Source of the DNA: Chrysemys picta bellii
Taxonomy: Eukaryota
DNA: 64,000 nt
NCBI RefSeq assembly: GCF_011386835.1
Contig: NC_088791.1
Span: 356,252,001 to 356,316,000 of the forward strand
Direction of reading: 5' to 3'
A model generated the notes under the pieces. That model was given only the letters and a program-made list of their open reading frames with translations, did not search any database and was not told the DNA's origin. Position numbers and translations under genes: made by a program. This document shows, one piece after another, positions 1-64,000 of the stretch. Each line of letters opens with the position of its first letter. Positions within the stretch are counted from its first letter, which is position 1.

Positions 1-373
1 CATCCTGATTGCCATGTTCTTTTTCTCCCTCTGAGCCACCTGGCACTGGGCACTGTCAGAAGACAGGCTACTGGGCTACATGGACCATTGGTATTTCCCA
101 GTCTGGCCATTCTGGTCTTCTTGTTTAGACACCAGATGTATCTGCCTCCTGCTGTATCCCACTATACCCCACCCCACTCCCAGAGCTGAGATACATCCCA
201 GGACTCCTGACGGGGTCTCTCTCTCCACAGACTTAGTAACAAATTGAGAATAAACATTAAAATTTTAACACTAACCAGTGCGTCTTAAGTGACTTGCCAT
301 AAGATGTGAGAACATATTGGTTTTAGAGATGACTGGGTCATGGCTGACAAGGGGAGGGGAAGACAGGATCAAG
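1..373. repeat. Segmental-duplication fragment (spacer X, 3' flank of OR-A genes)
   Basis: Same-strand match to ~34878-35247 and ~59672-60010 (catcctgattgccatgttctttttctccctctgagcc...gacagga[t/g]caag). Confidence 0.9.
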
Positions 374-649
374 GCAGGACAACTTTTTATTTCAGAAGGT
401 TGAAAAAGCTATTGGGGAGAAGCTGTTCTAGACTTGATTTTAACAAATAGGGAGGAACTCGCTGAGAATTTGAAAGTAGAAGGCAGCCTGGGTGAAAGTG
501 ATCATGAAATCATAGAGTTTGCAATTCTAAGGAAGGGTAGAAGGGAGAACAGCAAAATAGAGACAATGGATTTCCGGAAGGCAGATTTTGGTAAGCTCAG
601 AGAGCTGATAGGTAAGGTCCCATGGGAATCAAGACTGAGGGGAAAAACA
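374..649 (+). mobile_element. CR1 LINE subfamily a, 5'-truncated piece (end of ORF2 endonuclease)
   Basis: Translates to ...[31 protein letters not shown]...[19 protein letters not shown], an APE-endonuclease C-terminus with the SDH motif. Confidence 0.85.
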
Positions 650-2076
650 GTCTAACGTCAGTACCGGGCAAATTAGTCGAAACAATAGTAAAGAATAAAA
701 TTGTCAGACACATAGAAGAACATAAATTGTTCGGCAAAAGTCAACATGGGTTCTCTAAAGAGAAATCGTGTCTGACTAATCTATTAGAGTTCTTTGAAGG
801 GGTCAACAAACATGTGGACAAGGTGGATCCAGTGGACATAGTGTACTTAGATTTCCAAAAAGCCTTTGACAAGGTCCCTCACCAAAGGCTCTTACGTAAA
901 TTAAGTTGTCATGGGATAAAAGGGAAGGTCCTTTCATGGAATGAGAACTGGTTAAAAGACCGGGAACAAAGGATAGGAATAAATGGTAAATTCTCAGAAT
1001 GGAGAGGGGTAACTAGTCGTGTTCCCCAAGGGTCAGTCCTAGGACCAATTCTATTCAACTTATTCATAAATGATCTGGAGAAAGGGGTAAGCAGTGAGGT
1101 GGCAAAGTTTGCAGATGATACTAAACTGCTCAAGATAGTTAAGATGAAAGCAGACTGTGAGGAACTTCAAAAGGATCTCACAAAACTAAGTGATTGGGCA
1201 ACAAAATGGCAAATGAAATTTAATGTGGATAAATGTAAAGTAATACACATTGGGAAAAATAACCCCAACTATACATACAATATGATGGGGCCTAATTTAG
1301 CTACAACAAAACAGGAAAAAGATCTTGGAGTCATCATGGATAGTTCAACAAGATGTTAGGAATCATTAAAAAGGGGATAGAGAATAAGTCGGAGAATATA
1401 TTAGTGTCCTTATATAAATCAATGTTATGCCCACATCTTGAATACTGCACACAGATGTAGTCCCCTCATCTCAAAAAAGATATACTGGCACTAGAAAAGG
1501 TTCAGAGAAGAGCAACTAAAATGATGAGGGGTTTGGAGAGGGTCCCATATGAGGATAGATTAAAGAGGCTAGGACTTTTCAACTTGGAAAAGAGGAGACT
1601 ACGGGGGGATATGATAGAGGTATATAAAATTATGAGTGATGTGGAAAAAGTAGAGAAGGAAAAGTTATTTACTTACTCCCATAAGACAAGAACTAGGGGT
1701 CACCAAATGAAATTAATAGGCAGCAGGTTTAAAACAAATAAAAGGAAGTTCTTCTTCACACAGCGCAGTCAACTTGTGGAATTCCTTACCTGAGGAGGTT
1801 GTGAAGGCTAGGACTATAACAGCGTTTAAAGAGAACTGGATACATTCATGGAGGTGAAGTCCATTAATGGCTGTTAGACAGGATGGGTAAGGAATGGTGT
1901 CCCTATACTCTGTTTGTCTGAGGGTGGAGATGCATAGCAGGAGAGAGATCACATGATCATTACCTGTTAAGATTACTCCCTCTGGGGCACCTGGCATTGG
2001 CCACTGTCGGTGGACAGGATACTAGGCTAGATGGACCTTAGGTCTGACCCAGTACGGCCGTTCTTATGTTCTTATG
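650..2076 (+). mobile_element. CR1 LINE subfamily b, 3' part (RT and 3' UTR)
   Basis: ORF 622-1359 has [22 protein letters not shown] and FADD; it ends in a (TTCTTATG)2 tail at 2061-2076. Paralogous to 48112-49742 (-). Confidence 0.95.
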
Positions 2077-2230
2077 AAGTCAGGACACTTGGGTTCTGTC
2101 AGACAGTCTCTGTGTGACCTTGGACATCAGTTTACTGATCAGTAAAATGGGGATGGTTCACAGTGACTTGCCTTTGCTAGGTGTTTTGAATATCCATCAC
2201 TGAAAAGTGTTATACAGTATGATGATAGTT
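2077..2230 (+). mobile_element. Ancient MIR/CORE-SINE-like fragment
   Basis: ctgtgtgaccttggaca...cagtttactgatcagtaaaatggggat resembles the MIR core. Similar pieces occur at ~25150-25330, ~47960-48111 and ~51790-51925. Confidence 0.4.
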
Positions 2231-2439
2231 ACTGATGAGAAGTACTGATCTCTGATCCCTTAGCCACAGCCCCATGTATTTCCTGTAATTGCTTGTGTCT
2301 CCTCTTAGTCCACTTTCTCCAGATCTCTCTGTCTATGATCTACACATCTATCCTGAGAATTAGGAATAATCCCTCATTTTCCTTCTCATCAACTATACTT
2401 TTTAAATACATACACACAAACGTACAGAGCAGCCAATTC

Positions 2440-2530
2440 CTCTCTGACTCAGCACAGAGCCCATGAGTTTTCATCTCCCTTTGGGAAGGTTCCTTAATTA
2501 CTGTTTACTTCTAAGGCTGGATAATTAGCA
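2440..2530 (+). promoter_or_regulatory. Candidate OR promoter motif cluster (TGACTCA, imperfect O/E-like TCCC-N3-GGGA, TAATTA x2)
   Basis: Motifs at 2445-2451, 2476-2486, 2495-2500 and 2522-2527. Most are also present at 25572-25627 and 47676-47743 (-). Function is inferred only. Confidence 0.35.
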
Positions 2531-3370
2531 GAGAAGCGGAGAGTTGCTTGTCTACAGCCTGTTTACACTCAGATCCTCCCTTCTCCTCTAGAGGCCGAGC
2601 GAACCCCACTGGGATTTCACAGAGTTATATTATAAACTGTATATAATGTGTGTCGGCTCTCAGCGTGGGATGCTGCTGCATATGCTGGGTTCAGAGAGGT
2701 GTGGGCCACGGATACCTGAGGGGGATTCCTAAGGAGACCACTTCGATCTCAGAATTCACAGGTACCCATCTCTTGATGAGGAGTTCACATGATTGACAAA
2801 CCCTGTGCACATGGGTGTGGTTGAATAGAGAGTAAGTCTGTGGTCTCTTCCACTCTGCACATCCATGAAACATCCTGGGACCCTTGCCATAAGTGATGAG
2901 TTTGCTAAAGAATCACTGGACAATTTGTCACTGATTACTGTGCACCGCTGCGCATCCTGCCTGATGGACTGCAGCCCCAAGGAGATGCAGTTCAGTGGCA
3001 CAGTCAATCTTTCAGGATGAAAGATGTTAGTAGATATGCAATACAAGGCCAAATTCTGAGACCATGGCCCGTGCTTTGCTCAGGCCCAGTGAAGCAAAAC
3101 TCCCCATGGAGAAAGAACTGAGTACCGATGTCAGGAGTCAACTGTGTGTTAATGCACAGACACTGTCACCCCCTCCTCTTGCATTTCAGGACTCTGTCTG
3201 TTAATAAGGCAGGGGGACAGGGGCTTTTACCTGACTTTTATCTGCTGGAAAGATTAGAGGTGCTAGGGCTCCGAACGAGAACAATAATGAGCATTTTTCA
3301 ACATGGGTAACACATACTTTCTCCTAGCTTCATTCAAGAAGTTGGCTGAACTGTTATGCTTGAAACTTTC

Positions 3371-3396
3371 AAAAAAAAAAAAAAAAAAAAAAAAAA
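3371..3396 (+). repeat. Poly(A) run, 26 nt
   Basis: Directly visible. The paralogous run at 44669-44677 is only 9 T. Confidence 0.95.
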
Positions 3397-3914
3397 CAAT
3401 TCTGCTCAAAGGAGACACCCAGCTTGGGACATTTCAGGCCAAACAACTAAAATCTGGCAAACTTATAAGCAACTGGAAATGAGGTCGTCTAATGGAAGGT
3501 GTCAGACAGCCTTACCTACAGGTGATTCCACCAGCACCGCCTACAATGGCCAATCCATTTGTGAATCCCATTCTTCTATGCTCTTTGCGCCAATAATATT
3601 GGTAGCAAGGAGTTCTATAGGGCAAATATGAATTACAGTAGCAATTACCTTTTCTCGATGTTATATGTTCAGATGACTTTCAATTTAACTAAATGTTCCT
3701 GTGTTCATGTTATGAGACACATTAAATAGAAATGCCTGATCTACTTTCTTTATCAATAGATCCATAGGGTTTAAGGTCAGAAGGGACCATTTGATGATCC
3801 AGTCTGACCTCCCGTAAAACACAGGCCCATTAAATTTCACTCAATTTCCTCTGGATTGAGCCAAAAGACTTGTGTGTGACTAAGGTCGGGTCTACACTAG
3901 GATTTTACATCATA

Positions 3915-6300
3915 GATTGGTAGAGCCATAGAGTTATAAGGGAACGCAAAGGACAGCTAGTCTATCCCTCTGACATGATGTTGGATTTCTTTTGTCTTAA
4001 TCATCTAAGACTGATGGCTATTCACAGGTCTGTGAAAAACTTCCATAGTGGGAGCTTCCATGACTTCCCTGGGAGTCTGTTCAATTGGGCTCCTGTAGTT
4101 AAAGTTAGGAAGATTTTCCTGAAATTTAATGTATATCTTCTATGCTGCAATTTGAACCCACTGCCTCTTGTCCTGGCTTTCTGTGGTAAGACAGAATAAC
4201 TTTCCTCTACCTTTTTATGGCCGCTTTCAAGTGTTTGAAGACCACTATCATGTGCCCCATTAATCTCCTCTCTTCCAAATAAACATACTGGTTCCTTTGG
4301 CTTGCTCATAGAGCTTGCATTCCATCCCTTGTGTAACATTTGTTACTTGCCTATAGATCATTTCCAGCTTCTCTACATTCTTTTCATACATTGGTGAGCA
4401 AAATTGGACACATTACTCCAATTGAGACCTAACCCACACCGAGTAGAGGAATACTAGCACGTACCATGACTTGCATGTTATAATTCTGGTAATATAACAA
4501 AACATAGTATTTGCCTTTTTTGAAACATTTTTCCTAATGTCCAACCTAAACCTCCCTTGCTGCAATTTAAGTCCATTGCTTCTTGGCTTCTCTTCAGAGG
4601 TTAAGGAGAACACTGTTTTTCTCTCCTTGTAACAACCTTTTAGGTGTTTGAACAGTTATCATGTCCTCCTTCAGTGTTCTCTTATTCAGACTAAATAAAC
4701 CTAGATCTTTCAGTCTTCCCTCAGAGGTCGTGTTTTGAAGACTCCCAATCATCCTTTTCTGACGATCACTTATCACTTTATTATCTTCTAGATGTTTGCA
4801 AATTAATTCCTTAATAAATTGCTACATTTTCTTACCTGGTACAGAAGTTAAGCTGACTGGTCTGTTATTGCCTGGGTTTCCCTTATTCCTTTTTATAAAT
4901 AGGCACTATATGTGCTCTTTTCCAGTCTTCCGGAATCTCCAATGTGTCCCATGACTTTTCAAAGATAATAGCTAATGGCTCAGATATCTTCTCAGTCAGT
5001 TCCTTAGGAATATGCTAGGATGCATTTTCTCAGGCCATGGTGACTTCAAGACATCTAACTTTTCCAAGTAACTTTTAACTTCTTCTTTCCATATTTTAGC
5101 ATCTGAAACTACCCCATTTTCACTGGCATTCTCTATGTTAGGTGTCCAAACATCACCAACATTCTTGGTGAAAACTAAATGAACTATGGTTTATCATCCT
5201 CCTTGCTAAATATTTGGCCCTAATTTCGAGCTGGAATTTGCCTGGATTCAGCTTCCAGCCCTTACGTCTTGCTCAGCCTTTGTCTGGTAGATTACAGAGC
5301 CCATTATTACCCCTGATTTTCTCCCCATGAAACTGTCCGCTTGATCATCTTTTTGATAAGTTAAAGAGATATACACCTTCAAGTCTAACAATCCGGCTTT
5401 TTCTCTATCCTCCAAAAAAATTTCTGGCTCTTTTCTGCACCTTCTCTAAGTTTTCAACATGTTTTTTCAAATGTGGACCCCAGAACTGGATGCAGTTTAT
5501 TTCACCAATCGCATGTGAAGAGGTCAAATCCTTCCCCTGCCCCAACTAACCAACTCAATATTTTCTCCTACTAAATCAAATGACTCTGAGAAATCAAGGT
5601 ACGTTGCATCTGCACTGTTCCCTTGATCCTCCAAATGTGAATCTGTGATCAACCAATGTGTACTCTCATAAAAGGATGAAATCAGGTTTATTTGACAAGA
5701 TCTGTCTTGCCTGTTGGTGATTGGCATTACTTACATTTCTAGATTTTTCTTTAAACTCATCCCATACCAGGTTTTACATTTTTTCTTAACCTTGTCAATT
5801 CTTTTATAAAAGAAACCTTTCCCTTTATTTTTTAATACTTTACATTTAACACAGGAATTGACATAAATCTTGTCTAGGATTTCATTTGTTCTTAATATAC
5901 ATAATAACCTCCTTTTTGTAATCCATAGCCCTGACAAACTTGGAGTTTTCCCTGATGTCTTAATGTTCCTGATACATTTTTTTAACTTCCGATTTCTATT
6001 GTTGGCTCGCTATTTTCCAGTTTTCCTCTTTGTTACATATTGCTTCCCTCCCCCTAAATGCTGCCGTCACTTTACCACTAAACTGAGTTTGTACCAAAAG
6101 TTGTTCACTTTGTTGACTCTGGAATCATGAGTTTTCCAATATGTAATAAACTGTTATCAAAGAATTACCAATATTCATTCATATTTTTTGTCTAAATTTT
6201 CCCTCCCTATCAATGTTGCTGATAATTTTCCTGAGTTTTGGGGAATTAGTCGTCTTGGAGCACCTAGTGTCTATCGATAGTACTGGTTGGGAACTGTCCA
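3915..6300 (-). mobile_element. Mosaic of old degraded CR1 fragments
   Basis: Short ORF remnants such as [42 protein letters not shown] and ADATYLDFSESFD. Duplicated inverted at ~40830-44110 and ~62060-63523. Confidence 0.75.
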
Positions 6301-6924
6301 TCTGAATGTAAATCAGTTTCATTTTTAATTTTCCTCTCTTATATCATGTGGTCTCTTCTTTGTCTCTTGTGTGAACTAAAGAATCCCAGACATTTCTATC
6401 CTTAGTAGAGAGTGACCAAAACTGAGCACATATCCCGAACATACCGTATCTTAGAAATCTGAACATTGTTTTGTTTTGTCCACTGCGGCGAATGTGCAGG
6501 TGTTTCTCTTGAGGTGCTATCAATGGCGCCCAGGTCTTTTCCCTGAGGTGTGTTCTAATTGGGATGCTTCTTTCAGCACATGTCTTCGCAAAAGTTTGTT
6601 TTTTCCCCTCTCTAATTTTGAGCAACTGGATGAATGGGGAACTCCCTTCAATATAGACTCTCTATCCTAGCTTGCATTAAGGAGCTATGATGGATAACCA
6701 GTATCCACACTTGTGTTTCCTGCTGGTGCCTCTTAAGGTCCCCCCACCAAAAAGTGTAGAAAATATTAATTCAGGGAGCACAACAAAAATATGGAATTGG
6801 ATTTAGTAGGGTCATTGTTCATAGTTATTTTCTCAGAATAATGAAAATGTCATAAATCAGTGTGTGAAGAGTGATCAATCTGGTTCTCCCATGTGAACAG
6901 CCTCCACTACTGCATGCAGTGTCT

Positions 6925-6950
6925 CATATTAACGTTGTCTCTCCATTCAG
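6925..6950 (+). promoter_or_regulatory. Predicted 3' splice acceptor of the OR coding exon
   Basis: Branch-like TTAAC, then pyrimidine tract, then CAG|G at 6948-6951. Equivalent sites lie upstream of B1 (30314), A2 (40173) and A3 (61394). OR genes typically have non-coding 5' exons. Confidence 0.55.
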
Positions 6951-7055
6951 GCATTTCTACTGTGACCATCACCCAAGATCCTGGGAACACACAAAAACTC
7001 AGGGGAACAGAGGACATCCTTATGCCTCAGAGTTGGACACTTTCTCTCCTACGCT

Positions 7056-8003
7056 ATGTCAGATTCGAACACAACCAACTTCACCAACCCCTCCATGTTC
7101 ATCCTACTTGGCATTCCTGGCCTAGAGGCAGCCCGTCTCTGGATCTCCATCCCGTTCTGCATTATGTACGCCATAGCCGTGTTGGGGAACTTCACCATCC
7201 TGTTTATCGTGAAGAGGGAGCCAAGCCTCCATGGACCCATGTTCTATTTCCTCTGTATGCTGGCCATCACCGACCTGGTCATGTCCACATCCACCATACC
7301 CAAAATGCTGAGCATCTTTTGGTTCAATTCCAGGGAGATCAGTTTCAGTGCCTGCCTCACCCAGATGTATTTCGTTCTCTCCTTCTCTGGGATGGAGTCT
7401 GGAATCCTCGTGGCCATGGCTTTTGATCGCTACGTGGCCATCTGCAATCCTCTGAGGTATTCCACAATCCTGACAAACTCTGCTGTGGCCAAGATAGGCC
7501 TGGCTGTGGTGCTGCGCAGTGGCATACTTGCATTACCTTATCCCTTCCTGGCCATGCGGTGGCCATATTGCAGAACCAACATTATCCCCCACTTCTATTG
7601 TGGGCATATAGCTGTGGTGAAGCTGGCCTGTGGTGACATCCGCATCAGTAGTTACTATGGCCTGTTTGATCTTTTTTCTCAGATTGGAATGGACGTGTTT
7701 TTTATTTCCATGTCCTATACTCTGATCCTCCGGGCCATCTTCCGCCTCCCCACAAAGGATGCCCGGCTCAAAACTTTTGGGACCTGCATCTCTCATGTTT
7801 CTGCCATCTTAGCTTTGTATGTCCCAGATTTCTTGTCCTCCCTCATTCATAGGTTTGGCCACAATGTGCCACTGCACTTCCTTCTTCTCATTACCAGTCT
7901 GTACTACCTGGTGCCCCCTGTGCTACACCCCATCATTTATGGGGTGAGGACCAAACAGATCCGGGACAGGCTGCTCCAGCTCTTTACTCATAAATGGACC
8001 TAA
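7056..8003 (+). CDS. Olfactory receptor, class I OR52-like (A1), intact, 315 aa
   Basis: Motifs FILLGIPGLE, LHGPMFYFL, MAFDRYVAICNPLRY, KTFGTCISH and [12 protein letters not shown]; seven hydrophobic segments; no stops. Confidence 0.96.
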   Translation: MSDSNTTNFTNPSMFILLGIPGLEAARLWISIPFCIMYAIAVLGNFTILFIVKREPSLHGPMFYFLCMLAITDLVMSTSTIPKMLSIFWFNSREISFSACLTQMYFVLSFSGMESGILVAMAFDRYVAICNPLRYSTILTNSAVAKIGLAVVLRSGILALPYPFLAMRWPYCRTNIIPHFYCGHIAVVKLACGDIRISSYYGLFDLFSQIGMDVFFISMSYTLILRAIFRLPTKDARLKTFGTCISHVSAILALYVPDFLSSLIHRFGHNVPLHFLLLITSLYYLVPPVLHPIIYGVRTKQIRDRLLQLFTHKWT

Positions 8004-8306
8004 ATGTTTTCTCCTTGTGCTCTGGCTCTCAGATTGAGCTCTGTGCAGAGCTGGCTGGTCCATGGTGCTGGGGCCTCTTCCCTGAACCACTTACTGGACA
8101 GGCAGAGAGACATTAAACCCTTTTGTGCCCTTACTGAGCTGTGTCAATGTGATGAACTGGGGAGTCAGTCTATGTACACTACACTGGGTTGCCACCTTTC
8201 TAATTGCTGGTAGCTGGATCCCTGGAATTGCAATCTTGCCCCATCTCTTCTGTCAACCCTCGACCCTGCTGTGTGTCTTCGCCCCAAGGCCCTGCCCTTG
8301 TCACTT

Positions 8307-9503
8307 AGATTCATAGATTCTAGTATTGGAAGGGACCTCGAGAAGTCATCGAGTCCAGTTCCCTGCCCGCATACTGTCTAGACCATCCCTGATAGACATT
8401 TATCTAACCTACTCTTAAATATCTCCAGAGATGGAGATTCCACAACCTCCCTAGGCAATTTATTCCAGTGTTTAACCACCCTGACAGTTAGGAACTTTTT
8501 CCTAATGTCCAACCTAGACCTCCCTTGCTGCAGTTTAAACCCATTGCTTCTGGTTCTATCCTTAGAGGCTAAAGTGAACAAGTTTTCTCCCTCCTCCTTA
8601 TGACACCCTTTTAAATACCTGAAAACTGCTATCATGTTCCCTCTCAGTGTTCTCTTTTCCAAAATAAACAAACCCAATTCTTTCAGCCTTCCTTCATAGG
8701 TCATGTTCTCAAGATGTTTAATCATTCTTGTTGCTCTTCTCTGGACCCTTTCCAATTTCTCCACATCTTTTTTGAAATGTGGTGCCCAGAACTGGACACA
8801 ATACTCCAGCTGAGGCCTAACCAGAGCAGAGTAGAGTGGAAGAATGACTTCTCGTGTCTTGCTCACAACACACCTGTTAATAACACCCCAGAATCATGCT
8901 TGCTTTTTTTGCAACAGCATCACACTGTTGAGTCATATTTAGCTTGTTTTCCACTATAACCCCTAGATCCCTTTCTGCCATACTCCTTCCTAGACAGTCT
9001 CTTCCCATTCTGTATGTGTGAAACTGATTTTTTCTTCCTAAGTGGAGCACTTTGCATTTGTCTTTGTTAAACTTCATCCTGTTTAACTCAGACCATTTCT
9101 CCAATTTGTCCAGATCATTTTGAATTATGACCCTGTCCCCCAGAGCAGTTGCAATCACTCCCAGTTTGGGATCATCAGCAAACTTAATAAGCTACTTTCT
9201 ATGCCAATATCTAAGTCGTTGATGAAGATATTGAACAGATCCGGTCCCAAAACAGACCCCTGCGGTACCCCACTCGTTATGCCTTTCCAGCAGGATTGGG
9301 AACCATTAATAACAACTCTCTGAGTACGGTTATCCAGACAGTTATGCACCCACCTTATAGTAGCCCCATCTAAATTGTATTTGCCTAGTTTATCGATAAG
9401 AATATCATGCGAGACCGTATCAAATGCCTTACTAAAGTCTAGGTATACCACATCCACAGCTTCTCCCTTATCCACAAGGCTCGTTATCCTATCAAAGAAA
9501 GCT
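8307..9503 (-). mobile_element. CR1 LINE subfamily a, 3' part (RT and tail)
   Basis: ORFs 9155-9508, 8877-9158 and 8378-8866 ([33 protein letters not shown]); tail agattcatagattc at 8307. Confidence 0.92.
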
Positions 9504-11241
9504 TGCATCTTGCAGGGATTTCACTTTAGTCATTGTACCTTTTAATTTCTATTTAACTAACCCCCTCATTTTTGTATAGTTCCCCCTTTTTGAAATTAAA
9601 TGCCACAGTGTTGGGCTGTTGAGATGTTTTTCCCACCACAGGGATGTTGAATGCTATTGTATTATGGTCACTATTTCCAAGCGGTCCTGTTATGGTTACT
9701 TCTTGGACCAGCTCCTGCGCTCCACTCAGGATTAAATTGAGAATTGCATCTCCTCTTTTGGGTTCCTGTACCAGCTGCTCCAAGAAGCAGTCATTTAAAG
9801 TATCGAGAAATTTTTTCTCTGCATTTCGTCCTGAGGTGACATATTCCCAGTCAATATGGGGATAATTGAAATCCCCCACTATTCTTGAGTTCTTTATTTT
9901 GATAGCCTCTCTAATTTCCCTTAGCATGTCATCATCACTATCACTGTCCTGGTCAGGTGGTCTATAATAGATCCCTAATGTTATATTCTTATTAGAGCAT
10001 GAAATTACTATCCATAGAGATTCTATGGAACATGTGGATTCACTTAAGATTTTTACTTCATTTGATTCTACATTTTCTTTCACATATAGTGCCACTCCCC
10101 CCTCCCCTGCACGACCTGTTCTGTCCTTCCCATATATTTTGTATCCCAGAATGATTGTGTCCCATTGATTGTCCTCAGTCCACCAGGTTTCTGTGATGCC
10201 TATTATATCAATATCCTCCTTTAACGGGGGCACTCTAGTTCACCCATCTTATTATTTAAACTTCTAGCATTTGTGTACAAGCACGTTAAAAACTTGTCAC
10301 TGTTTATTTATCTGCCCTTTTCTGATGTGTCAGATTCTTTATGTGACTGTTTCTCGTCTGATCTGACCCTTACATTATCCTCTTCCATCCTCTGCTCCTG
10401 ACTATAACCTAGAGAATCTCTATCAATAGACTCTCCTCTAAGAGAAGTATCTGTCCGATCCACATGCTCCTCTGCAGCAGTCGGCTTTCCCCCATCTCCT
10501 AGTTTAAAAACTGGTCTATATTCTTTTTAATGTTTAGTGCCAGCAGTCTGGTTCCACTTTGGTTTAGGTGGAGCCCATCTCTCCTCTATAGGGTCCCCCC
10601 ATCCCAAAAGTTTCCCCAGTTCCTAATGAATCTAAACCCCTCCTCTCTACACCATCGTCTCATCCACGCATTGAGACTCTGAAGCTCTGCCTGCCTACCT
10701 GGCCCTGTGCGTGGAACTGGGAGCATTTCGGAGAATGCCACCATAGAGGTCCTGGATTTCAGTCTCTTCCCTAGCAGCCTAAATTTGGCCTCCAGGACAA
10801 CTCTCCTACCCTTCCCTGTGTCATTGGTACCTACCTGTACCACAACCACCGGCTCCTCCCCAGCACTACACATAAGTCTGTCTAGATTCCTCGAGAGATC
10901 CGCAACCTTCGCACCAGACAGGCAAGTCACCATACGATTCTATTGGTCATCACAAACCCAGCTATTTGTGTTTCTAATGATTGAATCTCCCATTACTAAC
11001 ACCTCCCTTTTCCTAGTAACTGGAGTATCCTCCCCCGGCGAGGTAACCTCAGTGTGAGAGGATACCCCAACACCATCTGCAAGGAGGGTCCCAACTATGG
11101 GAAGGTTTCCCTCTGCTCCCGTTGACTGCTCTGCTTCCCTGGGCCTTTCATCCTCCTCAACAGCACAGGGGCTGTCTGACCGGAGGTGGGATAATTCTAC
11201 AGTGTCCCGGAAACCCTCATCAACATACCTCTCTTCCTCCC
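9504..11241 (-). mobile_element. CR1 LINE subfamily b, 5' part (ORF1 esterase and ORF2 endonuclease)
   Basis: ORF 9553-10233 (GITETWW, GIYYRPP, GDFNYPHIDW, NSDH) is near-identical to 50509-51309. ORF 10586-10933 has the SGNH-like VVVQVGTND motif of CR1 ORF1. Confidence 0.92.
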
Positions 11242-11659
11242 TGTGATGGAGCAGGGAGCAGGGTGTATTTGACCTGGGAATGGAGCCTGGGAGTTACTTT
11301 GAGCTACCTGAGCTGTAACCTGAGCCAGGAGGGGGGTGGGAGAAGTGACATCTTCTGCCCAGGAGACTGAACAAAGGAGAGGAGAAGCAGAGGGGAGGGG
11401 GGAGAGAGCTGCTGGAGGGTTTTGGGAGTTCTTCAGTTTTGGGCTGGTAGGTGCAACACAGGGAACCCCCAGCTGGGGTCTAAGCTCCCTGCGCTCCCCA
11501 AGAGGACTTGATTGAGGGGTCCTGGATGTATCTACAAGCTCTGCTGTAGACTGTGTTCCTGTTATCCAATAAACCTTCCGCTTTACTGGCTGGCTGAGAG
11601 TCACGGTGAATCGCAGAAAGCCGGGGGTACAGGCCCTGAGTCCTCCACACTCCGCAACA
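11242..11659 (+). mobile_element. 5' LTR of outer Gypsy (Gmr1-like) element
   Basis: TG...CA ends and AATAAA at ~11569; followed by tggtgttagcggtgggat (11662-11679), similar to a tRNA-Leu PBS. No partner LTR found, so the boundaries are inferred. Confidence 0.7.
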
Positions 11660-12005
11660 ACTGGTGTTAGCGGTGGGATCTACTGCACCCCGTGGATGGT
11701 GCTTCCTGCAGTAAGTGACTGGGGAGCAGTAAAACGAAGGGGGATCGACGGGGACCAGCTGGGCAGAAGAATCAGAGAGAGACAGTTTCAGGGGGCGATT
11801 AACCCCTGGGAGTGTGTGACCAGTGAGAAGGACTTTTGCAGGAACAGGGTCCCCTGGGGGATCACAGCGAGCGGGCCCGGGGTGGAGGAGTCTGCAGCTC
11901 GACTCTGGCAGAGAGGTGGGGACCTGAAGAAGGGCTGGCACACTAGGGATCCCCCTGGAACATTGGAAAGTGGAGAGCACAGGCCGGCGAGTGGCCAGCA
12001 GGAGG

Positions 12006-13798
12006 ATGGATGCTAAACGCCGCAAGAGCGACCTGGTGGAGCTGTGCAGACAGAGGGGGCTGCGCATTGGGAGGTCCACCAAAGAACAGCTCATTGCCCA
12101 GCTGGAGGAGAGGGATCGCTTAGATGAACCGAGCCCTGTCCCAGAGAGAAGCCGCCCGGCGGATGCAGCATGGGCCCTGGGCCTGACATGGCTGGGAGGG
12201 GTCAGACTGCTGCCAAGGACATCCCAAGACCCTGCCTACCTATACCTAAGGGAGGGGTTGGGGGAATCCCAGCAAATACCGAGGGCACCCTGACCCCGGC
12301 AGCCAGCAGGGGATTGTCCCGGCAGAGCTCCCCGTCCCTGGAACGGATGCGGCTGGAATGTGAATGGGAGATGAGACAGGAAGAGCTCGAGTTAAGGCAG
12401 CAAGAACTGAAGCAGGAGCAGGAAGAGAAGGAAAAACAACGTCAGCATGAGCGGGAAGAATAGGAAAAACAACGTCAGCATGAGGCGAACCAGCGTCAGC
12501 ATAAGCTGGAACTGGCCAGGCTGAGGAGCAGTGAGGCCCCAGCTGCGGTGAGCAAGGGGGGACCCAAGACTGCAAAGAGCTTTGATAAGTGCTTCCTGGC
12601 CCAGCGTAAGGAGGGGGAGGACATGGATACCTTCCTGAAGGCCTTTGAGGATACCTGCGAGCTGCCCCAGGTTGACCCTGCAGAGAGGCTCCAGTTTCTC
12701 ATGCCCTCACTGGACCCCACGGCCAGGGAGGTGTACAGCCGACTGAAAGGGCCGGAGACAGGGGACTACGAACTGTTCAAAAAGGCCCTGCTCCGCGAGT
12801 TTGGGCTGACCCCTGAGATGTACCGGAAAATGTTCCAGAGTCAGCATAAAACCCATGAGGTCACATACCTACAACTAGCCAACCGGGCGCAGGGGTATGC
12901 CCGCAAGTGGACGGCTGGGGCCCAGACTAAAGAAGACCTGCTTGACCTAGTCGTACTGGAGCATGTGTATGAGCAGTGCCCATCTGACCTGAGGCGATGG
13001 TTGATGGACCAAAAGCCAGGGAACCCGCAGCATGCAGGCCAGTTGGCCGACCAGTTTGTGAACAGTCGGGCAGAGGATAACCGGGAGGAGTCCCAAAGGA
13101 ACAGGCCCACCACAACGCAGAGAGAGATTCATCATGGGACCTCCCAGCGAGGAAATATGGAGAACCCCCACCAAAGGGGAACATCCAGCGTCAGGTCCAT
13201 CCGACCCGCTCGAGGGGACCCACGGGACATGGGCTGCTATCACTGTGGCCAGAAAGACCACATACGGGCCCAGTGCCCCAGGCTCAGGGACAGACTGAGC
13301 AGACCGAACCCACAGACGGTTGACTGGGTAGAGGCCCAGCCGGGCGAGAGGCAGCATTCCCAGGGAAGGGGGGCTGGCAGAGCACCACCTGCTAAGGAGG
13401 GAGCAGAGCTCCAGGACAGCTCCTCTGGGGGGCTGGATGCTCCAGACTCAGGGTTTTTGGTTTATACAGTGGGCGTGGGGTTGTCCCTCTGCAGAGAGTG
13501 CCTTGTTCCCCTGGAGGTGGATGGGAGAAAGGTCAATGGATACTGGGATTCGGGCGCAGAGGTAACGTTGGCCCGGCCCGAGCTGGTGGCTCCAGATCGG
13601 GTGGTGCCCAACACCTACCTGACCCTGACGGGGGTGGGTGGGACCCCATTCAAGGTGCCTGTGGCGAGGGTACACCTGAAGTGGGGGCCCAAGGAGGGCC
13701 CCAAGGATGTGGGGATGCACCACCATTCACCCACTGAGGTGTTGATGGGGGGGACCTGGAGGACTGGCCAAGCGACCCTCCGGGTGCCCTGGTCATGA
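12006..13798 (+). pseudogene. Outer Gypsy gag-protease, disrupted
   Basis: Coiled coil, SCAN-like Gag (FGLTPEMYRKMF...VVLEHVY), CCHC knuckle CYHCGQKDHIRAQC and protease WDSGAEVT. Frameshift near 12170-12290 and a stop at 12461. Confidence 0.85.
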
Positions 13799-14108
13799 CC
13801 CTAGTCACAGCCATCGAGGGGCACTGCACCCTGACCTTGGGGAGGGTACTTTTCCCGAGGCGCAGGACCCTAACCGGGTGGGGAGGGACCACCCAGGGAC
13901 ACAGCTCAGGGGGGCTACGGCCTCAGACCCAGCCGGCGAGAAAGAGCAGGTGCCCATCCCTGTCCCAGCTGCTGAGTTACAGGCCGAGTTGCATAAAGAT
14001 CCCTCCTTGCAGAAGATAAGGGACCTGGCGGACCTCAGGGTGGTACAGACCATGGGGAGAGGCTGCCAGGAGAGGTTCCTGTACTGAGAATGGGCTCCCC
14101 CAGGGGAC

Positions 14109-14877
14109 GTGGAGTCATGGGGGATCAGGAGGCAGCTGGTGGTTCTCCAAAAGTTTCGTCACAAGCTATTGTACCTGGCCCATGACATCCCTCTCGCAGG
14201 GCAGCAGGGAATCCGGCGCACCAGGCAGAGGCTGCTACAGAACTTTTACTGGCCTGGGGTCTTTACCAATGTCCGACAGTACTGCCGATCCTGTGACCCC
14301 TGTCAGAGGGTAGGAAAGGCCCGGGACAAGGGGAAAGCAGAGTTGAGGCCTTTACCCATCATAGAGGAGCCTTTCCAGAAGGTGGCTATGGACATAGTGG
14401 GACCTCTCAGCAAGACGACCCGGTCAGGGAAGAAATACATTTTGGTGGTAGTAGATTTCACCACCCGCTACCCCGAGGCATTACCCTTATCGTCCATTGA
14501 AGCGGACACTGTGGCAGACACGTTGCTGACCATTTTCAGCCGAGTGGAGTTTCCCAAGGAAGTCTTAACGGACCAAGGGTCCAACTTCACGTTGGCCCTA
14601 CTCTGGTGCTTGTGGGAGAAATGCGGGGTCCGGCACACCTGGGCCTCAGCGTATCACCCCAATCCAATGGGCTAGTGGAGAGGTTCAATGGGACACTAAA
14701 GATGATGCTAAAAACATTTATGAACCAGGACCCGCAGGACTGGGAGAAGTACTTACCTCACCTGCTGTTCGCGTACAGGGAGGTACCCCAGGAGTCTACC
14801 AGGTTTTCGCCTTTCGAACTGTTATATGGAAGGCGGGTAAGGGGGCCCCTGGACCTGATGAGAGATGAATGGGAGGG
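14109..14877 (+). pseudogene. Outer Gypsy integrase, N-terminal part (interrupted by the inner element)
   Basis: HHCC zinc finger (AHD..G.QG...CRSCDPC), VAMDIVGPL, LTDQGSNF and GLVERFNGTLK. It directly follows the protease with no RT between them. Confidence 0.9.
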
Positions 14878-15770
14878 TGTCATAACTATAAAGGGAAGGG
14901 TAACAGCTGTCCTGTGTACAGTACTATAAAATCCCTCCTGGCCAGAGACTCCAAAACCCTTTTCCCTGTAAAGGGATAAGAAGCTCAGGTAACCTGGCTG
15001 GCATCTGACCTAAAGGACCAATAAGGGGACAAGATACTTTCAAATCTTGGGGGCGGGGAAGGCTTTTGTTTGTCTTTTTGTTTGGGAGTGCGTTCGCTCT
15101 CGGGACTGAGAGGGACCAGACATCAATCCAGGTTCTCCACATCTTTCTAAACAAGTCTCTCCTATTTCAAACTTGTAAGTAAATAGCCAGGCAAGGCGTG
15201 TTAGTTTTCCTTTGTTTTCTCAACTTGTAAATGTACCTTTTACTAGAATGTTTATCTTTGTTTGCTGTACTTTGAACCTAAGACTAGAGAGGGGTCCTCT
15301 GAGCTCTTTAAGTTTGATTACCCTGTAAGGTTAATTTCCATCCTGATTTTACAGAGATGATTTTTACCTTTTTCTTTAATTAAAAGCCTTCTTTTTAAGA
15401 ACCTGATTGATTTTTCCTTGTTTTAGATCCAAGGGGGTTGGATCTGTATTCACCAGGAGTTGGTGGGAGGAAGGAGGGGGAATGGTTAATTTCTCCTTGT
15501 TTTAGATCCCAGGGGGGTTGGGACTGTATTCACCAGGAGTTGGTGGGAGGAAGGAGGGGGAATGGTTAATTTCTCCTTGTTTTAAGATCCAAGGGGTTTG
15601 GATCTGTATTCACCAGGGAATTGGTGAAGGTTTCTCAAGGCTTCCCAGGGATGGGAATTCTTGGGATGGTGGCAGCGGACCAGGGCTAAGCTGGTAGTTA
15701 AGCTTAGAAGTTTTCATGCAGGCCCCTACATTTGTACCCTAAAGTTCAAAGTGGCGATACAGCCTAGACA
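14878..15770 (+). repeat. 5' LTR of inner element
   Basis: TGTCATAAC...AGACA; about 95% similar by eye to 20794-21690; internal ~80-bp tandem repeat. Confidence 0.95.
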
Positions 15771-16109
15771 TGGTGGCAGAGTGGTGGGATTAATTTTAAA
15801 CCCAAAAGCCAGTGAGATTTTTTTTCCTTCTAGCTGCTTGAAAAGCAGAGCTAAAGGTAGATGCATATCTTATCTCTCCTTGCCTGAAGGCAGAGGTGTT
15901 AAGTTTTTTTAACAAGATCCTTTGTTAAGAGAAGGGTTCAATTAGCAAACGACTGGTAAAAGGAATTTACAAGCTGATTTTTTTTTCTTTTTACATCCTC
16001 GGGAGTAGCTAGTTAGAAAGTCTCTGTTAACTCAGCAGCAGCCAGACCTAAGTACATCCCAGTTTCAGTCAACTGCAGAGGGGGTGACCCAGCACAAGAA
16101 AACAGGAAA

Positions 16110-19100
16110 ATGACTACAAAAGAAGAAAAAGCCAAAGAGGAGGCCCACAAGAGAGCTATGGAGCTGAAAGAAAAAGAGATAGAGCTGAGAGAAAGAGAAG
16201 AGAAAGCCAAAGAGGAGGCCCAAAAGAGAGAGATGGAGCTGAAAGAAAAAGAGATGGAGGAGAGAGAAAAAGAAAGGAAGCATGAACTCGAAGTAGCAAA
16301 GGCTAAGCCGGATACAACAGCCAATCCTAACAACCCCCCTCCAGGTACCACCTCCCATCCCAGAAAATTCCCCACCTACAAGGCAGGCGATGATACTGAG
16401 GCCTTCTTTGAAAATTTTGAAAGGGCCTGCCTTGGATACAGCATCGCTGCAGACCAGTACATTGTAGAGCTGAGGCCGCAGCTCAGTGGACCCTTAGCAG
16501 AGGTGGCGGCTGAAATGCCTAAGGAACACATGAACAGTTATGAACTTTTTAAAAACAAGGTCAGAATCAGAATGGGGCTAACACCTGAGTATGCCCGTCG
16601 GCAGTTCAGAGCCCTAAAGTGGAAACCCGATGTGACATTTACCCGACATGCCTACCACGTTGGGAAAAATTGGGATGCCTGGATATCAGGAGCAAATGTT
16701 AAATCTACAGAAGAGTTGCCCTTCCTAATGCAAATGGAGCAGTTTTTAGAGGGTGTGCCTGAGGAAATAGAAAGGTACATCCTAGATAGGAAGCCCAAAA
16801 CTGTAACTGAGGCGGGGGAGATTGGAGCCAAATGGGTGGAGGTGGCAGAAAAGAAAAAAACTAGTAGCAGTTGGAGTGAATATCAGAAGGGGCAAGCCGA
16901 AACAAAACCTTACCACCGGGGACAACCCAAGGCCCCACCCACATCCCAAGGGAAACCCCAGACGCCTTCTCACCCCACCACACCAGTCTCCACCAACCAA
17001 CATCGCTCCGGTGATACCTTAGCAGGGCGATGTTTTAAATGTAATGAGCTGGGACACATAAAGGCTCACTGCCCCAAGAACACCAACCGATTACAGTTCA
17101 TTACACCACAATCACACCAAACATCCCCAGACCCAGATGCCTCTCTCATACCCTCGGAGAGAAGGGAAACCTTGAGAGTGGGTGGAAAGAAGGTTACCGC
17201 TTGGAGGGACACTGGGGCACAAGTGTCAACTATACACCAATCCCTAGTGGACCCCAAACTCATCAACCTGGAGGCTCCAGTGACAATTCAACCCTTCATG
17301 TCACAGTCTGTAACCTTGCCTACAGCCACATTGCATGTCCAGTACAAGGGGTGGTCAGGAATGTGGACTTTTGCAGTCTATGACAATTATCCCATTCCCA
17401 TGCTGCTGGGGGAAGATTTGGCCAACCATGTGAAGCTAGTCAAGAGGGTGGGAATAGTCACCCGCAGCCAGGCTAAGCAAGCTTTCACCCCCATCCCTGT
17501 TCCTGAGCCGTCCACCAGGGCCCCGTCTGTGTTACCAGAGACCCAAACAACGGTGGTGGAACCGGATCCCATGCCAACGACTGCAACAGCCGTAGTGGAT
17601 CCAATCCCAGAGACCCAGCCAAAGCCAGTCCCAGAACCGGAACTGGCAACGCAACCAGCACCAGAACCACTGCCAACACTGAGTCCAGCGCTTGCAAACC
17701 CGTCTACAACTTCAACGCCAGAGGGCACCAGTGAGCCTGACCTGGCGGAAGTAGCAGATAACCCTACCCAAGAGGTTCAGCCAGAGCCTGAGATACCACA
17801 TAGTGCACCAGCGGACAGCGGATCACAGTCAATGGAAACAGCCCCCGCACCTGCATCGCTTCCAGAGGGACCAAGCCCCAGTCCACAGTCCAAGGAGGAA
17901 CTGATGTCTCCAGCATCAAGGGAACAGTTCCAGGCCGAGCAGGAAGCAGATGACAGCCTTCAGAAAGCTTGGGAGGCGGCGTGGAGCACCCCACCGCCTC
18001 TCAGCTCTTCTAACCGATCCCCATTTGTTGTAGAACAAGGACTTTTATACAAGGAGACTCTTTCTGGTGGGCACCAGGAAGACTGGCATCCTTAAAGACA
18101 GTTGGTAGTTCCCACTAAGTATCGGGTAAAGCTCTTGAGCTTAGCCCATGATCATCCCAGTGGCCATTCTGGGGTGAACAGAACCAAAGACAGGTTGGGG
18201 AAGTCCTTCCAATGGGAGGGAATGGGCAAGGACGTTGCTAATTATGTCCGGTCTTGTGAGGTGTGCCAACGAGTGGGAAAGCCCCAAGACCAGGTTAAAG
18301 CCCCTCTCCAGCCACTACCCATAATTGAGGTCCCATTTCAGCGCGTAGCTGTGGATATTCTGGGTCCTTTCCCAAAGAAGACACCCAGAGGAAAGCAGTA
18401 CGTACTGACTTTCATGGATTTTGCTACCTGATGGCCGGAAGCAGTACCCTTAAGCAACACCAGGGCTAAAAGTGTGTGCCAAGCATTAACAGACATTTTT
18501 GCCAGGGTAGGTTGGCCCTCTGACATCCTTACAGATTCAGTAACTAATTTCCTGGCAGTGACCATGAAAAACCTGTGGGAAGCTCATGGGGTGAATCACT
18601 TGGTTGCCATCCCTTACCACCATGAAACCAATGGCCTGGTGGAGAGGTTTAATGCAACTTTGGGGGCCATGATACGTAAATTTTTAAATGAACACTCCAA
18701 TGATTGGGATTTAGTGTTGCAGCAGTTGCTTTTTGCCTACAGGGCTGTACCACATCCCAGGTTAGGGTTTTCACCTTTGAACTTGTGTATGGCCGCGAGG
18801 TTAAGGGGCCATTACAGTTGGTGAAGCAGCAATGGGAGGGGTTTACGCCTTCTCCAGGAACTAACATTCTAAACTTTGTAAGCAACCTACAAAGCACCCT
18901 CCGACACTCTTTAGCCCTTGCTAAAGAAAACCTAAAGGATGCTCAGGAAGAGCAAAAGGCCTGGTATGATAAACATTCCAGAGAACGGTCCTTCAAAGTA
19001 GGAGACCAAATCATGGTCTTAAAGGCGCTCCAGGCCCATAAAATGGAAGTGTCGTGGGAAGGACCATTCACGGTCCAGGAGCTCCTAGGAGCTGTTAACT

Positions 19101-20632
19101 ATCTCATAGCCTTCCCCACCTCCAACATAAAGCCTAAGGTATACCATGTTAATTCTCTTAAGCCCTTTTATTCCAGAGAATTAAAGGTTTGCCAGTTTAC
19201 AGCCCAGGAAACAGATGATGCGGAGTGGCCTGAAGGTGTCTACTACGAATGAAAAAAGGATGGTGGCATAGAAGAGGTGAACCTCTCCACAACCCTTGGA
19301 CGTCTGCAGGGACAGCAGATCAAGGAGCTGTGCACAAGCTTTGCACCAATTTTCTCAGCCACTCCAGGATGGACCGAATGGGCATACCACTCCATTGACA
19401 CAGGTAATGCTCACCCAATTAGAACCCCACCCTACCGGCAGTCACCTCATGCCAAAAGTGCTATACAAAGGGAGATCCAGGACATGCTACAGATGGGTAT
19501 AATCCGCCCCTCTAATAGTGCATGGGCATCTCCAGTGGTTCTAGTTCCCAAACCAGATGGGGAAATACGCTTTTGCGTGGACTACCGTAAGCTAAATGCT
19601 GTAACTCGTCCTGACAACTATCCAATGCCACGCACAGATGAGCTATTGGAGAAATTGGGACATGCCCAATTCATCTCTGCCTTAGACTTAACCAAGGGTA
19701 CTGGCAAGTACCACTAGATGAACCCACTAAGGAAAGGCAGGGTGTATGAATTCAATGTACTCCCTTCCAAAGACTTGTAGATGGACTCCAAGTGGGATTG
19801 GAAGAATCTGCAGTTGCCTACCTCGATGATGTGGCCATTTTTTCTGATTCATGGGCAGAGCACCTGGAGCACCTGGAAAAAGTTTTCGAGCGCATCCAGC
19901 AGGCAGGGCTAACTGTTAAGGCTAAAAAGTGTCAAATAGGCCAAAACAGAGTTACACCAGGTGGGTCGAGGAACTGTAAATCCCCTACAGGCCAAAGTGG
20001 ATGCTATCCAAAAGTGGCCGGTTCCAAAGTCTAAGAAACAGGTCCAATCCTTCTTAGACTTGGCTGGATATTATAGGTGATTTGTACCCCACTACAGCCA
20101 AATTGCCGCCCTGCTGACAGACCTAACCAGAAAGAAACAGCCAAATGCAGTTCAGTGGACTGATGAGTGTCAAAAGGCCTTTAACCAGCTTAAGGCAACA
20201 CTCATGTCTGACCCTGTGCTAAGGGCCCCAGATTTCGACAAACCGTTCCTAGTAACCACAGATGCGTCCGAGCGAGGCGTGGGAGCAGTTTTAATGCAGG
20301 AAGGACCGGATCAAGAATTCCATCCTGTCGTGTTTCTCAGCAAGAAACTGTCTGAGAGGGAAAGCCACTGGTCAATCAGCGAAAAGGAATGCTACGCCAT
20401 TGTGTACGCGCTGGAAAAGCTACGCCAATATGTTTGGGGAAGGCGTTTCCAGCTACAAACAGACCATGCTGCGCTACAGTGGCTTCATACCGCCAAGGGA
20501 AATAACAAAAAACTTATTCGGTGGAGTTTAGCTCTCCAAGATTTTGATTTTGAAATACAACACATTTCGGGAGCTTCTAACAAAGTGGATGATGCACTCT
20601 CCCGGGAAAGTTTCCCAGAGTTAACTGGTTAA
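16110..20632 (+). pseudogene. Inner element gag-pro-INT-RT-RNase H polyprotein, disrupted
   Basis: SCAN-like Gag, CFKCNELGHIKAHC, WRDTGA, integrase 18102-19252, RT 19277-20034 (CVDYRKLN, YLDD) and RNase H 20204-20632 (TDASERGVGAVL). Nonsense codons at 18093, 18429 and 19250; frameshifts near 18775 and 19700; small RT deletions. Confidence 0.95.
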
Positions 20633-20793
20633 CAATTGTTCTTGGAATGAAACATATTGTTAGTTTTGATATAATCAGTAGTATGTCTAAAGGTACATGT
20701 GTCTTATTAACTCTGTTTTCTCCTAGAATTCCAGGAAGAAATCACAGGCAGTGTGGAACCGAACGTCCAACACTATCTGTGATTTGGGGGGCG

Positions 20794-21690
20794 TGTCATA
20801 ACTATAAAGGGAAGGGTAACAGCCCTCCTGTGTACAGTACTATAAAATCTCTCCTGGCCAGAGACTCCAACATCCGTTTCCCTGTAAAGGGTTAAGAAGC
20901 TCAGGTAACCTGGCTGGAATCTGACCTAAAGGACCAATAAGGGGACAAGATACTTTCAAATCTTGGGCGGGGCGGGGGTAGGCTTTTGTTTGTGTTTTTG
21001 TTTGGGAGTTCGTTCGCTCTCGGGACTGAGAGGGACCAGACATCAATCCAGGTTCTCCACATCTTTCTAAACAAGTCTCTCCTATTTCAAACTTGTAAGT
21101 AAATAGCCAGGCAAGGCGTGTTAGTTTTCCTTTGTTTTCTCAACTTGTAAATGTACCTTTGACTAGAGTGTTTATCTTTGTTTGCTGTACTTTGAACCTA
21201 AGACTAGAGAGGGGTCCTCTGAGCTCTTTAAGTCTGATTACCCTGTAAGGTTAATTTCCATCCTGATTTTACAGAGGTGATTTTTACCTTTTTCTTTAAT
21301 TAAAAGCCTTCTTTTTAAGAACCTGAATGATTTTTCCTTGTTTTAGATCCAAGGGGGTTGGATCTGTATTCACCAGGAGTTGGTGGGAGAAAGGAGGGGG
21401 GATGGTTAATTTCTCCTTGTTTTAGATCCCAGGGGGGTTGGAACTGTATTTACCAGGAGTTGGTGGGAGGAAGAAGGGTGGATGGTTAATTTCCCCTTGT
21501 ATTAAGATCCAAGGGGTTTGGATTTGTATTCACCAGGGAATTGGTGAAGGTTTCTCAAGGCTTCCCAGGGATGGGAATTCTTGGGGTGGTGGCAGCGGAC
21601 CAGAGCTAAGCTGGTAGTTACGCTTAGAAGTTTTCATGCAGGCCCCCACATTTGTACCCTAAAGTTTAAAGTGGGGATACAGCCTTGACA
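20794..21690 (+). repeat. 3' LTR of inner element
   Basis: TGTCATAAC...TGACA; paired with 14878-15770. Confidence 0.95.
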
Positions 21691-21695
21691 GAGGG

Positions 21696-21838
21696 GAAGG
21701 CCACTCCCGATGGAGAGTCGATGGTGGAGTATGTCCTGACCTTCCGGGAACGACTTGCCGAGCTCATGGGCCTGGCCAGAGAGAATCTGGTCCGAGCCCA
21801 GAGGAAGCAGAAGGTCTGGTATGACCACACGGCGCGGG
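21696..21838 (+). pseudogene. Outer Gypsy integrase continuation, then truncated
   Basis: KATPDGESMVEYVLTFRERLAELMGLARENLVRAQRKQKVWYDH resumes in frame after the TSD, then similarity stops. Confidence 0.88.
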
Positions 21839-22799
21839 GTTTCCACACAATTCCGTCTTGCTTGTTTACCAGGGACCACATGCTGCTTGGAACGCTGCAC
21901 GGTGCATAGAACCCAACGATGTACTGTGAGCAATCACATCAGTGCAACGTGTGCCTGTACAGCCCCATTTAGGGACTTTCGGTAGCAGCACACTAGAGAT
22001 AACGATTAATAATCTCCATTTAATACGTGGAGAGGCTGTGGTTTGTGAGGAAGTGGTTTTCCCAAGGTCACCCAGTGAATGCATTGCTGAGCTAGGACTC
22101 TTCACTCACTGGTCTCTGGTCTCTGGTGATGTTTTATCTCTAGTTAAATGTCTTGGATTCAATCCTCAGCTGCAGTAAGTTGTGCAGCCCATTGAAATCA
22201 GGGGAGATCCTTTCACTAGAGAAACCAATGGAGAGAGAGCACCAGCCTCTGTGCTGCTGCGTGGACCATATGAGCCAGGTCTGAGAGAGACTAAGCAAGA
22301 GATTGGTAGCTAGGGACTCCTGGGCTATGTTCCTGGCTCAAGACAATTCCCTTCCTGCTGCCTCAGTTTCCCCATCTGTAAAAGTGGGTTATCTCCTGGG
22401 AATAGCGAGAAATAGTCTGTGAAGCACCTATCAACAGTGAACCCTGTGTCCATGTGTTACCGTGCTTCAGTGGGACACAGCTGAGGATGCCAAATTCACG
22501 ACAAACTGCTGAGAAATAGGGCAGAGTCACCCCAGACTGGTGGTTGTTCTATCATTAGATTATACCAAGCCAACAACAAATGTAAATGTCTGTCTGACTT
22601 TTAGAGCGGATTATAAATTCAGCTGTCATTTGAAAAGCTGTCTGCGGGGGTGGAGGGGAAAGCATGATGTCCCTGACATCTGAAAGGAATGTGTGGCTGG
22701 AGTTTGGGGAGGTGTGACAGGGTGTATCAGTCCCGCACTGGTGCAGCATGAGTTGTCTCTTCTCTCCTGCCCGGGGAGGCCATGCCGCCTCAGCTCCAT

Positions 22800-23200
22800 A
22801 CCATGGATTTATAGAGAGGCAATATGATATTTTCTATCTTATTATCTGTCCCTTTCCTAATGATTCCCAACATTCCGTTTGCTTGTTTTGTCTGTCACTG
22901 CACACTGAGCAGATGTTTTCAGAGAACTTTCCACAATGACTCCAAAATCTCTTTCTTGAGTGGAAACAGTTAATTTAGACCCCATCATTTTGTATATGTA
23001 GTCGGAATTATATTCTGCCATGTGCATTACTTTCAATTTATCAGCATTCAATTTCATATGCAATTGTGTTGTCCAGTCACCCAGTTCTGTGCAATCCCTT
23101 TGTAACTCATTGCAGTCTCCTTTGTATTAATTATCTTGAATAGTTTTGTATCATCTGCAAGTTTTGCCACCATTAGTACTGTTTACCCCTTTTACTAAAT
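22800..23200 (-). mobile_element. Degraded CR1 RT fragment
   Basis: ORF 22857-23063 (KLNADKLKVMH...ERDFGVIVESSLKTSAQC). Confidence 0.8.
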
Positions 23201-24320
23201 CAAGGTCCTATCATGGACTGGTAACTGGTTAAATGATAGGAAGCAAAGGGTCAGAATAAATGGTCAGTTTTCAGAATGGAGAGAGGTAAATAGTGGTCTC
23301 CCCCAGGAGTCTGTACTCGGACCTGTCATATTCACAAATGATCTGGAAAAAGGTGTAAGGGTGAGGTGGCAAAATTTGCAGATAATAAACTACTGAAGTT
23401 AGTTAAGTCCCAGGCAGACTGCAACGAGCTACAAAAAGATCTTTCAAAACTGGGTCACTGGGCAACAAAATGGCAAATCCCAACTATACATATAAAACGA
23501 TATGGTCTAAATAAGCTGTTACCACATAAGAAAGAGATCTTGGAGTCATTGTGGATAGTTCTCTGAAAACATCCACTCATTCGGCAGCGGCACTCAAAAA
23601 AGCGAACAGAATGTTGGGAATCATTAAGAAAGGGATAGATAATAAGACAGAAAATATCATATTATCTCTCTATAAATCCATGTTACACCCTCATCTTGAA
23701 TACCGCATGCAGATGTGGTTGCCCTATCTCAAAAAAGATATTTTGGAATTGGAAAAGCTTCAGAAAAGGTCAAGAAAAAAATATTAGGGCATGCAATGGG
23801 TGCTGTATGAGGAGACATTAATAAGACTTGGACTTTTCAGCTTGAAAAAGAGATGACTAAGGGTGGATAGGATAGTGGTCTATAAAATCATGACTGGTGT
23901 GGAGAAAGTGAATAAAGAACTGTTATTTACTCCTTTTTCATACCACAAGAACTAGGGGTCACCAAATGAAATTAATAGGCAGCATGTTTAAACAAACAAA
24001 AGAAAATATTTCTTCACACAATGCACAGTCAACCTGTGGAACTCTTTGCCAGAGGATGTTGTGAAGGCCAAGACAAAGAGTTCAAAAAAGAACTAGATTA
24101 ATCTATGGACAATAGGTCTATCAATGGCTATTAGCCAGGGTGAGCACGGATGGTGTCCCTAACCTCTGTTTGCCAGAAGCTAGGAATGAGTGACAAGGAA
24201 TGGGTCACGTGATGATTACCTGTTCTGTTCATTGGCTCTGGTGTACCTGCCATTGGCCACTGTCAGAAGACAGGATACTGGGCTGGATAGACCTTTGGTC
24301 TGACCCAGTGTGGCCATTTA
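23200..24320 (+). mobile_element. Degraded CR1, RT to 3' end
   Basis: AKFAD.KLLK, HLEYRMQMW and a 3' UTR similar to 1800-2076. Confidence 0.88.
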
Positions 24321-24789
24321 TATATTTTTATGTTCTTTATATATACTGTGAACATCAATGGTCCAAGGACTGATGCCTGGGGGACATGTTCTTTAACTCT
24401 CTCCGTGTGGAAAATTGCCCCTTTATTCGTACACTTTGTTTCCTATCTTTTAATGGAAGTGCCTGTCAATGCTTCCAGGATCATCTAATGATCCTTAATT
24501 TAATTTAATGACTTCAGGTAGGAAAATTGGGGGGGGGGCCTAGAACCCCCGCCAGCTCCCCTAAATGGCACCCCTGCCCAGCTGGGTGCTTTCCGCTCCC
24601 AGGCTGGGATGGGAGCTGCTGCAGCCTGAAAAGGAGCCTCCCCGCAGGTAGGAGGCAGCCCCGGCTGACCAGGGGCTGGCTTGGGTTAATGACCCGATGC
24701 CTCCCCCTGTCCTACAGTAACTGGACACTGCCAGGTTCCATTTCCGACTCGACTTTCTAGTTTAAAACTAGGTACCTGGCAACCCTAAA

Positions 24790-25150
24790 TGACACCCAGA
24801 CACAGAAGCCAAAAACCAGATTGTATGGGCAAAATCGTGATAATGTGTGCCTTTATTTCTTAGATAGCCAACTCTGTAGAGAGCCAAGTTCAACAAGGAC
24901 AAGTACAGCTGGGTGCGTCCCTGTCTGTCAAAAACTGCATACGTGCAAGACCTGGAGAGGATTGCAGCTTGTCACAGCCTCACAGTGTCAGTGGGGCTTC
25001 ATACTGGTATGCCAGAGGGCTTGGCGGTACCCCAATTCCAGGTTGCACCGTGCAGAAGTCATCACACCCACCCAATGAACAGGCCCTGGGAGATTGTGAG
25101 TCCATTTCCCATTTCTAGTGCACACAGTTACTGACGGAGAGACCGTTGTT
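24790..25150 (-). mobile_element. LTR fragment of the family also seen at 51300-53114
   Basis: Reverse complement matches cacactgtgaggctgtgacaagctgcaatcctctc at ~51466 and ~52097. Confidence 0.55.
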
Positions 25151-26719
25151 ATAGCCGGGAAATCAGGACTCCTGGGTTCTGTCTGTTATTCTCTGTGTGA
25201 CTTTGGCCAACTCATATCTCCCTGCACCTCAGTTTACCAATGGGTATAATGGGGATATGTATATGTTCATAGTGACTTTCCTTTGCTAGGTGTTTTGAAC
25301 ATCCTTCAATGAAAGTTTCTACGCTGAATGATGATAATTACTGATGAGAATTACTGATCTCTGATCCCTTAGCCACAGCCCCATGTGCCAACAGAAAGTG
25401 TTCATGTCTCCCATCAGTCATCTTTCTCTAGCTCTGTCTGTCTACTACTGTTTAGCCTGTGCATTTACACAGTATCAGACCCTATGGGACCTAGGCATTA
25501 TCCCTAGTTTTTTTAGTAATCAACAATAATTTTTAAATATACTCAATTACAAAGAACAGGTAATTCCTCTCTGACTCAGTGAAGAGCCCAAGGGGTCTCA
25601 ACTCCCTCTGGGAAGGTCCCTTAATTATTGTTTACTGCTAACGCTGGATAACAAACACAGAAGCATGGACATAGAGAGAGAGTCATTGGGTAGAATGTCT
25701 CTAGTCTCCAGCCTGTTTACATCCAGATGCCACTTCTCCCCAGAGGCTGAGCGAAACCCACTGGGATTGCATACAGCTATATTTAAATGGTGCACACCCC
25801 TGTTTTGGCTATTAGCGTGGGATTCTGCTGCAGATGCTGGGGTCAGAGAGGTGCAGGACACAGCCACTGGAGGGTGATTCCCAGGGAAGACACTTCCATC
25901 ACAGAAATCACAGGTACCCATCTCTTTCTGTTCGACATGCGCAGTGCAACGTGCGCATGATGGGACAGGGAATAGGTCTGTAGTCATTTCCACTCTGCCC
26001 AGGCATTAAACATCCCACAGCCCTTTCCACAGCGGATGAGTTTGCTCCAGTATCAGGGGCCAAAATGTTTCTAGGGTTCCTCACTAGAATAAATATAAAA
26101 TTTTTCAACATGGGCAAGACATCAGTTCTCCTGCTGCATTCGAGAAGTCGGATGAACCGTTATGCCTTAAACTTTCAAAATGCAATTCTGCTTGATGCAG
26201 ACAACCAACATGGTAAATTTCAATCCATACAGTTAATATTTGGCAAATGCATAAGCATCTTAAATTGCGGTCTTCTCCTTGAAGTTGTCAGACAGCCTTA
26301 ACTAACTGTGATGCCACCAGCACCACTTACAATGGCCAATCCATTTGTGAATCCCATTCAGCTAAGCTCTTTGCTCTACTAAGAGCTGTGGTAAGGAGTT
26401 CCACAGGCCAAATATGGGTTATATAAACAATTTTCTTTTTTGAGTGTTATATGTTCAGACTATTAATGTAATTGAATGTTCCCTTCTCGTGTTTTATGAG
26501 ATAGAGCAAATATAAATGCCTGATCTACTTTCGTTATCGATAGATTCATAATGTTCAAGGTCAGAAGGGACCATTAGATCATACAGTCTGACCTGCATAA
26601 TGCTGGCCACTAAATTTCACAGTTACGCTGGTATTGAGCTCCATAACTTGTGTTTGACGAGGATCTGGTCTACATTAGGATTTTATATCCTGGAATAATC
26701 GATACACACTAGCATTGAG

Positions 26720-27740
26720 TGGTGGGATTGCATCGTTATGCAGGTCTGGAATGAGGAGCAGTTGCTGCAGAACTTTAGGATGTGGAAAGCCATCTTTCTG
26801 GAAGTGTGTGCTGAACTCATCCCTTCCCTGCAGTGCAAGGACACACAAATGAGAGCTGCCCTCTTGTTGCAGAAGCACTTGGTGATCACAGAGTGGAAGC
26901 TGGCGACACCAGGCTGCTACCGGTCAGTTGCAAATCAATTTGGAGTCGGAAAATCAGCCACTGCGGCTGTGTTAAGGCAAGTGTGCAGGGCCATTAATCA
27001 CATCCTGCTACGAAGGACTGACTCTTGTCAACGTGCATGAAATTGTGGATGGCTTTGCAGAAATGGATTTCCCTAACTGCGAAGGGGAGATAGATGGCAT
27101 ACATATTTCAAATTTGGCACCAGACCACCCTGTGATGGAGTACATCGATTGGAAGAGGTACTTTTCCATGGTGTTGCAAGTGCTCATAGATCACCAAAAG
27201 CATTTCATTGACATCTATATGGGGTAGTCCGGAAAAGTGCATGATGCAGGAGTCTTCAGGAACACCGGCCTTTACTGAAAGTTTCCAGTGAGGACTTTCG
27301 TTCCAGACAAGAAAATCCTCACAGCAGATGTCGACATGCCTATAGTGATCCTGGGATACCCGGCATACCCCTTAATGCCATGGCTCATGAAGCCGTACAT
27401 GGGAAACCTGGATAGCAGTAAGGAGCATTTCAACAATAGGCTGAGTAGGTGCAGGATGATCGTGGAATGTGCCTTTGGCAGATTAAAGGCACACTTGTGA
27501 TGCCTTTATGGCAGGTTCGACCTCAATGAGGATAATATTCTCATGGTCATAGCCACATATTGCATGTTGCATAATATTTGGGAAGGAAAGGGTGAAGAAA
27601 GTGCTTAGGAGTGGACTGCTGAGGCAGAACGCTTGGCTGCTGATTTTGGGCAGCCACGTACCAAGGCTATTAGAGCGGCACAAGAGGGGGCAACTTGAAT
27701 CAGGAGGCTTCGAGGCAACACATTGAAGATGAGAACCAGT
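26720..27740 (+). pseudogene. Harbinger (HARBI1-like) DDE transposase, broken
   Basis: LQNFRMWKAIFLEVC, YRSVANQFGVGKS, FPNCEGEIDGIHI, VHDAGVFRN, GYPAYPLMPWLMKPY and FNNRLSRCRMIVECAFGRLK. Confidence 0.92.
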
Positions 27741-27999
27741 AATGTTTGTTGCTATGCTTGGGATTGCAATGCATAATGTAGTCCAGTTTCCGTAGGGTAG
27801 GAACCAGTTCTGATTGTTCAGGCCCAGGATTCAATGTAAGGAAATGATAAAAATGCTTCTTTGTTTGCTGCTGCCAGATGCTGTCATAACTTCCATGGAA
27901 ACAAATAAAGAATGCTTATTAATGAAATCACTTTGCTTTTGTAGCCAAAAAAACCACAACACTATGAGCTCACACACAGACACACACACATTCATGGTT

Positions 28000-29700
28000 G
28001 TGGGGGGTTACCAGAGGAGAGGTGAAGTTTACAGTTAAGCGTAAGTCCAGCAGTTGTTTGAAAAGCTGTTTGTGGGGGTGCAGTTTAGGGGAAAGCGTGA
28101 AGTCCCAGTAATCGGAAATCAATGTGCGGGTGGAGTTTGGGGAGGGCATGGGAAAGAGCTCTGAATGTTCTGAAGGGGAAGGCAGACATGCATCTTCTCA
28201 GTGCGGAGGGTTACTTGGGACACTAGTATGTTGGTTTGCTGCTCCAAAACTTGTACCAGCCTCTCTGTTGCATCCCTATTTTATGCCTCATTTTCTTTTC
28301 TTTCCTGCTTGTCGCTTTCCCTCCACAGCCTGCGTTCCCTCTTGTCTATATCAGAGTACTGCAGCACCTCCCAGAACATATCTTCCTTGCTCCATCTTGG
28401 GAGCTTTCTTATCCAGCGGAGATGCTCAGCTTGAATGGAGGGGGTGTCTCCTTTCAAGGACTTATCTGGTGAATCACAAGTAACTGTAAACAGAAGCATT
28501 ATTGTTAAGTACACGTACAGCATTGAAATGCTACATTAAAATCCAGCGCTGGTAACACACCAATCACTTTCTGGCTGACCCTTGATTAGCACACATACCG
28601 GGAAACACTGCAAGGATGGTGAGTGTACCCAGCAGCGGGGGACATTGTGCGTGGGAAACAAGCAATGTGAGGGGTCGCGAGGCACTTCTCATGGGACAAC
28701 ACTATAAAGTTTCCCCACCCATTCCCACAGGAGGGGTCATTGTGTCAGATATTTGTCTCCTGAGGAAGGAAGCAATGAAGGAAGGTTTCATCTAGAACAC
28801 GCTTGCAGCTTCCACCCCGGTCCCTATGCTCCTCACCTGTTCTTGCTCAAGTAATTGCAGAATGGACCGGGAAAGTGTCACTCAATGGGGGAAGGAAGAA
28901 AGCAGTTCTGCCAAGGAATCTCCAGCACAGGATTGTGGAGTACCTACAGGAAAGTTTCCTAGCAATTTCCCTGGAGGAATCCTGTGAAATCTCGGTGAGA
29001 ATCAACAGCCTGCCCCCCGCACTGCCTAGCTGCACGGGGAAATGCCCAGCACACGGAAAAACAGCCAGCCTTGTACATTTCTCTGCCCTCAACCAACCTC
29101 CACACTTCACAAAGCAAAACAACCTACCAGGGGTCTATTTTCCTGCTTCTGGCTCACCTGATTGTGACTGCCCTGACTGGCTGAACACCTCTGGAGTGGA
29201 GAACAGCTCCTGACAGGACAAAGCACTAGGTGAACCCAGCACGGGCCACACATCTTCTAACGCCTCCATCCCTTTATCAATGACTCTTTCCTGTGGGTTA
29301 AGTCCAATTTCCATCATCTTCAGACCCACCAAAATATCCACGGGGCTCATGGCCATGGAGGTCATGTCACAGACGAGAATAGCAGGCCCTGACTGACCAT
29401 TTGCCTCCCTTGCCTTCAGGTTCACTGCACTTCTGATACATGGTACTTCTGGTATGTGGCACTCAGCTCCTTCACCATTCCTGTGCACTGCAGTGTGTCC
29501 TAATCATGGCTCTTTTCCAACAAGCTGCACGAAATCTGCCCTTAGGTGTCAAAATTCCTTCAGCTGGAGCACAGCTGGGACTGCACAGCCTCCTCTCCCC
29601 CAATACTGAGCAGCTCCAGCAGCTCCGCAGTGGTCCAAGAGGGAGAGCGTTTGCTGTGTGGATCCACAATGGTCCCCTGAGAACAGGCAGTGTGAGCTCT
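28000..29700 (-). pseudogene. Harbinger Myb/SANT-like DNA-binding partner gene, broken
   Basis: Minus-strand reading near 29470-29660 gives AELLELLSIGGEEAVQSQL...DTLQC; the downstream piece RWSKEDMFWEVLQ lies at 28281-28523. The exon structure is inferred. Confidence 0.7.
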
Positions 29701-30431
29701 CCACGCCAAACCGGAAGGGGAATTACAAAATTCCCAGGCCTTTAAGTGGGGAGGGTCAGAAGGTGTTTACCTCGCTGCAGGGCAGAGGAGAAAACAGCAG
29801 TCAGGATGGGCATCGTGGGATGCCTTTGGGAGAGGGGCACAAGTGTCCGTGCTGGCACGTTGTCGACAAAACTTTTGCGTAAAGTATCTTACAACTCTTG
29901 TCAAGGTGGTTTTATTATGTCATTGAAACTGAGGCGTTCCATCGTCAATAGTGGCCCTGCAGTGTGGACACCTCCACTGTTTCTTTGCCAAAAGCTGCTT
30001 TTTAACAACAACAAAAAAAATTGACAGCGTAGAGAAGGCCTAAGGAACAGTGATGGATAATCAGTATCCACCATCGTGTTTCCTGCTGGTGTCTATTAAG
30101 GTTTCCCACACCAAGAGGGGTAGGAATTATTGACGCAGAGAGCACCATAAAATATGGAATTCTCATTAGTTGGATCATGTATTTATAATTCATTTATCTG
30201 AATAATGAAAATGTCATTTTTCAGTGTGTGAAGAGTGACCAATCTGCTTCACCCATAAGAACAGCCTCCAGTAGTGCATGTAGTGTCTCATATGAATATT
30301 CTCTCTTCATCCAGGTATTTGTACTGTGACCATCACCCTAAAACCTGGGCACATACAGGAAGCCAGTGGAGCGTACAGTATATGCAGGAGACACCGTTCA
30401 GCCTCAGAGTTGGACACCTTCCCCCTACTCC

Positions 30432-31379
30432 ATGTCAGATTCCAACACAACAGACTTCACCAACCCCTCCACCTTCATCCTGCTGGGCATTCCTGGGCAG
30501 GAGGCAGCCCACATCTGGATCTCCATCCCCTTCTGCACCATGTACACCATAGCCATCTTGGGGAACTTCACCATCCTGATAATTGTGAAGAGGGAGCCGA
30601 GCCTCCATGTGCCTATGTACTATTTCCTCTGCATGCTGGCCATCACTGACCTGGTTGTGTATACATCCACACTGCCCAAAATGCTGGCAATATTCTGGTT
30701 CAATTCCAGGGAGATCGATTTCAGTGCCTGCCTCACCCAGATATACTTCATTCGCTGCTTCTCAGTGATGGAGTCTGGGATCCTTGTGGCCATGGCTTTT
30801 GATCGCTACGTGGCCATCTGCAATCCCCTGAGACATTCCACCATCCTGACAAACCCCGTTGTGGCCAAGATTGGCCTAGCCATGGTGCTGCGCGGCGGAA
30901 TGGTCTCACTGCCCTATCCCTTCCTGGTGAGGCAGTGGCCATATTGCACAACCAACATCATCCCCCAGCCGTTCTGCACACATACAGCTGTGGTCAAGCT
31001 GGCCTGCGCTGACACCCGCGTCAATAGTTATTATGGCTTCTTTGTGCTTTTCTGTGTGTTTGGTCTGGATGGGATTTTTATTGCCATCTCCTATATCCTG
31101 ATCCTCAGGGCCATCTTCAGCCTCCCCACAAAGGACGCCCGGCTCAAGACTTTTGGGACGTGCGGCTCCCACCTCTGTGTCATTTTAACCTCTTACTTCC
31201 CAGGGCTCTTCATCTCCCTCATGTACTGGTCTGGCCAGAATGTGCCTGGGCATATCCACATTTTCATTGCCAACTTGTACATCTTTATGCTCCCCATGCT
31301 AAACCCCATCATCTATGGGGTGAGGACCAAACAGATCCAGGACAGGCTGCTCCGGCTCTTTACTCATAAAGGGGCCTAA
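30432..31379 (+). CDS. Olfactory receptor, class I OR52-like (B1), intact, 315 aa
   Basis: Starts at MSDSNTTDF; LHVPMYYFL, MAFDRYVAICNPLRH, KTFGTCGSH and [13 protein letters not shown]. The ORF-track start at 30366 is a GTG. Confidence 0.95.
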   Translation: MSDSNTTDFTNPSTFILLGIPGQEAAHIWISIPFCTMYTIAILGNFTILIIVKREPSLHVPMYYFLCMLAITDLVVYTSTLPKMLAIFWFNSREIDFSACLTQIYFIRCFSVMESGILVAMAFDRYVAICNPLRHSTILTNPVVAKIGLAMVLRGGMVSLPYPFLVRQWPYCTTNIIPQPFCTHTAVVKLACADTRVNSYYGFFVLFCVFGLDGIFIAISYILILRAIFSLPTKDARLKTFGTCGSHLCVILTSYFPGLFISLMYWSGQNVPGHIHIFIANLYIFMLPMLNPIIYGVRTKQIQDRLLRLFTHKGA

Positions 31380-31568
31380 CGTTTTCTCCTGGTGCTCTGA
31401 CTCTGAAATTGAGTTTCCGTTCAGAGCTGGCTTGTGACATAGTGCTGGGCCCTCTTCCCTGAAACACTGACTGCACTGTCAAAGGGACATAACATCCTTT
31501 CCTGGCCTCACTGTGCTGTGTCTGCCTGACAAACGGAGGAATCAGTCTGGGTACAGCTCATTAACTCA

Positions 31569-31900
31569 TAGGGTTGCCACCTTTCTAATTACTGGTAACT
31601 GGACACCTGAGGGCCTGTGCCCTGCCCCACATATTCCCCAAGTCCTTCCCCCTGCCCTATGTCCCATGCTTTTCCACAAGGCCCCTCCCACTCTCCCACC
31701 TATTCCTCCAAAGCTCCACTCTCTTATCCACCTCTTCCTCCAGGCCCCGCCTCACTTCTGCCTCTTCCCCAAAAGCACCACCCCTGTTGCTGGCTCCTCC
31801 CCTCCCCAGCCCCAGTCACTCTCTGGATTATCTCCACCTCCCTCCACGCCCCCCCCAGCTGGGGTCCCTCTGCTCTGGGGATGGGACAGGAGCTGCTGCA
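31569..31900. mobile_element. Non-autonomous hAT-like element fragment
   Basis: Begins with TIR-like tagggttgccacc. Copy at ~57530-57860; the related start gggttgccacc is also found 3' of the A genes (~8184, ~60115 on -). Confidence 0.45.
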
Positions 31901-32549
31901 GCCTGACAAGGAGCCTGTAGTGAGTACAGTGAGAACACAGTGCTGGGGCCGACAGACCAATGAGGAGCGGAGAGGGAAGCTAGGAAACCCTATAAGAGCA
32001 GTGGATGGTTGGTAGCAGGGTTGTAAGGCAGGTGGGTGAGATTGTGCATCATTCAACTTGTGGGCCCTAAAGGTCAGCCACAAAGTCCTGAGGGAAGAGA
32101 CCATTGTGTGGCTTATTTCCTTAGCTTTCAGTTCCCTTTTGTTCCTCCTGGCTGGGGGCCTGTAGCTGGCAGTGTGTATGGGTATGGACTGGGAGTCCTT
32201 TGCCCTAACCCAGGTCTTGGGGCCGGGGTAAGAGATCAGCTTTGAAGCTAGGAGGACAACAGCTGAGTTAGGTGACAGGATAAGCCCCCATGCTAGATGA
32301 GAAGTCGGGATGCTGGGCATAGGACAGGGCGGCTTTGGTAAGTCACAGTGAAGGAGATAAATGGCAGATCTTCTATAATCTGGCTATTTATACACACATA
32401 TGGCACCTTATCTGGAACTGCAGGGCACCCATTGCCCAGGGTGAAACTGAACAGCGAAGCTGAGTCTAACATACGCTCTTCATGATGATTTTGATCACTA
32501 CATCTAGATTCACTTTTGCTAAACATCTTCAGCGTCATCATACAATTGC

Positions 32550-33420
32550 AGAATCATAGAATATTAGCGGTGGAAGAGACCTCAAGAGGTCATCTAGTTC
32601 AACCCCCTGCTCAAAGCAGGACCAACCCCAACTAAATCATCCCAGCCAGGGCTTTATCAAGCTGGGCCTTAAAAACCTCTAAGGATGGAAATTCCACCAT
32701 CTCCCTGGGTATCCCATTCCAGTTCTTCACTCCCCTCCTAGTCAAACAGTGTTTCCTAATAGCCAACCTAAAACTCCCCCACCGCAACTTGAGACCATTG
32801 CTCCTTGTTCTGTCATCTGCCACCACTGAGAACAGCCGAGTTCCATCCTCTTTGGAACCCCCCTTCAGGTAGTTGAAGGCACTTGTCAAATCCCACCTCA
32901 CTCTTCTCCTCTGCAGACTACACAAGCCCAGTTCCCTCAGCCTCTCCTCGTAAGCCATGTGCCCAAACCCCCTTATCATATCCGTTGCCCTCCGCTGGAC
33001 CTTCTCCAATTTGTCCACATTCTTTCTGTAGTGGGGGGGGGGATGCAAAATTTGACACAGTTCTCCAGATGTGGCCTCACCAGTGCCGAATAGAGGGGAA
33101 TAATCACGTCCTTGATCTTCTGGCAATGCTCCTACTAATACAGCCCAATATGCCGTAGGCCTTCTTGGCAACCAGTGCACACTGCTGACTCACATCCAGC
33201 TTCTTGTCCACTTTAATCCCCAGGTCCTTTTCTGCAGAAATACTGCTTAGCCAGTTGGTCCCCAGCCTGTAGTGGTGCATGGAATTCTTCCATCCTAATT
33301 GCAGGACTCTTCACTTGTTCTCGTTGAACCTCATCAGATTTCTTTGGGCTCAATCCTCCAATTTGTCTAGGTCACTCTGGACCCTATCCCTACCTTCCAG
33401 CATATCTACCTCTCCCCCCA
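32550..33420 (-). mobile_element. CR1 3' fragment, predates the duplication
   Basis: ORF 32632-33180 is the RT C-terminus; the same insertion junction is seen at 58510. Confidence 0.9.
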
Positions 33421-33442
33421 GCTTTAAGACAGGATGTAGATC

Positions 33443-34232
33443 TGTCATAACTATAAAGGGAAGGGTAACAGCCCTCCTGTGTACAATACTATAAAATCCC
33501 TCCTGGCCAGAGACTCCAAAATCCTTTTACCTGTAAAGGGTTAAGAAGCTCAGGTAACCTGGCTGCCACCTGACCCAAAGGACCAATAAGGGACAAGGTA
33601 CTTTCAAATCTTCATGCGGGGAAGGCTTTTGTTTGTGCTCTTTGTTTTGGGGGTTGTTCGCACTTGGGACTGAGAGGGACCAGACATCAATCCAGGCTCT
33701 CCAAATCTTTCTGAACAAGTCTTTCATATTTCCAACCTGTAAGTAAACAGCCAGGCAAGGCGTGTTAGTTTTTATCTTTTTTTTCTCCACTTGTAAATGT
33801 ACCTTTTACTAGGGTGTTTATCTCTGTTTGCTGTAACTTTGAACCTAAGACTAGAGGGGAGTCCTCCTAACTCTTTAAGTTTGATTACCCTGTAAAGTTA
33901 GTTTCCATCCTGATTTTACAAAGATGATTTTTACCTTTTTCTTTAATTAAAAGCCTTCTTTTTATGAACCTGATTGATTTTTCCTTGTTTTTAGATCCAA
34001 GGGGGTTGGATCTTGATCCACCAGAAGTTGGTGGGAGGAAGGAGGGGGATGGTTAATTTCTCCTTGTTTTAAGATCCAAGGGGTTTGGATCTGTATTCAC
34101 CAGAGAATTGGTGAAGGTCTCTCAAGGCTACCCAGGGAAGGGAATTAGCACTTTGGTAGTTAAGCTTAGAAGTTTTCATAAAGGCCCCCAAAATTGTACC
34201 CTAAAGTTCAGAGTGGGGAAGCTGCCTTGACA
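33443..34232 (+). mobile_element. Solo LTR of the inner Gmr1 family
   Basis: TGTCATAAC...TTGACA, homologous to 14878-15770; flanks agatc and agatg form a degenerate 5-bp TSD; no internal domain. Confidence 0.92.
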
Positions 34233-35948
34233 AGATGCAACTGAATAAATCATTGTCTGTGATGCTGGAGAGGGAGCTTCACCTTACCCGAGAAATCACA
34301 GGTTTCCACCGTAAAACGATGACGCTCATCCAGCAGCACAGCGGGGGATGGTGTTGTGGACTTATGATGATCCTCTGGCTGGGTCCCTGTCATGACCCTG
34401 TGGCCCATGGAGATGGGCAAAGAGAGAGCAGACCACCGGTTTGGTGATTGTACTGGTGGCACGGTGCAACCCATGTCTATCTCCAGAAAGGGAAAGGGAG
34501 CTCGAGGGAAGTGAGCAGCCCTAACGTGTCAGGGAGGGGAGACAAATAAACAGCCCCCTGAGATTCATCCAAGGAGAGGGGAAATGAGACAACTCCTGGA
34601 CGGGAGCAGTATGGAAGATGGAGAGGACAAAAATGAGTAGGATTTCTCTCCCCCTCTCCCCCCACAGCTCCTGCCTCCACTCTGTGGGTGCGGCTAGGGC
34701 TTGGGGCAGCCTGAACTGAGGGCTTCTTGTGCTGCTGCAGCCGGGCAACCCGGGCTCTTCTCCTCACCCAGCGGCTCCTACTGGGGCTGGAGGCTTGAAC
34801 TCCTGCCAGCTGAACCTGAGGAACCCCGGGCTCGGGGCTTCTGCCCCCTTCTGCTGAGCTGCTCCACATGAATCACATCCTGATTGCCATGTTCTTTTTC
34901 TCCCTCTGAGCCACCTGGCACTGGGCACTGTCAGAAGACAGGCTACTGGGCTACATGGGCCATTGGTATTTCCCAGTCTGGCCATTCTGGTCTGCTTATT
35001 TAGACCCCAGATGTATCTGCCTCCTGCTGTAACACACTATACCCCACCCCCCTCCCAGAGCTGAGATAGATCCCAGGAGTCCTGACGGGGTCTCTCTCTC
35101 CACAGAGTTAGTAACAAATTAAGAATAAACATTAAAATGTTAACACTAACCAGTGTCCTTAATTGACTTGCCATAAGATGTGAGCACATATTGGTTTTAG
35201 AGATGACTGGGTCATGGCTGACAAGGGGAGGGGAAGACAGGAGCAAGTGACAGGGGCAGGGCATGGGGAGAAGACACACAGCAGGGTTGAGGCTTGACAG
35301 AAGAGATGAGGCAAGGTTACAATTTCAGGGATCCAGCTATCAGCAATTAAAAAGGTGATAACCCAGTGTAGTGTACATAGACTGACGCCCCAGTTCATCA
35401 CATTGACACAGCACAGTAATGGGAGAAAAGGGTTTAATGTGTCTCTGTCTGTCCAGTAACTGATTCAGGGAACAGGCCCCAGCACCAGGGCCATCCTTAG
35501 CCATAGGCAGCCGCCTAGAACACCACTCTGCCTGGGGGCACTGCTCTGCTGGGAGCCTGGACAGACCAGAAGCAGTGGAGCATGTAAGAGCAGGGCTGCT
35601 GGGTCCTAGAGAGAGCCGAATGCTGCAGGCTCGGGGGTGAGCCAAGCATGAAAGCAGGACTGTGTTGCCATTTAGATTGTCATTTAACAACTTTGTTTGC
35701 CAAAAATCCTGCTTGCTATCAATCCTGAATTCAATTTCAATATTTTTTAAAAAAAATCAATATCTTAGCCAAAAACAGAAAATTAAGTTGTTGACAATTA
35801 TTTGTGACAAGTTTGGTATGGGGCAGAGAGTGGGCCAGTTTTCATCAGAGAAACAAAAAATGTTGACTGACTTTCCTATAGCCCTGTTACTGCGAAATAG
35901 AGCCCTCCAACCACTGTAATATGCTCATCCCCTTACTAGTGTACAGAG

Positions 35949-36545
35949 CAGGGGTCGGCAACCTACGGCACACGTGCCAAAGGTGGCACACAAGCTGATT
36001 TTTGATGGCACGCGGCGGCGGGCTGAATGGCTCAGCTCCCCATCGCTCTGGGGTTCCGGCTGCTGCCCCATTGCCAGCCGGGGTCCCGGCCGCCGGCCCC
36101 ACTGAGCGCCTGCTGCTGGCCTGGGGACCCCCAAGGAACCCCAGGCTGGCAACGGGCTGAGCAGGCCGGTGGCTGAGACCCCAGCTGAGCCGCTCAACCC
36201 GCTGCCGGCCTGGGGTTCCATTCACTCAGCCGGCAGTGGACTGAACGGGCCGGTTGCGGGCTGAGCGGGGCCGGCGGGGGGCTGAGTGGCTCAGTCCATT
36301 GCCAGTCTGGAGTGCCGGCAGCACTCAGTCTGCTGCCGCTCTGGGGTTCTGGCTGCCGGCCCCTTGCTAGTCAGGGGCCTAGCCGCTGGCCCCGCTCAGC
36401 CTCCTGCCAGCCTGGGTGAGCAGAACCCCAGACTGGTAGTGGGCTGAGGGGGGCCATTGGCTTTGACCTCAGACCGGCAGCAGACTGAGCCGCTCAGTCT
36501 GGGGTTCCGTCCACCAGCTCCTGCCAGACAGGATCCTGGCCGCAA
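35949..36545. mobile_element. GC-rich non-autonomous hAT-like element nested in the hAT
   Basis: Starts with caggggtcggcaacc and has degenerate GC-rich repeats (ctgagccgctca...ggggttcc); no second TIR seen. Confidence 0.6.
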
Positions 36546-36559
36546 TCTTTAAACAATGA

Positions 36560-38760
36560 ATTCCATGTCATTATACCTGAGAAAGGCCCTGTGAGAATAA
36601 AAGGTCTTGAATATCCTAAAGACATTAGAGGTAGGAAATTCACAGAAAACAATTACTAAAAAAGACTTTCTATATTGGTGAAATTGTCAACAGATGGTGG
36701 CTTGTGTACTCTAAATGCAAGGATGCTGTAGTTTGTTTCCCATGCAAGATTTTCAATAGTTGCAATTTTAAAATAGCAACCATGGGTATTAATGATCGGA
36801 AAAATCTTAGTCACATATTACCACAACATGAAAAGGCACAACACCACATTGAAAGTATGTGAGCACGAATGGTGTGAGCTGAGTGTAAGGCTAAAAAATC
36901 AGACAACTCTTGATGCCTAAAATCAAAGATTGCTGGAGTCAGAGAAGCAGCATTGGCGTCGTGTTCTTGAATGTCTATTATCTATTGTTGAATATCTATC
37001 AACAAACAATCTTGCTTTTAGAGGAAGCGTTGAGAAATTATTCCAGCCCAAAAATGGCAATTTTTTGGGCCTTGTACAACTGCTGGGAAAACTTGACACA
37101 GTGATGAGTGAACATCTCCGAAGAGTAACTGAAAATGAAATACATGACCACTATTTGGGACCAAGAATTCAAAATGAATTCATGCTCATGCTAATGAGCG
37201 ATAAAGTGAGAGACAAACTTGTTTCTTGGTTACTTTGGCAAAATATTTTGCCATAATTCTAGATTGCACTCCGGACATAAGTCATCAAGAACAGATGTTG
37301 TTAGTAGTGAGATTTGTTGACATTAGTGATTCAGCACAAATTACAGTTAAGGAATCGTTTATCACATGTTTAGAAGTAGAAGACACTACAGGTTTTGGAC
37401 TTCTTCAAGCTGTCCTTGATGAACTAAAACAAAGGGGATTGTCCATAATGAACATTAGAGGACAAGGCTATGAGAATGGTGCCAATATGAGAGGATGCAT
37501 TTCTGGCGTGCAAGCTAGATTGCTGGCAGAAAATCCACAAGCCTTTTTTTGTTCCGTGTGCATGCCACAGCCTTAATTTGATTTTGTGTGATATGGCCAA
37601 GTCTTCCGTAGAAGCTATATCTTTTTTTGGTTTGCTGCAACGCATTTACGTTCTCTTTTCGGCTTCCACTCAATGATGGCAAATATTCAAAGCACACGTC
37701 AATGGTGTTACCATTAAGCCTCTATCTGAGACACGCTGGGAAAGCAGAGTAGAAAGTGCAAAAATGTTGCGATATCAATCTGAGGAAGTTTATGAAGCAC
37801 TGGTTGCTATTTCGGAAGAAGCCAGAGATCCAAAAGCTAGAAGTGAAGCATAGTCATTGGCCTCTGACATATCCAGCTTCAAGTTTCTAACATTTGTCGT
37901 AATCTGGTATGACATTCTTGTTAAAATCTCAAGTGTAAGCAAAATAATGTAGAGTCCAATGATGCAGCTTGATTCAACACTTCCCTTACTAAACAACACA
38001 CACGACTTTTTAGTGAAATACAGAGAAAATGGATTCAAAGAAGCACAGGTTACAGCAAGAGAGCTTGCACAGGCACTCGGTGTGGAACCAAAATGTCCGA
38101 ACGTGACACGAGTTTCAAGGAAAAAACGGCAAGCGGAATATGAAGGAGAAGATGAGCCCATAGACGATCCAGAAAAGAAATCTGAGGTTGAATTTTTTAA
38201 TGTTGTGATGGATAAAGCAATCTCTGACATTGATTAAAGGTTTAATACCTTATGAGTACACTATGAACAGTTTGGATGTTTGTATGACATAACTAAATTC
38301 AATGAAATAGGAAAACAAGAGCAACTAATGACAAAGTGCAAGAACCTAGAGAGCGCCCTGAAGCACGGTGATAGTTTTGATTTAAATGGACTTGAACTGT
38401 ATGAAGAATTGAGTACACTGTCACCAATGTTGCCACATGCAAAATCGGTGATGGACATTGTACAGTTTATTCATACCAGCAAACTTGTTGACATATATCC
38501 TAATGTGTACATTGCCACTCCTATTCTACTGACAATTCCTGTAACAGTAGCATCAGAAGAACGGAATTTCTCAAAACTAAAGCTCATTAAAAACTATCTC
38601 CGCTCTACAATGAGTCAGGAACGCTTGTCTGGTATTGCTATTCTTGCAATCGAACAAGACACCACTTTCTCTTTGTCATACGATGACATTATTACTGATT
38701 TTGCAGCCAAAAATCCAGAAACATTGCTTTTAATTAAAAACAAATCCTTGTTTCAATACC
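36560..38760 (+). pseudogene. hAT transposase (ZMYM1/ZBED-like), multiple stops and frameshifts
   Basis: TTF-type zinc finger (WLVYSKCKDAVVCFPCKIF), FAIILDCTPDISHQEQM, GQGYENGANM and the dimerisation motif TIPVTVASEERNFSKLKLIKNYLRSTMSQERLS. Confidence 0.92.
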
Positions 38761-39107
38761 TCTTCATAGAAATTTCCAAGAAAATGTTGACAAATTTAAA
38801 AAAACATATTATTTGCATCATTCACTCAAATCAGAATTTTGTCTATAGCGCTACTTCTTTAGTGCTAGTCCATCAGCATTACAGTGTGCTTAATTAAGTT
38901 AAACTGGTTTTCATAACGTGCATGGGGCAAGTTTTCCAATACTGTAAGCTTATGTTTGTGTTGCTAAGAGCAAGTCAGGCACGGGGCACCAGATTAATAA
39001 TCCTGTCTAGGACATCATAAAACCTAAGGATGGCCCTGCCCAGCACCATGGACCAGCCAGCTCTACACAGAGCTCAATCTGAGAGCCAGAGCACAAGGAG
39101 AAAACAT

Positions 39108-40055
39108 TTAGGTCCCTTTATGAGTGAGGAGCTGGAGCAGCCTGCCGCGGATCTGTTTGGTCCGCACCCCGTAAATGATGGGGTGTAGCACCGGGGGCAC
39201 CAGCTGGTAGAGACTGGTAATGAGAACAAGGAAGTGCAGTGGCACATTGTGGCCAAACCGCTGAATGAGGGAGGACAAGAAATCTGGGACATACAAAGCT
39301 GAGATGGCACAAAGATGAGAGATGCAGGTCCCAAAAGTTTTGAGCCGGGCATCCTTTGTGGGGAGGCGGAAGATGGCCTGAAGGATCTGAGTATAGGACA
39401 CGGCGATAAAAACCACATCCATTCCCATCACAGAGAAAAGATTAAATAGGCCATAGTAACTACTGATGCGGATGTCAGTGCAGGCCAGCTTCACCACAGC
39501 CATATGCCCACAATAGAAGTGGGGGATAATGTTGGTTCTGCAATATGGCCACCGCCTCGTCAGGAAGGGATAGGGTAATGCGAGTATGCCACTGCGCAGC
39601 ACCACAGCCAGGCCTATCTTGGCCACAACAGATTTTGTCAGGATGGTGGAATGTCTCAGGGGATGGCAGATGGCAATGTAGCGATCAAAAGCCATGGCCA
39701 CAAGGATTCCAGACTCCATCCCAGAGAAGGAGAGAACGAAGTACATCTGGGTGAGGCAGGCACTGAAACTGATCTCCCTGGAATTGAACCAGAAGATGCT
39801 CAGCATTTTGGGCAGGGTGGATGTGGACATGACCAGGTCGGTGACAGCCAGCATGCAGAGGAAATAGTACATGGGTCCATGGAGGATCGGCTCCCTCTTC
39901 ACGATGAACAGGATGGTGAAGTTCCCCAAGATGGCTATGGCGTACATAGCGCAGAAGGGGATGGAGATCCAGATATGGGCTGCCTCCAGGCCAGGAATGC
40001 CAAGTAGGATGAAGGTGGAGGGGTTGGTGAAGTTTGTTGTGTTCAAATATGACAT
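39108..40055 (-). CDS. Olfactory receptor, class I OR52-like (A2), intact, 315 aa (332 aa from the upstream in-frame ATG at 40106)
   Basis: MAFDRYIAICHPLRH, KTFGTCISH and [11 protein letters not shown]; no stops. Confidence 0.96.
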   Translation of the reverse strand: MSYLNTTNFTNPSTFILLGIPGLEAAHIWISIPFCAMYAIAILGNFTILFIVKREPILHGPMYYFLCMLAVTDLVMSTSTLPKMLSIFWFNSREISFSACLTQMYFVLSFSGMESGILVAMAFDRYIAICHPLRHSTILTKSVVAKIGLAVVLRSGILALPYPFLTRRWPYCRTNIIPHFYCGHMAVVKLACTDIRISSYYGLFNLFSVMGMDVVFIAVSYTQILQAIFRLPTKDARLKTFGTCISHLCAISALYVPDFLSSLIQRFGHNVPLHFLVLITSLYQLVPPVLHPIIYGVRTKQIRGRLLQLLTHKGT

Positions 40056-40829
40056 AGCGTAGGAGAGAAAGTGTCCAACTCTGAGGCATAAGGGTGTCTC
40101 CTGCATGTACCATATGCTCTCCTGACTTTCTGTGTGTTCCCAGGATCTCGGTGATGGTCACAGGAGAAATGCCTGAATGGAGAGACAAAGTTAATATGAG
40201 ACACTGCATGCACTAGTGGAGGCTGTTCTCATGGGAGAAGCAGATTAATCGCTCTTCACACACTGATTTATGACATTTTCATTATTCTGAGAAAATAACT
40301 GTGAACAATGACCCTACTAAATACTATTCCATATTTTTGTTGTGCTCCCTGAATTAATAATTTCTACACTTTTTCGTGGGGGGACCTTAATAAGCACCAG
40401 CAGGAAACACAAGTATGGATACTGGTTATCCATCATTCTTCCTTAATGCAATGAGAGCTAGGATAGGGTGCCTATACTGAAGGGAGTTCCCCATTCATCC
40501 ATTTGCTCAAAATCAGAGAGGGGAAAAAACCAAACCTTTCCACAAACATGTGCTGGGAGAAACATGTCAACTAGAACATATCTCAGGGAAAAGATCTGGG
40601 TGCCATTGATAGCAGCTCAAGAGAATCACCTGCTCATTGGCAGCAGCGGACAAAAAAACCCAATGTTCAGATCTCTAAGATATGGGATGGAGAATAACAT
40701 ATTTGGGATATTTATTCAGTTTTGGTCGCTCTCTATAAGGATACAAAAATCTGCGATTCTTTAGTTCACACAAGAGACAAAGAAGAGAGCATATGATATA
40801 CGAGAGGAAAATAAAAAATGAAACTGATT

Positions 40830-43800
40830 TACATTGCAAAGGACAGTTCCCAACCAGTACTATCAATAGACACTTAGTGCTCCAAGACGACTAATTCCCC
40901 AAAGCTGAGGAAAATCGTCAGCAAAACTGATTGGGAGGAAAAATTTAGACAAAAATTATGAATGAATATTGGTAATTCTTTGATAACAGTTTCTTAGATA
41001 TCAGGAAACTCATGATTCCAGAGTCAACAAAGTGAACAACTTTCGGTACAAACTCAGTTTAGTGGTAAAGTGAAGGCAGCATTTAGGGGGAGGGAAGCAA
41101 TATGTAACAAAGAGGAAAATGGGAAAATAGCGAGCCAAGAATAGAAATCGGAAGTTAAAAAAATGTATCAGGAATGTTAAAACATCAGGGAAAACTCCAA
41201 GTTTGTCAGGGCTGTGGATTACAAAAAGGAGGTTATTATGTATATTAAGAACAAATGAAATCCTAGACAACATTTATGTCAATTCCTGTGTTAAATGTAA
41301 AGCATTAAAAAATAAAGGGAAAGGGTTTTTTTTATAAAAGAATTGACAAGGTTAAGAAACAATGTAAAATCGGGTATGGGATTAGTTCAAAGAAAAATCT
41401 AGAAATGTAAGTAATGCCAGTCATCAAAAGGGTCTATGCAAAACAGATCTTGTCAAATAAACCTGATTTCATCCTTTTATGAGAGTACACATTGGTTGAT
41501 CACAGATTCACATTTGGTGGATCAAGGGAACAGTGCAGATGCAACGTACCTTGATTTCTCAGAGTCATTGGATTTAGTAGGAGAAAATATTGAGTTGGTG
41601 AGTTGGAGCAGGGGAAGGATTTTACTTCTTCACATTCAATTGGTGAAATAAACTGCATCCAGTTCTAGGGTCCACATTTGAAAAAAGATGTTGAAAACTT
41701 GGAGAGGGTGCAGGAAAGAGCCACAAAAATTCTTGGAGGATAGAGAAAAAGCCGGATTGTTAGACTTGAAGGTGTATATCTCTTTAACTTATCAAAAAGG
41801 TGATCAAGCGGACACTTTCATGGGGAGAAAATCATGGGTAATAATGGGCTCTGTAATCTACCAGACAAAGGCTGAGCAAGACGTAAGGGCTGGAAGCTGA
41901 AGCCAGGCAAATTCCAGCTCGAAATTAGGGTTTTCACCAAGATGGTTAGTGGTGTTTGGACACCTAACATAAAGAATGCCAAAGAAAATGGCATAGGTTC
42001 AGATGCTAAAATACGGAAAGAACAAGTAAAAATTATTTGGACAAGTTAGATGTCTTCAAGTCACCAGGGCCTGATGAAATGCTTCCTAGAATATTCCTAA
42101 GGAACTGACTGAGGAGATATCTGAGCCATTAGCTATTATCTTTGAAAAGTCATGGGACACAGGGGAGATTCCAGAAGACTGGAAAAGAGCACATATAGTG
42201 CCTATCTATAAAAAGGAATAGGGAAAACCCAGGCAATTACAGACCAGTCAGCTTAACTTCTGTACCAGGTAAGAGAATGTAGCAATTTATTAAGGAATCG
42301 ATTTGCAAACATCTAGAAGATAATAAAGTGATAAGTGATAGTCCCCATATCTTGATGCATTTTATTTATTTATTTATTAACCTGAGGGCGTTACCACAAT
42401 TTTTTTGTTTAGACTGAACACACCTGTATTTTTATTTGTGGGTGTTACCACAACACCCAAATAGGCCTAACACATGAGGGTGTTACTACAACCCCTTAAT
42501 TTAAATAAGTTTGACCTATACCACTTATTGGGTTATCTTGGGGATTTGAGGGATTACCACAACACCTTAACTTAGCCCCGCGTATGCATACCACTATCCT
42601 TACATGGGACAACTACGTTTTCACTACAGTTTTGCATTTGATTTTGTTGCATAAGCAAAAGTTTGTATGGGGTGAGCCCAAAAGGACAGATGGCCCCACG
42701 GTCAGTTCTTTTTTGACACCCCAGCAGAAATTTCAAAAGGTTTTTTACCTTTGGCTTGGCGCCTGGCGTTTGAAGGGGAACGGTCCGTAGTAGCGGTTGC
42801 TGCCTTAGCCGGGCGTAGCCATCCAAGTCACATGGCATTAAATATTGTGGAGGAAAACCTGAGTTTTTACCTTTAGGTTGAACACAACATGTTAGAGACA
42901 GCTTTCTGTAAGAAATTGCAAGGGAAGAAATACAATGGACAGAAAATACCTTTGCCTGAATAGTTTTTTTAAAGTATAAGCAATATTACAAAAGCATTTA
43001 TACATTTTAGTGGCATACATTAATTAAAAACATCTGCAGTTTGTTTATTTTATGTTTTGCCTATTTCTGTTTTTAAAACATTGCTATTTTAATATTTTAA
43101 GGCTGGGTTACGCTGATTTTACTTTGCTGTGTTTTTATTTGCTTTTGATGTGAGCGCTGCTTTTACAGGTTTTGCTAAGACTTAGCATGACACTTGCTTT
43201 GTTTTTTACAATTAAAAGTCCTATATTTAAATTTTTAACACCGTTTTTACACTAAGTTGGGAGGGGTTGCAAGTTTTTGGAAAATCGGATAAACATTCAA
43301 AATGATTTGGAAAAACTGGAGAAAAGGATGATTGGGGGTCTTGAAAACACAACCTCTGAGGGAAGACTGAACGATCTAGGTTTATTTAGTCCGAATAAGA
43401 GAACACTGAAGGGGGACATGATAACTGTTCAAATACCTAAAAGGTTGTTACAAGGAGAGAAAAAAAGTGTTCTCCTTAACCTCTGAAGAGAAGACAAGAA
43501 GCAATACACTTAAATTGCAGCAAGGGAGGTTTAGGTTGGACATTAGGAAAAATGTTTCAAAAAAAGCAAATACTATGTTTTGTTATATTACCAGAATTAT
43601 AACATGCAAGTCATGGTACGTGCTAGTATTCCTCTACTTGGTGTGGGTTAGGTCTCAATTGGAGTAATGTGTCCAATTTTGCTCACCAATGTATGGAAAG
43701 GATGTAGAGAAGCTGGAAAGGATCTATAGGCAAGTAACAAATGTTACACAAGGGATGGAATGCAAGCCGTATGAGCAAGCCAAAGGAACCGGTATGTTTA

Positions 43801-44110
43801 TTTGGAAAAGAGGAGATTAATGGGGGATATGATAGTGGTCTTCAAACACTTGAAAGGCGGCCATAAAATGGTAGAGGAAAGTTGTTCTGTCTTACCACAG
43901 AAAGGCAGGACAAGAGGCACTGGGTTCAAATTGCAGCATAGAAGATATAAATTAAATTTCAGGAAAATCTTCCTAATTTTAACTACAGGAGCCCAATTGA
44001 ACAGACTCCCAGGGAAGCCATGGAAGCTGCCAATATGGAGGTTTTCCAAAGACATGTGAATAGCCATCAGTCTTAGATGACTAAGACAAAACAAATCCTA
44101 CATCTTGTCA
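40830..44110 (+). mobile_element. Mosaic of old CR1 fragments (paralog of 3915-6300), interrupted by the unclassified insert
   Basis: ORFs 41436-41651, 43277-43486 and 43802-44059 are CR1 remnants. Confidence 0.75.
42344..43248. other. Unclassified ~905-bp insert with four GAGGGTGTTACCACAACACC-like motifs
   Basis: CR1 similarity stops at ...gtgatagtc (42343) and resumes at acactaagttggg (43249). Second copy at 63524-64000 (runs off the window); absent from copy 1. Confidence 0.75.
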
Positions 44111-44744
44111 AGGGGATAGACTAGCTGTCCTTTGCATTCCCTTATAACTCTATGGCTCTACCATTCCATGATGTAAAATCCTAGTGTAGACCCGGCCTTA
44201 GTCACACACAAGTCTTTTGGCTCAATCCAGAGGAAACTGAGTGAAATTTAATGGGCCTGTGTTTTACAGGAGGTCAGTCTGGATCATCAAATGGTCCCTT
44301 CTGACCTTAAACCCTATGGATCTATTGATAAAGAAAGTAGATCAGGCATTTCTATTTAATGTGTCTCATAACATAAACACAGGAACATTTAGTTAAATTG
44401 AAAGTCATCTGAACATATAACATCGAGGAAAGGTAATTGCTACTGTAATTCATATTTGCCCTATAGAACTCCTTGCTACCAATATTATTGGCACAAAGAG
44501 CATAGAAGATTCACAAATGGATTGGCCATTGTAGGTGGTGCTGGTGGCATCACCTGTAGTTAAGGCTGTCTGACACCTTCTATTAGAAGACCTTATTTCC
44601 AGTTTCTTATACGTTTTTCAGATTTTAGTTGTTTGGACTCAAATTTCCCATGCTGGGTGTCTCCTTTGAGCAGAATTGTTTTTTTTTGAAAGTTTCAAGC
44701 ATAACAAATCAGCCAAATTCTCTAATGAAGCTAGGAGAAAGTAT

Positions 44745-46890
44745 CATAGAATCATAGAATATCAGAGTTGGAAGGGACTTCAAGAGGTCATCTAGTCCAA
44801 CCCCCTACTCAAAGCAGGACCAATTCCCAGCTAAATCATCCCAGCCAGGGCTTTGTCAAGCCGGGCCTTAAAAACCTCCAAGGAAGGAGACTCCACCACC
44901 TCCCTAGGTAACGCATTCCAGTGTTTCACCACCCTCCTAGTGAAATAATTTTTCCTGATATCCAACCTGGACCTCCCCCACTGCAACTTGAGACCATTGC
45001 TCCTTGTTCTGTCATCTGCCACCACTGAGAACAGCCGAGCTCCATCCTCTTTGGAACCCCCCTTCAGGTAGTTGAAGGCTGCTATCAAATCCCCCCTCAT
45101 TCTTCTCTTCTGGAGACTAAACAATCCCAGTTCCCTCAGCCTATCCTCATAAGTCATGTGCTCCAGACCCCTAATCATTTTTGTTGCCCTCCGCTGGACT
45201 CTTTCCAATTTTTCCACATCCTTCTTGTAGTGTGGGGCCCAAAACTGGACACAGTATTCCAGATGAGGCCTCACCAATGTCGAATAAAGGGGACCGATCA
45301 TGTTCCTCGAACTGCTGGCAATGCCCCTACTTATACAGCCCAAAATGCCGTTAGCCTTCTTGGCAACAAGAGCACACTGTTGACTCATATCCAGCTTCTC
45401 GTCCACTGTGACCCCTAGGTCCTTTTCTGCAGAACTGCTACCTAGCCATTCGGTCCCTAGTCTGTAGCAGTGCATGGGATTCTTCCGTCCTAAGTGCAGG
45501 ACTCTGCACTTGTCCTTGTTGAACCTCATCAGGTTTTTTTTGGCCCAATTCTCTAATTTGTCTAGGTCCCTCTGTATCCGATCCCTACCCTCTAGTGTAT
45601 CTACCACGCCTCCTAGTTTAGTGTCATCTGCAAACTTGCTGAGAGTGCAGTCCACCCCATCCTCCAGATCATTAATAAAGATATTAAACAAAACTGGCCC
45701 CAGGACTGACCCTTGGGGCACTCCGCTTGAAACCGGCTGCCAACTAGACATGGAGCCATTGATCACTACCCGTTGAGCCCGACGATCTAGCCAGCTTTCT
45801 ATCCACCTTACAGTCCATTCATCCAGCCCATACTTCTTTAACTTGGCGGCAAGAATACTGTGGGAGACCGTATCAAAAGCTTTGCTAAAGTCAAGGAATA
45901 ACACATCCACTGCTTTCCCCTCATCCACAGAGCCAGTTATCTCATCATAGAAGGCAATTAGGTTAGTCAGGCACGACTTCCCCTTCGTGAATCCATGCTG
46001 ACTGTTCCTGATCACTTTCCTCTCCTCTAAATGTTTCATAATTGATTCCTTGAGGACCTGCTCCATGATTTTTCCAGGGACTGAGGTGAGGCTGACTGGC
46101 CTGTAGTTCCCCAGATCCTCCTTCTTCCCTTTTTTAAAGATGGGCACTACATTAGCCTTTTTCCAGTCATCTGGGACCTCCCCCGATCGCCATGAGTTTT
46201 CAAAAATAATGGCTAATGGCTCTGCAATCTCACCCGCCAACTCCTTTAGCACCCTCGGATGCAGCGCATCCGGCCCCATGGACTTGTGCACGTCCAGTTT
46301 TTCTAAATAGTCCCGAACCACTTCTTTCTCCACAGAGGGCTGGTCACCTTCTCCCCATGCTGTACTGCCCAGTGCAGCAATCTGGGAGCTGACCTTGTTC
46401 GTGAAGACAGAGGCAAAAAAATCATTGAGTACATTAGCTTTTTCCACATCCTCGGTCACTAGGTTGCCTCCCTCATTCAGTAAGGGGCCCACACTTTCCT
46501 TGATTTTCTTCTTGTTGCTAACATACCTGAAGAAACCCTTCTTGTTACTCTTAACATCTCTTGCTAACTGCAACTCCAAGTGTGATTTGGCCTTCCTGAT
46601 TTCACTCCTGCACGCCTGAGCAATATTTTTATACTCCTCCCTGGTCATTTGTCCAATCTTCCACTTCTTGTAAGCTTCTTTTTTGCGTTTAAGATCAGCA
46701 AGGATTTCACTGTTTAGCCAAGCTGGTCGCCTGCCATATTTACTATTCTTTCTACACATCGGGATGGTTTGTTCCTGCAACCTCAATAAGGATTCTTTAA
46801 AATACAGCCAGCTCTCCTGGACCCCTTTGCCTTTCATGTTATTCTCCCAGGGGATCCTGCCCATCTGTTCCCTGAGGGAGTCAAAGTCTG
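44745..46890 (-). mobile_element. Young 5'-truncated CR1 with an uninterrupted 677-aa ORF2 portion
   Basis: ORF 44831-46864 has no stops (RT motifs [21 protein letters not shown]); (ATTCTATG)2 tail; empty site at ~3305-3326. Confidence 0.97.
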
Positions 46891-48111
46891 TTACTCATGT
46901 TGAAAAATTCTCATTAACGTTCTAGTGAGGAGCCCTAGCACCTCCAAGCTTTCCAGCAGATAGAAGTCAGGTAACAGCTCCTGTCCCTCTGACCCATTAA
47001 CAGACAGAACCCTGAAATGCAAGAGGAGGGGGTGACAGTTTCTGTGCATTAACACACAGTTGACTCCTGACATCTGTACTCAGTTCTTTCTCCAAGGAGA
47101 GTTTTGCCTCACTGAGGCCTGAGCAAAGCACGGGCCATGGTCTCAGAATTTGGCCTTGTATTGCACATCTACTAACATCTTTCATCCTGAAGAATTTACT
47201 GTGCCACTGAAATGCACCACCTTGGGGCTGGAGTCCATCAGGCAGGAAGCGCAGGGGTGCACAGAAATCAGTGACATTTTGTCCAGTGATTCTTTATCAA
47301 ACTCATCACTTTTGGCAAGGGCCCTGGGATTTTTCATGGATGTGCAGAGTGGAAGGGACCACAGACTTACTCTCTATCCCATCACACCCACGTTGCATAG
47401 GGTTTGTCAATCATATGAGTTCCTCATCAAGAGATGGGTACCTGTGAATTCTGAGATCGAAGTGGTCTCCTTAGGAATCCCCCTCAGGTATCCGTGACCC
47501 ACACCTCTCTGAACCCAGCATATGCAGCAGCATCCCACGCCGAGAGCCGGCACACGTTGTGCACAGTTTATAGTATAACTCTGTGTAATCCCAGTGGGGT
47601 TCGCTCAGCCTCTAGAGGAGAAGGAAATGTCTGAGTGTAAACAGGCTGTAGACAAGCAACTCTCTGCTTCTGTGCTAATTAGCCAACTTTAATTAAGGAA
47701 CCTTCCGTAAGGGAGATGAACTCATGGGCTCTGTGCTGAGTCAGAGAGGAATTGGCTGCTCTGTACGTTTGTGTGTATGTATTTAAAAACTCTACTTGAT
47801 GAGAAGGAAAATTAGGGATAATGCCTAATTCTCGGGATAAATGGGTAGATCATAGACAGAGAGATCTGGAAAAAGTTCCTTAAGAGTAGACACAAGCAAT
47901 TACAGGAAATACATGGGGCTGTTGCTAAGGGATCGGAGATCAGTACTTCTCATCAGTAACTATCATCATACTGTATAACACTTTTCATTGATGGATATTC
48001 AAAACACCTAGCAAAGGCAAGTCACTGTGAACCATCCCCATTTCACTGATCAGTAAACTGATGTCCAAGGTCACACAGAGACTGTCTGACAGAACCCAAG
48101 TGTCCTGACTT

Positions 48112-51100
48112 CATAAGAACATAAGAACGGCCGTACTGGGTCAGACCTATGGTCCATCTAGCCCAGTATCCTGTCTACCGACAGTGGCAAATGCCAGGTG
48201 CCCCAGAGGGAGTGAACTTAACAGGTAATGATCAAGTGATCTCTCTCCTGCCATGCATGTCCACCCTCTGACAAACAGAGACACTATTCCTTACCGATTG
48301 TGGCTAATAGCCATTAATGTACTTAACCTCCATGAATTTATCCAGATCTCCTTTAAACACTGTTATAGTCCTAGCCTTCACAACCTCCTCAGGTAAGGAG
48401 TTCCACAAGTTGACTGTGTGCTGTGCTTTTATTTGTTTTAAACCTGCTGCCTTTTAATTTCATTTGATGACCCCTAGTTCTTGTATTATGAGAATAAGTA
48501 AATAACTTTTTCTTCTCTACTTTCTCCACATCACTCATGATTTTATAGACCTCTATCATATCCCTCCTTAGTCTCCTCTTTTCCAAGCTGAAAAGTCCTA
48601 GCCTCTTTAATCTCTCCTCATATGGGACCCGTTCCAAACCCCATTTTATTTCTCCTTCTCTGAACCTTTTCTTGTGCCAGTATATCTTTTTTGAGATGAG
48701 GAGACCACATCTGTATGCAGTATTCAAGATGTGGGCGTACCATCGATTTATTTAAGGGCAATAATATATTCTCCGTCTTATTCTCTATTCCCTTTTTAAT
48801 GATTCCTAACATCCTGTTTGCTTTTTTGACCGCTTCTGCACACTGCAAGGACACCTTCAGAGAACTATCCACGATGACTCCAAGATCTTTTTCGTGATTT
48901 GTTGTAGCTAAATTAGCCCCCATCATATTCTATGAATAGTTGGGGTTATTTTTCCCAATGTGCATTATTTTACATTTATCCACATTAAATTTCATTTGCC
49001 ATTTTGTTGCCCAATCACTACGTTATGTGAGATCTTTTTGAAGTTCTTCACAGTCTGCTTTGGTCTTAATTATCTTGAGCAGTTTATTATCATCTGCAAA
49101 CTTTACCACCTCACTTTTTATCCCTTTCTCCAGATCATTTATAAATAAGTTGAATAGGATAGGTCCTAGGACTGACCCTTGGGGAACACCACTAGTTACC
49201 CTCTCCATTCGGAAAATTTACCATTAATTCCTACCCTTTTTTGGGAGGGAGGAATAGCTCAGTGGTTTGAGCATTGACCTGTTAAACCCAGGGTTGTGAG
49301 TTAAATCTTTGAGGGGGCCACTTGGGGATCTTGGGCAAAAATCTGTCAGGGGTTTGGTCTTGCTTTGAGCAGGGGGTTGGACTAGATGACCTCCTGAGGT
49401 CCCTTCCAACCCTGGTATTTGATAATTCCCTGTCTTTTAACCAGTTCTCAATCCACGAAAGGACCTTCTCTTTTATCCCTTGACAACTTATTTTACGTAA
49501 GAGCCTTTGGTGAGGGACCTTGTCAAAGGCTTTCTGGAAATCTAAGTACACTATGTCCACTGGATCCCCCTTGTCCACATGTTTGTTGACCCCTTCAAAA
49601 AATCTAGTAGATTCGTAAGACATAATTTTCCTTTACAGAAACCATGTTGACTTTTGCCCAACAATTTATGTTCTTCTAGGTGTCTGACAATTTTATTCTT
49701 GAATATTGTTTTGACTAATTTGCCTGGTACCGACATTAGACTTACTGGTTTGTAATTGCCGGGATCACCTCTAGAGCCCTTTTTAAATATTGGTATTACA
49801 TTAGCTAACTTCCAGTCATTTGGTACAGAAGCCGATTTAAAGGACAGGTTACAAACCATAGTTAATAGTTCCACAACGTCACATTTGAGTTCTTTCAGAA
49901 CTCTTGGGTGAATGCCATCTGGTCCCGGTGACTTGTTAATGTTAAGTTTATCAGTTAATTCCCAAACCTCCTCTAGTGAAACTTCAATCTGTGACAGTTC
50001 CTCAGATTTGTCACCTACAAAAGCTGGATCAGGTTGGGGAATCTCCCTAACATCCTCAGCCGTGAAGACTGAAGCAAAGAATTTGTTTTTTCTCCGCAAT
50101 GACTTTATCAAATTTAAGTGATCCTTTTGTATCTTGATCATTAAGGGGCCCCACTGGTTGTTTAGCAGGCTTCCTGCTTCTGATGTACTTAAAAAACATT
50201 TTGTTATTATCTTTGGAGTTTTTGGCTAGCCGTTCTTCAAACTCCTCTTTGGCTTTTCTTATTATATTTTTACACTTCATTTGGCAGTATTTATGCTCCT
50301 TTCTATTTCCCTCACTAGGATTTGACTTCCACTTTTTAAAGGAAGTCTTTTTATCTCTCACTGCTTCTTTTACATGGTTGTTAAGCCACGGTGGCTCTTT
50401 TTTCAGTTCTTTCACTGTATTTCTTAATTTGGGGTATACATTGAAGTTGTGCCTCTATTATGGTGTCTTTAAAAAGCGCCCATGCAGCTTGCAGGGATTT
50501 CACTTTAGTCACTGTACTTTTAATGTCTGTTTAACTAACCCCCTCAGTTCTGCATAGTTCCCCTTTTTGAAATTAAATGCCACAGTGCTGGGCTGTTGAG
50601 ATGTTCTTCCCACCACAGGGATGTTGAACACTATTGTATTATGGTCACTATTTCCAAGTGGTCCATCTATAGTTACCTCTTGGACCAGCTCCTGCGCTCC
50701 ACTCAGGACTAGATCTAGAGTTGCCTCTCCCCTTGTGGGTTCCTGTACCAGCTGCTCCAAGAAGCAGTCATTTAAAGTATTGAGAAATTTTGTTTCTGCA
50801 TTTCGTCTTGAGGTGACATGTTCCCAGTCAATATGGGGATAATTGAAATCCCCCACTATTATGGAGTTCTTAATTTTGATAGCCTCTCTAATTTCCCTGA
50901 ACATTTCATCATCACTATCACTGTCCTGGTCAGGTGGTCAATAATAGATCCCTAATGTTATATTCTTATTAGAGCAAGGAATTACTATCCATAGAGATTC
51001 TATGGAACATGTGGATTCACTTAAGATTTTTACTTCGTTTGATTCTACATTTTCTTTCACATATAGTGCCACTCCCCTCCACGCACAACCTGTTCTGTCC

Positions 51101-51301
51101 TTCCGATATATTTTGTACCCCGGAATGATTGTGTCCCATTGATTGCTCTCAGTCCACCTGGTTTTTGTGTTGCCTAATATATCAATATCCTCCTTTAACA
51201 GGGGGCACTCTAGTTCACCCATCTTATTATTTAAACTTCTAGCATTTGTGTACAAGCACTTTAGAAACTTGTCACTGTTTATCTGTCTGCCCTTTTCTGA
51301 T
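48112..51301 (-). mobile_element. CR1 subfamily b, near-complete decayed ORF2
   Basis: EN 50509-51309, tether/RT 49282-50415 and 3' tail cataagaacataagaac at 48112. Confidence 0.95.
49243..49425 (+). mobile_element. tRNA-derived SINE with a CR1 3' tail (tortoise Pol III SINE type)
   Basis: A-box tagctcagtgg and B-box-like gagttaaatc, then the CR1 tail ttggactagatgacctcctgaggtcccttccaaccc. Interrupts the CR1 RT; absent at the paralogous site ~965-980. Confidence 0.88.
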
Positions 51302-51780
51302 GTGACCACGGTCTCTCTGTCGGGAAGTGACCATATGACAATGGGGAAATAGAGTCACGGTCTTGCAGGGCCTGTTCACTGGGGCAGAGTGGAAAGGAAT
51401 TCACTGGGTTGCAACCTGGAACTGGGGACCACCGAGTCCTGTGTCAAACCAATCAGTTCCCCCTCACACTGTGAGGCTGTGACAAGCTGCAATCCTCTCA
51501 GGTCTTGCACTTACACAGCCATACACAGAGAGGGACACACCTAGGTGTTGAAGTTACCCCTGTCTTGTTGATCCAGACACTAGTCTGCTGCAACACAGAC
51601 CCAGGGTCCGGGCCATGCTCCCTAACCTGAAGGCTTTAGCTGAAAACTGCTCAGCAGGTTACCTGTCTCCAGCACCCAGACACCCAGTTTCCAAAGGGAT
51701 CCAAAGCCCAAATAAATCCGTTTTATTCTGTATAAAGCTTATACAGTGTAAACTCATACATTGTCCTCCCTCTTTTCATT
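51299..51780. mobile_element. LTR-like fragment abutting the CR1 5' break
   Basis: Starts TGTGAC and shares blocks with 52050-52190 and 24900-25150. Confidence 0.5.
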
Positions 51781-51929
51781 GAAGGATCTTCAAAACACGT
51801 AGCAAAGGAAAGTCTCTATGAATATATCACTATTATACTGATAGGTAAACTGAGGCACGGAGAGAGATGACCTTGGCTAACGTCTCACAGAGAATGACAG
51901 ACAGAAATGGTGGGTCCTGTTTTCCCTGA

Positions 51930-53114
51930 TGTTACCACAGTCTCTTCCTGAGTAGCTGAGCACATGACAAGTAGGAAAGGGACTCAGCTCTAGGGGGGCC
52001 TGTTCATTGCGTGGGTATAACAGGTTTCCCCTGGATACAGCCTGGAACTGGGCTACCACTGAGCTCTCTGCCATACCAATATGGGCCCCCTCTCACACAC
52101 TGAGGCTGTGATAAAATGCAATCTTCTCCAGATCTTGCACTTACAAAGCCATACACATGCAGAGAGACACCCAGCTGCAGTTACATGAATGCTTTCACTA
52201 GGCATCCATGAAACACCAATAGAGTAGAGGCTCCAGCCAGCTCCCCCCAGCTCCCCAGCCTAGGACACAAGAGTTGTACCATCCTCGCCTGGCCAAAAGC
52301 CTGACAAGTATAGGTTTATTTCCCAGTCTGCCCCTCCCTCAATGTGGAGAGGCCAAGCATCAGCCTGAGCAGATTTCCCTTTTACGTTTCAAACAACATC
52401 CTGTATTAAGTAAAACAATATAAAACAGATTTATTAATTACAGAAAGATCAATTGTTTAAGTGATTATCAGTAATAGTGTAAAGAACACAGTTGAAATCT
52501 GTGAAATAAACAACATCACAATCTAAGTTCAATACACTAGACAGGCTTTGAATCAAACAGTGTGTCACCCTGATGGGACAAACAATCCACCAATCTTCCA
52601 CACACAGGCTAGAAACCCCTTCAGCCTGGGACCACAGCCCCAGTTCAGTCCCAGATTCTAACATCTTTTGTAAAAAGAAGAACAGGAGGACTCCTGTTCT
52701 TCTTTTTGCGGATACAGACTAACACGGCTGCTACTCTGTAACATCTTTTGTGTTCAGTTGTGGGGGGAGTGAGGCCAAGTGATGATGTTGCTTCCACATT
52801 TTATAGCTTCTGCCATGTGGAGGTAGCTTCATTTTTCCAAGCAAAAGCCCCCAGCACAGTTAGTGGAAAAGTACAGACACAAGATGGAGTCCAGTGTCCC
52901 AGGAGCTGGTCACATGCCCTTGCATCCTTTCAGAACTTTAGGTACAAAAATGATACATGTATACAAATAGTGTAATCATATTCAGCAAATCATAACTTTT
53001 CCATTGATCTCTTACATCACATATTTCATATACTTTGTAAAAATCACATCATAATCATAGCACCATGGTAAATATGGGGGTCCCGGGTGTTGCTTTGGGG
53101 CACAGAATGTCACA
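51930..53114. mobile_element. Probable solo LTR (Gypsy-type)
   Basis: TGTTAC...TGTCACA termini and no coding capacity; TSD not convincing. Confidence 0.55.
52672..52738 (+). mobile_element. 67-bp Penelope-derived hairpin insertion, 13-bp TSD
   Basis: Perfect 17-bp inverted repeat plus tail gcggatacagactaacacggctgctactctg; TAACATCTTTTGT at 52659-52671 and 52739-52751. Confidence 0.85.
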
Positions 53115-53231
53115 CCTCTCCCCTTAGTTTACTTCAGGAGTGTTAGTCTCTGACTGATGCAGGAGCAGTGTGCTCAGGGTCCTCTTTACTTTTTGACCAT
53201 ACAACCCCCCAAGTGTTGCAAACATTGTAGT

Positions 53232-53480
53232 AAGTAACAGAGGGTCCTGTGGCACCTTTGAGACTAACAGAAGTATTGGGAGCATAAGCTTTTGTGGGTA
53301 AAAACCTCACTTCTTCTGATGCATCTGAAGCTTTCGTGGGTAAAAACCTTCAGATGCATCTGAAGAAGTGAGGGTCTTGCCCATGAAAGCTTATGCTCCC
53401 AATACTTCTGTTAGTCTTAAAAATTGCCACAGGACCCTCTGTTGCTTTTTACAGATTCAGACTAACACAGCTACCCCTCT
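53232..53480 (+). mobile_element. 249-bp Penelope-derived fold-back with a hammerhead-like core, 11-bp TSD
   Basis: Inverted arms spanning 53232-53447, tail cagactaacacagctacccctct and AACATTGTAGT at 53221-53231 and 53481-53491; CTGAAGA at 53360 and GAAA at 53385. Confidence 0.85.
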
Positions 53481-53930
53481 AACATTGTAGTGTTTATCCA
53501 CCGGTGTTCTTGCAAACTTCTGTGTACCTTTCCACACTTTGTAGATCAACCTAGTGATCTCAAAAGTCAGCAAATGTGTGCTTTTATACAGTGTTGTTAA
53601 CCATTGTGCTTTTCCAACTAGCTGTAAGTCAATACATATATTCATCAACGCCATAAGGTGTTGTGCCTCTGTTTCCCACTCCAGAGAGCAGACCAGGTTT
53701 ATTATCATTTCCCTTCTGTGACATGCTTTGAGCCTGTGAACAGGTGTTAGATGAGAAGCAGTATGGCTTAGTCACATACATCTTCTTGTTGATTACTCCT
53801 AGTATGTCCAAAAGCTTTCCTCCAAAATCATGCCTGCTACACCTTTTCATAGGTTTTCCATCACTACCAAATTTTTTATGCCATAAGATTTACCATTAGC
53901 AATTAACTTTGCATTATGAGATTTAATAAT

Positions 53931-54388
53931 CATAGAATCATAGACTATCAGGGCTGGAAGGGTCCTCAGGTGGCCATCCAGTCCACCCCCCTGCTCAAAG
54001 CAGGACCAATTCCCAACTAAATCATCCCAACCAGGGCTTTGTCAAGCCTGACCTTAAAAACCTCTAAGGAAGGAGATTCCACCACCTCCCTAGGTAACCC
54101 ATTCCAGTGCTTCACCACCCTCCTAGTGAAAAAGATTTTCCTAATATCCAACCTAAACCTCCCCCACTGCAACTTGAGACCATTACTCCTTGTTCTGTCA
54201 TGTGGTACCACTGAGAACAGTCTACATCCATCGTCTTTGGAACCCCCTTTCAGGTAGTTGAAAGCAGCTATCAAATCCCCCCTCATTCTTCTCTTCTGCA
54301 GACTAAACAATCTCAGTTCTCCTCAGCCTCTCCTCCTAAGTCATGTGCTCCAGCCCCCTAATTATTTTTGTTGCCCTCCGCTGGACTC
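53931..54388 (-). mobile_element. CR1 3' fragment at the left edge of duplicate unit 3
   Basis: ORF 54017-54310; tail catagaatcataga at 53931. Confidence 0.92.
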
Positions 54389-54389
54389 C

Positions 54390-55550
54390 GTAATTGCAGA
54401 ATGGGGCGGAAAAGTGTCACTCAATGGGGGAAGGAAGAAAGCAGTTCTGCCAAGTACCTTCCGGCACAGGATTGCGGAGTACCTGCAGGAAAGTTTCCTA
54501 GAGAACTCTCTGGAGGAATCCTGGGAAACCTTGGTGTGTATCAACAGTCTGCTCCCTCATACTGCCTAGGTGCACAGGGAAATGCCCAGCACACAGAAAC
54601 CCAGCCAGCCTTGTACATTTCTCTGCCCTCAACCAACCTCCACATTTCACAAAGCAAAACCACTTAGCAGGGGTCTATTTTCCTGCTTCTGGCTCACCTT
54701 ATTGTAACTGCCGAGACTGGCTGGACACCTCCAGAGTCGAGAAAAGCTTCTGACAGGACACAGCTCTGGGCAACCCCGGCATGGGCTCCACATCTTCTAA
54801 CGCCTCCACCTCTTCACCAATGACTTTCTCCTGTGGGTTAAGTCCAGTTTGCATCGTTTGCAGACCTACCAAAATATCCATGGGGCTCATGGCCAAGAAG
54901 GTGATGTCACAGACGAGAATAGCGTCCAACTCCTTATAAAAATGGCAGGTCTGGGGAGCAGCACCTGACTGACCATTTGCCTACCTTGCCGTCAGATTTA
55001 CGGCACTTCTGATACATGGTACTTCTGGTATGTGGCACTCAGCTCCTTCACCTTTCCTGTGCACTGCAGTGTGTCATAATCATGGCTCTTTTCCAACAAG
55101 CTGCACAAAATCTGCCCTTAGGTGTTGAAATTCCTTCAGCTGGAGCACAGCTGGGACTGCACAGCCTCCTCTCCCCAAATACTGAGCAGATCCAGCAGCT
55201 CCGCAGTGGTCCAAGAGGGAGAGCGTTTGCTGTGTGGAGCCACAATGGTCCCCTGAGAACAGGCAGTGTGAGCGCTCCATGCCAAACAGGAAGGGGAATT
55301 TCAAAATTCCCAGGCCTTTAAAGGGGATTGGCAGAAGGTGTTTACCTCGCTGCAGGGCAGAGGAGACAACAGCAGTCAGGATGGGCATTGTGGGAGTCCT
55401 TTGGGAGAGGGGCGCAAGTGTCCATGCTGGCATGTCGTCAACTAAACTTTTGTGTAAAATATCTTACAACTCTTGTCAAGGTGATTTTATTATGTCATTG
55501 AAACTGAGGCGTTTCATCGTCAATAGTGGCCTTGCAGTGTGGACACCTCC
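54390..55550. mobile_element. Partial Harbinger copy (Myb gene and right end)
   Basis: Direct paralog of 28851-29975. Confidence 0.88.
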
Positions 55551-55563
55551 ACTGTTTCTTTGC

Positions 55564-56140
55564 TAAATGGATATAAACTGGTCGTCGGGAAGTTTAGGCT
55601 TGAAATTAGATGAAGGTTTCTAACCATCAGAGGGGTGAAGTTCTGGAACAGCCTTCCAAGGGGAGCAGTGGGTGCGAAAGACCTCTCTGGCTTTAAGATT
55701 AAGCTTGATAAGTTTATGGAGGGGATGAATTGATGGGATAACGTGATTTTAGTCAATAGGACAATAACATGTCATCGCTGGTTATTAATAAAAATGGTCA
55801 ATGATGGGATATTAAAAGTTACTACAGAGAACTTTTTTCCGGAGGGTCTGGCTGGAGAATCTTGCCCACATGCTCGGGGTTCAGCTGATTGCCATATTTG
55901 GGATCAGGAAGGACTTTTCCTCCAGGGTAGATTGGCAGAGGCCCTGGAGGTTTTTCGCCTTCCTCCGCAGCATGGGGCATGAGTCGCTTGCTGGAGGATT
56001 CTCTGCAACTTGAAGTCTTTAAATCATGATTTGGCTAATTCAACAGCTGAGTCAAGGGATAGAATTATTCCAGGAGTGGGTGGGTCAGCTTTTGTGGCCT
56101 GCATCATGCGGGAGGTCAGACTAGATGATCATAATGGTCC
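55564..56140 (+). mobile_element. CR1 3' fragment of another subfamily, long 3' UTR
   Basis: gggaagtttaggcttgaaattagatgaaggtttctaaccatcagagg (GKFRLEIR..FLTIRG); replaces the sequence present at ~29990-30146. Confidence 0.8.
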
Positions 56141-56425
56141 CATAAAATATGGAATTCACATTAGTTGGGTCATGTGTTCATAATTCATATATCTGAATAA
56201 TGATAATGTCATTTTTCAGTGTGTGAAGAGCGACCAATCTGCTTCACCCATAAGAACAGCCTCCAGTGGTGCATGTAATGTCTCATATTAACATTCTCTC
56301 CATCCAAGCAATTGTACTACGACCATCACCCTCAAGCCTGGGCACATACAGGAAGCCAGTGGAACATACGGTACATGCAGGAGACACCGTTCAGCCTCAG
56401 TGTTGGACACCTTCTCCCCTACTCC

Positions 56426-57339
56426 ATGTCAGATTCCAACACAACCGACTTCACCAACCCCTCCAACTTCATCCTGCTGGGCATTCCTGGCCTGGAGACA
56501 GCTCACATCTGGATAGCCATAGCCATCTTGGAGAACTTCACCATCCTGTTCATCGTGAAGAGGGAGCCGAGCCTCCACGTGTCCATGTACTATTTCCTCA
56601 ACATGCTGGCCATCACCGATATCGTCTTGTGTATGTCCACCCTCCCTAAAATGCTGGCAATCTTCTGGTTCAATTCCAGGGAGATCGATTTCAGTGCCTG
56701 CCTCACCCAGATGTACTTCATTCATTGCTTCTCAGTGATGGAGTCTGGGATCCTTGTGGCGATGGCTTTTGATCGCTATGTGGCCATCTGCCATCCCCTG
56801 AGACATTCCACCATCCTGAAAAACCCCGTTGTGGCAAAGATTGGCCTGGCCATAGTCCTGTGCGGTGGAATGGTCGCACTGCCCTCTCTCCTCCTGGCGA
56901 GGCAACGGCCATATTGCAGGACCAACACCATCCCCCAGCCATACTGCGCAAATACAGTCGTAGTCAAGCTGGCCTGGGCTGACACGCACGGCAATAGTTA
57001 CTACGGCCTCTTTCTGCTTTTTGGTGTGTTGGGTCTGGATGGGATTTTTATTGCCCTGTCCTATGTCCAGATCCTCAGACCTCCCCACAAAGGACGCCCG
57101 GCTCAAGACTTTTGGGACCTGTGGCTCCCACCTCTGTGTCATTTTAGCCTCTTACATCCCAGGCCTCTTCATCTCCCTCATGTACTGGTCTGGCCAGAAT
57201 GTGCCTGGGCATATCCACGTTCTCATTGCCAACATGTACCTCCTGGTGCCCCCCCATGCTAAACCCCATCATCTACGGGGTGAGGACCAAACAGATCCAG
57301 GACAGGCTGCTCCGGCTCTTTACTCATAAAGGGACCTAA
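56426..57339 (+). pseudogene. OR52-like pseudogene (B2)
   Basis: Relative to B1: 24-nt in-frame deletion in TM1, GN->EN change, net -11 nt near 57078 (frameshift) and +1 C near 57250. Confidence 0.93.
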
Positions 57340-58509
57340 AGTTTTCTCCTGGTGCTCTGACTGTGAGATTGAGTTTCCGTTCAGAGCTGGCTTGTGACAT
57401 AGTGCTGGGCCCTCTTCCCTGAAACACTGACTGCACTGTCAAAGGGACATGAAATCCTTTCCTGGCCTCACTGTGCTGTGTCTGCCTGACAAACGGAGGA
57501 ATCAGTCTGGGTACAGCTCATTAACTCACAGGGTTGCCACCTTTCTAATTGCTGGTAACTGGACACCTGAGGCCCTGTGCCCTGCACCACATATTCTCCC
57601 TTGGCCCCTAGCCCCTGTCCCATGTATTTCCATAAGGCCCCTCCCACTCTCCCACCTATTCCTCCAAAGCTCCACTCTCTTATCCACCTCTTCCTCCAGG
57701 CCCCGCCTCACTTCTGCCTCTTCCCACAAAGTGCCACCCCTGTTGCTGGCTCCTCCCCTCCCCAACCCCAGTCACTCTCTGGATTATCTCCACCTCCCTC
57801 CCCGCCCCCCCAGCTGGGCTCCCTCTGCTCTGGGGCTGGGACAGGAGCTGCTGCAGCCTGACAAGGAGCCTGTAGTGAGTACAGTGAGGACACAGTGCTG
57901 GGGCCGACAGACCAATGAGGAGTGGAGAGGGAAGCTAGGAAACCCTATAAGAGCAGTGGATGGTTGGTAGCAGGGTTGTAAGGCAGGTGGGTGAGATTGT
58001 GCATCGTACAACTTGTGGGCCCCAAAGGTCAGCCACAAAGTCCTGAGGGAAGAGACCATTGTGTGGCTTGTTTCCTTAGCTTTCAGTTCCCTTTTGTTCC
58101 TCCTGGCTGGGGGCCTGTAGCTGGCAGTGTGTATGGGTATGGACTGGGAGCCCTTTGCCCTAACCCAGGTCTTGGGGCCGGGGTAAGAGATCAGCTTTGA
58201 AGCTAGGAGGACAACAGCTGAGTGAGGTGACAGGATAAGCCCCCATGTTAGATGGGAAGTTGGGATGCTGGGTACAGGACAGGGAGGTGTTGGTAGCTCA
58301 CAGTGAAGACGATAAATGGCAGATCTTCTATTATCTGGCTATTTGAACACGTACATAGCACCTTATCTGGAACTGCAGGGCACCCATTGCCCAGGGGCTG
58401 AATCTGAAAAGTGAAGCTAAGTCTAACATACACTCTTCATAATGATTTTGAACACTACATCTAGAAGCTCTTTTGCTAAGCAGCTAGGCAGCGTCATCAT
58501 ACAATTGCA

Positions 58510-59050
58510 GAATCATAGAATATTAGCGGTGGAAGAGACCTCAGGAGGTCATCTAGTCCAACCCCCTGCTCAAAGCAGGGCCAACCCCAACTAAATCATC
58601 CCAGCCAGGGCTTTATCAAACTGGGCCTTAAAAACCTGTAAGGATGGAGATTCCACCACCTCCCTGGGTAACCCATTCCAGTTCTTCACCACACTCCTAG
58701 TGAAATAGTGTTTCCTAATATCCAACCTGGAGCTCCCCCACTGTAACTTGAGACCATTGCTCCTTGTTTTGTCATCTGCCACCACTGAGAACAACCGATC
58801 TCCCATCCTCTTTGGAACCCCCTTCAGGTAGTTGAAGGCTGCTGTCAAATCCTCATTCTTCTCTTCTGGAGATTAAACAATCCCAGTTCCCTCAGCCTCT
58901 TATCATAGGTCATGTGCTCCAGACCCCTAATAATTTTTTTGCCCTCCGCTGGACTCTTTCCAATATTTCCACATCCTTCTTATAGTGTGGGGCCCAAAAC
59001 TGGACACAGGCCCATTAAATTTCCCTTCCAACCCTGATATTCTATGATTG
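58510..59050 (-). mobile_element. CR1 3' fragment (paralog of 32550-33420) plus a short + strand CR1/SINE tail
   Basis: ORF 58591-58848; cccttccaaccctgatattctatgatt at ~59023-59049. Confidence 0.85.
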
Positions 59051-60327
59051 TCTGTGATGCTGGAGAGGGAGCTTCACCTTACCCGAGAAATCACAGGTTT
59101 CCACCGTAAAACGATGAAGCTCATCCAGCAGCACAGTGGGGGATGGTGTTGTGGATTTATGATGATCCTCTGGCTGGGTCCCTGTCATGATCCTGTGGCC
59201 CATGGAGATGGGCAAAGAGAGAGCAGACCACCGGTTTGGTGATTGTACCGGTGGCACGGTGCAACCCATGTATATCTCCAGAAAGATAAATGGAGCTGGA
59301 GGGAACTGAGGAGCCCCTACAGTGTCAGGGAGGGGAGACAAAATACAGCCCCCTGAGGTTCATCCAAGGAGAGGGGAAATGAGACAACTCCTGGACGGCA
59401 GCAGTATGGAAGATGGAGAGGACAAAAATGAGTAGGACTTCTCTCCCCCTCTCCCCCCACAGCTCCTGCCTGCACTCTGTGGGTATGGCTAGGGCTTGGG
59501 GCAGCCTGAACAGAGGGCTTCTTCTGCTGCTGCAGCCTGGCAACCCGGGATCTTCCCCTCGCCCGGCGGCTCCTACTGGGGTTGGAGGCTTGAACTCCTG
59601 CCAGCTGAAGATGAGGAACCCCGGGCTCGGGGCTTCTGCCCCCTTCTGCTGAGCTGCTCCACATGAATCACATCCTGATTGCCATGTTCTTTTTCTCCCT
59701 CTGAGCCACCTGGCACTGGGCACTGTCAGAAGACAGGCTATTGGGCTACATGGGCCATTGGTATTTCCCAGTCTGGCCATTTTTAGACCCCAGATGTATC
59801 TGCCTCCTGCTGTATCCCACTATACCCCACCCCACTCCCAGAGCTGAGATAAATCCCAGGACCCCTGACGGGATCTCTCTCTCCACAGAGTTAGTAACAA
59901 ATTAAGAATAAACATTAAAATGTTAACACTAACCAGTATCCTTAAGTTACTTGCCATAAGATGTGAGAACATATTGGTTTTAGAGATGTCTGGGAAACAG
60001 CTGACAAGGGAGGAGAAGACGGGGGAAGTGACAGGAGCAGGGCATGGGGAGAAGACACACAGCAGGGTCAAGGCTTGACAGAAGAGGTGAGGCAAGATTG
60101 CAATTTCAGGGATCCACCTACAAGCAATTAAAAAGGTGGCAACCCAGTACAGTGTACATAGACTGACTCCCCAGTTCATCACATTGACACAGCACAGTAA
60201 GGACAGGGAAGGGTTTAATGTCTCTCTGTCTGTCCAGTAAGTGATTGAGGGAAGAGGCCCCAGCACCATGCACCAGCCAGCTCTGCACAGAGCTCAATCT
60301 GAGAGCCAGAACGCAAGGAGAAAACAT

Positions 60328-61275
60328 TCAGGTCCCTTTATGAGTACACAGCTGGAGCAGCCTGTCCCGGATCTGTCTGGTCCTCACCCCGTAAATGATG
60401 GGGTGTAGCACAGGGGGCACCAGCTGGTACAGACTGGTCGTGAGAACAAGGAAGTGCAGTGGCACATTGTGGCCAAACCTCTGAATGAGGGAGGAGAAGA
60501 AACGTGGGATGTACAAAGGTGAGATGGCACAAAGATGAGAGATGCAGGTCCCAAAAGTTTTGAGCCGGGCATCCTTTGTGGGGAGGCGGAAGATGGCCCG
60601 GAGGATCTGAGTATAGGACACTGTGATAAAAAACACATCCATTCCGGTCACAGAGAGAAGATCAAACAGGCCATAGTAACTACTGATGCGGATGTCAGCA
60701 CAGGCCAGCTTCACCACAGACATATGCCCACAATAGTAGTGGGGGATAATGTTGGTTCTGCAATATGGCCACTGCCTCGCCAGGAAGGGATAGGGTAATG
60801 TGATTATGACACTACGCAGCAGCACGGCAAGGCCTATCTTGGCCACAACAGAGTTTGTCAGGATTGTGGAATATCTCAGAGGATTGCAGATGGCCACGTA
60901 GCGATCAAAAGCCATGGCCACGAGGATTCCAGACTCCATCGCTGAGAAGGAGTAAACAAAGTACATCTGGGTGAGGCAGGCACTGAAACTGATCTCCCTG
61001 GAATTGAACCAGAAGATGCTCAGCATTTTGGGCAGGGTGGATGTGGACATGACCAGGTCGGTGATGGCCAGCATGCAGAGGAAATAGTACATGGGCCCAT
61101 GGAGGATTGGCTCCCTCTTCACGATGAACAGGATGGTGAAGTTCCCCAACACGGCTATGGCGTACATAGCACAGAAGGGGATGGAGATCCAGATATGGGC
61201 TGCCTCCAGGCCAGGAATGCCAAGTAGGATGAAGGTGGAGGGGTTGGTGAAGTTGGTTGTGTTTGAATCTGACAT
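60328..61275 (-). CDS. Olfactory receptor, class I OR52-like (A3), intact, 315 aa (332 aa from the upstream ATG at 61326)
   Basis: MAFDRYVAICNPLRY, KTFGTCISH and [14 protein letters not shown]; no stops. Confidence 0.96.
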   Translation of the reverse strand: MSDSNTTNFTNPSTFILLGIPGLEAAHIWISIPFCAMYAIAVLGNFTILFIVKREPILHGPMYYFLCMLAITDLVMSTSTLPKMLSIFWFNSREISFSACLTQMYFVYSFSAMESGILVAMAFDRYVAICNPLRYSTILTNSVVAKIGLAVLLRSVIITLPYPFLARQWPYCRTNIIPHYYCGHMSVVKLACADIRISSYYGLFDLLSVTGMDVFFITVSYTQILRAIFRLPTKDARLKTFGTCISHLCAISPLYIPRFFSSLIQRFGHNVPLHFLVLTTSLYQLVPPVLHPIIYGVRTRQIRDRLLQLCTHKGT

Positions 61276-63523
61276 AGCGTAGGGGAGAAAGTGTCCAACT
61301 CTGAGGCATAAGGATGTCTCCTTCATGTACCATATGCTCTCCTGACTTTCTGTGTGTTCTCAGGGTCTCTGGTGATGGTCACAGGAGAAATGCCTGAATG
61401 GAGAGACAACGTTAATATGAGACACTGCATGCACTAGTGGAGGCTGTTCTCACGGGAGAAGCAGATTAATCACTCTTCACACACTGATTTATGACATTTT
61501 CATTATTCTGAGAAAATAATTATGAACAATGACCCTACTAAATCCGATTCCATATTTTTGTTGTGCTCCCTGAATTAATAATTTCTACAATTTTTTGTGG
61601 GGGGACCTTAAGAGGCACCAGCAGGAAACACAAATATGGATACTGGTTATCCATCATTGTTCCTGAATGCATTGAGAGATAGGATAGGGAGTCCATACTG
61701 AAGGGAGTTCCCCATTCATCCAGTTGCTCAAAATCAGAGAGGGGAAAAAAACAAACTTTTCCACAGACATGTGCTGGGAGAAACATGTCAGCTAGAACAT
61801 ACCTCAGAGAAAATACCTGGGCGCCATTGATAGCAGCTCAAGAGAAACACCCGCTCATTCCCAGCAGTGGACAAAACAAAACAATGTTCAGATCTCTAAG
61901 ATATGGGATGGAGAATAACATATTCGGGAATGTATTCAGTTTTGGTCACTCTCTACTAAGGATAGAAAACTCTGGGACTCTTTAGTTTATACAAGAGACA
62001 AAGGTGAGAGCATATGATATAGGAGAGGAAAATAAAAAATGAAACTGATTTACATTCCAAAGGACAGTTCCCAACTAGTACTATCGATAGACACTTAGTG
62101 CTCCAAGACAACAAATTCCCCAAAGCTCAGGAAAATTGTCAGCAAAACTGATTGGGAGGAAAAGTTTAGACAAAAAAATATGAATTTATATTGGTAATTC
62201 TTTGATAAGAAAGTGAAGGCAGCATTTAGGGGGAGGGAAGCAATATGTAACAAAGAGGAAATGGGAAAATAGCGAGCCAAGAATAGAAATCGGAATTTAA
62301 AAAAATGTATCAGGAACATTAAGACATCAGGGGAAAACTCCAAGTTTGGCAGGGCTATGGATTACAAAAAGGAGGTTATTATGTATATTAAGAACAAATG
62401 AAATCCTAGAAAAGTTTTATGTCAATTCCTGTGTTAAATGTAAAGTATTAAAAAATAAAGGGAAAGGGCTTTTTTTATAAAAGAATTGATAAGGTTAAGA
62501 AACAGTGGGAAATCGGACATGGGATTAGTTCAAAGAAAAATCTAGAAATGTAAGTAATGCCAGTCACCAAGAGGGTCTATGCAAAACAGATCTTGTCAAA
62601 TAAACCTGATTTCATCCTTTTATGAGAGTACACATTGGTTGATCACGGGTTCACATGTGGTGGATCAAGGGAACAGTGCAGGTGCAACGTACCTTGATTT
62701 CTCAGAGTCATTTGATTTAGTAGGGGAAAATATTGAGTTGGAGCAGGGGAAGGATTTTATCTCTTCACATGCAATTGGTGAAATAAACTGCATCCAGTTC
62801 TGGGATCCACATTTGAAAAAAGATGGTGAAAACTTGGAGAGGGTGCAGAAAAGAGCCACAAAAATTCTTGGAGGATAGAGAAAAAGCCGGATTGTTAGAC
62901 TTTAAGGTGTATATCTCTTTAACTTATCAAAAAGATGATCAAGCGGACACTTTTATGGAGAGAAAATCATGGGTAAAAATGGGTTCAGTAATCTACCAGA
63001 CAAAGAAAGGCTGGGCAAGACCTAAGGGCTGGAAGCCGAATCCAGGAAAATTCCAGCTCGTAATTAGGGCCAAATATTTAGCAAGGAGGGTGATTAACCA
63101 TTGTTCATTTAGGTTTTAAGATGATTAGTGGTGTTTGGACACCTAACATAGGGAATGCCAGTGAAAATGGGGTAGGTTCAGATACTAAAATACGGAAAGA
63201 AGAATTTAAAAATTACTTGGACAAGTTAGATGTCTTCAAGTCACCAGGGCCTGATGAAATGCAACCTAGGATACTCCTAAGGAACTGACTGAGGAGATAT
63301 CTGAGCCATTATCTATTGTCTTTGAAAAGTCATGGGACAAAGAGGAGATTCCGGAAGACTGGAAAAGAGCACATATAGTGCCTATCTATAAAAAGGAATA
63401 AGGGAAACCCACGCAATTACAGACCAGTCAGCTTAACTTCTGTACCAGGTAAGAGAATGTAGCAATTTATTAAGGAATCGATTTGCAAACATCTAGAAGA
63501 TAATAAAGTGATAAGTGATAGTC

Positions 63524-64000
63524 CCCATATCTTGATGCATTTTATTTATTTATTTATTAACCTGAGGGCGTTACCACAATTTTTTTGTTTAGACTGAACA
63601 CACCTGTATTTTTATTTGTGGGTGTTACCACAACACCCAAATAGGCCTAACACATGAGGGTGTTACTACAACCCCTTAATTTAAATAAGTTTGACCTATA
63701 CCACTTATTGGGTTATCTTGGGGATTTGAGGGATTACCACAACACCTTAACTTAGCCCCGCGTATGCATACCACTATCCTTACATGGGACAACTACGTTT
63801 TCACTACAGTTTTGCATTTGATTTTGTTGCATAAGCAAAAGTTTGTATGGGGTGAGCCCAAAAGGACAGATGGCCCCACGGTCAGTTCTTTTTTGACACC
63901 CCAGCAGAAATTTCAAAAGGTTTTTTACCTTTGGCTTGGCGCCTGGCGTTTGAAGGGGAACGGTCCGTAGTAACGGTTGCTGCCTTAACCGGGCATAGCC
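63524..64000. other. Second copy of the unclassified insert (runs off the window)
   Basis: Identical to 42344-42792, then three G/A differences. Confidence 0.85.

Follow-up and report, generated by a model that had tools for sequence, protein, structure and literature searches.

This locus raises the question of how one block of an olfactory-receptor (OR) cluster came to face the opposite way from its paralogs. The window analyzed here, 64,000 nucleotides of Chrysemys picta bellii DNA (contig NC_088791.1), covers a tandemly duplicated OR cluster in which block 650-8306 of unit 1 is opposite in orientation to the paralogous units 2 and 3. A first-pass annotation of this DNA attributed the arrangement to a single event in which two oppositely oriented CR1 elements, CR1-a and CR1-b, were broken and rejoined at non-homologous positions. 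The inversion itself is borne out by self-BLAST, base reading and comparison with orthologous loci in Malaclemys, Emys and Terrapene. The same comparison points to a different history, in which two copies of CR1-a would have recombined with each other.

The inverted block of unit 1

The flipped block is 7.7 kb in size and holds the 3' part of CR1-b, an upstream region and an intact OR gene (7056-8003). Spacer X (1-373, + strand), the left flank of the rearrangement, extends beyond the window start towards OR gene B1. Self-BLAST aligns window 1-373 with 34876-35247 (95%) and with 59671-60020 (91%). Window 649-8306 corresponds to the reverse complement of 35245-49742 at 90-95%, with gaps that are unit-2-specific inserts only, while window 9504-10329 matches 50483-51304 at 92.6% with its orientation unchanged. 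The stretch 2077-8306 (+ strand), which comprises the OR-A1 upstream region, the gene and the downstream region, was inverted together with the CR1-b 3' part; it runs colinear with Malaclemys locus L003 as it stands and with units 2 and 3 once these are reverse-complemented. Every coordinate assigned to the inversion in the first-pass annotation holds, and the OR gene was turned over intact with its upstream region, as had been proposed.

Spacer X ends in caag at 373, and positions 8301-8306 at the far end of the block spell aagtga when reverse-complemented. Units 2 and 3 are uninterrupted at caag-tgac (35241-35251, + strand, in unit 2 and ~60020-60030 in unit 3), and the same empty site is found in Emys and Terrapene. 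In unit 1, AAG is present at both block ends, at 371-373 (+ strand) and at 8304-8306 (- strand; the + strand reads CTT). These are the two copies of the target-site duplication of a first CR1-a insertion (aR). The earlier claim that a 5'-truncated CR1-a entered between X and A' and duplicated 3 bp (AAG) of its target is upheld.

The gene within the block, OR-A1 (7056-8003, + strand), encodes an intact 315-aa class I (OR52-like) olfactory receptor (Pfam 7tm_4, E = 4e-106). Its 315-aa orthologs are 96% identical in Emys and 95% identical in both Malaclemys and Terrapene, and the gene is kept intact at that length in all four species (Chrysemys, Malaclemys, Emys and Terrapene). The inversion looks functionally neutral, with OR-A1 intact and 5 kb of upstream DNA transported along with it.

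CR1 pieces at the two ends of the block

All four repeat pieces at the ends of the block are sequence of CR1 (chicken repeat 1), a LINE family whose ORF2 encodes an apurinic-type endonuclease and a reverse transcriptase, whose 3' end carries a short 8-bp repeat tail and whose copies are often 5'-truncated. Pfam finds RVT_1 and Exo_endo_phos domains here, and the 8-bp tail repeat is ATGAATCT in CR1-a and TTCTTATG in CR1-b. CR1-a and CR1-b are only ~60% identical at the DNA level. The left element begins with a5 (374-649, + strand), the 5' remnant of a 5'-truncated CR1-a. Its translation is that of an endonuclease C-terminus, with the SDH motif and ~48 aa, and is 46-48% identical to the CR1-b endonuclease at the amino acid level (tblastx). 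A counterpart of a5 is absent from the Emys, Terrapene and Malaclemys loci. At 648-650, with a 2-bp AG microhomology, a5 is joined to b3 (650-2076, + strand), the 3' part of CR1-b, which contains the RT domain (Pfam RVT_1 on ORF 622-1359), the ORF2 C-terminus, the 3' UTR and an 8-bp repeat tail ending at 2076. The b3 piece matches the reverse complement of 49742-46889 and is inverted relative to units 2 and 3; at its junction with a5, Malaclemys and Emys continue with CR1-b middle sequence.

The right element begins with a3R (8307-9503, - strand), the 3'-terminal 1197 bp of CR1-a, which runs from the RT motif through the ORF2 stop at 8378 and the 3' UTR to the tail at 8307. Its reading frame has two breaks only, and it is 97.4% identical to the Malaclemys ortholog in place and 95.2% identical to an independent Emys copy. 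A blunt join at 9503-9504, the same in Malaclemys, connects it to b5 (9504-11241, - strand), the 5' part of CR1-b in ancestral orientation, with an ORF1 esterase-like region and the ORF2 endonuclease (Pfam Exo_endo_phos on ORF 9553-10233). The 5' end of b5 near 11241 is approximate; an ORF1-like translation was found, and window 9504-11071 matches Emys locus L002 2985-1416. The junction elements now present in Chrysemys are both a/b chimeras, as annotated at first. Pfam and translation place their pieces along CR1, and the joins at 649/650 and 9503/9504 are exact to within 0-2 bp.

Unit 2 retains a CR1-b middle piece (49743-50482, - strand), the ORF2 linker between EN and RT, which is contiguous with its flanks as a CR1 ORF2 and is missing from unit 1. 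Against unit 2, unit 1 is short of 741 bp (~0.74 kb) of CR1-b; the CR1-a shortfall is ~890 nt, counted in CR1-b coordinates. These sizes are close to the ~0.9-1 kb that had been estimated for each CR1, but the CR1-b middle was not lost in the inversion as had been assumed, since Malaclemys keeps it.

In CR1 coordinates, the CR1-a point a1 lies at about b1 - 14 nt and a2 at about b2 + 136 nt on CR1-b. The end of a5 is thus upstream of the start of a3, so both may be parts of one element. The flanks of a5 and a3 are exactly contiguous, AAG is common to them, their distance from CR1-b is similar and their coordinates do not overlap. On these indirect grounds, a5 may belong to the same CR1-a subfamily as a3; the other CR1-a copies found (1.8 kb in Emys and 0.56 kb in Malaclemys) stop short of the 374-649 region. 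Junction 649/650 is known from one Chrysemys assembly.

Polarity and age of the inversion

The inversion is real and derived and arose on the Chrysemys+Malaclemys stem, because the right junctions are common to Malaclemys and the un-inverted layout is present in Emys and Terrapene. Window 649-12500 and Malaclemys L003 3589-15446 align colinearly at 96.5%, and junctions 8306/8307 and 9503/9504 are base-for-base identical in Malaclemys terrapin. In Emys orbicularis and Terrapene carolina, the A block directly adjoins the reverse-complemented X with a 3-bp overlap, and CR1-a is absent from both of its sites, which are empty. The comparison with sister species that the first-pass annotation had called for gives the polarity and the age bracket and agrees with units 2 and 3: it is unit 1 that has been inverted. 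In a tree, the A region places Chrysemys unit 1 with Malaclemys and Emys with Terrapene, these four against units 2 and 3 (supports 92-100). The Chrysemys+Malaclemys stem branch is short, at 0.015 substitutions per site.

A second CR1-a copy in Malaclemys

At L003 2655-3216 (+), Malaclemys has another CR1-a 3' end, opposite in orientation to the right copy (11252-12449, -); the two are 93% identical over ~560 bp and their tails point inward. In Chrysemys this pair is reduced to the remnants 374-649 and 8307-9503. The tail of the left copy is joined to CR1-b middle sequence that is contiguous into b3. About 360 bp of the CR1-b middle piece survives beside the inverted block in Malaclemys; its survival after the inversion, like the four junctions, is directly observed. 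Measured from the b1 point of 9503/9504, the tail/CR1-b join is displaced 40 bp in the 3' direction, and in Emys those 40 bp are contiguous with both of their flanks. The two CR1-b junctions therefore behave like opposite sides of one insertion site, and the four junctions can be sorted in pairs, one pair for each of two CR1-a insertion sites. Junction 9503/9504 is read as the 5' junction of a second, 5'-truncated CR1-a insertion into CR1-b. To the left of the copy, Malaclemys L003 1-2654 has no orthologous-level match within the 13.6 kb left of X in Chrysemys.

Neither the left copy nor the Emys copy has the 13-bp deletion, the two-unit tail or the substitutions that mark the right copy in both species, and judging from these differences the left and right copies do not appear to be duplicates of each other. 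The independent Emys CR1-a is 1.8 kb long with a nearly open ORF; its corresponding site in the window is empty (54174/54175) and its 3' flank starts AAG-T. The tail-side flanks of the three CR1-a copies begin AAGT, AAGT and AAAT. CR1-a copies differ by 3.6-4.7%, which is below the 4.6-5.7% of orthologous Chrysemys-Emys DNA. The CR1-a subfamily was active around that time.

A proposed history of two insertions and an exchange

The best reading of these data, and one that we regard as rather probable, is that two inverted CR1-a insertions were followed by homologous recombination between them and by a later deletion in Chrysemys. Two CR1-a copies would have landed ~8 kb apart in opposite orientation on the stem lineage of Chrysemys and Malaclemys, once it had separated from Emys and Terrapene. 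Copy aR (~2.4 kb) would have inserted at X|A' and duplicated 3 bp, AAG, and copy aL (~1.2 kb, 5'-truncated at the point now at 9503) would have entered the older CR1-b with the removal of 40 bp. An exchange between the common 3' 1.2 kb would have inverted the CR1-b middle and 3' parts, OR-A1 and the OR-A1 upstream region. The left element would then carry the 5' flank of aR (X-AAG) and the 3' flank of aL (CR1-b middle), and the right element the 3' flank of aR (AAG-A') and the 5' flank of aL (CR1-b 5' part).

The target-site flanks are exchanged at this locus: the left element has AAG on its 5' side and CR1-b point b1+40 on its 3' side, and the right element has b1 on its 5' side and AAG on its 3' side. 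Swapped target-site flanks are a published diagnostic of retrotransposon recombination-mediated inversion (PMC2603318). We infer that the two CR1-a copies are separate insertions and that the exchange was homologous. The first-pass annotation had considered non-allelic homologous recombination (NAHR) less likely; the pattern does fit NAHR, though between two CR1-a copies and not between CR1-a and CR1-b.

Later, in the Chrysemys lineage, what remained of the left CR1-a would have been lost along with the CR1-b middle in a ~2.4-kb deletion with 2-bp microhomology. Junction 649/650 would be the product of this Chrysemys-specific deletion and not an original junction of the inversion. A separate rearrangement in Malaclemys would have lost X and most of the left CR1-a.

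Several observations sit uneasily with the favored history. Both insertions and the exchange must fit on the short stem branch, and the complete left element is pieced together from what each species retains, a5 in Chrysemys and the final 562 bp in Malaclemys. The history gives no reason for the secondary rearrangement left of the Malaclemys copy, and the proximity of a1 and b1, within ~14 nt in CR1 coordinates, is taken as coincidence. No genome with both CR1-a insertions in un-inverted state was found, and the parental elements and the crossover point are unseen.

Alternative explanations

The original proposal starts from one CR1-a inserted at X|A', which was then broken and rejoined with the inverted CR1-b in a single event, non-homologous or microhomology-mediated, that lost ~0.9 kb of CR1-a and 0.74 kb of CR1-b and made both 649/650 and 9503/9504. 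Both Chrysemys junctions do lie at non-homologous CR1 positions with 0-2 bp of microhomology, and ~60% DNA identity is too low for homologous exchange between CR1-a and CR1-b; the blunt 9503/9504 and the 2-bp AG at 649/650 also fit a LINE 5' junction and a later deletion. Since 8306/8307 and 9503/9504 are common to Malaclemys, the event is the same in both lineages, and since Malaclemys keeps ~360 bp of the CR1-b middle contiguous with b3, 649/650 is not ancestral. The second inverted CR1-a 3' end, its tail 40 bp from b1, is also left unaccounted for, which makes a single CR1-a/CR1-b rejoining highly improbable. An assembly artefact within the tandemly duplicated cluster is hardly credible at all: misjoins are easy among units that are 90-98% identical, but the independent Malaclemys assembly has the identical inverted block and right junctions, and the junction sequences tell a coherent history of insertion and deletion. 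The Chrysemys-specific join 649/650 is the only join without independent support.

Two further schemes are unlikely but less so. A two-break inversion by end joining at a2 and at b1/b1+40, with 40 bp lost, could have been followed by the left deletion in Chrysemys and by a later CR1-a insertion in Malaclemys that fell exactly on the left junction and removed all sequence upstream of it. In favor of this scheme, the right junction shows a blunt, non-homologous join, the CR1-b shortfall is just 40 bp and further insertions are plausible for an active CR1-a. Such an insertion would have to place its tail within a base or two of the existing junction, however, and Malaclemys has no CR1-a middle sequence between the tail and CR1-b; nor is the end of the sequence left of the copy CR1-a-like. 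Similarly doubtful is a one-step inversion coupled to retrotransposition, in which both 3' ends of a nicked or broken 8-kb segment primed reverse transcription of CR1-a RNA from its tail and the cDNAs were ligated to the opposite outer ends. Both CR1-a tails face the inverted block, where target-primed cDNAs would attach, both tail-side flanks start AA(G/A)T like the independent Emys insertion, and the two copies are similar in age. This scheme requires two simultaneous primings on opposite strands 8 kb apart and a crossed resolution, whereas two ordinary insertions and recombination yield identical junctions; the copies also have unequal numbers of tail repeats and are set apart by a 13-bp indel, though both differences may be later changes. 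We know of no description of such an inversion for CR1 in a germline. If true, it would mean that retrotransposition itself directly made a balanced germline inversion.

Relation to known systems

L1 twin priming leaves two abutting pieces without intervening host DNA, and the inverted one is internally primed. The turtle case likewise has two pieces of one LINE in opposite orientation, but LINE twin priming was rejected for it, as 7,657 bp of host DNA (7.7 kb) separates the pieces and each is in sense orientation relative to its own flank. A 5'-inverted class of LINE insertions is mentioned elsewhere (PMC2912911).

Retrotransposon recombination-mediated inversion (RRMI) has been described between inverted pairs of L1 or Alu elements in human and chimpanzee (Lee et al. 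2008, PMC2603318), and some published cases include partial sequence deletion. As in RRMI, a kilobase-scale block in the turtles is flanked by two inverted retroelements of the same family, and target-site flanks match across the inversion and not within a breakpoint element. The turtle case differs in that the elements are CR1 LINEs, one of them nested in an older CR1, that the outgroup is without both elements and the pre-recombination pair is unobserved, and that each descendant lineage has since lost most of one arm. Drosophila Galileo inversions, produced by ectopic recombination (PMC2775673), also have inverted copies of one transposon family at their breakpoints with target-site duplications exchanged; Galileo, however, is a DNA transposon with long terminal inverted repeats, and its inversions are chromosomal in scale and polymorphic. 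Staggered-break inversions of the Drosophila melanogaster group (PMC1885836) share the feature of inverted repeats of one sequence at both ends. Those repeats are mutual copies at the time of the event, whereas the turtle CR1-a ends differ in an indel, in tail length and in substitutions, and a staggered nick would be needed exactly at the CR1 tail.

OR-A1 was most likely inverted through recombination of two opposed young CR1 copies, a known and ordinary mechanism of which this is a new example. A later deletion can disguise a homologous, repeat-mediated inversion as non-homologous repair when a single genome is read, which calls for caution in inferring mechanism from breakpoints. With an outgroup in which both sites are empty and two descendants that each erode a different part of one recombination arm, the locus shows at base resolution, and with clean dating, how CR1 LINEs reshaped an olfactory-receptor cluster in a reptile.

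Organization of the olfactory receptor array

The window, DNA of the painted turtle (Chrysemys picta bellii), holds a class I (OR52-like) olfactory receptor (OR) array. Self-BLAST of the window resolves a repeating unit composed of a B-type OR, spacer X, an A-type OR (-) and the CR1 copy CR1-b (-). Unit 1 begins at the window edge with its B gene (B1) just upstream, unit 2 occupies ~28.9-51.3 kb, and unit 3 starts near 54.4 kb. The B-type ORs B1 and B2 (30432-31379) are intact; that of unit 3 (56312-57262) is a pseudogene that loses its frame in the last third. Two long ORFs with SCAN domains (12548-13798 and 16110-18095), one of which also carries a CCHC zinc knuckle, sit in the unit 1/unit 2 spacer, in sequence that is repeated locally (14870-15770 and 20785-21690 match), and are probably derived from a retroelement gag.

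Unit 1 differs from the other units by an inversion that includes the A-type gene OR-A1 (7056-8003). Self-BLAST matches window 1-373 (spacer X) to 34876-35247 of unit 2 at 95% identity, window 649-8306 to the reverse complement of 35245-49742, and window 9504-10329 to 50483-51304 in the same orientation. The coordinates in the first-pass annotation were all borne out, as was its 3-bp overlap between X and the far end of the flipped block (A'): the last bases of X are caag, the block's far end reads as reverse-complemented aagtga, and units 2 and 3 read through without interruption. Unit 1 lacks 741 bp of unit 2 (49743-50482), which constitute a contiguous ORF2 linker from endonuclease to reverse transcriptase (RT).

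The units have also diverged in other ways. The X regions of units 1 and 2 (window 1-373 plus 12991-13700 of the upstream Chrysemys locus L005, against 34233-35247) are 97-98% identical and the remainder of the two units 90-93%, which looks like a recent gene-conversion tract with its right edge at the boundary of X and the CR1 piece that follows it. On its right side the segmental duplication stops within CR1-b (10329/10330 and 51304/51305), close to the border of ORF1 and ORF2, and the CR1-b 5' part beyond it is kept in unit 1 and in Emys and is not present in unit 2. A 0.9-1.0-kb stretch (42344-43319) occurs in unit 2 and, to the window limit, in unit 3 (63524-64000); unit 1 and its Emys and Malaclemys orthologs lack it. 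Specific to unit 2 is a 3.5-kb insert (35494-39038; units 1 and 3 do not have it) with an ORF (38280-38897) for a hAT C-terminal dimerisation domain; the insert is probably a hAT transposon.

CR1 pieces at the unit 1 junctions

Four CR1 pieces meet at the ends of the inverted block. Translation and Pfam searches identify 374-649 (+) as the C-terminal part of a CR1 endonuclease and place the start of a CR1 RT at 650 (+). On the other side, 8307-9503 (-) runs from mid-RT to the 3' tail of a CR1 with only two frame breaks, and the sequence from 9504 onward (-) encodes a CR1 endonuclease with ORF1 further on. The piece at 8307-9503 (a3) is CR1-a and that at 374-649 (a5) putatively so; those at 650-2076 (b3) and 9504-11241 (b5) are CR1-b. 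In CR1-b coordinates, a5 ends ~14 nt before b1 (the CR1-b point joined at 9503/9504) and a3 starts ~136 nt after b2 (the CR1-b point joined at 649/650), so that ~890 nt of CR1-a are missing and the two CR1-a pieces do not overlap. Microhomology amounts to 2 bp (AG) at 649/650 and 0 bp at 9503/9504. The closeness of the end of a5 to b1 was considered as a sign of homology-guided breakage and is judged coincidental, since the two junctions stem from different events. Neither the window nor the other loci analysed hold a further copy that covers the 374-649 region.

The closest relative of CR1-a in the window is CR1-c (44745-46888; ~67% amino acid identity), a 2.1-kb 5'-truncated CR1 specific to unit 2 with a 677-aa open frame that includes the RT. 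The RT of unit 2 CR1-b carries a 186-bp insert (49240-49425), an antisense CR1 3'-end fragment that unit 1 does not have. The orthologs of unit 1 in Emys and Malaclemys both lack ~340 bp of CR1-b middle sequence (49771-50113 in unit 2), an older deletion in the unit 1 lineage.

Orthologous loci in other emydids

A word search of proteins with OR-A1, in which relatives at 95-96% identity were taken (paralogs lie at 88-89%), yielded three proteins, from Emys orbicularis, Malaclemys terrapin and Terrapene carolina. In a maximum-likelihood tree of the 2.2-kb A region, Chrysemys unit 1 groups with Malaclemys and Emys with Terrapene, apart from units 2 and 3 (supports 92-100), and thus the three loci are orthologs of unit 1. 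The tree agrees with the split of the two emydid subfamilies. A protein search of a third deirochelyine, Trachemys, gave no ortholog of OR-A1 above 87% identity and none of the B type above 81%.

The un-inverted allele that the first-pass annotation had suggested seeking in relatives is present in both Emys and Terrapene, which are un-inverted with an empty site, like units 2 and 3: reverse-complemented X directly follows the A block with the 3-bp overlap and no CR1-a. The Emys CR1-b is unbroken from 5' part through middle to 3' part. Malaclemys has the inversion: window 649-12500 aligns collinearly with its locus (L003 3589-15446) at 96.5% identity, and it shares the junctions 8306/8307 and 9503/9504 with Chrysemys to the base. 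An assembly artefact is therefore ruled out for the inversion itself; misassembly is possible for the Chrysemys-specific 649/650 join only. Together the layouts date the inversion to the interval between the split from Emys and Terrapene and the later one of Chrysemys and Malaclemys.

The left side of the Malaclemys locus reveals the structure of the junctions. Immediately left of its b3 equivalent, and contiguous with it, lies a ~360 bp stretch of the middle piece of CR1-b, which therefore outlasted the inversion; consequently, 649/650 in Chrysemys is not an original inversion junction. Left of this piece is a 562-bp CR1-a 3' end (L003 2655-3216, +) in the orientation opposite to the right-hand copy. 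Its tail joins CR1-b only 40 bp 3' of b1, and in Emys these 40 bp run on without a break into the sequence on either side. The four junctions can thus be paired into two insertion sites, one at X|A' with the AAG duplication and one in CR1-b with a 40-bp target loss, whose flanks are swapped across the block.

Further left, L003 1-2654 reaches only 78-91% identity (paralog level) to Chrysemys in the window and the 13.6 kb left of X. Its matches are spacer-type sequences (window ~22900-26233 and L005 2716-5804), and part of it resembles X in reversed orientation. Searches of Malaclemys and Trachemys for a B-type ortholog gave none at or above 85% identity, which leaves the left flank with no anchor gene.

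Mechanism of the inversion

The left and right CR1-a ends are separate copies. In both species, the right-hand one lacks the same 13 bp, has a tail of two units and carries several shared substitutions; neither the Malaclemys left copy nor a CR1-a copy in Emys shows any of these. Because the left copy lacks these features, the two are not copies of each other, and duplication through a staggered break was rejected. The CR1-a subfamily was active at the right time for the inversion: the copies differ from one another by 3.6-4.7%, and orthologous Chrysemys-Emys DNA differs by 4.6-5.7%. The tail-side flanks of the three copies begin AAGT, AAGT and AAAT. The Emys copy (L002 14679-16453) is independent, 1.8 kb long and almost uninterrupted in its ORF2 frame. 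The orthologous site in the window (54174/54175) lacks the insertion, and the flank on the 3' side of the copy begins AAG-T, an AAG-type target like that at window 373. The Emys copy was rejected as the source of a3 since it occupies another site, where Chrysemys has no insertion.

The best reading is that two opposite CR1-a insertions were probably followed by homologous exchange and inversion. The exchange of flanks is a published hallmark of retrotransposon recombination-mediated inversion (PMC2603318). The comparisons show the inversion, its polarity and age bracket, how the junctions are built and that the CR1-b middle piece persisted after the flip; separate insertion of the two copies and the homologous nature of the exchange are what we infer. 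The insertions would have been ~8 kb apart in opposite orientation, one of ~2.4 kb at X|A' and the other of ~1.2 kb inside CR1-b. Exchange within their common 3' 1.2 kb would have flipped the middle and 3' parts of CR1-b, OR-A1 and its upstream region. Later in Chrysemys, a single ~2.4 kb deletion with AG microhomology would have produced junction 649/650 by removing the CR1-a middle, the 3' part of the left CR1-a and the CR1-b middle piece. In Malaclemys, a later rearrangement would have removed X and most of the left CR1-a; the inverted arms of 0.56 kb that persist in this species could allow it to re-invert repeatedly.

Other routes to this arrangement are less probable. An inversion in one step, with CR1-a cDNA primed at either end of the segment, would result in identical junctions, but it requires two simultaneous priming events and is unlikely. 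A plain two-break inversion by end joining is likewise improbable, as a later CR1-a insertion would have to hit the old junction exactly in Malaclemys. The first-pass annotation was correct in its observation of the inversion and finds partial support for its interpretation, but not for its mechanism, in which the event itself cost each CR1 ~1 kb; Malaclemys, which keeps part of the CR1-b middle beside the flipped block, contradicts such losses and makes this account very improbable. Twin priming was also rejected: the pieces are separated by host DNA, and each has sense orientation relative to its own flank.

Implications for the OR cluster

An intact 315-aa OR-A1 at 95-96% identity is present in all four species (Chrysemys, Emys, Malaclemys and Terrapene); a 310-aa version, for which no contig is recorded, appears in an older Chrysemys annotation. 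A look-up of the exact OR-A1 protein returned the window's own record alone (GCA_011386835.2, CM062318.1). Nothing suggests a functional effect of the inversion, since ~5 kb of non-CR1 sequence upstream of OR-A1 was flipped together with the gene. Repeat-mediated inversion is a known mechanism, and the unit 1 locus adds a probable new example that involves CR1 in a turtle OR cluster.
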